Positions 1-64,000 of a stretch of 64,000 nt of DNA are shown here, piece after piece. Position numbers and translations under genes: made by a program. The stretch lies in sequence record NC_070958.1; one strand, 5' to 3'. A model generated the notes under the pieces. The model was not told the origin of the DNA and made no database searches. It saw nothing but the letters and a program-made list of their open reading frames with translations. Position 1 is the stretch's first letter. Each line of letters begins with the position of its first letter.

Positions 1-1
1 G

Positions 2-142
2 TGGTTCATGACCTTCTTCATCGGTCTGTCGAACAACATTCGTCAGCGTGCGCAGTATGTCGAAGGTTACGACATTACTCGGTTCATCTCCATGTTCCCT
101 GTTAAGGCCCGTGAGAACCTCCACAACTACATCTATCGTTAA
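2..142 (+). CDS. 3' end of a CDS truncated by the window start (...WFMTFFIGLSNNIRQRAQYVEGYDITRFISMFPVKARENLHNYIYR*)
   Basis: Open frame from position 2 to TAA at 140-142, phage-typical codons, followed directly by a terminator hairpin. Confidence 0.75.
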   Translation, partial: WFMTFFIGLSNNIRQRAQYVEGYDITRFISMFPVKARENLHNYIYR

Positions 143-156
143 TTCGATGTAAAGAT

Positions 157-190
157 CCCTCTCCCTCCGAAAGGATGGGAGAGGGGTTTA
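157..190 (+). terminator. Intrinsic terminator hairpin, CC-GAAA-GG family
   Basis: CCCTCTCCC-TCC-GAAA-GGAT-GGGAGAGGG then GTTTATATT, 15 nt after a stop codon. Confidence 0.75.
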
Positions 191-203
191 TATTGTCTAT
201 AAC

Positions 204-222
204 TTTTCAAACCTACATTATT
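204..222 (+). promoter_or_regulatory. Putative early (virion RNAP) promoter
   Basis: TTTTCAAACCTACATTATT matches similar AT-rich motifs at 2279, 32228 and 38056; resembles the TATTAC-type phiKZ early promoter core. Confidence 0.5.
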
Positions 223-286
223 AAGGTGATGGAAACATCAACGTTATCAATGGTGATAACGCACTAACGCTGCTAAGGAGCACACA

Positions 287-1120
287 ATGTTTAAATCAAC
301 TTTGATCAACACCACCCCGGTAGTCTCTGTTATTTCCGAGCAAGAAAACGAATTCAACTTTCTACTCGTTTACGGACGGACATCAGGTGGAAGAGATATT
401 CCATTGGTGATAATGGATACTGAAGCGAAAGACATCAGGACCCAAGCCGAAGTGTTCCTGAGAATGATGGACGACAAGTCCATTGACAATCACAATGCGT
501 CCCACTTTATATGGCGGGGTCCATATCTGATTCTCCGTACTTTCGGCCACCGTTCTTTTGAAGCAACCATCAGCGATTCCAGAACTGAAAAGTTCGGGTC
601 GAGAGAAGGGCACAAGAACGTACTGAAACGTTTGATCGGAGTGATCACCGAGTTCCTTGCCGGACAACACGATTACTCCAAGTACAGCGTCGAGACTGAT
701 ACGATCAAACACGTCTTCTACAATGAGAGCGTGATTGTTGACGGGACCGCCAGTATCTCTCGGGTCCAATCTTTCAATGCTGTTTGTAAAACACTGGAAG
801 AGCCCAACAAGAAGATGTTGACGTTGACGAGTATTAAGGGCGCTATCAACATCGTGGTCACCGAAGAAATGGATCTCTCTGGTCTGCTCAAATCCATTGA
901 GCGTGGCGTGGGTGGTGAGAGTTTTGTCTCCACGGAAACCGGTGCGAATAATTTCGGACACTCCAGTTTGATTTACCACGTTATGGAACCTAACAAAGGT
1001 TGTAACGAACCACACATCCGGATTATCCATAGTACCAAATCCAAAGGAGCGTCGTTGGCCTTTATAGCGACCCCCTTGTTTATTGAACGGATAACAGAAG
1101 TTGTAATGTCTGCACGGTAA
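287..1120 (+). CDS. Hypothetical protein, probably early-expressed
   Basis: 277-aa ORF, AAGGAG Shine-Dalgarno, own promoter-like motif and terminator; no recognisable motif. Confidence 0.8.
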   Translation: MFKSTLINTTPVVSVISEQENEFNFLLVYGRTSGGRDIPLVIMDTEAKDIRTQAEVFLRMMDDKSIDNHNASHFIWRGPYLILRTFGHRSFEATISDSRTEKFGSREGHKNVLKRLIGVITEFLAGQHDYSKYSVETDTIKHVFYNESVIVDGTASISRVQSFNAVCKTLEEPNKKMLTLTSIKGAINIVVTEEMDLSGLLKSIERGVGGESFVSTETGANNFGHSSLIYHVMEPNKGCNEPHIRIIHSTKSKGASLAFIATPLFIERITEVVMSAR

Positions 1121-1125
1121 CGATA

Positions 1126-1158
1126 AACCCTCCTCAACCATAATGGTTGAGGAGGGTT
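1126..1158 (+). terminator. Intrinsic terminator hairpin
   Basis: Perfect 15-bp stem AACCCTCCTCAACCA/TGGTTGAGGAGGGTT with a 3-nt loop, followed by T-rich sequence. Confidence 0.8.
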
Positions 1159-1210
1159 ACCTTTCTTATATTTCTTTTTGATTATATGCCATCTATAGAA
1201 GGAATATAAC

Positions 1211-2221
1211 GTGAACGTAGACATTAATGACATCGACCATGTACTCAGTTGCATGAGTGGTTTTGAAGCATTTTCTAATCAACAGGATAATAGCGACGCA
1301 GAGTACGCCAAGTCCTGTCTCAAGCTCAACGGGGTGAACCTGGTTGCCATCGCCGGTAATGAAAGTTTCTTTGAAGCTATCAAGCAGGGCGGAAAGAAGA
1401 TGTACGAGATGATCGTCAATCTTCTCAGGGGAATCAAGAACTTCTTCTTTGGTTCTGGTGGAACCGGGAAAGATAAAGCAGTCTCCCAAGCGAAGACCGA
1501 AGTGAACAATGCCAAGAAAAGCATTGTCATTACGGTGAAGACTTTGGAGAAAGGAGATCTCCCTAGTGGGTCACCCGGTGTTTCCAACACCAACCTGAAC
1601 CGCGCCAAAGAAATACTGGAAGAAGGTAAAGCCGCCGCTGAACAGATCAACAAACTGATGAGCGGTGAGAACTTCGCACAAGGTGCCGAAAAATGGACCA
1701 AGTTCGTAGAGAACTATACCAGTGTCATGTGGACTGCCGAAAGCCGTGCTCACTTTGTACGCAACATTCCCCAGGTTAAGGTGAGTGACCTTGCCGCCCA
1801 AACCACCAAGCTCGAAAAGGGTCTGCGGGAAGTTGTAGCCGCCATTAAGGACGGTAACAAATACAACCACAACAATGCTCAGTATATCGTCACTACGGTG
1901 GAAGGCGGTAGCAAAGTTATCGATGCGATGGACAAGGCACGGAGCGCGGCCAAAGAAATGCTCGCAAAAGTCACCATCGATCTGGAGCACAACAACAAAG
2001 AGTACAAGAAACTCTTGGAGTTCACCGACGAAGTCCTTGTTAACCGCGGTAAGGAAATGCAGAAGCTCAGTAGCGATCTCGTCCGCGTTACTAACAATCT
2101 CACCGCACTGATTAAGGACCTGGAAGAAAGCATCAGCTCACTCTGTTATGGTGTCGGGCGTATCGCCAAGAAATTGGGTGTGGAATTTAATAACCCGCTT
2201 ACCTCCATTTTGGCCAAATAA
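1211..2221 (+). CDS. Putative internal head (ejection) protein with cleavable propeptide; paralog of 20799..21740
   Basis: GTG start with GAAGGA SD; N-terminal YAKSCLKLNG...AGNE-SF followed by an amphipathic helix, shared with the 20799 ORF. Confidence 0.6.
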   Translation: MNVDINDIDHVLSCMSGFEAFSNQQDNSDAEYAKSCLKLNGVNLVAIAGNESFFEAIKQGGKKMYEMIVNLLRGIKNFFFGSGGTGKDKAVSQAKTEVNNAKKSIVITVKTLEKGDLPSGSPGVSNTNLNRAKEILEEGKAAAEQINKLMSGENFAQGAEKWTKFVENYTSVMWTAESRAHFVRNIPQVKVSDLAAQTTKLEKGLREVVAAIKDGNKYNHNNAQYIVTTVEGGSKVIDAMDKARSAAKEMLAKVTIDLEHNNKEYKKLLEFTDEVLVNRGKEMQKLSSDLVRVTNNLTALIKDLEESISSLCYGVGRIAKKLGVEFNNPLTSILAK

Positions 2222-2230
2222 CAAATAAAG

Positions 2231-2270
2231 AACTCCTACCTCCCTTGACGGGGAGGTAGGAGTTAATTTT
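2231..2270 (+). terminator. Intrinsic terminator hairpin, TTGAC-loop family
   Basis: 14-bp perfect stem AACTCCTACCTCCC/GGGAGGTAGGAGTT followed by a T tract. Confidence 0.8.
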
Positions 2271-2278
2271 CTATTTTA

Positions 2279-2295
2279 TTTCAAACCGATATTAC
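2279..2295 (+). promoter_or_regulatory. Putative early promoter
   Basis: TTTCAAACCGATATTAC contains the TATTAC core; lies upstream of a small ORF with a strong SD. Confidence 0.55.
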
Positions 2296-2381
2296 TTAGT
2301 TGATAAACAAATGGTTTATCGAATCAGCGTGTAAGTTGCACCACCAACTTACACATCTTTCAACTACACGGGAGGTGACAT

Positions 2382-2513
2382 ATGTCTCTTTCAGGTTTGG
2401 TGAAGTTTAATTCGAATCGCACTAATAGCGGTGAGAAACAACAGGCACCTAATCAAGGTAACGGATTTGTGGTAACAGCCACGAAACGTATGCCGGACTA
2501 CCTTAACAAATAA
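2382..2513 (+). CDS. Small 43-aa protein (MSLSGLVKFNSNRTNSGEKQQAPNQGNGFVVTATKRMPDYLNK), below the ORF-track cutoff
   Basis: GGAGGT SD 5 nt before the ATG, upstream promoter motif, double stop TAATAG, downstream hairpin. Confidence 0.65.
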   Translation: MSLSGLVKFNSNRTNSGEKQQAPNQGNGFVVTATKRMPDYLNK

Positions 2514-2532
2514 TAGGCGGTCAACGTAATAA

Positions 2533-2559
2533 AGTACCTCTCCCATTGGGAGAGGTACT
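2533..2559. terminator. Bidirectional terminator or palindrome between convergent genes
   Basis: AGTACCTCTCCCA-T-TGGGAGAGGTACT, 13-bp arms. Confidence 0.65.
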
Positions 2560-2579
2560 ACACCCATAACTTATTTTTT

Positions 2580-4322
2580 TTATGCCGCTTCTTTCTGTTT
2601 CTGCTCTTCAATGAATGGCATCACTCGGCTTGCATAGAAGTCATTTGCTTCAACCAAACTAGGCATACCGAAGATTGTTGTGCACAGGGTGTTCGCATTA
2701 GCTATCGGACTACTGGCGTAGTTAACACCGAGTCGTCTGTAATCCAAGCGATCAAGACCTTGTACTTCGCAAACCTCCAGCTTAGTGGTCTTGTTAGACA
2801 CGTTAAGCGCAACGGTAACGTGAGGGTACGCACCAGTTACGTCAATGTCGTCCGTGGAACCACGCCCCATTGATTTCCAGTCCTGGAGACCGGTATACAA
2901 CGCTCTGCCATTGGCTTCGTTGAGTTCAGCATGAAGCAACGCAATCCAGTCACGAAGATCTGGCTTAAGTTCTTTGAACGGATCCTCTTTACGACGACCA
3001 ACAGTTCCCCAAACATAACCATTTTGTTTTGCAATGAATGACAGTTTGTCAGAGATCATTGACGGTTGGGATTGATAGGAACGAAGCTCAGAAGAAGTAA
3101 CCAGAGACGGTAACGACAGTGAGTAATCGTTAGTTGCTCGGTTAAGATCTTCGATAGTCCAGTTATCTCGGATGTTGTACATCGCGTACAGATACGGTTC
3201 ATGTTTGAGCATCCATTTGTGCCACTCAGCAGAACCAGCCTGGAGATGTGAACCTTTCTCCGTATACAACTTACCTTCGATACCTTCTGATTCAGCTGTG
3301 AACTGAAGACTGTACGATTCACGTTTACCACCAGGGGCACGTTTAATAGCATAGAACGACATGCCATCGAACCACTGCCACTTAGCGGGTGCTTGAACCA
3401 CGGGGAATTTCTCGTGGTTATCCAACGGTGACTTAGAACCATCTACCTTCGTCTTAAACTGCCGACCAGGATAATAAAGATAATCTTGGTAAGCTCTCGG
3501 GCAATCAGGGTCAGAGTAAGTCATCGCCAGGTCGTAACCTTCATTCAACAAAGCTTCCTGGTTCGCTTCCATATCAAAGTTAGCGTTCCATGAAACAATG
3601 AAGTCAGGCCCTACCTTGTGCCACCACTGAATGTTGTTGTAAACAATCACCCCAGGACGATCGGCCAACTCATAAACGATTTCAACGTTATGTTTGTCGA
3701 TATACTCTTGGAGATATTGCTTCTCGTACAACTTCAAATTCTTCATGATGGTTTCGTCATCATGCCCGTGGAATATCTCACGGAGACCACACCAGTAAAC
3801 CTTATTCTTGATGGTGGTAGATGCCATGTTGATTGGACCGGTACTACCGTCATCCAGAATGAAGGTCTCCACGTCATACGCGGCTACTGAGTACGCTTCT
3901 TGCGGTTGGTGATCTGGGTACTTATCGAAGAACTTCTGCTTGAAGATAACCGGAACAGTTTCCTGACATCCAAATACGAATGGGTTATTCTTCAACATGG
4001 TGATGTCAGCTTTACGGTCAGGACGACCATGCAACACCTTACTAATGTTGACATGAAGTCGTGCTGCGTTAGAACTGAACTTGTCACACTTCTTGATTTC
4101 GATGTAGTCTCGGTTATCCTTGAAGGTCCGATATTTGGGTTTCACCACATAGAAATCAGTTTTGTAATCTTCCAAGAAGACGAGACGATCTGTACGCCCA
4201 CCCTCTTCGTCGATCTCAGTAATCTTGGCTGTCAGAAGGTCATGGTCCGGGTCATTCTTGTGATAGCTCAAATACGCGTGTTTGCAAACACGAGCAATTA
4301 CTTTTGGTTTCGTGGTTAGCAT
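2580..4322 (-). CDS. Split family-B DNA polymerase, 3'-5' exonuclease plus motif-A subunit (phiKZ gp82-like)
   Basis: ExoI AAYDVETF, ExoII SWNANFD, ExoIII YAMYNIRD and polymerase motif A DIDVTGAYP are present; motifs B and C are absent, as in the split polymerase of phiKZ-like phages. Confidence 0.85.
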   Translation of the reverse strand: MLTTKPKVIARVCKHAYLSYHKNDPDHDLLTAKITEIDEEGGRTDRLVFLEDYKTDFYVVKPKYRTFKDNRDYIEIKKCDKFSSNAARLHVNISKVLHGRPDRKADITMLKNNPFVFGCQETVPVIFKQKFFDKYPDHQPQEAYSVAAYDVETFILDDGSTGPINMASTTIKNKVYWCGLREIFHGHDDETIMKNLKLYEKQYLQEYIDKHNVEIVYELADRPGVIVYNNIQWWHKVGPDFIVSWNANFDMEANQEALLNEGYDLAMTYSDPDCPRAYQDYLYYPGRQFKTKVDGSKSPLDNHEKFPVVQAPAKWQWFDGMSFYAIKRAPGGKRESYSLQFTAESEGIEGKLYTEKGSHLQAGSAEWHKWMLKHEPYLYAMYNIRDNWTIEDLNRATNDYSLSLPSLVTSSELRSYQSQPSMISDKLSFIAKQNGYVWGTVGRRKEDPFKELKPDLRDWIALLHAELNEANGRALYTGLQDWKSMGRGSTDDIDVTGAYPHVTVALNVSNKTTKLEVCEVQGLDRLDYRRLGVNYASSPIANANTLCTTIFGMPSLVEANDFYASRVMPFIEEQKQKEAA

Positions 4323-4358
4323 TGTTACACTCTCTACTTAATCTAATTATAAGACCTC

Positions 4359-4368
4359 GAATGTTATG
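4359..4368 (+). promoter_or_regulatory. Putative late promoter (AATG[T/C]TATG)
   Basis: GAATGTTATG upstream of a virion operon; same motif at 18594 and 29890; TATG is the known phiKZ late core. Confidence 0.35.
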
Positions 4369-4438
4369 ACGTCTTAAGAAATGGGGTTCGCTAAACTATA
4401 GCTTCCTCACTGTTTATTTACTCCGGAGCAAAACAGTT

Positions 4439-5794
4439 ATGATTGGTATTGACTTCATCAGACCCCGGGCCGATTTCGGACCCATGGGGTTTAGTGGTTT
4501 GGAATTTTTGGACAAACAAACTGACACAGTATTTCGTCAGCTTGTTACCATGTTCCAGACCATGATCAAACAAGATCAGCACGGTCAAAACGTCCTGGAT
4601 TGGGACAACGCTGACCGTCAGGAAATCAGTGATTATCTTCTCGACGCAACCGGGATGAAGATCATTATGATGGATGGCACCAACACCGTTGGTAACGCCG
4701 CTATCGAAGCAGGGTACTTCTCCCCCAACAACCTGATCAACAGCACCGAGGTTGACAAGTGGTTGGATGTGAAACACACCAACGTTGCACAAGCACTCCG
4801 TACACTCAAGGTTGACGTGATGTCCGGTTGGATCGATACTTCTACTGGTAAGGTCGGTGGTGACCTCAGTAAGATCGAATTCAAACTCTACATCCAGTCC
4901 TACCTGGACATGTTCCTCGTTCAAAAGCGTTTCGCTAAATGGGGTGCCAACTTCCCCGAGCTGCTGGCTTCCATTGTTCTCCATGAAATGGGTCATGCTT
5001 GGACAGCGATGGTCTACGCTTTCCAAACCTGTTTCGACTCTTTGTTCCCGATTGCTGCTGTTCGACTGGCGATGAACGCCAAGGGTGAACGCGAGAAAGT
5101 AACGATCATCAAAGAAGCAAAGGCAGCCCTGGAGATCCCTGAGAACCTCACGGACAAAGATCTCGAAGTAATGGCCGATCCCGAAGGTCTGACACTCTAC
5201 TTCAAGAAAGCTATCGAAACCCGCAACCTCCGTCGTACACTGTCCCTGGGTGTCAGTGCTCGTAACGCTGAAAGCTTCGCTGATATTTACGCTGTTCGGA
5301 TGGGCGCCAGTAAAGAACTGGTGATCGCACTCGCTTCTCTTCCAGGTGCTGTCCCGATGTGGGTTCCGACTTGGTTCATGGTGGCTGCCGTGCTTGGTTC
5401 CATGGTGGGTTCTCCTTTCATTGTCGGTTACGCCGGCACCATGGCTGTGTTGATGACTCTGGTCTCCCTGGCGGAATCTCTTCGCCCTGGCGATACTTAC
5501 GACACTCCGTATCGTCGTATAAAGGCAATCCTTCGTGAGATGGTTGCTGAATTCCAGAATTCCAAGCACCTCTCCAACAATGACAAACGTCGTCTGTTGA
5601 ATCAGTGCAAAGACATGGCCAAACTGATCGAAGATCAGAAACCCATGCTGGAAGGTACTGCCGTTCAACGCATGGTAGGTTGGATCTTCTCTGGTTCTGA
5701 CTTCAAGGCTCAGGACTTCGAACACTACACCCACGAAATCATGTCCCACAATCTCAGTCTCTACGAAGACTTCTTCAAATCCGATAAGGAGTAA
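4439..5794 (+). CDS. Probable virion protein with an M48-like zinc metallopeptidase signature and a hydrophobic hairpin
   Basis: IVLHEMGH (HExxH), downstream AESFADIYA (E-x-x-A-D) and a long hydrophobic stretch; first gene of the head-protein operon. Confidence 0.65.
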   Translation: MIGIDFIRPRADFGPMGFSGLEFLDKQTDTVFRQLVTMFQTMIKQDQHGQNVLDWDNADRQEISDYLLDATGMKIIMMDGTNTVGNAAIEAGYFSPNNLINSTEVDKWLDVKHTNVAQALRTLKVDVMSGWIDTSTGKVGGDLSKIEFKLYIQSYLDMFLVQKRFAKWGANFPELLASIVLHEMGHAWTAMVYAFQTCFDSLFPIAAVRLAMNAKGEREKVTIIKEAKAALEIPENLTDKDLEVMADPEGLTLYFKKAIETRNLRRTLSLGVSARNAESFADIYAVRMGASKELVIALASLPGAVPMWVPTWFMVAAVLGSMVGSPFIVGYAGTMAVLMTLVSLAESLRPGDTYDTPYRRIKAILREMVAEFQNSKHLSNNDKRRLLNQCKDMAKLIEDQKPMLEGTAVQRMVGWIFSGSDFKAQDFEHYTHEIMSHNLSLYEDFFKSDKE

Positions 5795-5796
5795 CT

Positions 5797-6246
5797 ATGT
5801 CTCATCTCGCTCACCTGGTCGAAGTACAACAAGACCTGATCGCCAAAGGCGTTACATCCCCCAAGGTTCACATGGACGTGGGTCGTGGTGCCTATGTACG
5901 TGCCCTGGCCGTGTTCCAACAGCGTCGCCGTCTTCCCGAAAAGGATCTCGGTCATTTCAATGACATGATTCTGGGTTACTGGAACGAAACCTCTCCCATC
6001 CAGGGGAACCTGATCATCGCTGAACTGCGCGCATTCAATGCCGCTCTCCGTAACCAACTGGAATCACTGGGTGGTCTGGACCAAGTTTGTGTCGAATTCG
6101 TACGACCCGCTGACCTGGACGCATCCATTCAAGTTTCCAGCCTGAATGGTTTCAAAGCCATGGTTGAGTCCTTGGTATCCGATACCGAGAAGAAACTCAA
6201 GGAATGGTTGGAGTGCGATTACTTCAGTGTTAACGAGGCGGCATAA
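5797..6246 (+). CDS. Hypothetical protein, probably virion
   Basis: 149 aa, 2-nt gaps to both neighbours in a structural operon. Confidence 0.75.
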   Translation: MSHLAHLVEVQQDLIAKGVTSPKVHMDVGRGAYVRALAVFQQRRRLPEKDLGHFNDMILGYWNETSPIQGNLIIAELRAFNAALRNQLESLGGLDQVCVEFVRPADLDASIQVSSLNGFKAMVESLVSDTEKKLKEWLECDYFSVNEAA

Positions 6247-6248
6247 CT

Positions 6249-7796
6249 ATGGAAGTTACTGGCACTGAAGAAAAGAAGCTGGGTAGTGTTATCCAGCTTT
6301 CCCCGCACGGTCAATCCGAGAATGTTCGGATGATCTCTCAACCCGAAGATGGTGAACCGCTGGTCTCTTTGGATGACATGTACGAAGTGACTGGCCAAGA
6401 AGCTATCACCAAACTGGTTCGTAGCTGCAACGAGTACTTCAAGAAAGGTCGTCTTGCCAAAGAGTCGATGACCTGTCTCAACCTGGTTGGTGCTGAAAGC
6501 TTTGTTCCGATGTACGACAAGTACAACGCCCGTCTGGGTGGTGAAAGCTTCGTCAAAGGTCTGAAAGACGGTTTCGTGGCTGTCATCAAGGCGATCATCA
6601 AGTGGATCAAAGCACTGACGGCCTGGATCATCAATGGTGTTAAAACTCTGTTGGGGTTCAACAAAACCGAGCATGAGTGCGCCATCGCTTCCGAGAACGC
6701 TGACAGTATCACCAAGAACGTTTCGGCACTCCTCGGCTCTGTATTCGAAACCGGTAAGGATGAATACACTGCTTGGGTGAATGACACTGCAATGGTGGAA
6801 GGCATTCCCAATAACCTGGGTAACCGGAACACTGTGAAGGTGATCCACGCTAAGACTCTTAGCGCTGAGGAATCTCTCGCCAAGATGGTGGCGAATACAG
6901 AAGTCATCAACCAAGTGGACAAGCTGATCGCTGATTCCCGAGCTCGTGAACAGAAAGCTGCTTCTGATTACAAAGTTGCTATCGCAAGACTTCGTCGTAA
7001 ATCGAAAGAAGAGAAAGTAACTGAATCAGATGTTGCTGAGTTCGTTGAAGAACTCGAACGGATCGTATTCCAGGACATCAAGTTCCGTGAACTGGCCAAG
7101 ACCTCCAAAGACCTGATTTCGTCTCTGTTCGATATCGAGATTAAGGACCTGGGTTACGACGCCAACTTCAAGGAATTGAAAGAGCTCACTCGGAACCAGA
7201 TCATCACCACACAGGTGAAGACATTCGATCGCCAGGAAGCTGTTTTCGCCAAAGCACTGGCTGGTATTAAGAAACGCACTGCTGACGCATCCACTCGCTT
7301 CCTCGATACCAAAGCAATGACTGCGTTCAGTGAAATCGCCGACGAAGATGATGCTGTCTTCATTCGTGGTGTTTCCGAGATCACTGGTAACGGCATCATG
7401 GGTGACTTCGCGACCTTCAAGACACGTCAGCGTGGTTATCTGGAGCTGATCGAAACAGTTACTCGTGTTCTGGCATCCACCAAGGCCACCATGAACAGCA
7501 TGGTCGATTACAACTCTCGTTTGAAGGCGATCACCGCCGCTTACGTTGTTCGTGATCTGGAAGCCATTGCCGATTACAACAAGAAGATCAGTAAAGAGAA
7601 TGCCGACATTCTGACTCAGGGTGGTGGTTCTCTCTTCTTCGATATGGATGACACTTCCGTACTGAAGTCGTACTATCCTGGTCTCCATGTAACTGACGAT
7701 CTGGTACTCGCCATCCGCAACGCACGGGAACTCCCCAAGGTGAAAGGTGCTATCAACAACCTGCTGGGTTCTCTCGGTGTTGGTATGAGGGTTTAA
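6249..7796 (+). CDS. Putative internal head protein with propeptide
   Basis: VGAE-SF and LGGE-SF sites followed by the amphipathic helix VKGLKDGFVAVIKAIIKWIK; mostly helical, 515 aa. Confidence 0.6.
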   Translation: MEVTGTEEKKLGSVIQLSPHGQSENVRMISQPEDGEPLVSLDDMYEVTGQEAITKLVRSCNEYFKKGRLAKESMTCLNLVGAESFVPMYDKYNARLGGESFVKGLKDGFVAVIKAIIKWIKALTAWIINGVKTLLGFNKTEHECAIASENADSITKNVSALLGSVFETGKDEYTAWVNDTAMVEGIPNNLGNRNTVKVIHAKTLSAEESLAKMVANTEVINQVDKLIADSRAREQKAASDYKVAIARLRRKSKEEKVTESDVAEFVEELERIVFQDIKFRELAKTSKDLISSLFDIEIKDLGYDANFKELKELTRNQIITTQVKTFDRQEAVFAKALAGIKKRTADASTRFLDTKAMTAFSEIADEDDAVFIRGVSEITGNGIMGDFATFKTRQRGYLELIETVTRVLASTKATMNSMVDYNSRLKAITAAYVVRDLEAIADYNKKISKENADILTQGGGSLFFDMDDTSVLKSYYPGLHVTDDLVLAIRNARELPKVKGAINNLLGSLGVGMRV

Positions 7797-7797
7797 C

Positions 7798-8478
7798 ATG
7801 GTTATCAAAGAAGAAATCCGCAAAACAGCGGAAGAGATCATTGCTGGTCAGCAACAACTGAACCGGTACAATGAGTACTACGAAACGTTCCTCTCAGAGG
7901 CGCGGTGTAAGAAGGGGATCATGGATTTCCTTAGCACCCTCTTCGACAAAGAGACTACTGACGAATTCGTTCAGTATCCCTATGGTCGAGCCAGAGAAGA
8001 AATGGTTCTCAAACTCACCACTGGTAAGTCGGCAGCTAACTCTATGCTCTGTCGTCGACTGATCATGGATGTGGGTGTGGAATCCAGAGGTTTCCAAGCT
8101 TTGGAAGAAGCACGCAAGACACTTCTCAATCAAGTAGCCGATTATATCGTGCAGACCTTTGAGAAGCTGAACAAGTCAGAACTGACGGATGTGCATGAGC
8201 GTCATGTGTATTTGCGCCGTGCAATCGCTAAGCTGGTTCGGTTGTTCTACACCGCTCCCCTGGCAGCTATCACCATGGACCAATGGTCCGAGGTTGAGCC
8301 CTCCGAACACACCAAGTATCTCACTACCACTATCGAGGAAATGGTTGATCGGATTCGACCGACTCGTACTGATGGCTGGTGTTCTGTTTGGTTCGCTGAA
8401 AATGGTTTGGATAACACGAACGTTATTCGTTCCATTATCAGTTATCTGGACTATCTGGATACATTCGACCAGTATTAA
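7798..8478 (+). CDS. Hypothetical protein
   Basis: 226 aa, last gene of the operon, followed by a terminator. Confidence 0.75.
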   Translation: MVIKEEIRKTAEEIIAGQQQLNRYNEYYETFLSEARCKKGIMDFLSTLFDKETTDEFVQYPYGRAREEMVLKLTTGKSAANSMLCRRLIMDVGVESRGFQALEEARKTLLNQVADYIVQTFEKLNKSELTDVHERHVYLRRAIAKLVRLFYTAPLAAITMDQWSEVEPSEHTKYLTTTIEEMVDRIRPTRTDGWCSVWFAENGLDNTNVIRSIISYLDYLDTFDQY

Positions 8479-8483
8479 GACAT

Positions 8484-8522
8484 AAGACCCCTACCCCACC
8501 GAAAGGATGGGGTAGGGGTTTA
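8484..8522. terminator. Bidirectional terminator, CC-GAAA-GG family
   Basis: ACCCCTACCCCA-CC-GAAA-GGA-TGGGGTAGGGGT between convergent genes; near-identical inverted copy at 47591. Confidence 0.8.
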
Positions 8523-8530
8523 TTATGTTG

Positions 8531-11449
8531 TTATGATCTTGGCATGTGGCGCTTGAACATGATCTCTATGGACTCTTTGATTGTCAGGAGTTGGTCAGAG
8601 GTCTGATCCAGTTCCTTACGTACAGAGAAACCATTCGTGTCATCGATGTTGGTGATAACGTCAACCGGTTCGTTACCGGCAGTTGCGATTATCTTAACGT
8701 CGAGCACGTCACTGGATTTAAGGACACGAGTGAGCTCAGAAACACTGAAGGTCTTGCTACGAAGGTGTTCGTTGGTTACCTGGTGAGTGTTCTTAATCAA
8801 ACTGTTCTTCAGGTCATTGTCAGCCATACCCTCGTCATTGAGGTAGTAAGTGACAGTAAACCCGATGTCGGTACGAATGGTTTTCTCGATACCCTCGTTG
8901 AGGATAACCTGAGTAAAGCCCATCGTGGACCGAGGTTTAAACAGTATCGTGGTTTCATCCAGAGTGGACTTGTTCAGATCAGTCAACCAGTCGTTAACTT
9001 CGTTAGCGAAGAAGTCTTCTACCAACCCGACGTAAGTGGCGTCGTACTCATCCTGACTGAGCAGGTAGTTGAAGTCAAACCCGATGAAGTCCCAATGGTA
9101 CTTCAAGAGTCTCGGATGGAGAAGTACTGGTTTATCATCCTGATCGTAAACAGTAGTGCCTTTCTCATGTTCCCAAACCGGAGAACCATCGGCGTTATAC
9201 CGAGTTTCACCAGCCTTGTGTTCAAGAACTGCTTTCCCGTCTACAATGACCAGTTTCCCGTTTTCGTACTTGTACACATCTTCCTTGTAAACAGCAGGAA
9301 CGTTGTCAGTGTACTTCGCATACTGAGCTGGTCCGATAATCGGTCTGATCCGTGCATAAAGCGAACTGAGTCGTTTACCAAATTGAACACGGTATTCCGT
9401 TTCAATAATGGCTACGCTCAACTGCTCAAACAGAGACTGATCGATTTTACCGTCAGAGGGAGAACGGAGAACTTGTCCATCACCGGCATAGGTAAAGATA
9501 AACGTAGCGATCTCTTCCAGTTTGACACGGACTTCATCTTGAGGACGTCCAAACTGTTGGAAACCACGAAGGTCTATCTCGTCACGATCTGTGATGTCGA
9601 AACGACTAGGGATCTTGAATTCCCATACACGTTCCTTATCCTTGTTCAGACCTTTCAATTTACCACGGATAGAAGCCAGTGCGTTGGAACCTTCAGTGTT
9701 CAAAGACATCTGAATTCCAACAGATGTGTCGGCGAGCTTCTTATATGCTTCAGAGGACTTGGTGACTATACCAATCGTGTAACCTTCCTCATCCACAGTG
9801 ATGTTGATCTGACCGATCCCGGCCTGGATACCCAGAGATGCGTTTTCATACCGGAAGGTCTGGTAACGAATCTGAGGGCGATCGGTTCTGTACGTTCTGA
9901 TGGACGCACGGTTGTCAGATGTATCGATCACATACATGAACGGAGTGTAGACCAATGAACGCTCACCAGACACATCAATCTTGGTTTGGTTCCCAGCCCG
10001 CTTCAACTGCTCGATTTCATACTTGGGTACGAACCGAGCCGTTTGTTCAGTAATGTCGAATACAGCACCACGAGGGATAGTGATGCGGCGTCCATTGTCA
10101 ATAGCATTAGCCGTGCTGATCAGTTCTTCCAACGATGCCAGATGGGTACCAGTGTAGGTACCAATAGAGCTGTTGAAACGAGCCAGAGATTCATCTTCGA
10201 ACAACTTGGTTTCCTGGATAGGAAGATCCTTAGTGGTTCGGTAAAGACGGTTAGTTACAAAGTCAATGGACTTAACCGAGTCGTAACCATTCCGCAACAG
10301 GGTTTGGGTGAGGTCGCTGTTACTAACCGGTACCTGGCGTCGACGATGGCGATAGACGACCATATTCTTGAGCTCTTGGAAACTAGCGCTATCCAGACCA
10401 CCCACCACAGGTTCGATTGTGTCCAGTGTCACTGTACTCGCGGAACGAAGCGGGACGCTATAACCAGACAACTTACCTTGGGGATTGCTGTAGTCATAGT
10501 AAGCGTACGTGTGCTCCTTCGTCCTCAGCGTCGAGAGATCCTGATTCATTTTACCACGAGTGGTGTAGGTGAGAATCGTGATGCGACCGAGCGCCATTCC
10601 GTTCTGAAGATAAACAGAAGGAATAGACGCCTCATAGACACCATCCCGGATCATATCGATAGTCAGGGTCGGCATTGCCGGATCGAAGACGTCATTGTTG
10701 AACACAACAGCCATCTCGCTACGACGGGTACTCCCATCAGGAGTGATGAACGCCCTAACGGCATAAAGCTTGTCGTTGTAATCGATCCGATCCCGGAAAC
10801 CCACCGCCATGTTAACAGCCGTAGCCGGTTTCTCTTTCACCTCCAATTGACGTACAGGAAGATGAATAGAGAGATAACGCTGATCATCGATGTTCAGCTC
10901 TTCGTAACGAGGTGAGTTGGAGGAGAGAGGGTACAGCGGGGACTGTTTTTCAGAGTTGTAAACAATCTGAAGTCCACCGTGTTCCATCAGCCGGATCTCG
11001 ACCGGATTTTCCAGCAGGAAGGGAATACCCGCGACCGTGAAGATGGTGTCGGACGGGAGCTCCAGCTTACGGTAGTTGTTAACAGCAGTCCCGACTACCT
11101 CAGTGAAGGGGAGAGCACGCTTCTCCAATTCATCCATGGCAATCATCCAACGGAACGTAGTGCCGCTGGGTTCGGCAAATACACCGTACCAATCTTCGTC
11201 ACTCATGTTAGCAGCCAGATCGGCAATAGTTCTTGCATGAGTGGGGAAACGCTTGGCAATGCCGTCACCATTGCGCACTGCAAAGTTGTACTGGGTTGCC
11301 ACGATCATATCGAGAGCATAGGAGAACGGATGCCCGGCTGCGTTAATCGAACCAGGTCCTGTTCCCAAGGCATCTTCGATTTCTTGGAAGCAGCGGTTGA
11401 TAGCACGTGCCGGGTTATTCCGATATCGCTCTAAATCATCATAAGTCAT
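8531..11449 (-). CDS. Large virion structural protein, probable baseplate wedge (phiKZ gp87-like)
   Basis: 972 aa; size and position match my recollection of phiKZ-like gene order; function inferred. Confidence 0.55.
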   Translation of the reverse strand: MTYDDLERYRNNPARAINRCFQEIEDALGTGPGSINAAGHPFSYALDMIVATQYNFAVRNGDGIAKRFPTHARTIADLAANMSDEDWYGVFAEPSGTTFRWMIAMDELEKRALPFTEVVGTAVNNYRKLELPSDTIFTVAGIPFLLENPVEIRLMEHGGLQIVYNSEKQSPLYPLSSNSPRYEELNIDDQRYLSIHLPVRQLEVKEKPATAVNMAVGFRDRIDYNDKLYAVRAFITPDGSTRRSEMAVVFNNDVFDPAMPTLTIDMIRDGVYEASIPSVYLQNGMALGRITILTYTTRGKMNQDLSTLRTKEHTYAYYDYSNPQGKLSGYSVPLRSASTVTLDTIEPVVGGLDSASFQELKNMVVYRHRRRQVPVSNSDLTQTLLRNGYDSVKSIDFVTNRLYRTTKDLPIQETKLFEDESLARFNSSIGTYTGTHLASLEELISTANAIDNGRRITIPRGAVFDITEQTARFVPKYEIEQLKRAGNQTKIDVSGERSLVYTPFMYVIDTSDNRASIRTYRTDRPQIRYQTFRYENASLGIQAGIGQINITVDEEGYTIGIVTKSSEAYKKLADTSVGIQMSLNTEGSNALASIRGKLKGLNKDKERVWEFKIPSRFDITDRDEIDLRGFQQFGRPQDEVRVKLEEIATFIFTYAGDGQVLRSPSDGKIDQSLFEQLSVAIIETEYRVQFGKRLSSLYARIRPIIGPAQYAKYTDNVPAVYKEDVYKYENGKLVIVDGKAVLEHKAGETRYNADGSPVWEHEKGTTVYDQDDKPVLLHPRLLKYHWDFIGFDFNYLLSQDEYDATYVGLVEDFFANEVNDWLTDLNKSTLDETTILFKPRSTMGFTQVILNEGIEKTIRTDIGFTVTYYLNDEGMADNDLKNSLIKNTHQVTNEHLRSKTFSVSELTRVLKSSDVLDVKIIATAGNEPVDVITNIDDTNGFSVRKELDQTSDQLLTIKESIEIMFKRHMPRS

Positions 11450-11458
11450 TTCTTTTCC

Positions 11459-12535
11459 TTATTTACGCACCCACCAGGTGAGTTTGATACCATCACGTCC
11501 CACAGCACCATCTTGCCTACGGTCATTACGAACCGGCAGCAAAAGAGGATACGCACCAGAGTAACCGTATTCAAGATACTCATCAGCAGAGAGTCTCCTG
11601 AAATACTGATCACGGGTCTTTGGTCGGATGTTGGGGTTGTACATGTAACTGTGTTCGTTAAAGGCTTGGATTAATCCAGGTTCGTTGAACCGCATCGCTG
11701 TGGAACTGAACTGAACCGAGAAGTCATCCTGCCCTTCCCCACGCAGTGAGTTTTGGGTGTTATCGATATTAGCCTGGGACCCTGATGGGAACGTCACAGG
11801 TATAGATTGAACTGTGGCGAATATTTGTTCCAGGAATTCACCGTCCTTATTCATGATAAGGTGGTAAATGCGTGTATCGTAATCGATACGGTTCCCAAAC
11901 AAATATTTAGCCCTTGGATAACAGCCCCGGTCACCACTTGTTACTTCAGAAATATAGGTCATCCAGTATTGGAACAGAGCCGGGATAACACTGGGTTTGG
12001 GGTTGAAGTAAGTCTGGTTCATAGAGTAAAGACCGTTCTCTTCCAGCTTACTCGCAACTCGTTGATAAACCTGTTCCCGCATACCAGGATCAGTGGTCTG
12101 GATTTGCATACTCAAATCACCGAAACCATTACTGGTTTTGAGGTAAGTTGTTAATGCAACGATGAATGGATTGGCATTATCAAGAGCCGGACACGGATTG
12201 GCGGCAGCCCACCGTTCATCCAGAGTCCCTCTTATATATGCACCGATAGAGTTACCAGATACGTCCTTCAAAACTTTCAAACGCTCTGAACGTGCAATGA
12301 CATCATCGATCAGATTCAGCTGGGGTCTGGTCACGAAGCTTAATCCTATGGTGTCATCAGCCAGCGGCATCATGGCCGGGCCTTTACCAAAGATCCTGAA
12401 TGACCTTAAACTGTTCATCAACGGGGCATTTGTCCCCGGAGTTCCAGAGTCCAGTAAAGCTGCGTTGAATATGTCTTTGCTGTGTTCCAGGGTTTCCCCT
12501 GAATAGTTTGTAAAATCTTCCTTATTATCTTCCAT
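11459..12535 (-). CDS. Virion structural protein, probable tail/baseplate (phiKZ gp88-like)
   Basis: 358 aa, co-transcribed with the 972-aa gene; assignment by synteny. Confidence 0.5.
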   Translation of the reverse strand: MEDNKEDFTNYSGETLEHSKDIFNAALLDSGTPGTNAPLMNSLRSFRIFGKGPAMMPLADDTIGLSFVTRPQLNLIDDVIARSERLKVLKDVSGNSIGAYIRGTLDERWAAANPCPALDNANPFIVALTTYLKTSNGFGDLSMQIQTTDPGMREQVYQRVASKLEENGLYSMNQTYFNPKPSVIPALFQYWMTYISEVTSGDRGCYPRAKYLFGNRIDYDTRIYHLIMNKDGEFLEQIFATVQSIPVTFPSGSQANIDNTQNSLRGEGQDDFSVQFSSTAMRFNEPGLIQAFNEHSYMYNPNIRPKTRDQYFRRLSADEYLEYGYSGAYPLLLPVRNDRRQDGAVGRDGIKLTWWVRK

Positions 12536-12563
12536 ACAAAATGTCTCTTCTAGGAGTTTCTAA

Positions 12564-13676
12564 ATGATACTTGAAGCCGTTTCGTTTGGTCAGATGCTCA
12601 GTACCGTAGCCAAGATCTTTGGTAAGGGTAAGGATCTGACTGACGCCATCGATCCCGTGCTGGATACCGCCGCTAAAGCGATGAACCTGATGAACACGCG
12701 CAGTGTTTCACAGTCTGCATCTCGCACGCTCATCTCCCCTATGGTTGCGATCGAACGCGATCTGATCCACCAGGAGTACATGACCGACGTCGTTACAGTC
12801 GTCAACATCCGTGACATCAAAGACGCCCTCTCCCACCTTGCTTTGCAGGGTGAAGTAGACGGTATCAAAATCAGTCACTTGATCGATCAGATCAACCCCC
12901 GTCGTGCCGGTCTTCTGGCACTGTCCGGTCTGGAAGCTTTCGCCGGTAATGAGTCGGCAGCCCCTGTTCAGAATAAGGGAACGAAGATCCCTGCGACAGG
13001 TAAAGAGTCTCCCCGTGTCAGCATTGGTGGCAAGGAATACTCCGACCTGACTACCTTCCAACCGCTCGCTGTAGGCCGGACAGTTATCGCTTCTGTACGG
13101 ATCGGTAGTGGTAACCCGGTAGAGTTTCCGCTCAATTTCCGTCAGGTTCCAATTCCTGTCTCTTCAAATGATCTGGAAGCTATCTTCTCGGCGGCTCGTT
13201 CTACCGATGGTTTCTTCGGTCGCATCAGCATGTTGCAGGGTGGTGAAATCACTCTTCCCGAGTTCCTCACTGGTACTGACGAGATCAAACGTGAATTCAA
13301 TATTCGCATGAACGATCTCTCCGGCTATTACAGTGAAGCAATGGCTCGTGATAGCAACAACAAGAAAGCGGCACTGCGGACTGGTCTGGTTTCCATGAAC
13401 ACCATGGCTAACACCATCATCATGTCCAAGGCCACTGCCAACCAGATCGAGCTGGAACACGGTCTCCGTTTCGATCGTAACGGTATCACCAAGATCCGTC
13501 AGAAAGTGATGGCCAACACTATCGTTATCATCGATGACGACTCCGGACTGTTCACATTCTGGAACGCCGGCCAACCTCTGCCGGAACAGTACACTCGTCG
13601 CGAGATCCAGGTAACCGCTAAGAAGGATACCTCCATGGATCTGGCATCCCTCATGAAAATGTTCAACGGGCGGTAA
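12564..13676 (+). CDS. Head structural protein (phiKZ gp89-like)
   Basis: 370 aa, AGGAG SD, internal SGLE-AFAGNE-S putative cleavage sites. Confidence 0.55.
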   Translation: MILEAVSFGQMLSTVAKIFGKGKDLTDAIDPVLDTAAKAMNLMNTRSVSQSASRTLISPMVAIERDLIHQEYMTDVVTVVNIRDIKDALSHLALQGEVDGIKISHLIDQINPRRAGLLALSGLEAFAGNESAAPVQNKGTKIPATGKESPRVSIGGKEYSDLTTFQPLAVGRTVIASVRIGSGNPVEFPLNFRQVPIPVSSNDLEAIFSAARSTDGFFGRISMLQGGEITLPEFLTGTDEIKREFNIRMNDLSGYYSEAMARDSNNKKAALRTGLVSMNTMANTIIMSKATANQIELEHGLRFDRNGITKIRQKVMANTIVIIDDDSGLFTFWNAGQPLPEQYTRREIQVTAKKDTSMDLASLMKMFNGR

Positions 13677-13679
13677 TAA

Positions 13680-14555
13680 ATGATCCTGATCAAAAACACC
13701 AAGAAGGAAGATGTTTCTCTCCGTCTTGAAAACGAAATCAACTATGTCGGCGGTCTGCTCGATACCATTCGTCTTCTGAACAAGGTAAGTCCCGATCAGT
13801 GGAACAAGATGGCTGACTACGCCAACAGCAATGCTGTTATGAAATCCATCGAAGCCGGTGTCAAGAAAGGGATCCATCCCAAACTGTCCACTGTCGATGC
13901 GATCTCCGCTGCATTGTCCAACCTGGCTATCTGGATGCCGAAGCTGAAGGATCGTCTCAAGAAGTCCAGTACCAAGACTTTCGATACCGAAACGATCACT
14001 TTCCGTGAACGCGGTATCCTGGACGCGATCTCCGCGGTGAACTTCTTCAACCGCTACGCTTCCATGTATCTGGACATCCTGCTGGACCAAGGTTACAAGA
14101 GGTCCGACATTTCCAAGTTGCTGACTCGTCACGACCTGACCTTCTTCAACGACACCGCCAAGCACTTCGTGACCATCCTGGTTCGTTTCAACCAGTCCGT
14201 TAAGGATCTGGAAGGGATGCTCGATGCACTGTCCGAAGAGCTGGCTGATGAAATGTCTGAACAGATCCTCGGTGAGACCACCGGTGCCGCTTCTGTCAGC
14301 ATTCGTCATGGTCTGGCTCCGCACCAACTGAACCCGGTCTACTGGTATCGCCTGTGGCGGATGGAGCGTGACGTCAAGTCCATCGAAGTCAACCAGAAGC
14401 GTATCGAGATCCTCGCTATGAAGATCGCGCGTCTGAATAACCAGCGCACTGGTCAGGATGATCCGGCACTGGATAACACCATCAACATCTATCAAGACAA
14501 AATCATCAAGATGGATGCCGAGATCCGTGAAATCGTGGAGAAACACCGTGGCTAA
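13680..14555 (+). CDS. Head structural protein (phiKZ gp90-like)
   Basis: 291 aa helical protein with C-terminal coiled coil; assignment by synteny. Confidence 0.5.
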   Translation: MILIKNTKKEDVSLRLENEINYVGGLLDTIRLLNKVSPDQWNKMADYANSNAVMKSIEAGVKKGIHPKLSTVDAISAALSNLAIWMPKLKDRLKKSSTKTFDTETITFRERGILDAISAVNFFNRYASMYLDILLDQGYKRSDISKLLTRHDLTFFNDTAKHFVTILVRFNQSVKDLEGMLDALSEELADEMSEQILGETTGAASVSIRHGLAPHQLNPVYWYRLWRMERDVKSIEVNQKRIEILAMKIARLNNQRTGQDDPALDNTINIYQDKIIKMDAEIREIVEKHRG

Positions 14556-15072
14556 AGAGTTCCGTCATGCTCGGTTCGGTATGATCCCCAGTGATCTGTC
14601 CCAACCTATGATGGACATGAATGAACAGGTGTTCAAGAGCTTCCTCCGTAATTGTGGGACGGGAGCTCTCATGTCCAGCCTCGACAGTCATGTGGAGATC
14701 TTCTCCCTTGGCTCCCATTACATCGGCGATAACTTCCGTAACTGGCTGATCGCTAACTACTACAACGGTAAGGGTGTGCGCTCTGAACTGGTTAGCAAAA
14801 TTGTTGCTTACATTCAGGGTGAAGTGACTGGCAATGCGGTGACCAATCAACTGAAGATTGATAACACCAAACTGACTTACGCTCCTCCCGGTAAGCAGAT
14901 CGCTCAACCTATGTTGTTCAAGGTGGACGATTTCCGTTCCAAGAAAGATCCCGTGGAGCATGTCAACTTCAATGTGGTCAAGAACGAGCATATGTACGAC
15001 TTCTTTGCTCTGATTGGTCCTGAAGGTTTGGCGCGTCTCTGCCTCAGCCTGGATGGTACTGCAAATGGATAA
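14548..15072 (+). CDS. Hypothetical virion protein; start moved to GTG 14548
   Basis: GGAG SD before GTG 14548; overlaps the upstream stop (translational coupling). Confidence 0.7.
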   Translation: MAKEFRHARFGMIPSDLSQPMMDMNEQVFKSFLRNCGTGALMSSLDSHVEIFSLGSHYIGDNFRNWLIANYYNGKGVRSELVSKIVAYIQGEVTGNAVTNQLKIDNTKLTYAPPGKQIAQPMLFKVDDFRSKKDPVEHVNFNVVKNEHMYDFFALIGPEGLARLCLSLDGTANG

Positions 15073-16333
15073 AGATCTCGAAACCAAACTGTTAATGAGT
15101 GAGGTTTCTCTGGCCAAGATCGACGACGTGGAGAAAATGACCAAAGAAGCGAAAGCTGCCGTTCATAATCTCCGTACCGACGTTCGCATCAAAGACCGGG
15201 TTGAAGAGATCCTCAAAGAAGTGGAATCTCGTCAGGACTATGAACTGACAACTTCCTTTATCCAACAAGTGGATTCAGAAATCAATGAATATGGCCGGTC
15301 CAAGATTGGTCGTAATGGAATGATCAGTGTGGCTGGTACCGAAGCGTTCGGTCTCACCATCATGCCGCGTGATTGGCGTTCCAGTCGTCTGGAAGCACTG
15401 CGTGATCTCCTCGCCGATACTTATAAGAACATCAAGCGTTGGGCAAACCAACTCGAAGATTCCTTTAAGGATCGTTGGACTGAGATCTCCACCACTCTGG
15501 AAGTGATCAGAACGCGCGTAGACAACGTTGAAGAACACCTGGATATGGTTCAGGGTCTCCGGGACGAATGTCGCACTGTGACAATCCCAGGCATCGTGGT
15601 GAAGGCACTGACCAAGGGTAGCGAACCTGTACCCAAGGATATCTCCAGTTCTGTCATCAAAGACATCAACTACTTTGCTTCAGTAATGAAGTTTGTTGAA
15701 GCCGAAGAAGTGCGTGTCAAGAACGCGATCACCAAGTATTTCGGTAACCCTAAGCTCAAAGACATGTCCAGCATAGTGTTTGGGATCCCCCGTATCCTGG
15801 ACGTCAGAGTTAAGAGTGAAGACCAGTCTGATGTTGGTAAATACGTTGAAATGGCTAGCCGTCCGTTCCTGGAAGGTTTCCGTATCAACTGTAAGGCGAT
15901 CGATCCTCGTTTCCTCAAGAACGGTTACGAGCCGGGTGCTGGTAACACCGACCTGGTGTCCATGATGGTTGAATGCGGAATCGACCTGCAACGTGTTGAA
16001 CGTCGTGAAAGCAAGGAAGAGACAATCAAGACTCTTACTCTTTCCGATCTCTTCACTCTGACCAGTGCTGTCAAGGATATGGTTCTTTACATTGAACGTG
16101 CCAATGACAAAGACAGTCCGCTCAACATGAACCCGTCTGAAGTCAAGGATAACCTGGCGACCCTGAAGAGTAACGAAGACGAGAAGGAGCGAGCCGATCA
16201 CTATGTCGCCCTCGCCACCGATTACCAATTCCGTCTGAATGCACTCCGGGCTGACATTGCCAGTTATCTTACTGTTCTGACAAGTCATCTGCTCACGTTC
16301 ATCACACTCAACCTGGAGTGTTACGATGCCTAA
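15065..16333 (+). CDS. Putative internal head protein; start moved to ATG 15065
   Basis: Coupled start; acidic N-terminal region ending VAGTE-AF, then a helical domain. Confidence 0.6.
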   Translation: MDKDLETKLLMSEVSLAKIDDVEKMTKEAKAAVHNLRTDVRIKDRVEEILKEVESRQDYELTTSFIQQVDSEINEYGRSKIGRNGMISVAGTEAFGLTIMPRDWRSSRLEALRDLLADTYKNIKRWANQLEDSFKDRWTEISTTLEVIRTRVDNVEEHLDMVQGLRDECRTVTIPGIVVKALTKGSEPVPKDISSSVIKDINYFASVMKFVEAEEVRVKNAITKYFGNPKLKDMSSIVFGIPRILDVRVKSEDQSDVGKYVEMASRPFLEGFRINCKAIDPRFLKNGYEPGAGNTDLVSMMVECGIDLQRVERRESKEETIKTLTLSDLFTLTSAVKDMVLYIERANDKDSPLNMNPSEVKDNLATLKSNEDEKERADHYVALATDYQFRLNALRADIASYLTVLTSHLLTFITLNLECYDA

Positions 16334-17288
16334 CATCAATGCAACCTTGGAAATCGCAATGCGTGAAATGCACTGTGGTTTCGTTGTGGATGGTAATGAG
16401 TCATATCTCACCGATATGTTCTCGACCACCAAGACCGCTATTTTCAGTGCGGTTAAACAAGGTGCGGGTAAGGCCAGCGAAAGTCTTGTAAGAGCGTTGC
16501 GTAATGCTGATCAAGCTCTGCTCAAAGCAATCGGTGCACGCCGATTGCTTCTTTCCACAATGGTCAACCGTGCCAACCGTGACGGCGTTAAAGAGGAAAT
16601 CACTTTCCCGGCAGGTTTGCTGAGCCGGACAACTGTGAAAGGTTATCCCGGAGACATCGTCAAATCGATTGAAGTGTTGATGGAAGCTATCAAACAGGTA
16701 GCTGACTACGAACAAGACCTGGAAGGATTCTACGAGAAGCAACTCGCTCTCCTCAAATCTATCACCAAGATCAAGGACACCAAGGAAGCCGCCGAACTCA
16801 TCACCAAACTGGATGATATGAAGCGACCCGCCCCCAAGTTCCCTGACAGTGTTAATTCTATGTCGAAGAGAACCAAGCTTTTGCCGGGTGGTCGTGACTT
16901 CGTTTACAACTCCGAGACTGATCGTTTCTCGATTGGTAACTCTGACGTTGATGCCAAGGATGAAACTACATCCTTTGCTAAGGAAGACATGATCCGTATT
17001 CTCGCTATGTTGAACAAACTTATCGAGACGTACACTTCCATCAGTAAGGCTAACGAGCGCTATGCAAAGCACGTTTCCGAATTCAATACTGTGGTAGGTA
17101 AGAGCTTTTCTCACCTTGAAGGTCTCAAGGGTTCTGTTAGTGCCACTTTGCTGAACGATCTCTCCGGTCGTCTCAATGGTGATGCTAGCACCTTTGCTTT
17201 CTATACCGGCTTCCTCCCCAAGGTAGTTTTGGTTGTAGACAATCATGTGGAAGAACTCACGTCCTTCTTAAGTAAACACTTTAATTAA
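16326..17288 (+). CDS. Putative internal head protein (phiKZ gp93-family-like)
   Basis: Short propeptide ending VDGNE-SY, then an amphipathic helix. Confidence 0.6.
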   Translation: MPNINATLEIAMREMHCGFVVDGNESYLTDMFSTTKTAIFSAVKQGAGKASESLVRALRNADQALLKAIGARRLLLSTMVNRANRDGVKEEITFPAGLLSRTTVKGYPGDIVKSIEVLMEAIKQVADYEQDLEGFYEKQLALLKSITKIKDTKEAAELITKLDDMKRPAPKFPDSVNSMSKRTKLLPGGRDFVYNSETDRFSIGNSDVDAKDETTSFAKEDMIRILAMLNKLIETYTSISKANERYAKHVSEFNTVVGKSFSHLEGLKGSVSATLLNDLSGRLNGDASTFAFYTGFLPKVVLVVDNHVEELTSFLSKHFN

Positions 17289-17340
17289 ACTGTTTCTCAC
17301 TAAGTTCTGTTTTGAACGTTCATAACTGAAAGGAATAAAT

Positions 17341-18507
17341 ATGTCTCTGCATACTGTATTCGCTAGCGTTGCTGGCCAAGAAGACTCCAGCGTAGCTGTC
17401 GTTACCGAAGCTACCGTCGAGCAACTGGTTGAAGCCCAGGTTGAGGCCGAAGTAGCCGAAGCGACTGCCGAAGTAGCCGAAATCGAGAAGGACATGGACA
17501 AGATCGAACTGTCCATGGACGCGATCGAAGACAAGGTTGAAGAGCTGGAAGAAGCCATTGAAGGCATGGAATCCATGCTGGCTGGTTCCGTCGAGTTCAA
17601 CGCCGGTCTGTTCGCCCACCAGTTCGCCCAGGCTACCAAGATCGCCAACCGTTTCGGTGGTGAGCAAGTTGCCGTTCTGGGTGCCGAGTCCCTGGCTGAT
17701 GCCGGTACTGCTCAGCTGAACGCTGTTGCCGGTATCGAATCCTTCAAGGAAAAGCTGTCCGCCGGTGCTAGCGCCGTCAAGGGCTTCTTCGTTGAGCTGT
17801 ACAACAGCTTCATCAACTTCGTCACCGGTATCTTCAACAAGTACAAGGCCCTGGGTAACAAGGCTACCGCTCTGAAGACCAAGGTCGAAGCCAAGAAGGA
17901 ATTCGAAGGCGAAGTCAAGCGTCCGAAGGCTGCTGGCTGGGTTGCCGCTGATGGTAAGGGTCCGGATGTTGCCGCTCTGATGAGCAAGGTCCTGTCCGAC
18001 GCCGATTCCGTTGCCACCGGTAAGTGGATGAAGGCTGCCGACGCAGTCAACTCCGTCAAGGCCATCGGTCAGTCCAGCCCGGCTGGTTCCACCGAAAACA
18101 CTGCTACCTTCAAGGTACAGGTTGGTACCGGTGTTGTGACCTGCGTGGTTCCGAAGACTGAAGCCGGTCTGGGTTCCGCCGACATCGCTGTTGGTTCCGC
18201 CTCCACCGATCTGACCGCCATCAAGTCCATGAGCAAAGAGGGCCTGGTCGGTCTGTGCAACAGCGTCTCCGCTGAAATCGGTAAGATCCAGAGCCAGAAG
18301 CTGGACGGTAAAGCCCTGGCCGCCAAGCGCGACAAGGTCATCGCCGAACTCGAGAAGTACCAGAAAGAGAACGGTGCCAAGAACCAGTCCTACATCGCTG
18401 CTGCCCGTGCTGGCCACAAAGCCATCCTGCGCATCCAACGTGGTGTACTGAAGCTGGGTGAACAGATCCTGGGTGCCAAGCTGGCCCTGGTTGCTGCTCA
18501 CGTCTAA
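17341..18507 (+). CDS. Probably abundant internal head protein (phiKZ gp93-family-like) with a long acidic propeptide
   Basis: E/A/V-rich coiled-coil N-terminus, LGAE-SL and AGIE-SF sites, very strong codon bias, own terminator. Confidence 0.7.
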   Translation: MSLHTVFASVAGQEDSSVAVVTEATVEQLVEAQVEAEVAEATAEVAEIEKDMDKIELSMDAIEDKVEELEEAIEGMESMLAGSVEFNAGLFAHQFAQATKIANRFGGEQVAVLGAESLADAGTAQLNAVAGIESFKEKLSAGASAVKGFFVELYNSFINFVTGIFNKYKALGNKATALKTKVEAKKEFEGEVKRPKAAGWVAADGKGPDVAALMSKVLSDADSVATGKWMKAADAVNSVKAIGQSSPAGSTENTATFKVQVGTGVVTCVVPKTEAGLGSADIAVGSASTDLTAIKSMSKEGLVGLCNSVSAEIGKIQSQKLDGKALAAKRDKVIAELEKYQKENGAKNQSYIAAARAGHKAILRIQRGVLKLGEQILGAKLALVAAHV

Positions 18508-18536
18508 GCTGACCTGGGAATAAAGCAATAAGTATT

Positions 18537-18571
18537 GGGGAGGAGAGAGCTTCGGCTCTCTCCTCCTCTTT
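18537..18571 (+). terminator. Intrinsic terminator with C(UUCG)G tetraloop
   Basis: GAGGAGAGAGC-TTCG-GCTCTCTCCTC then CTCTTT. Confidence 0.85.
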
Positions 18572-18623
18572 ACCGTCCTTTGTTTATTTTCAAGAATGCT
18601 ATGGCTTCTTATAGGAGGACATC

Positions 18624-19727
18624 ATGTCTTTAAGCTTATCCAATAAAGGTGCCGGTGGAACGACCTCTGATAAAACAGTTGGTGAGACACTCGGTCCCTA
18701 CGAAGAGAGTATGGCTTTCTTCGAAAAGAAAGAAATTAAGGTTGATAAGGAGAGTGTTACTTTCCCTAACAAACTTTATGTCGATGGTATTGAATCCATC
18801 GTAACCAGTTTCGGTTCTGTTCAGGTTCCTCTTCGTCAATACCTGGGTTCCGAGAATGAACAAACGCTGGCTGACGACTATAGTGGTAATGAATCTCTCG
18901 GTGAAACACTGAAGAACATCATGAAAGCTATCATCCAGTTGGCCAAAGACGCAGTTGAGTTTGTGATGAACCTGATCAACAATAAACTCACACGTCTGGA
19001 TAACGCACTCTTCCGTCTGAAGGGTCGTAGGAAGCGTCAAGGTCTCGCTGATAAGGAAGTTTCTTATCCCATTGGGGTAAGACGTCTGATGATCCCTGGT
19101 AAGGTTTCCACTGGTCCTGAATGGATTCCTGCTTCTCTCGCCGAAGTGAAGAAGTTCTATCAGAGCTACATCAAAACCTATCGTGATCTTACCAAGCTGA
19201 TTTACATCAGTCCCGATCACTTTAGTCCTGAAGCTCACAACGAAAAGATCAATGCCATCATGCGTACTGATATGGGGATGAACATCGCCCAGTCAAACAG
19301 TGATGGTTCTGATGCGTATCGTTGTGGTCCGATCCCGGGTAACCGTTATTTCTGCTTTGATAGCCGAAGCGACATAAAGGCAGAACGGTCCAGCATCTAC
19401 TTCACTGACACCACCATGGAAGTGAAGTTGCTGTCCAAGACCTTCATGGCCACAGGTCACGTTATCGATAAGACTATTGACGGTATTCAGGAGTTGATTG
19501 ATGAAGTGCGAAAGAACCAGAAAACTGTTGGCGAGCTCCACCGCGAGTTCGAGAAGGCGGTTGTGGGTTTTGAGAAGAGAGAAGGACGAGCAGTCACAGC
19601 AGACCAGCGACACTTCCTCCGGTACCTCATCAATCATTCCAAACGTCAGTCCCAACTGACAGTCCAGTACGTCACCTCTGTATGTGACATCGCCATGGAC
19701 TTCTGTGACGCAGGTATCCGTAAATGA
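18624..19727 (+). CDS. Putative internal head protein with propeptide
   Basis: GGAGG SD; DGIE-S and SGNE-SL sites followed by an amphipathic helix. Confidence 0.6.
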   Translation: MSLSLSNKGAGGTTSDKTVGETLGPYEESMAFFEKKEIKVDKESVTFPNKLYVDGIESIVTSFGSVQVPLRQYLGSENEQTLADDYSGNESLGETLKNIMKAIIQLAKDAVEFVMNLINNKLTRLDNALFRLKGRRKRQGLADKEVSYPIGVRRLMIPGKVSTGPEWIPASLAEVKKFYQSYIKTYRDLTKLIYISPDHFSPEAHNEKINAIMRTDMGMNIAQSNSDGSDAYRCGPIPGNRYFCFDSRSDIKAERSSIYFTDTTMEVKLLSKTFMATGHVIDKTIDGIQELIDEVRKNQKTVGELHREFEKAVVGFEKREGRAVTADQRHFLRYLINHSKRQSQLTVQYVTSVCDIAMDFCDAGIRK

Positions 19728-20260
19728 ACATAGAGATCTCTACGATTTGTCGTAAGCGATTGAAGCGTTCAGTGATTTGTCTGTACAACGACCTTACCGA
19801 CGATACACTCGATGTCGCTGTCGATCCGCTTACACTGCACAACCATAATGACTCGTGCATTCTGGTTAAGGACGGATTAAGTCACGGTGGGTTGTTGGTT
19901 GATAAGATCGACCTGAAAGATTTGTTCCCCGGTACGTTGGATATCCGACACTACAAGGGTCAAAACAAAGATCATCACCAAGTAGTGATGGACACGTCAC
20001 AAGAGGGCCTGAATCGCTTTATAAACGATTTCTCCGCCAAACACGACTGTGACATGGTGGGTCTCAATCATCCTCTCCTGAACGATCCTGTAAGCTATAG
20101 CAAAGAGTTGCTACGAAACTTTGTTCTGTTCTGTCGGTTGCATGGGTTCTGGGAACTCGATGCTGTTGATTTGAGCCTGCACATGGATGAGGAGAAACTC
20201 TACATGACCGTTGTCAAAACTCATCCGGTCTACACTGGTTCAATCGAGGTACTGATATGA
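19724..20260 (+). CDS. Hypothetical protein
   Basis: 178 aa, ATGA overlap with the upstream gene. Confidence 0.7.
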   Translation: MNIEISTICRKRLKRSVICLYNDLTDDTLDVAVDPLTLHNHNDSCILVKDGLSHGGLLVDKIDLKDLFPGTLDIRHYKGQNKDHHQVVMDTSQEGLNRFINDFSAKHDCDMVGLNHPLLNDPVSYSKELLRNFVLFCRLHGFWELDAVDLSLHMDEEKLYMTVVKTHPVYTGSIEVLI

Positions 20261-20796
20261 ACGAAACCCTGAATCACGATTTGTTCCTTCTTTTGAAGCA
20301 GCAGCTTGTGATTGCCGAACTTGTCTCTCTCAATGCTGCGGTAAAAATCGACGGTATTGAAGTTGACATTAACGAATTGGAGAAGAGCATTGTTAAACTG
20401 GTTACTCAGATTGACCAGGACATGACTCCTCCCATTGCACTCTTGGCTGGACGTAAAGTGAAGGTCGATGTTCGTGGGCTGGCTAACGAGCTCTCTGATA
20501 GCCTTTCACGGTACTACGGGGGTCAAGGTGCATGCAATCCTGAACGTATCGCTTTCCTGGTCCACAAGTGTCCACGCAACGATGAAGTGATCGATCTGTG
20601 TAACCTCGAAGAGTACTCTAACTACGACAAAGAAGATGTGACTACACTTCTTGTCCAGGTGACTCGCATCACTGATGCTGTTCGAGGTTTCCGCAAAGCC
20701 AATGAACGCTCACTGGGTGGTCTGTTGGTATTGGTCAACTTCATGCAGATTGTCGATATGGTGTTTGAAACCACCAATGAACGTTATGGAGCCTAA
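20257..20796 (+). CDS. Hypothetical protein
   Basis: 179 aa, ATGA overlap with the upstream gene. Confidence 0.7.
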   Translation: MNETLNHDLFLLLKQQLVIAELVSLNAAVKIDGIEVDINELEKSIVKLVTQIDQDMTPPIALLAGRKVKVDVRGLANELSDSLSRYYGGQGACNPERIAFLVHKCPRNDEVIDLCNLEEYSNYDKEDVTTLLVQVTRITDAVRGFRKANERSLGGLLVLVNFMQIVDMVFETTNERYGA

Positions 20797-20798
20797 CT

Positions 20799-21740
20799 AT
20801 GGGTACAGTAACAGATTTACCACAACACAGTTGGGATGAGGATGAATATCCCGACGCAGCACTGGCCGTTTCCGATGACATGCCCACGGTATATCCTACC
20901 GAGGAACAGCGTGCCAGGGAAGAGCGGCAAGAGAGCGATCTCAAACACGCAGAACTCATCCTGGACGGTTACGGTGAGATGCTGAGCGATAAAGAACCTG
21001 GAATGGATATCTCCGGTAATGAAGCCTATGCCAGAACTTGTCTGGAGCTGAATGGCTACAGTGGGAATGAAGGGTTTGGTGAAGACCTCATGGCGTCTGG
21101 CAAAGCCGCGTACGACTCTCTCAAAGAAGTACTCAGTAACATCATGAAGTATTTCAAGGGTGACGGCAAGGCTCGCGCTGAAGCCGCTGAAGAAGGTAGT
21201 AAAACTGCTATCAAAGCCCTGGCTGAAAACGAGGATCGTTCAGCGCCGATCAAGAAAGAGTCCGTACTCGCTAAGTCCGCAACCTACGTCGCTAGCCTTC
21301 GTGAGACTCAGGTCATCGCTGCTATTCTCAGTAAGCACCCCGATCTCAAGAAGTCATTCGAGGACGTAGTTGCGGCAACTAGCCGGATTGACAACGCGCA
21401 AACCGTAGGTCAGTTCGGGGCTTGCTTGGAACTCATGTCCAGTAAAGCGGCCGCTTGTCTCGATAAGGTCCTCACACTCGCAGAAGAACAGCTCCGGAAT
21501 GCAGACACAACTGTTTCCAAACTTCGTTCTCCTAAACGGGTTGGGGACACCGAACCCTCCGAGGTAAAGGCCGCGGCTAAAGCCGAACAAAAGGGTGTTG
21601 TTGATCAAGGCAAAGAAGCGGTAGCCGATGCTCGTAAGTTCACCTCTATTCAGAACACCCTTATCGGGTACCTGAACAAGATTGCTGGTGCTGCCAACTC
21701 TGTTGCCAAGGTAAAAGCACCTTCCAAATTCAAGGGGTGA
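20799..21740 (+). CDS. Putative internal head protein; paralog of 1211..2221
   Basis: Acidic propeptide, SGNE-AYARTCLELNGYSGNE-GF, then an amphipathic helix. Confidence 0.6.
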   Translation: MGTVTDLPQHSWDEDEYPDAALAVSDDMPTVYPTEEQRAREERQESDLKHAELILDGYGEMLSDKEPGMDISGNEAYARTCLELNGYSGNEGFGEDLMASGKAAYDSLKEVLSNIMKYFKGDGKARAEAAEEGSKTAIKALAENEDRSAPIKKESVLAKSATYVASLRETQVIAAILSKHPDLKKSFEDVVAATSRIDNAQTVGQFGACLELMSSKAAACLDKVLTLAEEQLRNADTTVSKLRSPKRVGDTEPSEVKAAAKAEQKGVVDQGKEAVADARKFTSIQNTLIGYLNKIAGAANSVAKVKAPSKFKG

Positions 21741-22663
21741 TGATTGTGACCTTTACAGAACTGGTTGAACAGAATCTCCCTGAAGGTCACTCCCTTTCGA
21801 GAATCTATTCCGTGAGCAAGACCCATTCCGTATTGGAAACACACCAAGACGGGATCCCACATGAATACATGATGGAAAAGCTCGACATCTCCGAGTTGTT
21901 CATTATGCCTCCAGTGATAGGTCTTCCTCATGCAATAAGTCGCGACTCTCTTTATAACCTGATGTCAGAACGTTTTGACCTCGGGTTGGTAAAGGGGATT
22001 GATTACTTAGACGGGACCATGCAACAAGTAACTGATGACCCGATGTATGTCACGCTGCCAATACATGAAGACAGTCACGGATATACCGGTGAACTTCGGT
22101 TCTACGTTGTTAACGAGAAACGGTCCCTTTCAGGTAATCTGAAGCGTCGCGATCTCACTGGCTGTGATCACACCATCGTTCTCAATGACTTCAAACTCCG
22201 GACCCTCCTTGTGTCCAAGACTTGGGGTTATGGATCTGAAAAACGGATGTTCTCTTTTGAGACACTCTCGGGTTACTTTGTTTCCCTGTTGATGACTGCC
22301 ATCAAAGAAACATTCGGTGAAGAACAGGATGTAGTAGAAGAAGGTCAATTCACTCGTGGTGTAGTGACGGGTTTGTTTAATGACGGTCTTTCCGACATTG
22401 CAATCTTCAAGCTCTATAACGGTGTTGAATACCTGATTCGTTTCTCTTCTCCTAAAGGGGATTTACCACTTCACTTAAAAGAAACTGAAGACGCAAACTT
22501 ATTGGATGAGAACTCGAAAGAGATCTTAGCCGGGAGTGTGGAAAGAATCGGGAAAAGTGAGGGGGAAGAAACTATTACTACAGAGGAGGAAGAGATAGCG
22601 ATAGCTATTGATGACGACTTCCTTATTCCTTCTTTACCTCCGAAGGAGAATACTCCTAGTTAG
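21737..22663 (+). CDS. Hypothetical protein, probably virion, with an acidic C-terminal tail
   Basis: 308 aa, GTGA overlap with the upstream gene, followed by a terminator. Confidence 0.7.
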   Translation: MMIVTFTELVEQNLPEGHSLSRIYSVSKTHSVLETHQDGIPHEYMMEKLDISELFIMPPVIGLPHAISRDSLYNLMSERFDLGLVKGIDYLDGTMQQVTDDPMYVTLPIHEDSHGYTGELRFYVVNEKRSLSGNLKRRDLTGCDHTIVLNDFKLRTLLVSKTWGYGSEKRMFSFETLSGYFVSLLMTAIKETFGEEQDVVEEGQFTRGVVTGLFNDGLSDIAIFKLYNGVEYLIRFSSPKGDLPLHLKETEDANLLDENSKEILAGSVERIGKSEGEETITTEEEEIAIAIDDDFLIPSLPPKENTPS

Positions 22664-22691
22664 AAAAGAGAAGAAGAAAAGATAATACAAT

Positions 22692-22730
22692 ACCTCTCCT
22701 CACTCCCGAAAGGGGTGGGGAGGGTTATGT
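22692..22730 (+). terminator. Terminator hairpin, CC-GAAA-GG family
   Basis: ACCTCTCCTCACTCC-CGAAAG-GGGTGGGGAGGGT, with G-U pairs. Confidence 0.65.
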
Positions 22731-22770
22731 TTGTTAAGATCTTATGGACTTGTTATAAAGAGGAAAGGAT

Positions 22771-24321
22771 ATGATCAAGGTACGTATTCCCTCTGCTGAG
22801 TCATACAAGATTTCAACCAGACCTGCTGCATACGCTTCTTTGAAGCAAGCACTGGACTATTTCCATTTGTTGAAGCAAGGTCAGAAAATCTACTTCAATG
22901 GGGAGGCTGAAGTCTCTAAGCTCATCGGTGGTGAGTTCGATAATAATCGAGGGTCTGATATACAAACAGACGTAGGTTATGACGACAAAATCTTTATTGA
23001 GTTTGAAGTAGGAGAGAGTGAATATAACGATGGATTGGACAGTGCTGATTTTGACGCACAAACTGTTCCGACCATGTGGACTGATCCCCAGACTGGTTCT
23101 TGGATTCGTCCTGTATTCAGTGGGCGTAAGTGCGAAGTAACAGTGAACAAGTTCTTTAAAGACCGAGTTCAAGCACAACGCTACCAACACGAGATACGCG
23201 ATAAACTGAACCAAAAGGTTTTCAATACACTCTTCGACGTACAGACTCATTATCCATTAACCGTAGACATCCTGGAATGTTTCCAAGAAATCTACAACCG
23301 ATTGAACAATGTTGGTGAGATTGCACCTGAACACAGTAACTTTATCAAATGGTTCTGCGCTAAATCAGAAGTCCCTTATGACTTTATCTCCAACATCATC
23401 GGAAATAACACGGTATTCGCATTCAAGCAAGAGTCATCTGAAAATGGGCTTAACTACGGGGTGGTCAACATCGCCGCAGTGAATAAAGGTGCTTATATCG
23501 GGAAGTACGAAGTGAGTTGGAGTTATTCCTTCTATTGGAATATCCACACCCACTGGGATCTTTGTTTCCCCATCCAGGTATGGCAACAACCCATGCCGCA
23601 TGAATATCTTCCCGATCTGTTTGTTAATACCAAGTACGAGTACGCAAGCAGAATGTTCATGGAATCCAAACTGGCTAGCCAGATCTTTGATTACCGGAAG
23701 AGTTCTCCAATCCAGTACCACGCGCTCCCATCACAGGACAACTGGCGTCCACCCGTTACGTCTTGGGTTTCTCCCCAACTCCAGGTATTGGTGTGCATGG
23801 AAGATGTTCCTGGGGAACAGGTCATACTGAATATCAAAGAGATCCATGGTTTCACTTGGAATCAGGAAATACTCGATTGGATCATGAAGTTTAGAACCAA
23901 GGTGACACGGCGACACGCCAATCCACTCCAGTTCAAACTGTACTCTAACGAAGTGGAGGTCAAGAATGACCAACTCGAACTCAGAGAAAACGGAGATCTC
24001 GTTCTCCTACGACCGGCTACTCTTGGAAACATCTATCGGCTCACTTTCAACCTCGATTACGCCCTTCGTCTTTATGATGACGAGTGTCGTGACGATCTTG
24101 TAAACAATCCTGATTGGTGTGAATGGATTATCGGTATCCTGTTCCCCAATTACAAACCTCAACCTGGTTTCGGTGATGACGGTGTTTGGGATTGGTGGGA
24201 GATACACAACGACATCGATGTGGGTGACGGTGAAGAGGTAGATTTCTTCGAAAGAGGAACTATCGGTGCACTTATCATTGCACATAACCGTGATGAGACT
24301 AATACCCGCATTTGGTATTAA
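22771..24321 (+). CDS. Virion structural protein, probable tail/neck
   Basis: 516 aa, GAGGAAAGG SD, first gene of a four-gene operon; function by synteny only. Confidence 0.55.
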   Translation: MIKVRIPSAESYKISTRPAAYASLKQALDYFHLLKQGQKIYFNGEAEVSKLIGGEFDNNRGSDIQTDVGYDDKIFIEFEVGESEYNDGLDSADFDAQTVPTMWTDPQTGSWIRPVFSGRKCEVTVNKFFKDRVQAQRYQHEIRDKLNQKVFNTLFDVQTHYPLTVDILECFQEIYNRLNNVGEIAPEHSNFIKWFCAKSEVPYDFISNIIGNNTVFAFKQESSENGLNYGVVNIAAVNKGAYIGKYEVSWSYSFYWNIHTHWDLCFPIQVWQQPMPHEYLPDLFVNTKYEYASRMFMESKLASQIFDYRKSSPIQYHALPSQDNWRPPVTSWVSPQLQVLVCMEDVPGEQVILNIKEIHGFTWNQEILDWIMKFRTKVTRRHANPLQFKLYSNEVEVKNDQLELRENGDLVLLRPATLGNIYRLTFNLDYALRLYDDECRDDLVNNPDWCEWIIGILFPNYKPQPGFGDDGVWDWWEIHNDIDVGDGEEVDFFERGTIGALIIAHNRDETNTRIWY

Positions 24322-24330
24322 GGATACGAA

Positions 24331-25626
24331 ATGGCACAGACGATCATTGGGGCTACTCCGGCCCCAAAGCGTGAAGAACGCGCAATGGATCCTGCCTACA
24401 AGCACAGCTTGGTAGAATCCAGTTATACCCCGCATACTAGTATGCTCTCCTTCGTTTCTGGGGAGCCAACTCTCACTGAGTATTACCGTGGGAGTTACGC
24501 ACAGGACGAAGAACAACATAGTTTCGAGCCACAGTCCATACAGACCTACGCTTCCTATAAGCGGATTAACCATCTCATCATGAAACTGAACGTGGGTGAA
24601 AACTTCATGTTCGATCAGGTGACTGGTCAAAGTTCCGTAACAATCACCGGATACGTTCTTTTCGACCTCACCCCTAACAAGGGCGACTTGTTCATTAAAG
24701 ACGTGGGTGATGGCCGAGCCGGTTTGTTTACCCTGGTAGAGCAGCCCGAGATCTACACTGTTACCGCGGACAAGTGTTACGGTATCGAAGCCAGAATGAT
24801 CGGGTTTGTTACCCAAGCTATCATGGACAACCTCAACAGTAAAGTGATTGAGGAACTGTGGTATCAAAAGGATATGGCCGTTGCTGGTGGGAATGCTATT
24901 CTCTCCACAATGGATCACGATTTGAACAAAGAGCTTTACTCTGCGCAAATCGCTATTGTGGAAGACGTGCTCGCTAACCACTACTATTGGGATGAGGACA
25001 CCATCGCAATTCCCAATGACGAAGAAGACCTCCTCTACGATCCCTACCTTGCTAAATTCCTGAGTTACGTCATTCCGACGAGTCTCATGGGTCAACGCAA
25101 GAAGATCTGTTTGCTCAGTGTCAACTACTGGGTAGATAACAGGAAGATGCAAGAACCGCTCACTATCTGGGATATGTTCTACCGGAACGATTTCAGTAAC
25201 CCTGCCAGGTTCAAGCAGGACTTCTTTGTTCATCCGCGTAACAGTCTGTTGAATGCGAGGACGTATGGTTCAGTATTCTTCTCGAAGTTTGACAGAGCGA
25301 TTGTCATTCATGAAAAGGCGGCACGACGTGACGCTTACAAAATGAATGGCGCCATGTTCGCAATCGGCCCGTCCCCGACCTACTCCACCACACCGGGTGA
25401 ACCGTACAGCTATTACTTTAGCGATGAGTTCTACGAGGGTAAATCCACCAATGACAATGAGAAATTTGTCTGGGATATGTTCAAAGACAAAACGGTGGAT
25501 AAGAAGAAACTGTTGGAAGTACTCAAGGGTTTCTGGTCTATGGACGAGAAAGACAAGCTTTACATGAGCGGGATCTATCTATTAGCCATCAGAATGGCTC
25601 TGGTGAAATCTTCTGCTTATGTATAA
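24331..25626 (+). CDS. Virion structural protein, probable tail/neck
   Basis: 431 aa, AAGGA SD; function by synteny only. Confidence 0.55.
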   Translation: MAQTIIGATPAPKREERAMDPAYKHSLVESSYTPHTSMLSFVSGEPTLTEYYRGSYAQDEEQHSFEPQSIQTYASYKRINHLIMKLNVGENFMFDQVTGQSSVTITGYVLFDLTPNKGDLFIKDVGDGRAGLFTLVEQPEIYTVTADKCYGIEARMIGFVTQAIMDNLNSKVIEELWYQKDMAVAGGNAILSTMDHDLNKELYSAQIAIVEDVLANHYYWDEDTIAIPNDEEDLLYDPYLAKFLSYVIPTSLMGQRKKICLLSVNYWVDNRKMQEPLTIWDMFYRNDFSNPARFKQDFFVHPRNSLLNARTYGSVFFSKFDRAIVIHEKAARRDAYKMNGAMFAIGPSPTYSTTPGEPYSYYFSDEFYEGKSTNDNEKFVWDMFKDKTVDKKKLLEVLKGFWSMDEKDKLYMSGIYLLAIRMALVKSSAYV

Positions 25627-25641
25627 CAGAAGGTATTAAGA

Positions 25642-26310
25642 ATGATCTACGAGCGCTACAACGCCGTTAGGAAGCGTTTAATCGAACTCCATAAAGCAAT
25701 GACCAAATACACCTATGACGTCGTTGCTCCCCCATCTGCTTTTATGCAGATGGAAGAGTTGAAAGATACGGTTGAACGTGAACGGTACAAAATCGGATTG
25801 GACCGATTAGGTGATTTGGTTGAACGACCAATGACTATCATGAAAATGGCTTCTGCGATCTCTATTAATGGGGATGACAGCCAAATCCATTTCAGATGGC
25901 CCAGGAGAGACATACCGGATATTTACGAAAACATCCAGGAGTACATCAAGCTGTGGTTGGAAATCAAAACTGACTACGCTTGGTTGAAAGCTGCAAGCCT
26001 GGAAGAACTCGAATATCTGGAAGCAGTTGCAAAGTTTGTCTTCGGTCCCTATAAAGAGTATCGCGCAGGAAAGATCAACAAAGAGATCAATCGTGGCGGT
26101 ACTGGTTCTGACCTCCTGGATGCGTTGACAGGCGTTTGGATGCTCGGTGAGGAAGGTATGCAAGAGATCTCCTTTGTTAGTCACATAGCGCTTTACAGAG
26201 AGGCTAATGGGATCAGCAAGGGCATCAGTACCAACCTCGGTCATTCTGAGACCCTGGAATCCCTGCTTCGCGGAAGTTCGTTTGGCGGTGGTATGAGCGG
26301 ACTGGTTTAA
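25642..26310 (+). CDS. Hypothetical protein
   Basis: 222 aa with an AGAAGG SD, inside the operon. Confidence 0.75.
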   Translation: MIYERYNAVRKRLIELHKAMTKYTYDVVAPPSAFMQMEELKDTVERERYKIGLDRLGDLVERPMTIMKMASAISINGDDSQIHFRWPRRDIPDIYENIQEYIKLWLEIKTDYAWLKAASLEELEYLEAVAKFVFGPYKEYRAGKINKEINRGGTGSDLLDALTGVWMLGEEGMQEISFVSHIALYREANGISKGISTNLGHSETLESLLRGSSFGGGMSGLV

Positions 26311-26320
26311 GGGGATTTAA

Positions 26321-27673
26321 ATGTCAATGAACGTTCTGGTAAGTAGCTTGTTACAACAGGCTAAGATTACCGCCAAAATCTCCGGTAAGATAGCTGATAG
26401 CACGACACTCCGTGCTATCTTTATCACACCAGTTGCACAGCACACCGCTATAAAGGTACTTCAGCATACCAGACAAGCCGATTTCATTTCCAACAGAGCT
26501 GAATGGGTTGGACTCACAGTCCAACTCCAACCTGGTGTTTACCAGGATAAGATACTCCCATACAGAGATGATCTCCGTGTCCAGGTTATCTCTTCAACAG
26601 AAACAGATGTGAAAATATCTGAGTACGTTGCGGTCCCTCTCAATAGTGACGATCCCAGAGTGATGAGCAATACAACTGTCAATGCTGATTTTTCAGCGCA
26701 GGACTCCGTTGCATTGCAAGAATTCCAATTCCAGCTTATCGATCCTGGGTTTGCTAAGTTGAAGAACTTGGAAGTAAGTGATAACTTCCCAATGAGTAAC
26801 GTTGCGGATGTAATCAGAATCACGATGGAGGAGAATACACAAAAGGTCGGTCTGGAAGGGAAGGAAAAGTATCGTGGACTCTACATGGTAGAGCCTGTGG
26901 ACAATGTGAACAAGTACCGACAGATCTTGATTCCTAGTGGAACAAGACTGATCAACCTTCCATTGTTTATTCAGAACCACCCTGAGTTTGGAGTTTACAG
27001 TCGTGGGTTAGGTTGCTTCTACAAACAGAACTATTGGTGGGTTTATCCCCTCTTCAATACAAGTCTTGTGGACGTACACCACCGACCTATTGACCTCATC
27101 AGGATGCCAAGGGACAAAGCCCCTACACTTGATGAAACCTTTTATGTTTCTGATGTGGCGCTCACTATCATCTCAACTGGTGATGGTGAACATAGCGACA
27201 CAGCCGACATTACGAAACAGAATAAAGGTGTTGGTTCAAGGATCGTGATGGGTGACGCGATCTCTGGTGATGCAGGGTATCATTACTCTAAAGGACAGGC
27301 AATCACTACACGTCAAGAAACGATACAAGAGTATAAGCTTTCTGATAGAAAGGATGGGTCTGAGTATACTCCTTTGGATCTTAACCCAACCGGTAACGTT
27401 TGTCGGGCCATGACCAATAACTCCATCAACGAAGGTGAAGTTATTACTGTTGAGTGGCATAACGGAGACATTGGGTATCTCGAACCAGGTCATCCATTGC
27501 GTTACCAGTACATATCTTCAGAAGGTGGGCTCACCACTCGTAAAGGTGTGCTTCTCGGATATCGTTGTGATTATGTTCCTATCACTGGCGGTCCATTACC
27601 CAAGATGAAGAGGACTTGTGTGCTCACAGTGTTCCTCAAGCGTCAAGAACGGTATAAAGCTCCACAGGAATAA
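26321..27673 (+). CDS. Virion structural protein, possible baseplate hub
   Basis: 450 aa, beta-rich; function inferred from position. Confidence 0.45.
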   Translation: MSMNVLVSSLLQQAKITAKISGKIADSTTLRAIFITPVAQHTAIKVLQHTRQADFISNRAEWVGLTVQLQPGVYQDKILPYRDDLRVQVISSTETDVKISEYVAVPLNSDDPRVMSNTTVNADFSAQDSVALQEFQFQLIDPGFAKLKNLEVSDNFPMSNVADVIRITMEENTQKVGLEGKEKYRGLYMVEPVDNVNKYRQILIPSGTRLINLPLFIQNHPEFGVYSRGLGCFYKQNYWWVYPLFNTSLVDVHHRPIDLIRMPRDKAPTLDETFYVSDVALTIISTGDGEHSDTADITKQNKGVGSRIVMGDAISGDAGYHYSKGQAITTRQETIQEYKLSDRKDGSEYTPLDLNPTGNVCRAMTNNSINEGEVITVEWHNGDIGYLEPGHPLRYQYISSEGGLTTRKGVLLGYRCDYVPITGGPLPKMKRTCVLTVFLKRQERYKAPQE

Positions 27674-27679
27674 CATACT

Positions 27680-27711
27680 AGCTAGAGCTACCCCGTGGGG
27701 TAGCTCTAGCT
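27680..27711. terminator. Near-perfect 32-bp palindrome between convergent genes
   Basis: AGCTAGAGCTACCCC-GT-GGGGTAGCTCTAGCT. Confidence 0.7.
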
Positions 27712-27720
27712 TTATCTTAG

Positions 27721-29256
27721 TTACATTGCATCGAAATCGTCACCACCACCCATTGCTTCACTACGGTGTTGCAAACTCTTACGGAACATTTTCTTTTCCA
27801 TGTTCACATCATGAACAAGGCCATTGACCGGATCGAGTGGATAGATAAAGAACCTGGCTGATTCAGGAGAACCCTCACCACGTTGTTTACCTACATATGC
27901 TGTAAAGAAACATTCATCGTTACTCATTTTAGCAACGTGGAATGTCAACTCTACGTCAACCTCGTTAGTAAGCTTGGTTGAACCTTCGGTCATTGACTTA
28001 CCACCAACTTCGCGAGCGAAGTAAATTTCAGAGTCATCATCAGACTCACGAATAAACTTCTTGGCGTCAGGGTTCAACTGGTGAGGTGTGAAGAACGCAG
28101 CACCACGAGAAGTAAAGAAGTTACGAGCACGGCGATACAAATCCTGGAGTTTATCAGAACGGGATTCACCCTGGGTACCTTCCAAGTCAGCCATGGCCAG
28201 ATAGTCATACGCAGCAACGATGATTTCATGACCTTTCATCTCGAGGTCACGAGTACGTTGCATGATTTCGTAAATGTTGTCATGACTGGGGTTGACGCGA
28301 TAGAACACAAAGTTCCAACCGTTCTCCTTGAAACCATCGATGATAGCTTCTACCACTTCATCGGTAGTTGCCGAGAAGAAGTCGGGTTTAGTCCCTGTCT
28401 TAGCAGTCCCAAACAACTCGTACATACGTTTGAAGATCAAACCAAGCGAATCCTCAGCCGACATCAACAGAACAGTTGGAATACGAGTCTTGTCACGAAG
28501 CATCGGTCGATTATACAAAGGAACAGATGCTAACAGGTGAGCCAAACCAAAAGACTTACCACGGTTAGTCAATGCGTTGATGAGATACATCAAGCCACGC
28601 CGAATACCACAGTCCGGATAGAGAGCTTCGTTCAAACCAGCAAGACCGGTTTTCATGATACCTTCCGGAGAAGTTTCAACCTTCAACTGGTTGATGACAT
28701 CTGCGATAGCGGTAGGGTCGGTGTTACTCGCTTTCTCGACTACAGCCCTATCGAATTGAGAACCAGAATCAGCAATCCGTGCCGAGATCAATTCACTGGC
28801 TTTGATCCAGTCCTCTTTACTTACATCCATTTCACCTTCGAACATGAATGGACGGAGGAGCTTCTTGAGTTCAGTCTGAAACTTACTCTTTACATCAAGT
28901 TCCCTCAACTCCTTAATAATTTGAAAGATGAGCTTACGTGCTACATCTTCCACCATTTCGTTGTCACACGCTTGGTTTAAGAGTTTACCAAGAGATTCGT
29001 CAAGGAAAACAATTTCCGCGATCTTGGTTGGGAGCAGGGATGTTATGACATCCGAATCTTTTGGCTGTTCAAGCATCCATTGCAGGAGTTTGCGCAGCAG
29101 AGCTTCAACTTTCTTATCCTGGACCACCATGCTTTCTTTACTGTGTGGTACCGCTTCCGCCATGATCATCAGCTCGTTCATCATATCGCGGTCTTGAAGA
29201 CGATATGCTTGATACATTGCTGTAAAAATCTTGGCAAGGCGAATCAGGTTATTCAT
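27721..29256 (-). CDS. dnaB: DnaB-like SF4 replicative helicase (phiKZ gp118-like)
   Basis: Walker A variant INALTNRGKS, Walker B AAYDYL, TPHQLN motif, C-terminal KQR; AAGGAG SD; lies next to the capsid gene as in phiKZ-like phages. Confidence 0.85.
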   Translation of the reverse strand: MNNLIRLAKIFTAMYQAYRLQDRDMMNELMIMAEAVPHSKESMVVQDKKVEALLRKLLQWMLEQPKDSDVITSLLPTKIAEIVFLDESLGKLLNQACDNEMVEDVARKLIFQIIKELRELDVKSKFQTELKKLLRPFMFEGEMDVSKEDWIKASELISARIADSGSQFDRAVVEKASNTDPTAIADVINQLKVETSPEGIMKTGLAGLNEALYPDCGIRRGLMYLINALTNRGKSFGLAHLLASVPLYNRPMLRDKTRIPTVLLMSAEDSLGLIFKRMYELFGTAKTGTKPDFFSATTDEVVEAIIDGFKENGWNFVFYRVNPSHDNIYEIMQRTRDLEMKGHEIIVAAYDYLAMADLEGTQGESRSDKLQDLYRRARNFFTSRGAAFFTPHQLNPDAKKFIRESDDDSEIYFAREVGGKSMTEGSTKLTNEVDVELTFHVAKMSNDECFFTAYVGKQRGEGSPESARFFIYPLDPVNGLVHDVNMEKKMFRKSLQHRSEAMGGGDDFDAM

Positions 29257-29288
29257 CGAGTAAACTCCTTAAACTGTATAGGTACGCT

Positions 29289-29843
29289 ATGATCATTAAA
29301 TTAGGAGATAGCGAGCAGAAGATCGTATTCCTTCGGGAACAGGATCTCAAGCTCTTGAAGATGTTCAATCTCCAGCCTACTGATCTTCCTACGCTTCCGG
29401 CGATTCGGGAAGTCAGTGATGAAGATTGTTTGAGTTGGCTTGAATTCCAACGTGCTGCTGAGAAGACACTGTTCGGATTTTCAAGTACAACTTATACCAA
29501 TGCTGGTAACATTAAAAATCTGATGGGTGAACGGACCAACTCCGCACTCTTCAAAGCCAAGATGGACAAGGTCCTCGAAGCAACCCCGGGTAAAGTAAAA
29601 TATAATCATCTGTACGGGTATAACCTTAACGGAATGATGTTTGTACTGCTCACCAGTAATACTGTGGAGAGTACATGGTTCCGTGAATTGCCAGGTTCCC
29701 TGGCTAATGCAGTAATGCGTGTTTGCCTGGATACTGTGGGTAGCTTCGGGTTTTACTTTAAATCTGAACGCAATCTTTCTCAAACCACAGAACAGAAAGG
29801 CTACGTTACTGCGGGCACTATTCTGTCCAAAGTACTTGCGTGA
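29289..29843 (+). CDS. Small virion/head protein upstream of the major capsid gene
   Basis: 184 aa between helicase and capsid genes; function by synteny. Confidence 0.55.
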   Translation: MIIKLGDSEQKIVFLREQDLKLLKMFNLQPTDLPTLPAIREVSDEDCLSWLEFQRAAEKTLFGFSSTTYTNAGNIKNLMGERTNSALFKAKMDKVLEATPGKVKYNHLYGYNLNGMMFVLLTSNTVESTWFRELPGSLANAVMRVCLDTVGSFGFYFKSERNLSQTTEQKGYVTAGTILSKVLA

Positions 29844-29965
29844 TACTTTGTACAGTACGTGTGCATTAACTTCCATGCTATATGTATGTTAATGTTATGC
29901 GTAGAAACCTTAACGCAAACAAATATATTTGTTTTCGCTTCCAATGATCAAGGAATATTTGAACT

Positions 29966-32134
29966 ATGAGTATTGCATTCACCACTCGTGGCGGCCAATC
30001 CGGTGCCGCACTGAAGGCCATCATCAACAACGTGTCCGGTATGACCATGGGTCAGGATGACGTCTGGGCCGGCATCGCTGGTACCGAATCCCTGAGCACT
30101 GCCGTCAAAGCCCAACTGCCCGAAGTCGGTTTCAACCAGAAATCTGCCATGGGCTCCGTTGTTGACTCCATCAATGATGGTTCCTTCAACCAGCGTCTGA
30201 GCCAGATGGCTCAGGAAGTTCGGAACATGAACGGTTTCGAAACCTTCTCCCATTCCCTGGAACAAGGCGATGCTGCTCGTCAGAAAGCTGCAACCATCGA
30301 CCTGAACGCCCGTGCCAACCGTCAGTGGGCCGGTGCCGAAGCACTGTACAAGACCGTCGTGGTCGGCTACAAAGAAGAAGGTATCTCCCTGCCGATCGAC
30401 GTTGCCGGTGTTGGCGCCTACAACACTTCCGGTAACATGAACGAGTCCTGGGAAGATCTGCGTCCGATCGCTTCCGTTCTGGCTGACTCCAAGTTCAACC
30501 CGGGCGATGACCTGAAGCTGGTTCCGGTACTGCCGGAAGATCCGAAGAACGCCAACGCTGCTGCCTTCGTCGATCCGACCGTGTGGACTCCGTGGGACGT
30601 CGTGTACGACACCAACGACCTGCTGCGCCGTGAAGCGCACAAGACCAACTACCTGAAGCCCAGCAAGATTCAGAACCTCCTGAACCTGTGCCGTGCCCCG
30701 GGTGCTACTCCGTTCGAGCAGAACGACGAGATCGAATCCAACTCCATCCGTCTGGAAGACGTCCTGGTCACCCTGAAGACCGCCGGCGGCGAAGACGTGC
30801 TGAACCTGCACACCGGTAACATGAGTGGCAACACCATGCGTCCGAGCAACAGCACCACCTCCGACGAGAAGCGTCAGATGTCCTTCATCATCACCGGTGA
30901 GAACATCAAGAACTTCCTCGACAAGGACGAGAAGCCGACCGAACTGTTCAAGGGCCTGACCGATCTGGGTTACAGCGTACACCTGGGCTTCGACATCGTT
31001 GCCACCTATCAGCGTGCTACCAAAGCCTGGACTCCGACCATCAGCGGTGTGAGCATCTCCTACCTGATCAGCAAAGACGGCGAGAAAGTCATCCCGGGTA
31101 CTCCTGGCATGCCGGAAGCCACCCAGGCTCTGATCGACGCTCTGAAGTTCGAAGGTGACATCACCGGTCTGCACATGACCATGAACCACAACAACGTCAA
31201 CCGTAGCCGTTACGGTACCACCGTTGTTTACGGTACTGTCAACAAGTTCTACAACGTTCAACGCCGTACTCCGATCTCCGTCAAGTACCCGATGAACGAT
31301 CAGGACAACAACGCTGACATCCTGGCCCGCCTGGTCAAAGACATGAACACCATGGTCACCCGCAACATGACCCATGATGCGTTCAAGGCTGCCAACAAGC
31401 ACTTCGACTACGTCTACGCCAACCACGGTGCCAAGATCGTCAACATCAACGACGATTCCAGCGCTGTTATGCCGGGTCAGCACTTCCTGACCACTACCGG
31501 TATCAAGGGTAGCATGGACCTGATCAAGGAAGTTTCCACTCTGGACTCCAAAGACACTCGCGAGAACATCTCCGAAGCTCTGGTATCCAAGCTGTGGGAC
31601 GTCATCACCGCGATGCGCGTTTCTTCCAACACCGCAGCCCTGAAAGAGCTGGACGGTCGTGACGAGAGCTACACCGTTGTTGCTCACTCCTCCCTGGCTC
31701 CGTTCCTGCTGACCCAAGGTGACTACCGTACCTTCGGTGCGAACATCAAGTTCAACATCGTAGAAACCAACGTCGACTCCGAAATCGGTCGTATGTGGGT
31801 GGTTCCGACCTCCCTGACCACCGACAACGAAATCGACCTGTTCGGTGGTATCGGTATCTGTGTTGCCAAGGACCTGCTGGTTGTTGAAGGTCAGGTACAA
31901 CAGTCCGACCGTCAGTACCGCATGATCATCACCCAGCCTGCCTACCAGCACCACAGCCTGTGCCCGGTCATCGGTCTGGTTGAAGTTGCCGACATGGACA
32001 AGCTCCTGGGCGACGAAGGTCTGATCACTGCCGTGAACAAGCACCTGGCCAAGATCAGTGGTTCCATCGAAACCACCGGCACTGGTACTGGTACTACTAC
32101 CGGTAAAGAACTGCCGATCGTTAAAGTACCGTAA
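29966..32134 (+). CDS. Major capsid protein precursor (phiKZ gp120-like)
   Basis: 722 aa, strongest codon bias in the window, IDLNARANRQWAGAEAL segment typical of this family, N-terminal propeptide with G-x-E sites, strong terminator, helicase-head protein-capsid-RNAP gene order. Confidence 0.9.
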   Translation: MSIAFTTRGGQSGAALKAIINNVSGMTMGQDDVWAGIAGTESLSTAVKAQLPEVGFNQKSAMGSVVDSINDGSFNQRLSQMAQEVRNMNGFETFSHSLEQGDAARQKAATIDLNARANRQWAGAEALYKTVVVGYKEEGISLPIDVAGVGAYNTSGNMNESWEDLRPIASVLADSKFNPGDDLKLVPVLPEDPKNANAAAFVDPTVWTPWDVVYDTNDLLRREAHKTNYLKPSKIQNLLNLCRAPGATPFEQNDEIESNSIRLEDVLVTLKTAGGEDVLNLHTGNMSGNTMRPSNSTTSDEKRQMSFIITGENIKNFLDKDEKPTELFKGLTDLGYSVHLGFDIVATYQRATKAWTPTISGVSISYLISKDGEKVIPGTPGMPEATQALIDALKFEGDITGLHMTMNHNNVNRSRYGTTVVYGTVNKFYNVQRRTPISVKYPMNDQDNNADILARLVKDMNTMVTRNMTHDAFKAANKHFDYVYANHGAKIVNINDDSSAVMPGQHFLTTTGIKGSMDLIKEVSTLDSKDTRENISEALVSKLWDVITAMRVSSNTAALKELDGRDESYTVVAHSSLAPFLLTQGDYRTFGANIKFNIVETNVDSEIGRMWVVPTSLTTDNEIDLFGGIGICVAKDLLVVEGQVQQSDRQYRMIITQPAYQHHSLCPVIGLVEVADMDKLLGDEGLITAVNKHLAKISGSIETTGTGTGTTTGKELPIVKVP

Positions 32135-32156
32135 TAGGTACTAAGCTAAACGAACT

Positions 32157-32197
32157 AACCTCAGGAGTCCTTCGGGGCTCCTGAGGTTTTTCTTTTG
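32157..32197 (+). terminator. Strong intrinsic terminator, C(UUCG)G loop
   Basis: AACCTCAGGAGTCC-TTCG-GGGCTCCTGAGGTT followed by TTTCTTTT. Confidence 0.9.
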
Positions 32198-32227
32198 TTC
32201 TGTCTTCATTTATTTACCTCCATACTT

Positions 32228-32245
32228 TTTGAAACAGATATTATC
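32228..32245 (+). promoter_or_regulatory. Putative early promoter for the nvRNAP-subunit operon
   Basis: TTTGAAACAGATATTATC, same family as 204 and 2279. Confidence 0.55.
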
Positions 32246-32294
32246 ACTGTGTATTGTATCTGGAAAATCCCTTTCAGATAAGGAGGTAATAATA

Positions 32295-33473
32295 ATGGCA
32301 CCGACTATGGCGCTACCCCAATATGAGGGTGAGCGTTACTATAAGTCGGGAATCAATGTATCAATGAGATGTCATAAACCTGGCTTCCTCGTTGATTGTT
32401 TTGGAGCGCTGGTTGAATTGCCGGCATCGACAGATAGCGCTTTTGGTAACCGACCCGGTAACGAGTACGGTATTGCCATAGAGAGCTACTCTCTTTCCAG
32501 GTTCCCTGACTTGACGTTCTATCGTTCAGTTGAACGAGAAGGCGATCATGGCTTGACCAATGAATTGAGAAAGATGAATGAGAACCGTAAACTGGAAGGT
32601 CATCCTTTCGGTGGGGTACGAGTTCCTAACTCTCACTTCACAGTCGAGAACGGCATAAAACAACAAGGTATGACCGACGTATTAATGACGGCCAGACCTA
32701 AAGAGATGGAAGTCTACTTCCACAAGTACGACCCTGACACTGTCAAGGAAGTACACCATAACCGAACAGGACACTACGTTGTAGGGTTCGATCGTGATGC
32801 AGTTATAACTGCGGCCATCAATGCAGGATATATCCAGCAGGCACCCGGGACAGTTGACGCTTCCCTCATGCCAACCGAAGGCCGAATGATTATTACGGAT
32901 GATCTGCCAGGGTCTCCGATGACAGTTACTCTGTTCATGAAAGATACTACAGGTAGGTTCTCGAACCTGTGGCACACTGCTGCCGGACGTTCGGTTATTG
33001 TTCCTAATCTGAAAGACTACAATGGAGCCGACGGGCTTTACGTAGTTATTAATAGCAATCGTAAACAAGTCATCAATGACTTTGTACCATTCACCATTGG
33101 TGTGGACACGGTTGATATTGAAAAAGACCTTATGAAGTTTGAAGTCTATTCTTCTGAGGCTGCCATGTCTAGCACCATGACTCCTAAGCAGGTTGCCGAT
33201 CTTGAAAAAGCTCGTGAACAACTTAAAGCTGAGTTGGAAAAGGCAAAGAAAGAGTTGGACAAAAAGGAAGAAGAAGTCAGGAGGCTCACTGATGAGCTGA
33301 ATGAGGTCAAACGTTTACGTGTTCGCGACCGTGAAGGGTTTGATGACGTGAAATCCGACTTGAAGAAGAATACTAAGCTCGACTGGTTCAAGACTGGGAT
33401 GTCTACCTTCGGGATGGAAATAAAGAAAACGCTATACTGGATGGCGAAGCTGGCCATGACAGTCTTTATCTAA
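32295..33473 (+). CDS. Hypothetical protein with C-terminal coiled coil and hydrophobic end; start moved to ATG 32295
   Basis: AAGGAGGT SD before ATG 32295; heptads at LEKAREQLKAELEKAKKELDKKEEEVRRL. Confidence 0.75.
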   Translation: MAPTMALPQYEGERYYKSGINVSMRCHKPGFLVDCFGALVELPASTDSAFGNRPGNEYGIAIESYSLSRFPDLTFYRSVEREGDHGLTNELRKMNENRKLEGHPFGGVRVPNSHFTVENGIKQQGMTDVLMTARPKEMEVYFHKYDPDTVKEVHHNRTGHYVVGFDRDAVITAAINAGYIQQAPGTVDASLMPTEGRMIITDDLPGSPMTVTLFMKDTTGRFSNLWHTAAGRSVIVPNLKDYNGADGLYVVINSNRKQVINDFVPFTIGVDTVDIEKDLMKFEVYSSEAAMSSTMTPKQVADLEKAREQLKAELEKAKKELDKKEEEVRRLTDELNEVKRLRVRDREGFDDVKSDLKKNTKLDWFKTGMSTFGMEIKKTLYWMAKLAMTVFI

Positions 33474-33495
33474 AACAAACCTGTAGGAGGGTTTA

Positions 33496-35223
33496 ATGGA
33501 TCCGCAATTGCTGAAACTTTCGCGTAATGCCTTTAACCAAGATCTGGTTGACGGGATTCACATGAAACAACTGAACGGTAGTGGTTTGAATTACCTGGAA
33601 GATTGTTTCAGAACGATCTTGAAACCGCTTGCCGCAAAAGGCTACGTATTTGAAGGACTCGAGCGGGTCGACCCAATAGACTTCTACAACGCTATCACCC
33701 GTCCTGGTTCTGCGACCGGTGGCGGTAGTAGTGGCACAAAGGAGTTTGAGATCGCTAAGAACTCGTTCATTGGTGTCAGGATGAAGAACCACTTCATCGA
33801 TCCCAAGACAGGTCAGCGTGAGGCACTTAAAGAACCTTTGTTCTTTATTGCATACACCAACCGTCATGGTGATGTCTACACACGGAACAGTTTGTACGGG
33901 ATGCAGTATGTCCTGGCCGAACGTGGACCGTCAGTGGATGGTGCCAGAGAAAAACGAGTCTTTGTACGGGTAACTGGTTATAAGTTCAACGTTACTCGTG
34001 AGCTCCATACGTTCTCAAGACTTCATCTGACAGAACGTGGACTTCACAGTAGCTCCACCAACGTAACACTTCCTGCAAACCGGTTCTATGCTGCAAAGCA
34101 AGATCGTAGTCTGAAGAACCGTAAGAAAGTTCCGATTCCGCTGTTGTCCTGGTACCTGTTCGGTAAGTACGGGTTCAGTCACTGCATGTCGGAATTTGCA
34201 GAGTGCGAATACATTCTCGATACCACCGACTCCCTGGTAGAACGTTGCCGAGGGGAAGATGGCTGGGAGATCTATGAAAACAACGGAACAGTTAATCCGA
34301 AGGTAATGCCGCGTCCTCGCGGTGCAGAGCGTCAAGAATATGAACCGGCAATCGCTATCCGCAACAAGCGTGGTGGCGAGGTGAGTAACCTGGCGTTGCA
34401 ATATGTCGGCGGACTGCTGTTCATGCTGAGTGTGTTCCCGTACGAATCGGACATCGGTGCAATTGATGAAATCGATTACTGGCGTTACATTGTAGGTCGT
34501 TGTTCAATCAACCTCCCCGCAAACGCCAAGAAAGATGACTACCTCTGCCAGATGGACGAGCACTTCACTTCGGTGGAGGAGTACTTCGATGACCACACGC
34601 TCAACCGTTATGCAAGCGTCGGTATCCAGGTGAAGGACACTTACGAGTTCCTAAACTATTTGATGACCGATTACTCCAACCTGATCAAAACCTATGATCC
34701 GGCAAACATGCTCCACAAAGAGCTGTCGTCCATGGAATTCCTCATGGATAACATGATTGAGGTTGCCAACAACTTCAAGTACCGGATTAAGAACAAGGCA
34801 AACATTGCCCCGCGTTACATCAACCGAGAACTGGACACCCATTTCAGGCTGTTCAATATCGACAAGAGTATTCGCGAGAACAACGTTTGCTTAGAACAAA
34901 CCGGGACCGACAACCCGTTCATCGATTATGGCCTGGGTATTATACTCCAGACCAGAGCATCCGTAGGCCGTGCCGCCGGACGCAAAGGTGACGATTTCGA
35001 TCCCAACCACCCCGGAAGCGTTATACACGAAAGTCAACCTTTTGTGTGCAGTTATCAGTGTGCTTCCAAGCCGTCACCAGACGCGAGGGGTATGCTGCAT
35101 CCGCGAGTCTTCCTGCAAGGTGGAAAGTATACAGCCCTTCGACCCGAACATCGTGATCTCTATGAACACGTTCGTCGGCGTCTGAATCAACGACAGCATA
35201 CAAACGAGGCACACAATGAATAA
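33496..35223 (+). CDS. Non-virion RNA polymerase beta subunit, N-terminal part (phiKZ gp123-like)
   Basis: 575 aa two genes downstream of the capsid gene; NRHGDVYTRNSLYGMQYVLAERG resembles the beta-N G-x-F...V pattern and HESQPFVCSY matches my recollection of this family; GGAGG SD. Confidence 0.7.
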   Translation: MDPQLLKLSRNAFNQDLVDGIHMKQLNGSGLNYLEDCFRTILKPLAAKGYVFEGLERVDPIDFYNAITRPGSATGGGSSGTKEFEIAKNSFIGVRMKNHFIDPKTGQREALKEPLFFIAYTNRHGDVYTRNSLYGMQYVLAERGPSVDGAREKRVFVRVTGYKFNVTRELHTFSRLHLTERGLHSSSTNVTLPANRFYAAKQDRSLKNRKKVPIPLLSWYLFGKYGFSHCMSEFAECEYILDTTDSLVERCRGEDGWEIYENNGTVNPKVMPRPRGAERQEYEPAIAIRNKRGGEVSNLALQYVGGLLFMLSVFPYESDIGAIDEIDYWRYIVGRCSINLPANAKKDDYLCQMDEHFTSVEEYFDDHTLNRYASVGIQVKDTYEFLNYLMTDYSNLIKTYDPANMLHKELSSMEFLMDNMIEVANNFKYRIKNKANIAPRYINRELDTHFRLFNIDKSIRENNVCLEQTGTDNPFIDYGLGIILQTRASVGRAAGRKGDDFDPNHPGSVIHESQPFVCSYQCASKPSPDARGMLHPRVFLQGGKYTALRPEHRDLYEHVRRRLNQRQHTNEAHNE

Positions 35224-37885
35224 CCAACGTCCTGGTAGCGCAATGAACGACTGGAACACCCCACGCCCTCAAGGCGGCGGTGGTCAGCAACCAATGCAAG
35301 GTCAACGTCCTATGATGGGCGGTCGTACCAACCCCAATGCTCCTGCAATGCAAGGTAACACTATGCAAGGCGGTCAGCCCATGCAACCGCAGCAACCGAT
35401 GCAACGCACTCCGCTCACCATGCTTTCTGGTATGTTGAGTAACTTTGGCGCAGGTCGGAACCAATCCAACCTGTACGCACCCGCTGGTGCTTCCCAACAA
35501 CCAACTCAAATCAGTCCCGGGATGGACGCCACAATTAACGGAACTGAAGAGCAGCAGCGCTTTGATGCACACTGCCTGCAAAACACTTCCGTTGTCGTCG
35601 GTAACCTTCTCCAGGTCTTCGCTCGTCGGTCAACCCAGACTGACGGTGGGATGGCGTTCAAACGCGCTATAGATCTCTTTGGTGTTAGTAAAAGTGGTGC
35701 CGGTATCAACACCGTTAACCATAGCTACATCGATGAGTTCAAAGGCGTTGTCCAGGGTACACAAAACACTTACTTTTCATTCGTAGGTCGTGCGTGTACC
35801 CTTATCGCAATTCGTCTCTATGTCTACAAGCGCGAGCACCAAGGCATGGATCCGGATAACAACACTATGGGTGCACTGATCATTCGTGCAACCACAGATG
35901 CGATGGCATTCGACTTCTTGGCTTGGCTTGAACAATCCAAGAAAGCAATGTATGTTGTCGAACAACTGGATCACGAACTTCGTAACCAGATCCGTGAACT
36001 CCCCAATGTTTGGGATATCTATATCTCTAACGGCGGGGCGTTCCTCCAAGCTAACAATGGTGATATGCCATGGCGACGTGACCCCATCACTGAGTACATG
36101 AACAATAACACCGCTCCCAACCCGATGTTTGAAAACCTGCTGTTTGACGGCATGTCTGATAACGTCAAGGCTCGTCTCCAGGGGCTGAATCCTTCTGATC
36201 TTTGTTTCGGTCAAGGCAACCCTATGGATGCGGCTTTGTGGGAACAGATGACTGGTACTCCGTATCATGATCATCTCCCGGTTCAGTTCCAGCACTACAC
36301 CCCACCTAGCGCAGAACAACGTGCCAGGGCTGCCGCTCAACAGCCGCAGCAAACCCAACAACCTCAGCAACAACAACGTGCATGGCCTCCCGCTCAGACT
36401 CCGTCTGATCCGGACGAGTACATGCCGTATTCCGCTGTGTTGATGTACGACACCCCGAAACCCACCGAGTCCCAACAACCTGAAGCTCCTCAGCAACAGG
36501 CAGAACCGGCTCCTCAACAATCCGTCCAAACCAAACGTGCTTTTAGTGAGTATACTTACGAAACACGTAATGAGTTCCGGATGGAAGATTATTTCATCGT
36601 TTTGAAAGATGGTTGGATGTCAGGCCAAGTGGAAGATGTAATGCATCTGCTTGGGACAACCCCGTCTAACGAAACCAACGGCACAATTCCTACCCCAGAT
36701 ATGTTCGAGTCCGCTAACGGCGCAATGTTCACTGCATTCCGGCTCGATGAGAAGGGGCATACCAATTGGAGGCGAGTAGTCCCAACCATGTTCAGTACAG
36801 CTGATGTGCACCGTATGGTGCTGACCGACCCCGAGAAGTATCTCCCTGAACTCTGGGAGAAAGACGGCGTGACTCATTCCAGCTTTGAAGCTCGGATGGA
36901 AACCGTTGTTCAACGTCTCCGTGACGGTGTTGTAATTCCGATGGGGGAAATGAAACCCCTGGAAGAAGAACCGAACATGATGGCCAGCGACGCCCCTATG
37001 TTCGACCATGACCTCAATAACGTTTGTAAGCGTATCGAGGTTGTCACCAATGCAGTTGACCCGGAAAGTAAATTGGATGCGTTCGTTGCACCTGTTGTGA
37101 TGAATGACCAGTTCGTTCTGGAAGATGACTGCCCTGCTCAAGAAGTGTATGAGAAGTTCGGTGCGATCATCAAAGGTTCCGATATCAGTCGGTTCGAGTC
37201 CAGTGTGGATTTCTTGAACGAGATCGCTCTGGCAGTTGCTGACTGCAATGACAGTACCTTTGCCAGCGTGGTTCGTGATAACGTAACGAACGTGATCAAC
37301 CGTTGGTTGGTAGAAGAGCGTGGTTATTCAGCGGTTCCGGTTCCGGAAGGCTCCGGTCGTTCCCACCTGGTCCTGACAGACTACATCAATGACTCCCAGA
37401 AACTGGCAGACATGATGAAGAATGATCCTGACACCGGTCGTGCTCTCCTTCAACTTGATCGTAACGGGTTCTTGGTGAACAACATCCAAAACCTCCTCCC
37501 GCTCGCCGAGGCTAAAAAGCACTTTGCCCGTGGTAAGGACATGGATAACTTTGAATCTGTTCTTGAAGTAGAGAACGCTCTCAAAACAACTATTGTCTTT
37601 AGCCGTGACTACGTTATGGTTAAAATGGACAATGACATCGGTCCCCGTATTAACGGTGTGGTCGTTTCTAAGGTATCTGAAGATCCTCGGTTCCACGAAA
37701 TCATCAAGACTGCCATAGAACAAGGTAAGAAGCATTTCAAAACTGTTCCCGTGATCGTAGTACATTACGGAAACCCGAAAGACTGCGCCCCTCGCGTGGT
37801 GACTGCTTCTGCTTTCGATCAGAGTGTGATGCGAACCCGTGCTATGCTCGGCGGGCATTTCTCGTTCTGTAATGTCGCTTCTTAA
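35216..37885 (+). CDS. Large non-virion protein with two Q/P-rich low-complexity regions
   Basis: 889 aa overlapping the RNAP-subunit stop; N-terminal ~110 aa rich in Q/G/P/M/N and an internal PQ-rich stretch. Confidence 0.8.
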   Translation: MNNQRPGSAMNDWNTPRPQGGGGQQPMQGQRPMMGGRTNPNAPAMQGNTMQGGQPMQPQQPMQRTPLTMLSGMLSNFGAGRNQSNLYAPAGASQQPTQISPGMDATINGTEEQQRFDAHCLQNTSVVVGNLLQVFARRSTQTDGGMAFKRAIDLFGVSKSGAGINTVNHSYIDEFKGVVQGTQNTYFSFVGRACTLIAIRLYVYKREHQGMDPDNNTMGALIIRATTDAMAFDFLAWLEQSKKAMYVVEQLDHELRNQIRELPNVWDIYISNGGAFLQANNGDMPWRRDPITEYMNNNTAPNPMFENLLFDGMSDNVKARLQGLNPSDLCFGQGNPMDAALWEQMTGTPYHDHLPVQFQHYTPPSAEQRARAAAQQPQQTQQPQQQQRAWPPAQTPSDPDEYMPYSAVLMYDTPKPTESQQPEAPQQQAEPAPQQSVQTKRAFSEYTYETRNEFRMEDYFIVLKDGWMSGQVEDVMHLLGTTPSNETNGTIPTPDMFESANGAMFTAFRLDEKGHTNWRRVVPTMFSTADVHRMVLTDPEKYLPELWEKDGVTHSSFEARMETVVQRLRDGVVIPMGEMKPLEEEPNMMASDAPMFDHDLNNVCKRIEVVTNAVDPESKLDAFVAPVVMNDQFVLEDDCPAQEVYEKFGAIIKGSDISRFESSVDFLNEIALAVADCNDSTFASVVRDNVTNVINRWLVEERGYSAVPVPEGSGRSHLVLTDYINDSQKLADMMKNDPDTGRALLQLDRNGFLVNNIQNLLPLAEAKKHFARGKDMDNFESVLEVENALKTTIVFSRDYVMVKMDNDIGPRINGVVVSKVSEDPRFHEIIKTAIEQGKKHFKTVPVIVVHYGNPKDCAPRVVTASAFDQSVMRTRAMLGGHFSFCNVAS

Positions 37886-37902
37886 CGACATGTAATAACC
37901 TG

Positions 37903-37947
37903 GCTTATATAAGGTCGCTCTGGGGAAACCCAGGGTGGCCTATAAGC
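37903..37947 (+). terminator. GAAA-tetraloop hairpin with several G-U pairs; terminator or part of a structured RNA
   Basis: GCTTATA..GGTCGCTCTGGG-GAAA-CCCAGGGTGGCC-TATAAGC; no clear U tract. Confidence 0.5.
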
Positions 37948-38055
37948 TTGTGTGCGCTTATTAGAGCGCTTTCTATATGTAATGTGACACATTGCTTACG
38001 TTATCTATAGAAAACGTTTTAACGTTGATACAGTAAGTTTAAGATACATAGAAAG

Positions 38056-38070
38056 TTAGACATATATTAT
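38056..38070 (+). promoter_or_regulatory. Putative early promoter (weaker match)
   Basis: TTAGACATATATTAT followed by a small leader hairpin ACACAT-ATCA-ATGTGT. Confidence 0.4.
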
Positions 38071-38128
38071 TTACGTGTACACATATCAATGTGTTCTTTA
38101 TTTAACCACACTCCACAAGGTAACAATC

Positions 38129-38980
38129 ATGAAAAACGTAATCGCCCTCTTGAAGTTCGCTCCTAACACCGCCGTCCGTACTCAGCCTGCCATCGCCCTG
38201 CCCAACTGCATGGACTACTATGGTCAACTCGAGCTCAAAGACGTCGACTTCACCAACCCCGTGCCGGTCAAGGTAGTTCTCCCGGAGATCATCAAACTCC
38301 TGAAGAACGCCGACTGCAAAGAAGAAAGCCTGGTTTCCTTCGAAGTCTATCTGGTAGAGGTAGACAAAGAAGGTGCGTTCGATGCCGAAGCCCTGGTAGA
38401 AGAAAACCGGATCAAGCTGGTCCATCAACAAGAAGATGAAGAAATGTCCAAAGAAGAACAAGCCCTGGCCGAGAAGACCGAAGTCGTGAAAGGCGCACCG
38501 GTCAATCAAGGTACCAACGTTTACCATCAGCCGACCAACGAGTTCGGTAAGAAGTACAAAGACGTGAAAACTGCTCGCCTCACTCCGCGTGGTAGCGTCA
38601 TCACTGCCGGCTTCGGTGCCCTGGCCGCCAACCTGGGCGATCAGCTCCTGAACGACAACTGGGAAAGTGCACGCTGCATCTCTACCGGTCTGGCTACCGT
38701 GGTCGTTGGTATGGGTGCGCACGCACTCCACAACACCACCAAGAAGATGACCAACGAAAGTGGTGCTGGCATGCACGCCGGTCTCAACCTGGTAGCTGGT
38801 GGCGTTACTGGTCTGGCGATCGGTCGCGGTTTCGAAGCTATCTTCGAAGCCCAAGAGATGTTCTCTTTCAGCAAGAAAGAAGAAACAACTCACGAGAACC
38901 CCAACGAAGAAGCCATGATCGTTCCTGTCAGTGATCCCGAAGTAAAGGCGATCATCAACGAGTACGAACAGGAAATGTAA
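38129..38980 (+). CDS. Probable early membrane-associated protein with Gly/Ala-rich hydrophobic helices; start moved to ATG 38129
   Basis: AAGG SD, strong codon bias, three hydrophobic small-residue segments in the C-terminal half. Confidence 0.7.
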   Translation: MKNVIALLKFAPNTAVRTQPAIALPNCMDYYGQLELKDVDFTNPVPVKVVLPEIIKLLKNADCKEESLVSFEVYLVEVDKEGAFDAEALVEENRIKLVHQQEDEEMSKEEQALAEKTEVVKGAPVNQGTNVYHQPTNEFGKKYKDVKTARLTPRGSVITAGFGALAANLGDQLLNDNWESARCISTGLATVVVGMGAHALHNTTKKMTNESGAGMHAGLNLVAGGVTGLAIGRGFEAIFEAQEMFSFSKKEETTHENPNEEAMIVPVSDPEVKAIINEYEQEM

Positions 38981-38986
38981 GAGTTA

Positions 38987-39020
38987 AACCTCCACCTCCC
39001 CGTCAAGGGAGGTGGAGGTT
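38987..39020. terminator. Bidirectional terminator, TTGAC-loop family (inverted relative of 2231)
   Basis: AACCTCCACCTCCC-CGTCAA-GGGAGGTGGAGGTT between convergent genes. Confidence 0.8.
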
Positions 39021-39029
39021 ATTTACTTA

Positions 39030-42000
39030 TTACTTTTTCTTTTTGTCTTTACCTTCGGGAGGAAGGTCAGACTCATCGAACGCACTCATTTCTGGTGCGA
39101 TCTCTTCTTCCTCTACAACTACGTCTTCTTCAAGTTTCTTTTCATCACCCTCAATTACTTCAGGATCAGAACCTTGTTCAACGTCATTATCGAGTTGATC
39201 TTGATCTTCGATTACCGCTTCATCTTCCGCAGGCGGAAGATCGTCAGGACCGAATGCCTCAAGATCTGATCCAGGTTCAGGAGTCACATCTTCCCCAAGA
39301 TCGTCACCGGTTACCTCGGTTTCGTCATCGGGAATAGCGTCGACACTGGTGTCATCAGGAGGAAGGTCGAGTTCTGCCGATTGTGCCATCGGTTCAGCGC
39401 CAGCTTCCACGCCAGCTTCATCACCACCTTCACTACCTACATCAGGTCCGGCAGGGAGATCGTCCATTGAGAACGCACTCATGTCAGAACCGTCCGTGTC
39501 GCTAGCACCTGTGTCCTCAGCACCGAAATCTCCACCACCGCCGAAATCTCCACCACCACCATCGAATCCACCGCCAGGCTGTTCTTCCAGCATACCAGGG
39601 TTAGATGGGTCAGCGCTTTCATCCGGTTTCTCACCATTAATCTCGTCGGACTTGGCCTTCAGTTTATCCAGGAGCTTATTAGTCTTCTTATTACCGATGA
39701 CATAGGCTTCCAGGAACCTAATGGTATTGGTCTCGAGGTTAGTGATGCTATCCACCATCGAGAAGATACCACCACCGTCACCGTCGTTGAGGACCTCTTC
39801 AAACGGCATCGGGATATTGAAACGTTGGAACGCATCAGCCAACATCGCTCCCTTAACCTGACTAATAATCAGATCAGGTTCAACGTTGATTTCAGCAGCC
39901 AGTCGTTCAATAGCCTTAGCACCACCCATCAACTGTGTCCAACGCTCAACGAGTTTATCGATTGCCTCGATTTTGTCGTCGATCTTGTTGAGTGTATCAG
40001 TGATAGCGGGTTTCGGAAGTTCCACGTAGAAAGACTTGAGGAAGTCCAGGAAGACCATCTCAACCTTTTCTTCTTCAGTGAGTTTACCTTCCAGTTCGAG
40101 ACCTTCTGCCTCAGCGATTTCTTCCAAGCTGTATTGAGAAGAAGTCTTCTCGTAAAGTTTGGCGTTTTCCTTAATAGTCTTGAGGAGATCAGTGACCAAA
40201 GGCTCGTTACACATGATGTGCTTGCGCATGAAGTCGGAGAAGTGCCGAGAGAACTTGTCAGACAGTTCGGCGGTTTGGTTACGAAGCATTTCCTGCTCAG
40301 CCAAAGCCTCTACCTGGAAATCGTTACCTTCACCACTGTCATCCAACCAACTACGTTTCAGGTTGAAGTAACCAGAAATAACGTTGAGCAGTTGCTCACG
40401 AGTAGCAGGATCGATTGTCTTCAGTGGTTCACGCTCCATTTGCTGAGCGTTGATCTCAGGAGCGATTACCGAACGGTTTTCACCGGCATCGACACGAATA
40501 GTCAACGACTGTTCTTTGAACCGATCCAACACCGCATCAATAGATACGTTGTTAAAGCCGATAATGTCATGCAGAGTCGGGTTGTTGGCAAACCACTCGT
40601 CACGAACCATCGCAACAAGGTTACGAGCATCAGGGTTCTGTTTCTCCAGAACAATAGAAAGTTCTGTGTGAGAAATAGAGTTCTCGATGTTGGCCAGGGC
40701 GTCAGCAGTTTCCAAAACCGCAAGGCGGGTGATGTGGAGCTTAGCTTCTTCCACCAAAGAACGCCCAGTACCAAGAGCGTTAAACTCAGTAGCGATGTAG
40801 GTCATGTATTCGGCAGGGACAAAGACACAACGAACACCTTGCTGACGGAAGGCACGTCCTAAGAACAGTTTCTTGTTATGCTCGGTCAGTGAGATGGTAA
40901 CTGATTTACGGAGATCACCGTTGATGAAACCTTCAGCCAGTTCCTTCTCAAGTGTTGCAGATGCAAACTCAACCATCCAGGACATGTCTACTGCGCAATC
41001 TCTGCCCTGAGCAACAGCCTTGATGTGGGACGCCATTTCGTTGATGGAACCGACACCGTTCTTCAATACAGTTCCGCTTTGAGAACCTTGATAGAACTTC
41101 ATATCCCCGACAGTACGGAGAAACTCACCAGTGTCCGGGTCAGTCAACAGAATGTAACCGAATGGGTTACCGATGTCACCATTGGCATGAACAGGGATGC
41201 AAGCTTCACTGGGAACGTGGTAAGTGATACCGATACCTTTCCCGCTACCAGTGTAGAAACGACTCCTACGAACGCTCAGGGACTCAGAATAACGATAGTT
41301 GCGTTTGGGATACAACTCAGCAATGATTTTGTTGCTATCCTCGATACTAGCAACACCTACCTTGTTGTTATTCTGGTTCTTCTCTTTCTTGGCCTTAGCC
41401 AACTGTTTCTTGCCAGTCTCAAAAACCTGACCCATCACAGTTCGTAATGTCTCGTTACCAGTGACAGAACGGAGACGTCTGGAGGTCAGCGTCTGACGAA
41501 GTTCAGCTGCACGCATCACAATCGGGTTATCAGTAAAGGTCCAGTTCAGTCCTTCTTCAACCAGGTTATATTCACTACCAGCACTGGCGTTCCCCGAAAC
41601 ACCCCAGAGACTTTCCATACCACCGGCATCAGCAAGTGCGTTGTTCGGCGTTTTGCGAATGTATCCCAGGTTCTTTGCTTTCTTAAAGCTACCATCGAAA
41701 TGCTTTTCGAATATAGCTTTGCCCCGTTCAAAACCCTCGTTACCAGAAGTCTCGAGTGACATCTCGTAACCATTTATGAGGTGGTCCAAAACGCTGTGGG
41801 ACATATTCAAAAGAGCGTAAGAACCTGATCGGAACATTACGTCTTTAATGATTTGAGCCAGGTCTTTCTCAAAGGGGTATTGTGTTGTGAAATACTTCTT
41901 TACTGACGAGATCAAGTTGTCGTGGAGTTCCACGTTCTTCATGTCGGTATTTTCAGTAAGGAAGTTCAATATGTTACGCTGATCCCCATTAGGTTTCAGC

Positions 42001-42287
42001 AGCAGAGTAACCCAGAGATCCTCGGCACGTTTTATCAACTGTGTGACTGAACGAAGATCGGTACTCGCTTGTGTGTTGTTAGAGATGATATCGGAAAGTT
42101 TACGTACCTTGCGATAATCTGCCTTGGACTTCTCATCACGATCCCGATTACCACGAATATCGCGATCGGCAACCATGAGAGATTGCATCCCCTTCTCCAC
42201 CGGAGTGAGGTTTTCCATACGGGCCTTCATCACTGTCTTATCGACAGGAGCAAACCCCTTTGGAACACCCTTCTGTTTAGTGCTCAT
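39030..42287 (-). CDS. Portal protein precursor (phiKZ gp129-like) with a long acidic C-terminal tail
   Basis: 1085 aa, GRSL motif (LGTGRSLVEEAK) typical of portals, head-to-head with a 710-aa structural gene as in phiKZ-like phages, G-x-E sites. Confidence 0.7.
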   Translation of the reverse strand: MSTKQKGVPKGFAPVDKTVMKARMENLTPVEKGMQSLMVADRDIRGNRDRDEKSKADYRKVRKLSDIISNNTQASTDLRSVTQLIKRAEDLWVTLLLKPNGDQRNILNFLTENTDMKNVELHDNLISSVKKYFTTQYPFEKDLAQIIKDVMFRSGSYALLNMSHSVLDHLINGYEMSLETSGNEGFERGKAIFEKHFDGSFKKAKNLGYIRKTPNNALADAGGMESLWGVSGNASAGSEYNLVEEGLNWTFTDNPIVMRAAELRQTLTSRRLRSVTGNETLRTVMGQVFETGKKQLAKAKKEKNQNNNKVGVASIEDSNKIIAELYPKRNYRYSESLSVRRSRFYTGSGKGIGITYHVPSEACIPVHANGDIGNPFGYILLTDPDTGEFLRTVGDMKFYQGSQSGTVLKNGVGSINEMASHIKAVAQGRDCAVDMSWMVEFASATLEKELAEGFINGDLRKSVTISLTEHNKKLFLGRAFRQQGVRCVFVPAEYMTYIATEFNALGTGRSLVEEAKLHITRLAVLETADALANIENSISHTELSIVLEKQNPDARNLVAMVRDEWFANNPTLHDIIGFNNVSIDAVLDRFKEQSLTIRVDAGENRSVIAPEINAQQMEREPLKTIDPATREQLLNVISGYFNLKRSWLDDSGEGNDFQVEALAEQEMLRNQTAELSDKFSRHFSDFMRKHIMCNEPLVTDLLKTIKENAKLYEKTSSQYSLEEIAEAEGLELEGKLTEEEKVEMVFLDFLKSFYVELPKPAITDTLNKIDDKIEAIDKLVERWTQLMGGAKAIERLAAEINVEPDLIISQVKGAMLADAFQRFNIPMPFEEVLNDGDGGGIFSMVDSITNLETNTIRFLEAYVIGNKKTNKLLDKLKAKSDEINGEKPDESADPSNPGMLEEQPGGGFDGGGGDFGGGGDFGAEDTGASDTDGSDMSAFSMDDLPAGPDVGSEGGDEAGVEAGAEPMAQSAELDLPPDDTSVDAIPDDETEVTGDDLGEDVTPEPGSDLEAFGPDDLPPAEDEAVIEDQDQLDNDVEQGSDPEVIEGDEKKLEEDVVVEEEEIAPEMSAFDESDLPPEGKDKKKK

Positions 42288-42307
42288 ATTTCTCCCTAGG
42301 AAAGATT

Positions 42308-44440
42308 ATGTTGAACAATATTGAATACAACGCTTATTTAATGAAGAATCTGGCATTGGCCAGAACGATCGTCATTAAGTGCGAAGACATCGCATTACTG
42401 GATAACCAGGCGATGGAAGATCACTATGGAATCGAAATAGGTTCGGACCGCACACAATGGCGTTACTATCTCAACCTGAATGGCGAGTATCACCAGACTG
42501 ACGAAATGATGCGCGTCCAATCTCTGGATAATGGTGAGATGATTGATTTCACCAAACAGAACCTGGACCTGCACCTCGCCACAAAACGTGCATACCGTGA
42601 AGGTAGTTATTACTTCTCTAGACTAACCGAAAAATACCAAGGTCAGTCAGAATTGATTAAGGGCATCATAAACCCTATTCCACCGTCAGAATCGATCCCA
42701 GCAAAGAATTACCAGATACTCAGGTATAACACAGATCAGGTTCTTTGGAATGAGTACCAGTTGATCCCTGCTCTGCAAAGACACGTATACAACCTTGTAG
42801 AAACATTCTTCAAAACAGAATACATCTACACTGACGACCTGATGCTCACTATATTGCTGACGCATCTCCATGCGTCTCTCTTCTCGGCTATTCTCCAGAT
42901 ACGCGAAGATGCGGATGGAACACGTTATGCGCATGAATTCCACATTTGGTCTAGACTCACCTCATTGGGAATGTCCCCGATCTACAAGCAGGTACTCGAT
43001 CGCAAACAGACCATGTGGTTCTACCGTAACCTGGATTACGTGCTTAGGAAACAAGGTCGTCGTCAAACATTCGACGAACTGACAGATATCATACTGACTC
43101 ATCGTCGTATTCCGTTGTCCCGACACATCACGTTGCAGAACACTGAAAACATGCTGGAGTCGATCACACCGGAACCGATGTTCCAGAGTCAACCGGTTAA
43201 CAAGATCACTGGTTTGGGTTCCAACTTCCAGTTGTGGAGTGTGCAGGATGTAATAAGGAAAGAGATTCCCCTGGCCCTCGATAACGAGGAGAACAGAGAC
43301 ACTAACCAACTGTTGACAGAACACCGTATCAAGTATGGACTCCACTCTGATATCCCGACCAAGGTTCTGGAATCTACGATGGTGGACGTAACCGATCGAA
43401 ATCCCAATTCGATAATGCGTGTTCTGAACAATCAGTGGCTCTATATGGCTAAGAACAATCTCTACGTCATAAACCACGATTTCACTGATCTGAGAACAGG
43501 GAAACATTTCCGTCTGAACACCAAGGAAGCGTATATCCTTTGGGCTTACCTGGTGAACCGTTATACCGGTAACACCACAGAGCATATTGGTTATTACACC
43601 TACTATCGAGCTGCCAAACAGACTGTACCCACTTATAAAGAACTCATGCTTTTAGGGTACGACAAGATCCTGTCTGAGAAGCTCTGTAAGGACATTGTGG
43701 CGAGTTGCCCTGACATTGTTAAGGTTATCTCACCCTCAACGTTTTATAACACATGTCGTGACATCATGGACGCTGATTGGAATCAGTCTAAAATGAGAAC
43801 TGTCGTCATGAACATGTTCTGGGAAGCGCAAACCGGCAACGCTATTGAGGCTTGTTACGAGACAGGAACTGTTTCCTTTGCGGATGGTAACAAAACCTAT
43901 CACCAATGGTTAACCGAACACGACCTTTCATTCGAAGATTACTCTCAAGATGAACTGTTGGATCTTGCTTGGGCGGTATGGCAAAAGGTTACTGGTTGGG
44001 ATAACGCGGTCATTCTCTCTTTGGGAGATCAGCAGCGTGCACTCATCAACCTGATGAAAGACCTGACTAGCTACACCGTTCAATACATCGGTTCTACCGA
44101 GAATGATCTTGGTTGGGTACGGCTTGGCTTCCAACCCATGATGGAATCTGATTTCTTCAAACAAGTAGGTCCTGACGATCCCGGTACTGGGTTGGTCAAT
44201 GAGATGGAACAGATACTCCCTGGCATTTATAAGGGTGTTCCTGAGATGTCTCTTGAAACCAAGAGTAAACCTATGTCGGTGGAAGGTGACATGATAGAAT
44301 CTATTTACATGGAGTCTATTGCTCATGCTTACCTCAAGGATGGTTCCCACCTTAAACCTGTACCTCTAGATGCGAGTCAGTCGGTAAGAGCTAATCTGTT
44401 TATGGCTCTCACTCTGAGACCCGTTCCAATAGAGGGATAG
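42308..44440 (+). CDS. Virion structural protein, probable baseplate (phiKZ gp128-like)
   Basis: 710 aa divergent from the portal gene; function by synteny. Confidence 0.55.
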   Translation: MLNNIEYNAYLMKNLALARTIVIKCEDIALLDNQAMEDHYGIEIGSDRTQWRYYLNLNGEYHQTDEMMRVQSLDNGEMIDFTKQNLDLHLATKRAYREGSYYFSRLTEKYQGQSELIKGIINPIPPSESIPAKNYQILRYNTDQVLWNEYQLIPALQRHVYNLVETFFKTEYIYTDDLMLTILLTHLHASLFSAILQIREDADGTRYAHEFHIWSRLTSLGMSPIYKQVLDRKQTMWFYRNLDYVLRKQGRRQTFDELTDIILTHRRIPLSRHITLQNTENMLESITPEPMFQSQPVNKITGLGSNFQLWSVQDVIRKEIPLALDNEENRDTNQLLTEHRIKYGLHSDIPTKVLESTMVDVTDRNPNSIMRVLNNQWLYMAKNNLYVINHDFTDLRTGKHFRLNTKEAYILWAYLVNRYTGNTTEHIGYYTYYRAAKQTVPTYKELMLLGYDKILSEKLCKDIVASCPDIVKVISPSTFYNTCRDIMDADWNQSKMRTVVMNMFWEAQTGNAIEACYETGTVSFADGNKTYHQWLTEHDLSFEDYSQDELLDLAWAVWQKVTGWDNAVILSLGDQQRALINLMKDLTSYTVQYIGSTENDLGWVRLGFQPMMESDFFKQVGPDDPGTGLVNEMEQILPGIYKGVPEMSLETKSKPMSVEGDMIESIYMESIAHAYLKDGSHLKPVPLDASQSVRANLFMALTLRPVPIEG

Positions 44441-44442
44441 AT

Positions 44443-44772
44443 ATGAATCGATTAACACGATACTATCCAGGGGATTGTATAGTTCGTGTAGTTGCGCATG
44501 GAGAGTACGTTTTGACTCTCCTTGTCGACGATAGTCATGTCAAACACGATAAAATCAACCTGGCTTGTCTCAATGCTTACAAGCTTGAAACAAGTTCAAA
44601 AACAGAACTCACTGGGAGAATGATCAGTCGAATCGTTTTCCCTTATTACGACGATCTCTATGCCGAAGATATTGACCGCATAGAAGATAACGGTGGATTC
44701 TACACAGTCTACATTCGTAAAGGAGTTCTTGTTCATTTCGGTCATTTCAACATATATAAGAGGGATAAGTAA
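44443..44772 (+). CDS. Hypothetical protein
   Basis: 109 aa coupled to both neighbours. Confidence 0.7.
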   Translation: MNRLTRYYPGDCIVRVVAHGEYVLTLLVDDSHVKHDKINLACLNAYKLETSSKTELTGRMISRIVFPYYDDLYAEDIDRIEDNGGFYTVYIRKGVLVHFGHFNIYKRDK

Positions 44773-45692
44773 TGGCTCAACAAATCGACAACAACCGTCA
44801 GAAGAGTATTCTTCCCAACCAGCTGGTTTCTCCCACTGGTATCGGTGTCGTTGTCTCCGCCGCAATCAACTGTAACCGCCCTGTGGACATTCCCAAGTAC
44901 ACCACACTGAATGAACACTTCAACGTTCTGGCTGATGAGTCCATCGGTAAAAAGAACGGGAAAGATTTCCAACTGGCTTACTTCGGTATCGGTATCGGTG
45001 GTTCCCGTTCTATCGGCGAAGACAGCTTTGGCCTGGAAGACCGCAAGGTAAACCAGCATAAGGCCACCGACTTTAACGCTTTCCACGGTATTCCGCTTAT
45101 CGCCCGTGAACTCAGCAACGACCTCGACCCGGTTCTCCGGGACCAGTATCGTCTCCGTGTTGTACGGAAGATCGGCGAAAAGATCTACGCTCTCTACTTC
45201 CTGAAGCTGATCAACTTCGACAGCTTCGCTCCGAGTATGAAAGTCGGTACTCGCGATCCGGCGACTGGTAATGAAACCAGTTATCCATACGAACCCAAGA
45301 AAGAAGACCTTCAGCCGACTCCGTTCCAACTGACAGTGCAGGACTCCATCCCGTTGTCCAACACTTATGTTCACGGGACTGGTACTCTGGATCTCACCCT
45401 GAACGTTGACGATCTCCACGAGATTCGTAACGCCTGTCGTATCCTCTACGGTAACGCCAACAAAGCAGCGATCAACGAATGGTACGTGTGCCATGGTATT
45501 GAGACCCGCAACGACGGCGAGATCGGTGAAGGTGGTACAGTGGTTTATAAGGAACTGCAATCCGCAGTTGTCTCCTTTAACATCACTGAAGCTTGGGCGC
45601 GTGACGCGAACGCGAATACCAAGATGCCGTGCTTCTTCGAATACGGTAACTCCCTCCCCCTGTTGGTTGGTAGCGACGAACTGGCTGGTTAA
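44772..45692 (+). CDS. Virion structural protein, possible tail-collar/baseplate component
   Basis: 306 aa, strong codon bias, LAYFGIGIGG motif reminiscent of tail-collar fibre N-termini. Confidence 0.5.
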   Translation: MAQQIDNNRQKSILPNQLVSPTGIGVVVSAAINCNRPVDIPKYTTLNEHFNVLADESIGKKNGKDFQLAYFGIGIGGSRSIGEDSFGLEDRKVNQHKATDFNAFHGIPLIARELSNDLDPVLRDQYRLRVVRKIGEKIYALYFLKLINFDSFAPSMKVGTRDPATGNETSYPYEPKKEDLQPTPFQLTVQDSIPLSNTYVHGTGTLDLTLNVDDLHEIRNACRILYGNANKAAINEWYVCHGIETRNDGEIGEGGTVVYKELQSAVVSFNITEAWARDANANTKMPCFFEYGNSLPLLVGSDELAG

Positions 45693-45707
45693 TAAAGAGG
45701 TTCTGTC

Positions 45708-46328
45708 ATGTCTCAAAAACAACAGAACCTGTATCTCTCCCTGAAAGCCGGGGAGAGTGTTCTTTCTCTTATTCCTGCCCTGAACAAACGGTATGGTTTG
45801 TCATTGGACCCCGACAAGTATCATGACGATACTGTTGAACATGACGAACTTACTCGTTTGTCAGGTGGGTTGGTGAGTAAAGAAACAGGTGAACTGGATT
45901 GGATAGTTATCGATTCCTCCGATGGCTCAGGTAAGAATACTGTCCTCCCAATGGCTCAATTCAAGAATCCCAAAAAGCTGCTGCAAACAGAGATAAGCCG
46001 ATATTCGTGCATTCAGATCAACACTTATAAGGAGATCGAATTCCTTGAACAAGTAAGTGTTGGTGTTTCTAACAATATCGGCTTTAACGGTTCCGACGCA
46101 CCCAGACTTCTTATGGAGTTGATGAATCGATACGGTATCGGTTCTGGGTGGAGTTGTAACCATGGTCGTGGAAACACTACCGCAGGCTTCACGCTTCTCC
46201 ATTTAGGTAAGCCTGAGACCATTCCCAGTGAATATCTCGCCAACAGTAATGTGGATTATGTTGCCGTCGTCGAATTGGAAACCTACACTGGGAAAGCGGT
46301 ATACAGCTTGACAGTGGGTAAATTATGA
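45708..46328 (+). CDS. Hypothetical protein
   Basis: 206 aa, AGAGG SD, ATGA overlap with ruvC. Confidence 0.7.
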   Translation: MSQKQQNLYLSLKAGESVLSLIPALNKRYGLSLDPDKYHDDTVEHDELTRLSGGLVSKETGELDWIVIDSSDGSGKNTVLPMAQFKNPKKLLQTEISRYSCIQINTYKEIEFLEQVSVGVSNNIGFNGSDAPRLLMELMNRYGIGSGWSCNHGRGNTTAGFTLLHLGKPETIPSEYLANSNVDYVAVVELETYTGKAVYSLTVGKL

Positions 46329-46912
46329 CAGTACGTATCTTGGGGATTGACCCTGGCATCTCTAGCCTTGGTTTGAGCTGCATCGAACTCGATCCCTACG
46401 AGAAGAAACCTTTCAAACTCATCTATGCTGAAACAGCGAATGGTGAGTACAACGAGTTTGGCATAAGGGCGGATAACCCTCACCAGGTCAGAGCCAAAGG
46501 TTTGACCCGGGTTTACTCTTATGTTTTTGATAAGTTCGAACCTCACGTGGTTGCTTGCGAAGATAACTTCCTCGGAATCAACCCTGCTTCCTTTAAGCGA
46601 CTCATCGAAGTAGTCTCCTACTTCAACATTCACACTGTTACCAATAAGAAGGACGCTGCATTCCGTCTCGTTCTCCCCCGATTGGCTAAACAGATTGTGG
46701 ATGCTGACTTTCGTGGCGCTACCAAAGATGATGTTAAAATCGGATTGGCTAAGTGTGAGTTCTTGGACTTGAATGGGTTTGATCTCGATCTTTTGACTGA
46801 GCACGCTCATGACGCCATCCTCTTGGCGGTTTATTTGGGTGTCCAGTACTATAAGGACCTCGGATGGGATTTGATCCATGATAAAAAGAGTAAAGCCTCA
46901 GCCAAGACCTGA
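46325..46912 (+). CDS. ruvC: RuvC-like Holliday junction resolvase
   Basis: ILGIDPG start, VACEDNF, ATKDDV and HAHDAILLA reproduce the RuvC catalytic pattern. Confidence 0.9.
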   Translation: MTVRILGIDPGISSLGLSCIELDPYEKKPFKLIYAETANGEYNEFGIRADNPHQVRAKGLTRVYSYVFDKFEPHVVACEDNFLGINPASFKRLIEVVSYFNIHTVTNKKDAAFRLVLPRLAKQIVDADFRGATKDDVKIGLAKCEFLDLNGFDLDLLTEHAHDAILLAVYLGVQYYKDLGWDLIHDKKSKASAKT

Positions 46913-47588
46913 TCGCTGGGATTGGATACCGCTGACTCTCCGGTCAGTCTCCGGTTTCAACTCGTGTATCACGGTTGCTCTTACATCCGTTATCTTTATG
47001 GTCACCATTCGTGACGCTGTGTTAGCATCTACGATAGGGTGGTTCAATGGAGTCACTATCACCATCATGACGGTGGCTCCCATTGTTATTGCCTGGCATT
47101 TTACTAATGCTCGTGGTATGCTGGAAAAGGTTCTCAAGATGCCTCCGTCCGAAGATGGGCTGGTAGAATCGGTTAAATCCGAAGTTCAATCAGCACATAA
47201 CTCGCTTGGTAATCTCGAGACTTGTACAACTGAAGAATGTGATCAACACACCATCCCGCAAGGACTTGGTGTAATCACTGAGAGGGACGTCGGTATCGAA
47301 CGTGAGATCTTTGGTTTCACAACGGTGCTCCTTAGGGCCATCGCCGGTTTCATCGCCTCCCATGCTATCTGTATGGGGAGTATCATTTATACCTTCACTA
47401 TTCGTAGTGCTGTTATAACTGGTAAAGGGATGCCGGGGGATGTGGAAGTCTTTCTTGCAATCATCGGTCCTGTGATTACTAGCTGGAGCTTTATGCGTGC
47501 AGCTAATACGATCAGTGCATTGATGACCGGGACAACCGCAGTGATTAAGATGCGGAAACGTATAGCGGAGTTAATTTCTCCAAAGTAA
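46878..47588 (+). CDS. Integral membrane protein, about 4 predicted TM helices
   Basis: Two pairs of hydrophobic segments separated by an acidic loop; basic C-terminus KMRKR. Confidence 0.7.
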   Translation: MIKRVKPQPRPDRWDWIPLTLRSVSGFNSCITVALTSVIFMVTIRDAVLASTIGWFNGVTITIMTVAPIVIAWHFTNARGMLEKVLKMPPSEDGLVESVKSEVQSAHNSLGNLETCTTEECDQHTIPQGLGVITERDVGIEREIFGFTTVLLRAIAGFIASHAICMGSIIYTFTIRSAVITGKGMPGDVEVFLAIIGPVITSWSFMRAANTISALMTGTTAVIKMRKRIAELISPK

Positions 47589-47590
47589 TA

Positions 47591-47630
47591 AAGACCCCCT
47601 ACCCCGTCCTTTCGGATGGGGTAGGGGTTT
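47591..47630. terminator. Bidirectional terminator, CC-GAAA-GG family (inverted relative of 8484)
   Basis: CCCCTACCCCGTCC-TTTC-GGATGGGGTAGGGG followed by TTTT. Confidence 0.8.
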
Positions 47631-47641
47631 TGTCAGTACAC

Positions 47642-48094
47642 TTATTTTTTCTTGACGTAGTCCTTGTTAAACTCGTCGATGATCTTATTAATATTAATAA
47701 TGAGCTGATCAATGGTACTCCTGAGGGCATTGATCGTTTCTGCGTCATTATCCAACTCTTTGGTTGTGGCAATAAGTATCAGTCGTGTCGAATTGTAACA
47801 AGCGTCTTTGGCAACGGTTTTGGTGCAGTCGTTTTGACTCAAGAATTGACCGAGCTGCTCCATCCTTGCTTGTTTAGGTTTCCATCCAGGGGAGTAAACC
47901 TCAGCAGGAATGAGAGTCAGGTCATCCTTCATTAACTGCAACTGATCTTTATAAAGCTGGAGCTTTGCCAGTTCCGTCTTCATCTCCACGTACGTGCCCG
48001 CTGCGGTTACTTTGGGCTGTGAGACGCAACTGGTCATTATAAAGATCATCGAGAGGACTATTGCCATCCGACTCACTATATCCGTAAGTTTCAT
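47642..48094 (-). CDS. o-spanin (outer-membrane lipoprotein); start moved to ATG 48094
   Basis: AAGGA SD inside the i-spanin gene; signal MKLTDIVSRMAIVLSMIFIMTS-C (lipobox-like, Val at +2), coiled coils, Cys pair CTKTVAKDAC. Confidence 0.7.
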   Translation of the reverse strand: MKLTDIVSRMAIVLSMIFIMTSCVSQPKVTAAGTYVEMKTELAKLQLYKDQLQLMKDDLTLIPAEVYSPGWKPKQARMEQLGQFLSQNDCTKTVAKDACYNSTRLILIATTKELDNDAETINALRSTIDQLIININKIIDEFNKDYVKKK

Positions 48095-48386
48095 AGATAT
48101 CCTTGTATCCACGTTTAAGCAACTGATTGTTGACAATGAGTTGACGTTCCAACCCAGCTGCCCACTCGCGCTGCGCAACTGCCGCCTTGGCTATTTCATC
48201 AGAGACCTTGGCGAAGTTATCGACAGCACTTACCAGTTGATTGACCGTGGCCGTATTCAGTTTATTCGGATCTTCCCGGAAGAATGTACTGTACATAAAT
48301 CCGAGTACCAAAATCCAGATACCTATCACAGCAAAGAGTTTCGTCTTCGCTCCTTCAGTACCCGGGATAGATGGGAGTCCTAACAT
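47949..48386 (-). CDS. i-spanin (inner-membrane anchored)
   Basis: Single N-terminal TM helix (LFAVIGIWILVLGFMYSTFF) plus a helical periplasmic domain; 3' end overlaps the lipoprotein gene out of frame by 146 nt. Confidence 0.7.
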   Translation of the reverse strand: MLGLPSIPGTEGAKTKLFAVIGIWILVLGFMYSTFFREDPNKLNTATVNQLVSAVDNFAKVSDEIAKAAVAQREWAAGLERQLIVNNQLLKRGYKDIYETYGYSESDGNSPLDDLYNDQLRLTAQSNRSGHVRGDEDGTGKAPAL

Positions 48387-48387
48387 C

Positions 48388-49620
48388 TTATTTCACCTTG
48401 AAATTGATGCCGTGGATCTTAAAGAAGAACCCTTTCACCAGAGTGCAGGGATTCCCTTGGTTGACATACATGGAGTTAACCTTATGACCGCCAAGTGTAC
48501 CCGTCGTCTGGATCGGGTAAATCCTGTTGATCCTGAGGTCCACGTTTAAGATACGCTGCTTTATCCCGTAAGAACGCATATACGGAACAGGGAACAGCCC
48601 GTTGTCGAGCACAATAGGATGCTGGAAGCGTTCCTCGGTGTGCATCGCACTGGGGTAGAGGAAAGTGGTCAAAGGGACCAAATCCACTGCCAGTGTTGGG
48701 TTATCAATCAGCACGAGGAAGGAGTTGTGCATAGTCAGTGCTTCTTCCTTATACTGATCAAGTTTCGTCATATCCTTAAGTTCCGGAGTGACGGTGTAAT
48801 TACTGAATACCTGGTGATGACGCATCGCATCAAAACCATGAAGTCTTACTGAAAGATGATCAGAACTCACTCGGTCCAACATGTCCTGGTCAACAAGCAG
48901 TTGGCCATTCACAACAATCCAAACGGTCCTGTTGTCAAGCTTGTTTGCTCCGACCTTGATCTTCCAACGTCGCTCACCATTACTAGGCACGGTGGTCAAC
49001 ATATCCTTGGTGATCGGCAGTGTGGTGACTTTACCGAGCTTCTCAAATGACATAGCGCCGATACGAAGATCCTGTTTCTTCTTGATGTAGTCATTTCCGG
49101 CACCAAGGAGATAGATCCCATCTTGACGTCCGATAGACCTGTAGAAAACACCGTTACATGTGAACAAAGCGTGATCAGATTGCTTGTTGTAATTGATCCC
49201 TGACTTGTACATGTAGTGCTTTACCAGAAGGTCAGGAGCCCCGTCTGACAAGAGGTCAGACTGTCTATCCTTTGTAAGGTTTATATCACCTGGGAAGTGG
49301 AAATAGCCGTGAGTGAACAATCGTTCCAGTTTCACGTACTCGGCTTTATCTTCCGGGATGACATTGCTGGTTTTCAAAATGGTTGTTTTCTGAAGATCCA
49401 ACCACTCTTGGATGACAAGATCAGAGTTAGCGATGAAGCTAGCGTGATGGTCTTCCAAAGTGATACAAATCTTCTCTTTGTACATTTCATCATTGACGAC
49501 TATGTAGAGCATGGAGAACAGTTTATCCAGGTCACCTAGTCGGTAATTAGAAATGTCTGCAAAGTGGTAACCAGGAATGTATCCCTTATACCGCCCAACC
49601 GCATATAAGTATTTGTACAT
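48388..49620 (-). CDS. Probable virion structural protein (tail/baseplate)
   Basis: 410 aa, AGGA SD, divergent from the tail-fibre cluster; function inferred. Confidence 0.5.
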   Translation of the reverse strand: MYKYLYAVGRYKGYIPGYHFADISNYRLGDLDKLFSMLYIVVNDEMYKEKICITLEDHHASFIANSDLVIQEWLDLQKTTILKTSNVIPEDKAEYVKLERLFTHGYFHFPGDINLTKDRQSDLLSDGAPDLLVKHYMYKSGINYNKQSDHALFTCNGVFYRSIGRQDGIYLLGAGNDYIKKKQDLRIGAMSFEKLGKVTTLPITKDMLTTVPSNGERRWKIKVGANKLDNRTVWIVVNGQLLVDQDMLDRVSSDHLSVRLHGFDAMRHHQVFSNYTVTPELKDMTKLDQYKEEALTMHNSFLVLIDNPTLAVDLVPLTTFLYPSAMHTEERFQHPIVLDNGLFPVPYMRSYGIKQRILNVDLRINRIYPIQTTGTLGGHKVNSMYVNQGNPCTLVKGFFFKIHGINFKVK

Positions 49621-49650
49621 ATTCTTTCCTAATTGTTTACGAGGTTCTGC

Positions 49651-50406
49651 ATGGCAAACAATTCAATTAAGGGGCTTCCGGTCTACCCCTGGAACCCTTT
49701 CAACGACATGACGATTAACGAGATCAAAGGTGAAATCGTTAACGTGCAACCGACTCCTGGTGGGTCTATCATCATTCCACGCTGCGCTCCCTTCTTTGCG
49801 AGAGGGCTCAAAGTCATACACCGCGCATCGGGACGGGAATTGGAATTGAAGAAGGGTGAATTCTCACTTCTTTATCCGTTCGGCTCTTTCATTTCCAGGT
49901 ACAGCCAACTGGTGTATAGTGGGATACTGATCAACGGTGTCACAGAACCCACTAACTTTGAGCTTGAGTACAGCACCATAGGCGGTGATTTCGTACTGGA
50001 TGACGTTGCTTACGCTCAGGCCGTGGCCAACACACTCACCAGCCCACGACGCGCTGATTGGAGCGAACTTGTTAACCTTCCGCCCGCCTGGCCGGCAGAT
50101 CCCCACGATCATCCCGCATCGGATACCTTTAACTACTCCGATATGATCATCGCCCTCCAAAGTTACATCGACGCCATGACTGGCGGCGGTAACCCGGAGT
50201 CTATCAAGTCCTTACTGGACGATCACTTGAAGGCTGACCTCCAGGACGCTCACAAAGCCACACTGGGTGATCTCGGGATTAAGAATCTCCAAGACTGGGC
50301 CATGGCAAAACAAGAAGATATTGGTGGTAATTCAGAAGAGTTGCTCGTTAATATCAACGTGCTGAAGGCTGCGATCAGGCAACATGCCGCAGGGCAATGG
50401 CAATAA
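49651..50406 (+). CDS. Tail-fibre-related structural protein; start moved to ATG 49651
   Basis: IIPRCAPFF and WSELVNLPPAWPADPHDH align by eye with IPNAAPFY and WDNIDNKPLWFVPELHQH of the next gene, so it shares their N-terminal module. Confidence 0.6.
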   Translation: MANNSIKGLPVYPWNPFNDMTINEIKGEIVNVQPTPGGSIIIPRCAPFFARGLKVIHRASGRELELKKGEFSLLYPFGSFISRYSQLVYSGILINGVTEPTNFELEYSTIGGDFVLDDVAYAQAVANTLTSPRRADWSELVNLPPAWPADPHDHPASDTFNYSDMIIALQSYIDAMTGGGNPESIKSLLDDHLKADLQDAHKATLGDLGIKNLQDWAMAKQEDIGGNSEELLVNINVLKAAIRQHAAGQWQ

Positions 50407-50417
50407 CCCTAATACAT

Positions 50418-50450
50418 AAGGAGGGGGTCTGATGACTCCCTCCTTTTATT
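50418..50450 (+). terminator. Intrinsic terminator
   Basis: AAGGAGGGGGTC-TGAT-GACTCCCTCCTT then TTATT. Confidence 0.75.
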
Positions 50451-50465
50451 CCGCAGGAAATTAAC

Positions 50466-53400
50466 ATGAATAGAATTGACGTTCCTTTATATTCCTTGGA
50501 TCTCACAGGAGAATCTCCTTTCAATAGGGTAACCAGGGAAGAAGGTGTTCGTTCAAGTAACCAGTTGGTTATACCTAACGCAGCACCTTTCTACATTGAT
50601 TCCGTGACCATAACCCATGTGGACGGAACACCAATGGACCTCGGAAAGGACTATGACTTCTATGGGATCCTGGCAAATCTCACAGAGTACACGGCAAAGT
50701 CGGTCGGGCTTTACATTCGTTTCCTGAATGACGATATCAAGGAATGGATAGTTAGTTATAACACCGTAGGTAACTTCAACAAGATTACCACGGAAATTCT
50801 GAACATGCTCAAAGCGATCACGGAGGACGATCGACCGGTACACTGGGATAACATAGACAACAAACCACTCTGGTTCGTTCCCGAGCTCCACCAACATGAT
50901 TACACGTTCCATTTCTTCGGGTTTAGTGACCTGGCGAGAGAACTGCTCCGTGTTCAGCAATACAGCGCCCTTTTCAATGACGGTGTCCAGACCGATCTGG
51001 ACATGTTCAACATGCGCCTGGAGAGCTACATATCCGAATACCAGGGGGTGTTGAATCGGCTTATAACACGCCACGACACCAGTAAGGCCGACCCTCACGG
51101 CGTCTGGAAGACGGACATCGGTCTTGACAACGTGGACAACTTTAAGACCGCAACCCTCCAAGAAACCCTGGAAGGACTTCGTGACGATCTCCACATCACT
51201 GTCAACAACGCAGCACAGGCAATAGAAATTACTAAAGTTAGTAACGAGAGACTTTTCCCTGCCGGGACACTCCCTTTACTCCGTTATGGTAACGATAGTT
51301 TCATCCCCCCGAAAATAGACGGTTCCTTCGAGGGAATGGGTGGTTACAACTTTAGACTCGGTGTCGTACGTGAGAGTAGTGGGGAGATGGTCGCACTCCA
51401 ACATCGCAATGATGGTGTGGTCCGCGGACTCTACTTCCTGAAGTGTGATGACCCTTATGCCAAAAATCCCAACTGGTCGTATACCAGTTATCGGTACATT
51501 CACCCGACGGCTGTTGCCGACGGTGCCAACATTGACTCTGTGATCAATGGTAGTGGCCAGTATGTGTTGGTGATTGGGGACTCGGTTAAAGGAATTTGGT
51601 ACTGGTGTGAAACCAACGGGACCCTGGATCCCTCTAAACACGTGCTCAAACGCATCTCTGGTGATTTCATCAATGTCAATCACGGGATGGGTCAATCACT
51701 CACCCTACTGGTTGATAGTGATTACGCTGACCAGTGGTTTATCATGGGCTCCATGACTAATTCCGAAGTTAAGGCAGCTAGACCTGACTATCCCACATCA
51801 GTTGAAACAGGTGGTGGTGACCGTAGTGTAGAAGCAATGAGATTCTTCTCTTGTATTGCGTCATCTACAGCCGTGAATCTCTGCACTGTGGATTTCAAGG
51901 AGCAAGATGGTAAGACCCCTAAGGACAAAATCTGGATGCCTTATACCAGAACGGTGGTTTCTCCGAACACGATTACTGGTTATGAAGCGGAGTACGAAAC
52001 TCCGGCAATAACGGTGTGGAATTACCGTGGCATTCAGGGCATGTGTAAAAGAACAGCGGTTCAGAGAGAATACGCATTCCGTTTGTACAACTATATCTAT
52101 CGGATAGAGAAAACTACTGGTCTGGCTTCTGGTTCACGGCCTGTCTGGAAGGGAACATTGAAACTCGACCCGGTTACCAACACCGTAAAAGTACTTCCCG
52201 GTCCCGGTGAAAAACGATATCGGATCTCCATTAAACCGAATGACGATACCGGTGTTGAAAATGATCTCTTTGTAAACTGGAAGACAAGTTCTCTAGCCAC
52301 GCTCACCGATGATGTTTCAAGAGGATATGCCGAATTCGACCATAACGGTAATGCGATATACGTATCTCCCGTTGTATCCGGATCGTTACCTGGGCAAGTG
52401 ACCCTTTATAAAACAGACGCCCCACTCACTCCGGAAAGATTAATTGGTGCCAGGTCCGACTTTGACTATGTTGAAGTCAGCAAAACACCCATGCCGGAGG
52501 TTAACCCTGCTGGGTTGGCTGTTGGACTCACGGAACCAATGTCAATTCTCGGAGACACAAATCGCCCTGAAACGGCTATCGTTCTCGGTACTCAACTCTC
52601 TATGGAAAATGGAGAGATAAAAATAGAATGGGTTGGTCGCCCCACCCCGTTCATGAACCCTGACTGGACTGGTAACACTTCGTTACTCCAACCCATTACA
52701 ATCGGTGGTGTTCAGGTTAAGGGGTACCCTCTGACACCGGAGACGTATACGTGTTCCATGGGACCGTACAAGTTCTGGTCTCTACACGGGTTCTCCGTGA
52801 TACCAGAAGTTAGTAGTTCTGTAAGAGAACGCTGGACGAGGAGCTGTGGTGCCGATGGGATGGCGAACATCAATGGAACACCAACCTCCCAAACCGATTT
52901 CTTGTTCCCGAAGATTTGCAGGCACGAGATTGTTGGTAGGGAAGTCAGGATTATTCCCGTTGAAGTTTACAATGTCGAGAGTATGTTGTCCGGCCAGATC
53001 AAGACTTATTTGGATGGAAAGGGGATAAATACAGAAACCATCAAAATGACTTGGACGATGAGTCCCATTTACAACCGGAAGGGAGAAGAGCGTGTACTTC
53101 TCATGGTTTCCAGTCGCAAGCCAGGTGACGGACTTCGCGATGTAGAAGCTATCGTTATGGTGGGTCAATTGAAAGGTGTTGGTAATCCGATTACCAAAGA
53201 TGGTTATAAATACTACGAACACTCTACATTTGACTTCGGTGACAAGCACCACGTCGGACCTGCTTTGGCCGCACCGTCCACAGGACTCGCTCCTGGCGGT
53301 CCAATCCATGCGTGGCGAGCAGGGTTCTGTGTGGCTGATATTAACACCGGAACTACACCCGGGTCCGCCGATCAAACTTGTATTTATCTCCGGACGATAC

Positions 53401-54092
53401 ATAGGTACACTATTGTCGGGGACACGGTTCCCATAAACCTGCTTATTGAAATGGGGAACGATTTCTCAATAACCAGGTCAGCGGTAAAACCAACAGGTTC
53501 GTCACCTTACTCGGCCAGTATTTGCGCTTCTCCTGGGAATACCATGGGATACATATCGTCTAACGACGTCAACTTGGCTCGTGGGGCGTGTGTGGTGGCG
53601 GGTGGACTCCGTTGGGGGACCAGTCGGTTTGATATCTTGGCCTCGGCCGATCCAGGTGCTGGCGTGGAGAAACGGTTGTTGATTAGTAACTTACTCGTTT
53701 CAGCCTTCACCGTTTATTTCCAGGCGGCTGATAACGTTCTGCTGGGTGGTAGAGCGTATGATGTAAAAGCAACCTATATCGATATTCGGGATTTTGATAG
53801 CAACCCAGCTAACAAAACCTTCTATATTTATCTTAGGTTTGCTGGCGGTCAACCGACCTACCAGATCGAACGAGCACCTACTCCGGAAACAGCGACAAGC
53901 GCTTGCGTTGCCGTTGTAAAGACTGGTGCTACCAGAATAGAGACGGTAGTTCCCTATAATCGATTCTTGATGAACGGAGTGGAGATCAGTAGTAAACGGC
54001 GAGGAGCGGCAATACTTTCCCCGGCCGGCAGTATCTTCGATAAGGGTTCTTTAGCGCCCATCATCAGTGAATCTGATTTCTTGCCAGGGTAA
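50466..54092 (+). CDS. Tail fibre/baseplate paralog 1
   Basis: 1208 aa; DPHGV..DIGLDNVDNFKTAT and FIPPKIDGSFEG shared with paralog 2; beta-rich body. Confidence 0.7.
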   Translation: MNRIDVPLYSLDLTGESPFNRVTREEGVRSSNQLVIPNAAPFYIDSVTITHVDGTPMDLGKDYDFYGILANLTEYTAKSVGLYIRFLNDDIKEWIVSYNTVGNFNKITTEILNMLKAITEDDRPVHWDNIDNKPLWFVPELHQHDYTFHFFGFSDLARELLRVQQYSALFNDGVQTDLDMFNMRLESYISEYQGVLNRLITRHDTSKADPHGVWKTDIGLDNVDNFKTATLQETLEGLRDDLHITVNNAAQAIEITKVSNERLFPAGTLPLLRYGNDSFIPPKIDGSFEGMGGYNFRLGVVRESSGEMVALQHRNDGVVRGLYFLKCDDPYAKNPNWSYTSYRYIHPTAVADGANIDSVINGSGQYVLVIGDSVKGIWYWCETNGTLDPSKHVLKRISGDFINVNHGMGQSLTLLVDSDYADQWFIMGSMTNSEVKAARPDYPTSVETGGGDRSVEAMRFFSCIASSTAVNLCTVDFKEQDGKTPKDKIWMPYTRTVVSPNTITGYEAEYETPAITVWNYRGIQGMCKRTAVQREYAFRLYNYIYRIEKTTGLASGSRPVWKGTLKLDPVTNTVKVLPGPGEKRYRISIKPNDDTGVENDLFVNWKTSSLATLTDDVSRGYAEFDHNGNAIYVSPVVSGSLPGQVTLYKTDAPLTPERLIGARSDFDYVEVSKTPMPEVNPAGLAVGLTEPMSILGDTNRPETAIVLGTQLSMENGEIKIEWVGRPTPFMNPDWTGNTSLLQPITIGGVQVKGYPLTPETYTCSMGPYKFWSLHGFSVIPEVSSSVRERWTRSCGADGMANINGTPTSQTDFLFPKICRHEIVGREVRIIPVEVYNVESMLSGQIKTYLDGKGINTETIKMTWTMSPIYNRKGEERVLLMVSSRKPGDGLRDVEAIVMVGQLKGVGNPITKDGYKYYEHSTFDFGDKHHVGPALAAPSTGLAPGGPIHAWRAGFCVADINTGTTPGSADQTCIYLRTIHRYTIVGDTVPINLLIEMGNDFSITRSAVKPTGSSPYSASICASPGNTMGYISSNDVNLARGACVVAGGLRWGTSRFDILASADPGAGVEKRLLISNLLVSAFTVYFQAADNVLLGGRAYDVKATYIDIRDFDSNPANKTFYIYLRFAGGQPTYQIERAPTPETATSACVAVVKTGATRIETVVPYNRFLMNGVEISSKRRGAAILSPAGSIFDKGSLAPIISESDFLPG

Positions 54093-54105
54093 TAAATAAC
54101 AAGAC

Positions 54106-54140
54106 GAGAGTGCGATCTTTTGATCGCACTCTCTCTTTAC
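54106..54140 (+). terminator. Intrinsic terminator
   Basis: GAGAGTGCGATC-TTTT-GATCGCACTCTC then TCTTT. Confidence 0.75.
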
Positions 54141-54164
54141 TTCTATTTGTTCTAAGAGGAAAAC

Positions 54165-57100
54165 ATGAAAGATATCGAGATTGTCAAAATTGACTACTCG
54201 GCGGCGGATCCGGCATACAAGGTAAAAGAGAAACATGTCATAAAAGACATTTCCGTGCCATGGCTGGTACCCGACCAAGGGCCGTATTACACAACGGGGT
54301 TGCGTTTGTACAATGCAGGAACACCCCTCACTTATGAAAAGGACTACATCTACGACACCCCGGCTAGTGAACTCACTGACCGGTTGGGTCGGGATGTTTA
54401 TCACTTTATCATCCTCCGTGATCACATTGTGTCCAGTGCAACAGCAATTGACATTGAGTATCAAAAGGTTGGAAACCCCATGTTGGGGAGGAATCAACTG
54501 TTACAGATGCTGGACGACCTGATCATCTCCGGTAAACCTATTGACATAACAACCAGTGTCATAGGGATGCCGGAAACATTCCCTAGCGCCAAGCACTCCA
54601 TGGATGTTACCAAGCCAGAGGAAGTTGTGGGGTTTGGTAACTTGATGATGTTGTTTAGTATTCTGTCAGGGCGTGTCGCCGGCAATGGCGATTACGTTAA
54701 GGAATTACTGGACAAGCTCAAAACTGACAACTTCAAGAGACTGGACTATATCCAGAACCTGCAATGGAATGCAATTATCAACCACACCAGTCGGGTAAGA
54801 AACCCCCACGGGGTTAAAGCCGATAATGTCGAGTTGGGTAAACTGGAAAACTACAAAACAGCCACCCCGGCACAGGAGATAGAAGGGACGCGCTCTGATC
54901 TCTACTCTACTCCACATGGACTGGGAGAGATAATCCGTGAAACAGAACCAGATTCAGAAGAATTCGTTTTCCAGAACGAACTTCCCTTCAGTTATTATGG
55001 TTCTGGTCTTTATCTTCCTCCCCCAATATCTGGGTCTTTCGAAGGTCTGGGAGCCGATATAGAAAACGGCACCTTTGTACAAGAAGGTAACGGGTGGGTG
55101 GTAGGTCTTTCGCGAATGTTCGATGGTCGGTTGCGGAACCTCTATTACATTTATGATCAGGGATTGGACGATATCCCTAACGTGGGAAATTTCAGGAACA
55201 GTTATGTACAATACAGGCATCCTACCATAGACGCAGCGGGTTGTTCAGCAACCATGACGATGTCTGGGTCCGGTGCCGATGTACTGGTGGTGGGTGACCA
55301 GGAGAAAAACCGGTACTGGATAACAGATCCTAATTCCACTTTGGATCCTACGGCTCACGTGTTCAAGGAAATGGACCTTAGTGTCTATTCTAACCGTAAA
55401 GATTGGCAGTACTGGGTGAACGCATCCTCTAACATTTTCAAAGTTGGTGGGTACTTCTACCTGATGGTCTATAACGACGAAAATATAGAAGGTATCGACA
55501 GCACCGGATACGTGTTAGCAAACGCGGCGGGTTGGTTGTGTCGTTGTCCCGTGGCGGATCTAACCAACCCGAACAAACCGACGATGGTTTTCCAGGCTGT
55601 TAATCTTACCTACGACAACTTGCGTAGGGAAAGACGTGTCAACCAATCCGCATTTAGCATTGATCGTTGGGAGCGCAACGCTAACGGATTTACGTCAGGT
55701 CTCGGATGCCGATTTGGATCCAATACCGTGGAACTGATGTCACACCGTCGACGAGCAATGATTTTCTGTCCCAACCCCAACAATGAAAACGTCATCGCGG
55801 TGAAAATACTCTTCATTGTTAGGACGGTAAGAAGGACGCAGTTTGGTAACGTGGCAAGACAAGTTACAATGGCAGTGGATTACACCTTTGACGCGACAAC
55901 CAACACCCTGGCACTCAGTCCCAAATGGAAATACGTGACCTTAGACGAAGCAAATGAGATCCCCACCAACCTTGATCAAGAATCTCTTAACCGTCAATGG
56001 TTGACGGCAGGAATGGTGGCCGGTAACAGCGGTCGAAAGGGGATTTTCACATTTGGTGGGACACGTATAAATGTTTCGTTCATACCAGGATACGGTTATA
56101 TCGGGCAATATAGTAGCGCAGATGGCGGTCTGCCACACGCTATCTGTAAGACCTTGGTAAATCCGTCCAGGGATCCGTCAAGGGATTGGGAGTATTTCCA
56201 ACAACCCACAACTTACATCATGCCTAATGGAGAAAGTAACGACGGTACCAATGGTATCAGTTATGAGACACCATTCGGTTTCATGGCGTATCCGGTCTGG
56301 AACGTTGATGTTTTCAACATCAACGGTGTGAATAGCCCCACACCTGTAGAACTGTTCATGGGGTTCAGCCACGATAAAGCCGAAACATTTTTCTATCGTG
56401 AATGCGAACCAGGTGACGGAACCAAGTACCTCCAACGACCGGAGTTGAAACTTTTGTCCGGTGTCACCCCCTATTCCAGGCAAATGAATAGCCGGTACGG
56501 AATTGTCAAAGGTATGCACTCTTACATGGGAAGGGTGAACAATCCCAGATCCAGGGATAAGTACAGTGCGGAGTACGGGTGCTTCTCAGTCCATTGGAAT
56601 GGAGTCCCGGCAAAGCCGCCCAGGTTCACCATCGTTCCAGGTCGTAACGCCAACCCCAGTGCGCCTGTTTATGGTCCCGACAGAGGTATCTACATCCCTC
56701 TGATATGCGAACATGAATTAGCTAATGGGGTCATGACGGTTCGCTCTACTCCAGCTGGATCGGTTTATCTTCCCGCTTATATATGGAGTGAATGGAAAGA
56801 TCGCATCACAAATGGTGAACTATGGCCGTCAATAGACATGTCTGTCGACTTTTACCTCTGTGCTAAAAAGGATGGCGCGCCCCTTGGTCGCAGACACTCG
56901 TACGCGGTGTTTACGTACCATACGACGGATAACCCCTTGGATATTAAACAGGTGATCTCTAAGTTCACTTGGGATACTAACGGCCAAATGCCGGATGGAA
57001 CACCCATTATGAGGGTTAGTTCCGAACAGTATCCGTTCACTTCTGGCATCACAGGAAACCCTCTTAAACCAAAGAGAGACCTGGCACCAGGAGAGACCAA

Positions 57101-57896
57101 TATCCACCTCCCCGCCGCCAGTAATGACGTGACACACCAACCTAATGGCCAGTGGAGTTACATTGATCCTAGTGCACTTTCTAGGATGTCATTGCAGGTC
57201 TTGGAATATCCCGAGTTGGGACCTGACCAATTCACTATCTGGGGTTATTCGGGCTGGAGGTTATCCACTGTTTCTTATTCACGGATCTTCACGTTTAACG
57301 ACAGCAACGTTCCGTCACACACAGCTAACAACATCAAAGCTTACTCTCCATGGACTGGTGCTTATGTTGGGTATGGCGCGTTCCAAATCGCTCATCCCGA
57401 TTACGACATGTGTGCTGGTCTGAACTTTAATGATGTTGGTGGTGGTGCCATGAACTTGGTTGTTGCCAATGGCGGGCGTCAAATACTCATGGGAAGTGTG
57501 TTCTCAGTGGGTAACTGGAGTGTCTTCGTAAACAGTGATGTGACGGTGACCTTTAACGGTTACTCCATGACCGCTGTTAAACGTAACTTCGACCTTCGTG
57601 ATTTCAGTGAGAAGTACAGGGATAATGTGTTCTACATATACTGTGTCGCTAGAGGGTCTAAAGCCGAGTATGAGCTCACCCACATACTGAGACACTCCAG
57701 AGGTGATTGCTTGTTGATATGTAAGATCACAACTGGTTCCCAAGGGATCTCGTTGATTGAACGTTATCAGCCTTTTGCCATCAATGGCTCCCCCATGACA
57801 CCTGTGCGTGATGCAGGGATCCCATACACGACCGGCAACATGTTCGAAGATGGTGAATGGAATCACATCAAGAAATCAGAGTTGTATATCGACTAA
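54165..57896 (+). CDS. Tail fibre/baseplate paralog 2
   Basis: 1243 aa; NPHGV..VELGKLENYKTAT and YLPPPISGSFEG; C-terminal module parallel to paralog 1. Confidence 0.7.
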   Translation: MKDIEIVKIDYSAADPAYKVKEKHVIKDISVPWLVPDQGPYYTTGLRLYNAGTPLTYEKDYIYDTPASELTDRLGRDVYHFIILRDHIVSSATAIDIEYQKVGNPMLGRNQLLQMLDDLIISGKPIDITTSVIGMPETFPSAKHSMDVTKPEEVVGFGNLMMLFSILSGRVAGNGDYVKELLDKLKTDNFKRLDYIQNLQWNAIINHTSRVRNPHGVKADNVELGKLENYKTATPAQEIEGTRSDLYSTPHGLGEIIRETEPDSEEFVFQNELPFSYYGSGLYLPPPISGSFEGLGADIENGTFVQEGNGWVVGLSRMFDGRLRNLYYIYDQGLDDIPNVGNFRNSYVQYRHPTIDAAGCSATMTMSGSGADVLVVGDQEKNRYWITDPNSTLDPTAHVFKEMDLSVYSNRKDWQYWVNASSNIFKVGGYFYLMVYNDENIEGIDSTGYVLANAAGWLCRCPVADLTNPNKPTMVFQAVNLTYDNLRRERRVNQSAFSIDRWERNANGFTSGLGCRFGSNTVELMSHRRRAMIFCPNPNNENVIAVKILFIVRTVRRTQFGNVARQVTMAVDYTFDATTNTLALSPKWKYVTLDEANEIPTNLDQESLNRQWLTAGMVAGNSGRKGIFTFGGTRINVSFIPGYGYIGQYSSADGGLPHAICKTLVNPSRDPSRDWEYFQQPTTYIMPNGESNDGTNGISYETPFGFMAYPVWNVDVFNINGVNSPTPVELFMGFSHDKAETFFYRECEPGDGTKYLQRPELKLLSGVTPYSRQMNSRYGIVKGMHSYMGRVNNPRSRDKYSAEYGCFSVHWNGVPAKPPRFTIVPGRNANPSAPVYGPDRGIYIPLICEHELANGVMTVRSTPAGSVYLPAYIWSEWKDRITNGELWPSIDMSVDFYLCAKKDGAPLGRRHSYAVFTYHTTDNPLDIKQVISKFTWDTNGQMPDGTPIMRVSSEQYPFTSGITGNPLKPKRDLAPGETNIHLPAASNDVTHQPNGQWSYIDPSALSRMSLQVLEYPELGPDQFTIWGYSGWRLSTVSYSRIFTFNDSNVPSHTANNIKAYSPWTGAYVGYGAFQIAHPDYDMCAGLNFNDVGGGAMNLVVANGGRQILMGSVFSVGNWSVFVNSDVTVTFNGYSMTAVKRNFDLRDFSEKYRDNVFYIYCVARGSKAEYELTHILRHSRGDCLLICKITTGSQGISLIERYQPFAINGSPMTPVRDAGIPYTTGNMFEDGEWNHIKKSELYID

Positions 57897-57901
57897 ACCA
57901 C

Positions 57902-57928
57902 GGGGAGGGAGACCTCCCCCATTTATTT
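57902..57928 (+). terminator. Short GNRA-loop hairpin terminator
   Basis: GGGGAGG-GAGA-CCTCCCC then CATTTATTT. Confidence 0.6.
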
Positions 57929-57944
57929 ACATGAGAGAGTCTTT

Positions 57945-60900
57945 ATGTATGTAGATAAGGATAAACCCCAACCCCCACTGGACGAGCGTACCGATCCGGT
58001 AGGGGTCGTACTTGAAGCGTTCATTGAGAACGATCGTAAGGTACAAGAGGTTACGGGTGATATCGTTGACACGATAAAAGACATCCAGAATGCACAGACG
58101 TCAGCCACTCAGAAACTTGACAAGTTTGATGCCGACGTTAAGGCAAAACTTAAAACCCACGTTGATAAACGCGGTGCGATTCACGGAGAGAGTAAACACA
58201 CAGTAGGATTGGGGAACAAGGATAACTACCCAATGGCTACAATGCAGGAACATGTGGACGGTAAGGCTCTAGCTTATGCACACCCCTCCGGTCTCCGCGA
58301 GTTGGTGGAATCCAGAGTGAAAAGTGATCCTACCAAGTATATTCCTGCGCGAGTAATACCTCTGGCTTCCGGTGGGATGTTGGGTGAAATTCCTCAGTAC
58401 CACATGGATTTGAGTATTGGTGAACTCGACCAATCCAAACAGGACCCCAATCTTCATTTAGGGGAAACCCCTTGGGAATTTAGCACCACCTCAGGCGCTC
58501 TGATATTCCCCACAATCAACAACGCACCTCACCATGGGCGATACACCCAAGTTCCCCAAGGAATGAACGTGTTCAGTCATGGACCCCATGGTGGGACAAA
58601 AATCCGAGTCTACAATAAGACCCTGGATAGCCGAAGAACACGCCCGTCGTTTATTCGTGGTTGGGGTGATGCTTCAGGTGCTCCCGAGCAATTAGGGACC
58701 TGTGTCAAAGCGGGGAGTTCGCTCTTCGACAAGACGCACGTTATTTATCGCGAAGTCAACTGGTTGCTTCGGTCCTTTAACAAAAATGCGCTCCCCTCCG
58801 ATGTGGTAGAGATATACAAGCACTATTCGAAAGAACCAGAAGGTATCTTCGAGTACGCAGAGGGATTTCTCTTTAACTATTGGGTAACACCCCTCAACGC
58901 TATCGTCCCCGGCGGATCAGTTGCCGAACCACATATCAAGCTGGATATGCGGTGCTTTAAAATGGACGTGGCTGATTACCGTGCCGCCCAAGGAGCGGTC
59001 AGTCTGAATGGGGAACAGCGGTCATCCCTGGGGGATACCACTCAAACGTTCTCTGCGACGGTACCTGCGCACAACAAAATGGTTTTTGGAGGTCAAGCTG
59101 GTTCCGGGGTAGGTTCTATTTATATCAGGCTGAATCGTCTTTTGACACTCCCTGGCGGGATGGAGAATGCGTTTCTTGCCAATCTGAACCAAGACCTCGT
59201 GCGACAGTTAACCTTCGCGTGGCGCAATCGCATGAGTTACCACGGTCTGTTCAGGATCCCTGTAGGTTGGTGGAACAAACAAAAAACTAAATACTGGCAC
59301 GCCTGGGTCGATTTCGAGATTATCGATCGTCCTTTCTATACTGGGCTCAATAACCAGCTTCGTGTGTTAACAGCAGATCCGTCTTGGAACGCAGTCCAGA
59401 CTGTCGACGCCAACTGGAACGTGACCGGGTCAGGAATGTTCAAAGAGTACCGCGCCGACATCAAAGATAACCCGATGCACCCCTTGGCGCTCGGTGGCAT
59501 CTTCGAATCCCAAGGCGGGCACATGAAGACCTATACCTTGTATGGAAGACAGTACACTGCCTACCATCAACACGACATGGGTCAATCGCTGGATTTCATC
59601 ACTAAGGGTAACGTCCCTCTTCCTCCCCCGACCCAGAGCGAGTACAGTGCCAGGTCCACCTTGAACGGTACCGGTCTTTATGGGGACCACCTCCGACACA
59701 TTCCTGTCGATATCGACCAACAGACCGGTTTGGTGACGTACCTTACTCACGTTCGCGATTATCGTGATCGTTATCGGTGGGCCCGTGTGGTCATCGATGG
59801 AGAACAGGAAGTCGTCCAGGACAGGTTCTACGGGAACTACCTTGGTCCCAAAGTCCAGAAATTGGACTGGCTCCCAGGGATCAAAACACCCAGACCGTTC
59901 GTTATTTCCAACGATGACTTCCAACCCACGATGAACATCAACGGGTTGGTCTTTACAGCCGAAAACAAGTTTCTTGGCTTTGGTAGTTTCAGAACCAATG
60001 AAGCTAACCAGGATTACCTTGAATACGTTGACGAGATTCGACTGGACGAGCAAGTTATTGCTTGGGTGAAGAGTAATGCCGGTGGGTTTACCAACCCTGA
60101 TTTACTCTTCTTCTATTTCAGGGGGAGTTTGTTCTGGTTCTGTCGTTGTTCCGATCCGGCTGAATATCCGGCTGATGGAAAAGATTGTTACTACGGCGTA
60201 ATAAAGGACTGTGGTGTCAAACTCGATGGTGGTGGTGCCCGTGTCATGGGTCCGAATGGTTCTATCGCTGATTCAATCACGATTAACAAATTCAACTTAA
60301 TGACCAAAAATAGTTTACTGGTCGATCAAGCGGAAGTTTACGGGATAGATTCCCTCTCCGGTCGTGATGTTTACATCATGATGACTCAACATCATAACGA
60401 TTCAGGAACCCAAGATCATGACGTAATGGTCAACATGGGTCCTTTCAACAATTTCTATATTGAAATGAAGTTGATACGTTCTGGTGATGGCGCCATGACG
60501 TTTAGACCGAAGCCAGAGGCGATCGATCCGGTATTCCCTTACACAGAGAGTAATGGTTTCCAAATAGACTATGACGCACACACTCTGTACGGGACAAAAA
60601 TTCCGGAAAGATTCCACGTAAACTACCAGTCCCCCGTGATGTTGAAGAAAGGGATGTGGAGCTACCGTAAAACCCCCAATAACTTTGGGTTCTTTACACG
60701 TCGACATGGGTTCATTACGATAACCGGTTGTGTGATGGCCAGTTACTATGGGACAGACGTTTATCCCATGGGATCAGTCCTCACGGTTTCCGGGAAGAAC
60801 ACAGTGGTTAAGAAGCCGGTCCAGTATAGTCCCGACGACATCGATGGAAATTCGGAACTGTCCGTCAGAATAGTGGGTGATGAGCCTGTACTCTACGGTA

Positions 60901-63900
60901 CGAATTTTAATCCCAATGGTTACGAGGTAGAACCACATAACGGCGCTGCCCCAGCTGGTTGGGGGTCTGGTTCGAACTTCTATTATTACGACCCGGCTAG
61001 TTGGAGAAATACTTTCATGCCGGTGATAGATGGACGGCGGATGAGTTGGTATGGTTACGGTTCGACTGTACCCGTTCTTCTGGGGAAACCTGGGGAAGGA
61101 CTTCCTATCAACAGGTATTACTTTGGAACCCAAAGTACCCAGATGACCTGGGACACCGCTAAAGGAAGGGTGGTGAAGTTTGATACCGAAATAGCCACCA
61201 CTGTGGCTGTAAACGGAAACGCAGAAGTGACCGGAAGTGCTACGCAGTATGTTATCCCTGCACAGTACACCGGGGTGGTGACAATCGACCTTTATAACGC
61301 CAATAAACTCATCTGGGCACCAGGACTGACAAACCTGATCCGGTTGGGGAGCGAAATAATGGAGGTTGACTTCTCTGGTTCAGACCAGTTTACGATTTCG
61401 GCCCCGTTACCAAAACGTGTCACCAGTCTGAAACGTGCGTTCTATAAAGCTAAGGGTGCGAGTTATCCTGGGCTTCAAAATTGGAACGTGACGGGCGTCA
61501 CCGACTTCACCGAGTGTTTTGCTGAAACCACCGCATTCAACCAAGATCTTAGTAGATGGACCTTCGTTATGGGGAGGACGTTGCGAGGGATGTTCCAGAA
61601 CGCTGTGGCATTCAACCAACCTGTTCCCGGAACTTGGTTCCAATACATCCTGGATTGTTCCTACATGTTTGCTGGTTCCGGTGCGTTTAACAAACCTCTA
61701 ACTGGAACCGCGTTACAGTGTAAAACAGCCATCGGTATGTTCCAAGGCTCCAAAGCGTTCAACTCCAGTATTGATGGACTCAAGTTCCTGGAAATTGTGG
61801 ATATCTCTGATTTCTTCAGGGAGTCGGTCGTTTTCAACCAATCCATAAACGGATTTGACGTTTCGAAGGTTGAGCGCGCGGAAAGGATGTTCCAAGGTGC
61901 GAAAGGGTTCCTCCAACCCATCACACTCAACATGAAACAATGTCATTCAGTGTCAGGGATGTTCAAAGATAACCTTGTGTTTAATGCACTTGTGAATATC
62001 TCGCTCCCTATCTGTACTGACTTCAGCCAAATGTTCATGGGGACCAAGCTGTTCAACCAGAAATTGCCTGCATGGTCATTTAGCCCCAGGACGACATTGC
62101 GAGAAATGTTCAGCGGGTCCAAAGCCTACAACCAGTCAATGGACCATTGGATGATGGAACGTGTCGCGTCCATTTCCAGAATGTTCCAGTTCGCCGCTGC
62201 TTACCAGCAACCTATCAAGACCTGGACCTTCTATAAGTTGGTTGACTGTTCTTACCTGTTCGCTAATTCCTCGTTCAATGCGGATGTCAATGATATAAAG
62301 TGGCCAAGTGATCCAACCCTGGGGATTAACGCCACTGGTATCTTCTATTACAATTTGGTTTATAACCAACCACTGAGTAAATGGAATACCGTTGCATTCA
62401 AATTGTTCAATGGTATCTTTAATCTGGCAAGATCGTTTAACCAAGACATTTCAGCCTGGAATGTCTCCAATGGTGAAAACTTTGAAAACCTCTTTAAAGA
62501 CGCAATTGAGTTCGATGGGGACATTTCCAACTGGGATGTGGGTAAATCCAAAACGTTCTCTTACTTCGCAGCGAATGCCGTCAAGTTCAAATCCGACCTT
62601 TCCAAGTGGAACGTGAGCTCTTGTTTCAACTTCGAAGCGATGTTCAAACACTGTTTGGTTTTCGATAGCGATATCTCTGAATGGGATGTCTCCAACGGTA
62701 CCACTTTCGAGTGGATGTTCGATGGATATTCGTTAACCGAAACTGTCACACCTGAATACTTTATGATCTTCAACCAAGATCTGAGTAAATGGAACGTTGG
62801 AAAGGGTGTTCGCTTTAATGCCATGTTCCGTAAGTGTCAATTGTTCACGTCTGACCTTTCTGGGTGGGATATGACAAACGCGCAAGAAGCCGGTGCGATG
62901 TTCCAACATTGCTACGAGTTCCAGTCGGAACTTGCTTCTTGGAAAGTGGCAAAATTCACTCATGTTCGTTACATGTTCTTCCACGCCCACAACTTCAACG
63001 CTCCTATCCCTGATTGGGACGTGTCAAGGTGTACTGACTTTGAACAGATGTTTAGTTACACCTACATGTTCAACCAGGATTTGAGCAACTGGGATATGAG
63101 CAATGCCAGAAACCTCAATAGGATGTTCGATGTTGCGGCGGTCTTCAATGGCGATGTTTCTACTTGGGATGTTTCCAATGTAGTGACATTCTGGGGAATG
63201 TTCAGGGATGCGGCGGAGTTCAATGGCGATATCTCTGGTTGGGTTACATCCAGTGCGAATGATTTCAGTGGTATGTTCCAAGACGCGGTCTCGTTTGATC
63301 GGGATTTGAGTGGATGGGATGTCTCCAAGGGGATCAAGTTCAATGCGATGTTTAGGTCGACCAAGTGTAATTTCGGTATGAACAACTGGAACGTGGGTAA
63401 CGCCACTACCTTTGCCGAAATGTTCAAGGGGAACATTGTCTTTAACCAGAAACTGTCTACTTGGAAAACAGGTAAAGTTACTGATATGGGACAGATGTTC
63501 TCTGGGTGTAAAGCACTGACTGATCCGGGAATCGGTAATTGGGATACTGGACGCGTGGAACTCATGAATCAGATGTTCTTCGACTGTCCTCTTTTCAATT
63601 CCAATATCTCTGGTTGGAACGTATCCAATGTGACAAACTTCTCCAGGATGTTTATGAGTGCGCTTAAGTTCAACGCTAACTTGTCGACCTGGAATGTTTC
63701 CAACGGTGTAATATTCGAGAAAATGTTCCACACGGCGGAACTCTTTAACCAACCTCTGAATACTTGGAGAATGGTGAAAGGTGAAGATTTCACAGATATG
63801 TTCTATGGTGCGAAAGCGTTCAACCAACCCATCAATGACTGGGGTATGGCCAGCGCCAAGACACTCAACGGGATGTTCCGTGGTTCCTCTGTGTTCAACC

Positions 63901-64000
63901 AACCTCTGGATAAATGGAACACGGGCAATGTTGTCAATATGGACTCGACCTTCCGTGATGCCAAACAGTTCAACCAGAATCTGAGTATCTGGAATGTCGC
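57945..64000 (+). CDS. Tail fibre paralog 3, at least 2018 aa and truncated by the window end, with a C-terminal DUF285/PARCEL-type repeat array
   Basis: ATG 57945 after GAGAG. Hand translation of 57945-~58400 and 61080-64000 shows the same frame with no stop, and the ORF track lists no closed ORF in that frame. AIHGESKHTVGLGNKDNYPMAT matches the paralog motif. Confidence 0.8.
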   Translation, partial: MYVDKDKPQPPLDERTDPVGVVLEAFIENDRKVQEVTGDIVDTIKDIQNAQTSATQKLDKFDADVKAKLKTHVDKRGAIHGESKHTVGLGNKDNYPMATMQEHVDGKALAYAHPSGLRELVESRVKSDPTKYIPARVIPLASGGMLGEIPQYHMDLSIGELDQSKQDPNLHLGETPWEFSTTSGALIFPTINNAPHHGRYTQVPQGMNVFSHGPHGGTKIRVYNKTLDSRRTRPSFIRGWGDASGAPEQLGTCVKAGSSLFDKTHVIYREVNWLLRSFNKNALPSDVVEIYKHYSKEPEGIFEYAEGFLFNYWVTPLNAIVPGGSVAEPHIKLDMRCFKMDVADYRAAQGAVSLNGEQRSSLGDTTQTFSATVPAHNKMVFGGQAGSGVGSIYIRLNRLLTLPGGMENAFLANLNQDLVRQLTFAWRNRMSYHGLFRIPVGWWNKQKTKYWHAWVDFEIIDRPFYTGLNNQLRVLTADPSWNAVQTVDANWNVTGSGMFKEYRADIKDNPMHPLALGGIFESQGGHMKTYTLYGRQYTAYHQHDMGQSLDFITKGNVPLPPPTQSEYSARSTLNGTGLYGDHLRHIPVDIDQQTGLVTYLTHVRDYRDRYRWARVVIDGEQEVVQDRFYGNYLGPKVQKLDWLPGIKTPRPFVISNDDFQPTMNINGLVFTAENKFLGFGSFRTNEANQDYLEYVDEIRLDEQVIAWVKSNAGGFTNPDLLFFYFRGSLFWFCRCSDPAEYPADGKDCYYGVIKDCGVKLDGGGARVMGPNGSIADSITINKFNLMTKNSLLVDQAEVYGIDSLSGRDVYIMMTQHHNDSGTQDHDVMVNMGPFNNFYIEMKLIRSGDGAMTFRPKPEAIDPVFPYTESNGFQIDYDAHTLYGTKIPERFHVNYQSPVMLKKGMWSYRKTPNNFGFFTRRHGFITITGCVMASYYGTDVYPMGSVLTVSGKNTVVKKPVQYSPDDIDGNSELSVRIVGDEPVLYGTNFNPNGYEVEPHNGAAPAGWGSGSNFYYYDPASWRNTFMPVIDGRRMSWYGYGSTVPVLLGKPGEGLPINRYYFGTQSTQMTWDTAKGRVVKFDTEIATTVAVNGNAEVTGSATQYVIPAQYTGVVTIDLYNANKLIWAPGLTNLIRLGSEIMEVDFSGSDQFTISAPLPKRVTSLKRAFYKAKGASYPGLQNWNVTGVTDFTECFAETTAFNQDLSRWTFVMGRTLRGMFQNAVAFNQPVPGTWFQYILDCSYMFAGSGAFNKPLTGTALQCKTAIGMFQGSKAFNSSIDGLKFLEIVDISDFFRESVVFNQSINGFDVSKVERAERMFQGAKGFLQPITLNMKQCHSVSGMFKDNLVFNALVNISLPICTDFSQMFMGTKLFNQKLPAWSFSPRTTLREMFSGSKAYNQSMDHWMMERVASISRMFQFAAAYQQPIKTWTFYKLVDCSYLFANSSFNADVNDIKWPSDPTLGINATGIFYYNLVYNQPLSKWNTVAFKLFNGIFNLARSFNQDISAWNVSNGENFENLFKDAIEFDGDISNWDVGKSKTFSYFAANAVKFKSDLSKWNVSSCFNFEAMFKHCLVFDSDISEWDVSNGTTFEWMFDGYSLTETVTPEYFMIFNQDLSKWNVGKGVRFNAMFRKCQLFTSDLSGWDMTNAQEAGAMFQHCYEFQSELASWKVAKFTHVRYMFFHAHNFNAPIPDWDVSRCTDFEQMFSYTYMFNQDLSNWDMSNARNLNRMFDVAAVFNGDVSTWDVSNVVTFWGMFRDAAEFNGDISGWVTSSANDFSGMFQDAVSFDRDLSGWDVSKGIKFNAMFRSTKCNFGMNNWNVGNATTFAEMFKGNIVFNQKLSTWKTGKVTDMGQMFSGCKALTDPGIGNWDTGRVELMNQMFFDCPLFNSNISGWNVSNVTNFSRMFMSALKFNANLSTWNVSNGVIFEKMFHTAELFNQPLNTWRMVKGEDFTDMFYGAKAFNQPINDWGMASAKTLNGMFRGSSVFNQPLDKWNTGNVVNMDSTFRDAKQFNQNLSIWNV
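61482..64000 (+). repeat. At least 33 tandem ~25-aa repeats, consensus W[DN]VSxxxxFxxMFxxAxxFNQDLSx (DUF285 / bacterial surface protein 26-residue repeat type)
   Basis: Counted by hand translation, e.g. WNVSNVTNFSRMFMSALKFNANLST and WDVSRCTDFEQMFSYTYMFNQDLSN. Confidence 0.85.

What the first reader, a model, noticed from the sequence alone, without database searches (positions are those of the whole stretch)
57945..64000. Giant tail-fibre paralog carrying a highly variable DUF285/PARCEL repeat solenoid, invisible in the ORF track
Seen: a single frame of at least 2018 aa. It starts with the same virion-attachment motif as the two upstream paralogs. After what looks like the family C-terminal module (...PVLLGKPGEGLPINRYY, ~61080) and a short linker, it continues into at least 33 repeats of ~25 aa. 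Framework residues (W, M-F, F-N, L) are fixed while the other positions differ in almost every repeat; repeats 12 and 17 carry inserted loops (about 4 and 11 aa). Known: this repeat type occurs mainly in cell-surface proteins of bacteria such as Mollicutes and Listeria and is LRR-like. Inference: the virion displays a long antibody-like binding surface for a receptor, capsule, mucus or a eukaryotic host surface, built by grafting a cellular adhesin repeat onto a tail scaffold. This is the best candidate for a little-described system in the window.
Basis: partly seen in the sequence, partly recalled or inferred. Interest (0 to 1): 0.78.

Follow-up and report, generated by a model that had tools for sequence, protein, structure and literature searches.

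The report
Jumbo-phage tail fibre with DUF285 solenoid
The region is one intact 2,042-residue gene of Aeromonas jumbo phage D6 that joins a phiKZ-type tail-fibre body to 33 LRR-like DUF285 repeats; related phages share this design, and nobody has studied it yet.

Summary
Window 57945-64000 is a single open frame. It is gene D6_0119 of Aeromonas phage D6, a phiKZ/OBP-like jumbo phage. The protein has 2,042 aa and the gene ends 73 nt beyond the window. Residues 1181-2016 are 33 DUF285/PARCEL units (Pfam E = 5.5e-190) with a fixed framework and variable positions between. AlphaFold2 gives a confident solenoid (pLDDT 92), and its only structural neighbours are LRR ectodomains.

- The gene sits in a fibre cluster syntenic with phiKZ gp130-gp135.
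- Its body has the same fold family as the two upstream genes.
- It shares with them only a ~110-aa helix-plus-motif segment and lacks their gp131-like docking domain.
- The fusion is not unique. 40 of 48 homologues carry it, with about 2 to 60 repeats, and GenBank already labels some as "BspA family" proteins.
- No accessible paper characterises the protein.

New here: the array of phage LAh10 is a recombinant. It matches D6 up to about aa 1380 and matches phage D3 after that. The fibre genes form a divergence island inside flanks that are 94-97% identical. This is the usual signature of a host-recognition module.

Presence in the virion and the binding target are untested. "Antibody-like" and "eukaryotic surface" remain speculation.

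The parts
57945..64000 (+). CDS D6_0119, window part (aa 1-2018 of 2,042). The gene ends 73 nt beyond the window.
   Evidence: No stop in this frame; GenBank CDS 119945-126073; phrog_17273 over aa 1-1348.
57902..57919 (+). GC-rich hairpin between D6_0118 and D6_0119 (terminator-like), followed by an RBS-like GAGAGAG and the ATG at 57945.
58032..58367 (+). aa 30-141: long helix plus the conserved fibre motif (HG..VGLGN.DN..AT). This is the only segment with sequence homology to D6_0117/0118 and to phiKZ gp131/gp132.
   Evidence: hhalign E = 2.4e-10; BLASTP against gp131 E = 1e-4 and gp132 E = 3e-3; the same motif occurs in about 75 other representative proteins, often 4-10 times each.
58362..61121 (+). 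aa ~140-1059: all-beta body, predicted to be beta-propeller-like. It is a complete protein on its own in PS1/AVP1-type phages.
   Evidence: AF2 pLDDT 83. Foldseek PDB top hits are propellers (DPP9, LRP2/6, Nup133, Sema, TolB) at E = 1e-4 to 1e-2. Foldseek BFVD matches proteins the size of the upstream paralogues, plus proteins named 'virion structural protein' and 'minor tail protein', at E = 1e-21 to 1e-9. Orthologues end at this boundary.
61122..61484 (+). aa 1060-1180: linker with a small beta-sandwich (about aa 1065-1143) and the N-terminal cap of the solenoid.
   Evidence: AF2 strands at model residues 26-103, pLDDT 80-95.
61485..63992 (+). aa 1181-2016: 33 DUF285/PARCEL units of about 25 aa, predicted to form an LRR-like solenoid.
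   Evidence: AF2 pLDDT 92.1; Foldseek top hits TLR9, TLR3, SHOC2, LGR5 and BRI1.
62727..62765 (+). aa 1595-1607: loop inserted in repeat unit 17.
   Evidence: The repeat HMM splits the unit here; AF2 confidence dips locally to pLDDT 65-79.
62085..62145 (+). aa ~1380-1400: crossover zone. LAh10 matches D6 upstream of it and matches phage D3 downstream.
   Evidence: 20-aa window identities; BLASTP and blastn; megablast ends at query nt 4243.
63993..64000 (+). Start of the C-terminal cap (aa 2017-2042, continues beyond the window). A cap of about 26 aa closes the protein in all DUF285-bearing homologues.
   Evidence: A tail of 26-33 aa follows the last repeat in all such members. It is the most variable part between D6 and D9 (8 of 26 residues differ).
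48388..49620 (-). D6_0115, homologue of phiKZ gp130, the baseplate protein beneath which fibres dock.
   Evidence: BLASTP E = 7e-15; PMC13250141.
49651..57896 (+). D6_0116, D6_0117 and D6_0118: fibre paralogues with a gp131-like N-terminal domain.
   Evidence: BLASTP against phiKZ gp131/133/134/135 E = 1e-10 to 1e-4; phrog_2163; 0117 against 0118 E = 4e-38.

Best explanation
D6_0119 is most likely a virion-borne component of the baseplate fibre apparatus of a phiKZ/OBP-type jumbo phage, and its far end is a host-surface binding module.

Shown:
- The protein is built from an N-terminal helix plus fibre motif, a large beta-propeller-like body, a beta-sandwich, 33 DUF285 turns and a ~26-aa cap.
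- The locus is syntenic with the phiKZ fibre cluster.
- The repeat array varies from about 2 to 60 units among relatives and is exchanged between phages by recombination.

Inferred:
- The protein lacks the gp131-like docking domain. It probably joins the fibre complex through its helix and motif, in the way the small phiKZ protein gp132 carries only that segment, and co-assembles with D6_0116-0118 beneath the gp130 homologue.
- The solenoid would project about 15 nm, from 33 turns at the roughly 0.5 nm rise typical of LRR proteins.
- The variable residues between the fixed F/M/N/L/W framework, together with the cap, would contact a surface structure of Aeromonas.
- Swapping cassettes would then change specificity.
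For: - The order 0115(-), 0116, 0117, 0118, 0119(+), 0120(-) matches phiKZ gp130(-) followed by gp131-135(+). 0115 resembles gp130 (E = 7e-15), the N-termini of 0116-0118 resemble gp131/133/134/135, and 0120 resembles gp164, the phiKZ central spike (E = 1.5e-28).
- The phiKZ cryo-EM atlas shows these paralogues forming hetero-hexameric fibres docked under gp130, with a propeller domain at the far end (PMC13250141).
- The body of 0119 is structurally like proteins the size of the upstream paralogues, and like proteins named 'virion structural protein' and 'minor tail protein' in Erwinia Joad and Vibrio pTD1 (Foldseek E = 1e-21 to 1e-9).
- hhalign links aa 30-141 to the paralogues (E = 2.4e-10).
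- Synteny is strictly kept in six other jumbo-phage contigs. Flanking genes are 50-60% identical and the fibre bodies only 32-35%.
- Within the genus Ludhianavirus the fibre genes are at most 69-77% identical or cannot be aligned, while the flanks are 94-97% identical.
- LAh10 matches D6 up to about aa 1380, then is 97.5% identical to D3 over aa 1401-1800.
- D6 and D9 differ by 1.3% in the body, 3.7% in the repeats and 31% in the cap. 24 of 27 differences in canonical units fall at variable positions.
- The solenoid model has pLDDT 92 and its neighbours are LRR receptors.
- There is no signal peptide or hydrophobic segment, so it is not a cellular-type lipoprotein.
Against: - There is no direct evidence that the protein is in virions. 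The OBP record calls OBP_141-144 'putative virion structural protein' but the orthologue OBP_145 only 'hypothetical protein', and I could not read the OBP proteomics paper.
- 0119 lacks the gp131-like docking domain.
- The electron micrographs of phage N1M2, which has an orthologue, showed no visible fibres (PMC7058600).
- The likeness to LRR structures is weak (E about 1e-4, TM 0.1-0.17).
- Orthologues with no repeats or only 2-4 repeats exist, so the array is dispensable for the body's function.
- Higher synonymous divergence in the distal repeats points to recombination rather than proven positive selection.
Confidence: 0.55

Rival explanations
1. It is a virion fibre protein, but the DUF285 array is not the primary receptor binder. 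Recognition would be done by the beta-propeller body or the C-terminal cap. The solenoid would act as a shaft or spacer of adjustable length, or as a low-affinity sticker for extracellular matrix, capsule or biofilm material.
For: - The body alone is a complete protein in PS1/AVP1-type phages, and CF8/ZPAH34 carry only about 2-4 repeats.
- The phiKZ gp131 propeller is the proposed binding domain (PMC13250141).
- The cap is kept as a ~26-aa tail in every member, yet it is the most divergent piece between D6 and D9.
- Repeat number varies 30-fold, as would be expected of a length-setting element.
Against: - Substitutions between D6 and D9 concentrate at the variable, presumably exposed, repeat positions (24 of 27).
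- Whole cassettes with different sequence, not just different length, are exchanged between phages.
- LRR-type solenoids are typically ligand binders (established knowledge).
Confidence: 0.25
2. It is not a virion component. It would be made during infection and act at or in the host cell, for example by altering the cell surface, excluding other phages or binding a host protein, and it would sit in the fibre cluster only through shared ancestry with the paralogues.
For: OBP_145 is annotated 'hypothetical' while its neighbours are 'virion structural'. The gene lacks the docking domain of its paralogues. A hairpin separates it from 0118.
Against: - There is no signal peptide, lipobox or membrane segment (maximum hydropathy 1.09).
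- Its position between fibre genes and the central-spike homologue is strictly conserved.
- The body shares a fold family with proteins named virion structural.
- It retains the fibre helix and motif.
- The mosaic pattern is typical of adsorption genes.
Confidence: 0.12
3. The solenoid binds a eukaryotic surface or mucus (as in the phage-adherence-to-mucus idea) and so positions the phage where Aeromonas lives on fish or gut surfaces.
For: Cellular DUF285/PARCEL proteins include surface proteins of host-associated bacteria such as Mycoplasma, Listeria and Helicobacter (PMC2996958). An algal giant virus packages two DUF285 proteins in its particle (PMC7507832).
Against: The same fusion is conserved in phages of compost Pseudomonas fluorescens, leaf-surface Erwinia, Kosakonia, Shewanella, Serratia and Klebsiella, which share no common animal host. 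No data bear on this directly.
Confidence: 0.05

Closest known systems
phiKZ tail-fibre paralogues gp131-gp135, docked beneath gp130 (cryo-EM atlas PMC13250141; gp131 C-terminal domain is a seven-bladed propeller)
   Same: Same gene order next to a gp130 homologue. Same helix plus HG..VGLGN motif segment. A beta-propeller-like body. A family of paralogues with divergent far ends.
   Different: D6_0119 lacks the gp131-like N-terminal domain. Its body is about 900 aa rather than about 500. It continues into a beta-sandwich and a DUF285 solenoid that no phiKZ paralogue has. No sequence or fold hit to a solved gp131 structure came back.
Orthologues in OBP-like jumbo phages (OBP_145, LAh10_51, D3_0120, N1M2, pEt-SU, Yubaba, Kc263, AH04; phrog_17273 and phrog_22899)
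   Same: Same architecture, synteny and C-terminal cap. [quoted passage not shown]
   Different: Repeat number runs from about 2 to 60, against 33 in D6, and repeat sequences differ. None is functionally or structurally characterised in the literature I could search.
Cellular DUF285/PARCEL surface proteins (Pfam PF03382, TIGR02167; Mycoplasma LppQ-type lipoproteins, Listeria 26-residue repeat proteins; PMC2996958)
   Same: The same 25-residue unit with a fixed hydrophobic framework and variable hydrophilic positions. Scores are far above the family cutoffs.
   Different: There is no lipoprotein signal, T9SS or PKD module. The array is fused to a phage fibre body. The Mbov_0838 lipoprotein model scores below its cutoff (386 against 500). 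Identity to cellular members is only 25-40%.
Classical LRR binders (TLR ectodomains, internalins, lamprey VLRs)
   Same: A predicted one-strand-per-turn solenoid with a conserved core and variable surface. Foldseek top hits are TLR9, TLR3, SHOC2, LGR5 and BRI1.
   Different: No Pfam LRR family matches. Fold scores are weak (TM 0.1-0.17). The consensus differs from LxxLxLxxN. The likeness is one of working principle, not family membership.
Giant PARCEL ORFs of other jumbo phages (Vibrio phage pir03 ORF200, about 19 kb; Lak megaphages; Synechococcus and Campylobacter phages)
   Same: DUF285 arrays encoded by large phages: 114 phage records match (PMC7765460).
   Different: Those arrays are not shown to be fused to the gp131-related fibre body. 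Their context and function are equally unknown.

Membership tests
DUF285 / PARCEL repeat proteins (PF03382, TIGR02167) | Scores above the curated cutoffs of the family models | tested here: met
   PF03382 scores 620.4 bits (cutoff 25), E = 5.5e-190, 11 stretches. TIGR02167 scores 55.9 bits (cutoff 30).
DUF285 / PARCEL repeat proteins (PF03382, TIGR02167) | Tandem units of about 25 residues with conserved hydrophobic framework and variable hydrophilic positions | tested here: met
   33 units; F18 24/24, F12 23/24, L/I22 22/24, W25 19/24; mean identity between units 30%.
DUF285 / PARCEL repeat proteins (PF03382, TIGR02167) | 'Palindromic' coding sequence (dyad symmetry, PMC2996958) | tested here: inconclusive
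   One antisense frame is unusually open (9 stops in 838 codons), but its translation gives no hit to the repeat HMM. I did not reproduce the paper's own symmetry measure.
Mbov_0838-type PARCEL surface lipoproteins (NF045896) | Whole-protein score above cutoff, and a lipoprotein signal | tested here: not met
   386 bits against a cutoff of 500. There is no hydrophobic N-terminus (first 40 aa mean hydropathy -0.7; protein-wide maximum 1.09).
phiKZ gp131-like fibre paralogues | gp131-like N-terminal (docking) domain | tested here: not met
   D6_0116-0118 match the N-termini of gp131/133/134/135 (E = 1e-10 to 1e-4). D6_0119 matches only gp131 aa 185-279 and gp132. The hhalign overlap starts at aa 166 of the paralogues.
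phiKZ gp131-like fibre paralogues | Helix plus conserved motif segment that follows the N-terminal domain (the six-helix-bundle region in phiKZ) | tested here: met
   hhalign probability 96.8%, E = 2.4e-10. BLASTP against gp131 E = 1e-4. AF2 places helices at aa 18-74, at low confidence.
phiKZ gp131-like fibre paralogues | Position in the fibre cluster next to the gp130 homologue | tested here: met
   conserved in six further jumbo-phage loci.
phiKZ gp131-like fibre paralogues | Beta-propeller distal domain | tested here: inconclusive
   The best PDB fold hits are propellers, but with weak scores (E = 1e-4 to 1e-2, TM about 0.1). No solved gp131 structure appeared among the top 50.
phiKZ gp131-like fibre paralogues | Physical presence in the virion fibre | not testable with these tools
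   No proteomic or cryo-EM data for this protein or its orthologues were found.
BspA / classical leucine-rich repeat proteins | Match to a Pfam LRR family | tested here: not met
   Only PF03382 is reported at E <= 0.01. The GenBank label 'BspA family' on the orthologues is broader than that test, because no LRR model matches.
Diversity-generating retroelement target | A near-identical template repeat close to the variable region | tested here: not met
   No long near-identical direct or inverted repeat involves the gene. Only diverged DUF285 units (61-71% nt identity) were found in the 64-kb window. TRF finds no array.

The most novel reading that the evidence does not exclude
DUF285/PARCEL arrays would be a modular receptor-binding scaffold of jumbo-phage fibres, working in the way LRR-type variable binders do. 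Specificity would be written in the variable positions of 25-residue turns, and phages would retarget adsorption by recombining blocks of turns within the array (as between D6, LAh10 and D3) and by expanding or contracting it from about 2 to about 60 turns. If so, this would also give the first functional and structural handle on a very large family of surface proteins (thousands of cellular members) for which these searches returned no solved structure.
Probability: 0.35. Interest if true: 0.7.

Novelty: new variant of a known kind. Interest (0 to 1): 0.5.

Why it matters
How phiKZ-like jumbo phages recognise their hosts is poorly understood, and only the phiKZ fibre base has been resolved. 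This gene family shows a second kind of far-end fibre module, a long LRR-like DUF285 solenoid. The module is conserved across a clade that infects Aeromonas, Pseudomonas, Erwinia, Klebsiella, Serratia and Edwardsiella. It is also the most mosaic part of otherwise near-identical genomes, so it is a concrete candidate for the host-specificity determinant in phages being considered against Aeromonas in aquaculture.

DUF285 is also abundant in cellular surface proteins: 2,656 hits at E <= 1e-10 in one length band alone. The sequence search of the PDB found no solved relative. A well-behaved, signal-less phage-borne array would therefore be a good subject for structural work.

Tried and rejected
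- PDB sequence searches with both halves of the protein, with both upstream paralogues and with the family profile returned nothing meaningful.
- The search for related loci with the single protein found no relative. The alignment query was needed.
- The OBP genome and proteome paper could not be fetched by DOI or by a PMC id recalled from memory. Whether OBP_145 was seen in virions therefore stays open.
- Papers on ZPAH34, AerS_266, BMBAH1, N1M2 and Joad/RisingSun say nothing about this protein.
- Text searches for DUF285 or BspA together with phage, tail or virion gave only the pir03 annotation table and the giant-virus AaV proteome.
- Recent tandem duplication is rejected. TRF finds no array, and nucleotide self-BLAST of the D6 and LAh10 repeat regions finds nothing.
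- A DGR-type mechanism is rejected for lack of a template-like repeat.
- An antisense 'palindromic' DUF285 coding is not seen.
- The GenBank note 'putative chitinase' on D6_0119 has no support in Pfam or NCBIfam.
- The downstream 'BspA' label on LAh10_53 is wrong. That protein is SbcC-like.

Full report
**What is there.** The reading frame that opens at 57897 has no stop up to the last base of the window. The other two forward frames carry 100 and 158 stops over the same 7 kb. The first ATG is at 57945, 5-11 nt after a GAGAGAG stretch and just after a GC-rich hairpin that follows the previous gene. The mechanical ORF list omits the frame only because it runs off the window. Megablast shows that the window is Aeromonas phage D6 (MN131137.2, genus Ludhianavirus, 259.8 kb), record positions 62001-126000. 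The frame is CDS D6_0119, 2,042 aa, which ends 73 nt beyond the window.

**The repeats.** Pfam DUF285 (PF03382) matches with E = 5.5e-190 in 11 stretches, and the NCBIfam PARCEL repeat model TIGR02167 is above its cutoff. An HMM built from the clean units finds 33 units between aa 1181 and 2016. Unit 12 is 4 residues longer than the rest. In 24 canonical units F18 is invariant and F12 is present in 23. L/I22 is present in 22, W25 in 19, M11 in 18 and N19 in 17. The remaining positions hold 7-14 different residues, and mean identity between units is 30%. At DNA level the units are old: Tandem Repeats Finder sees no array, self-BLAST finds nothing, and the best unit-to-unit nucleotide identities are 61-71%. 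There is no template-like repeat that would suggest a diversity-generating retroelement.

**Predicted structure.**
- C-terminal part: with an alignment of 38 homologues, AlphaFold2 models aa 1040-2018 at mean pLDDT 92.1. It shows a small beta-sandwich (about aa 1065-1143) followed by a continuous solenoid. The only local dip in confidence is at the unit-17 insert.
- Foldseek against the PDB returns only LRR ectodomains at the top (TLR9, TLR3, SHOC2, LGR5, BRI1). E-values are about 1e-4 to 1e-3 and global TM-scores are low. The fold is therefore LRR-like in principle, with no close solved relative. Sequence searches of the PDB find nothing.
- N-terminal part: aa 1-1180 are modelled at pLDDT 83. 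Low-confidence long helices (aa 18-74) are followed by an all-beta body. Its best PDB neighbours are beta-propeller proteins (DPP9, LRP2/LRP6, Nup133, semaphorins, TolB), again weakly.

**Relation to the neighbours and to phiKZ.**
- BLASTP links D6_0119 to D6_0117 and D6_0118 only through aa ~38-144 (E = 3e-3 and 3e-4). Profile-profile comparison confirms homology over aa 30-141 against aa 166-276 of the paralogues (E = 2.4e-10). D6_0117 and D6_0118 themselves are clear paralogues (E = 4e-38).
- The folds say more. The N-module model matches predicted viral structures of 1,150-1,250 aa at about 10% sequence identity over about 1,200 columns, with E = 1e-21 to 1e-9. These include a 1,243-aa protein (the size of D6_0118), a 1,246-aa protein (the size of OBP_143), two Erwinia phage Joad 'putative virion structural proteins' and a Vibrio pTD1 'minor tail protein'. 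'Paralogue' is therefore right for the body fold and for one short motif, but not for the extreme N-terminus.
- Comparison with phiKZ, fetched by the accession given in PMC6034870, shows four relations. D6_0115 resembles gp130 (E = 7e-15). The N-termini of D6_0116-0118 resemble the N-termini of gp131/133/134/135 (E = 1e-10 to 1e-4). D6_0120 resembles gp164 (E = 1.5e-28). D6_0119 matches only gp131 aa 185-279 and the 110-aa gp132.
- The 2026 cryo-EM atlas of phiKZ reports twelve fibres. [quoted passage not shown] The same paper calls gp164 the central spike (PMC13250141).
- D6_0119 therefore sits in the homologous fibre cluster and keeps the helix and motif segment, but it lacks the docking domain.

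**Distribution.**
- The word-indexed protein search finds 48 homologues of the N-module. 40 carry PF03382, and 8 (1,172-1,173 aa, the Aeromonas PS1/AVP1 group) do not.
- Repeat counts run from about 2 (CF8, ZPAH34) through 13-21 (most, including OBP_145) and 25-33, up to 40-60 (the D3 group). Every DUF285-bearing member ends in a tail of 26-33 aa after the last repeat.
- An exhaustive search of 1.84 billion representatives finds only 14 with the full module, four of them module-only. About 75 more share just the aa 60-140 motif, often repeated 4-10 times, which marks it as a generic phage-fibre motif.
- tblastn places the fusion in jumbo phages of Aeromonas, Pseudomonas (OBP), Erwinia, Kosakonia, Klebsiella, Serratia, Edwardsiella, Shewanella and Pantoea. 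DUF285 arrays of any context occur in 114 phage records, including Synechococcus phages, Lak megaphages, Campylobacter phages and Vibrio jumbo phages.
- IMG/VR adds six contigs of 260-285 kb, two of which have the lengths of the pEt-SU and OBP records. Gene order 0115 to 0121 is strictly conserved in all six. Flanking genes are 50-60% identical to D6 and the fibre bodies only 32-35%.
- Cellular DUF285 proteins are very numerous: 2,656 at E <= 1e-10 in one length band, often with T9SS or PKD modules. They are only 25-40% identical, so there is no recent cellular donor.

**Mosaicism.**
- D6 and D9 differ at 54 of 2,042 residues: 1.3% in the body, 3.7% in the repeats and 8 of 26 in the cap. Of 27 differences in canonical units, 24 lie at non-framework positions. 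Synonymous differences also rise in the distal repeats, which points to recombination.
- D6 and LAh10 are at least 96% identical up to about aa 1400. After that they are 30-60% identical, and LAh10 has about 11 more units (2,311 aa).
- The LAh10 segment aa 1401-1800 is 97.5% identical to phage D3, although the D3 body is only 54% identical to the D6 body (and the LAh10 body is 98% identical to D6's). In 20-residue windows LAh10 switches from 20/20 identity with D6 to 19-20/20 identity with D3 between aa ~1380 and ~1400.
- At nucleotide level D3 and D6/LAh10 are 94-97% identical downstream of the gene. Across 0117-0119 they are at most 69-77% identical or cannot be aligned, except for the exchanged block, which is 90% identical between LAh10 and D3.
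- The fibre cluster is therefore the divergence island of the genus, and the DUF285 array is recombined in blocks.

**Interpretation.** The best-supported reading (confidence about 0.55) is a virion fibre component whose far-end DUF285 solenoid and cap bind a host surface structure. Attachment to the fibre complex would be through the N-terminal helix and motif rather than a docking domain of its own. The architecture, the homologies, the synteny and the mosaic pattern are shown. Virion presence, mode of attachment, oligomeric state, ligand and a role in host range are inferred. The rival readings are:
- the array acts as a spacer or matrix sticker, with recognition elsewhere (0.25);
- the protein is not in the virion and acts during infection (0.12);
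- the array binds a eukaryotic surface (0.05).

Points against the main reading are these. OBP_145 is annotated 'hypothetical' among neighbours called 'virion structural'. The docking domain is missing. No fibres were visible in N1M2 micrographs. The fold scores against LRR structures are weak.

**Novelty.** Both building blocks are known: the gp131-type fibre cluster and the DUF285/PARCEL repeats. I found no paper that describes, localises or models it. I rate it a new variant of a known kind with moderate interest (0.5). The in-array recombination between co-circulating phages and the confident model of a fold with no close solved relative are what make it worth following.

**Limits.** No multimer prediction was possible. 

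Noticed in passing
L001:19145-21625 (D6_0121, just beyond the window) and L003:16989-19469 (LAh10_53): [quoted passage not shown] The protein is SbcC-like (phrog_77 E = 3.6e-60, weak SMC_N match) and has no DUF285 unit, so the label looks misplaced from the neighbouring gene.
   Followed up: yes
window 2216-2264 and 38987-39035; L001:18092-18123 (about 90 nt beyond the window end): The same GC-rich stem (core CCTCCC..GGGAGG) recurs as a hairpin at several intergenic sites. One is a 14-bp bidirectional terminator-like hairpin right after the stop of D6_0119. It looks like a genome-wide terminator motif of this phage.
   Followed up: partly
L004 (phage D9), orthologue of window 50466-54092 (D6_0117): In the D9 record, which is described as a partial genome, the orthologue of D6_0117 is annotated as two adjacent CDSs instead of one. 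That is one break. I did not examine its kind or whether it is real or a sequencing error.
   Followed up: no
No chitinase or glycosidase family is hit in Pfam or NCBIfam. The beta-propeller-like body could in principle be enzymatic, but nothing here supports that.
   Followed up: partly
window 61485-64000, minus strand (e.g. ORF 63024-63902, 292 aa): One antisense frame of the repeat region is unusually open (9 stops in 838 codons, longest open run 324 codons), which recalls the 'palindromic' property described for PARCEL genes. Its translation does not match the repeat HMM.
   Followed up: partly
window 48388-57896 plus L001:18138-19124: D6_0115 resembles phiKZ gp130, D6_0116-0118 resemble the gp131-135 N-terminal family, and D6_0120 resembles the phiKZ central spike gp164. 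None of these functions is annotated in the D6 record, where all are 'hypothetical protein'. D6_0116 (251 aa) consists of the N-terminal domain alone.
   Followed up: partly
L014 (phage D3) against L001 and L003: Between D3 and D6/LAh10 the three large fibre genes are at most 69-77% identical at nucleotide level or cannot be aligned, while the DNA immediately downstream is 94-97% identical. This is a sharp divergence island within one genus.
   Followed up: yes
phage records MT811961.1 (Vibrio phage pir03), OM319461.1, OV032902.1: Vibrio jumbo phages show 27-31 separate DUF285-matching places per genome. The pir03 paper lists a PARCEL ORF of about 19 kb. Much larger phage DUF285 genes therefore exist in a different context.
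   Followed up: no
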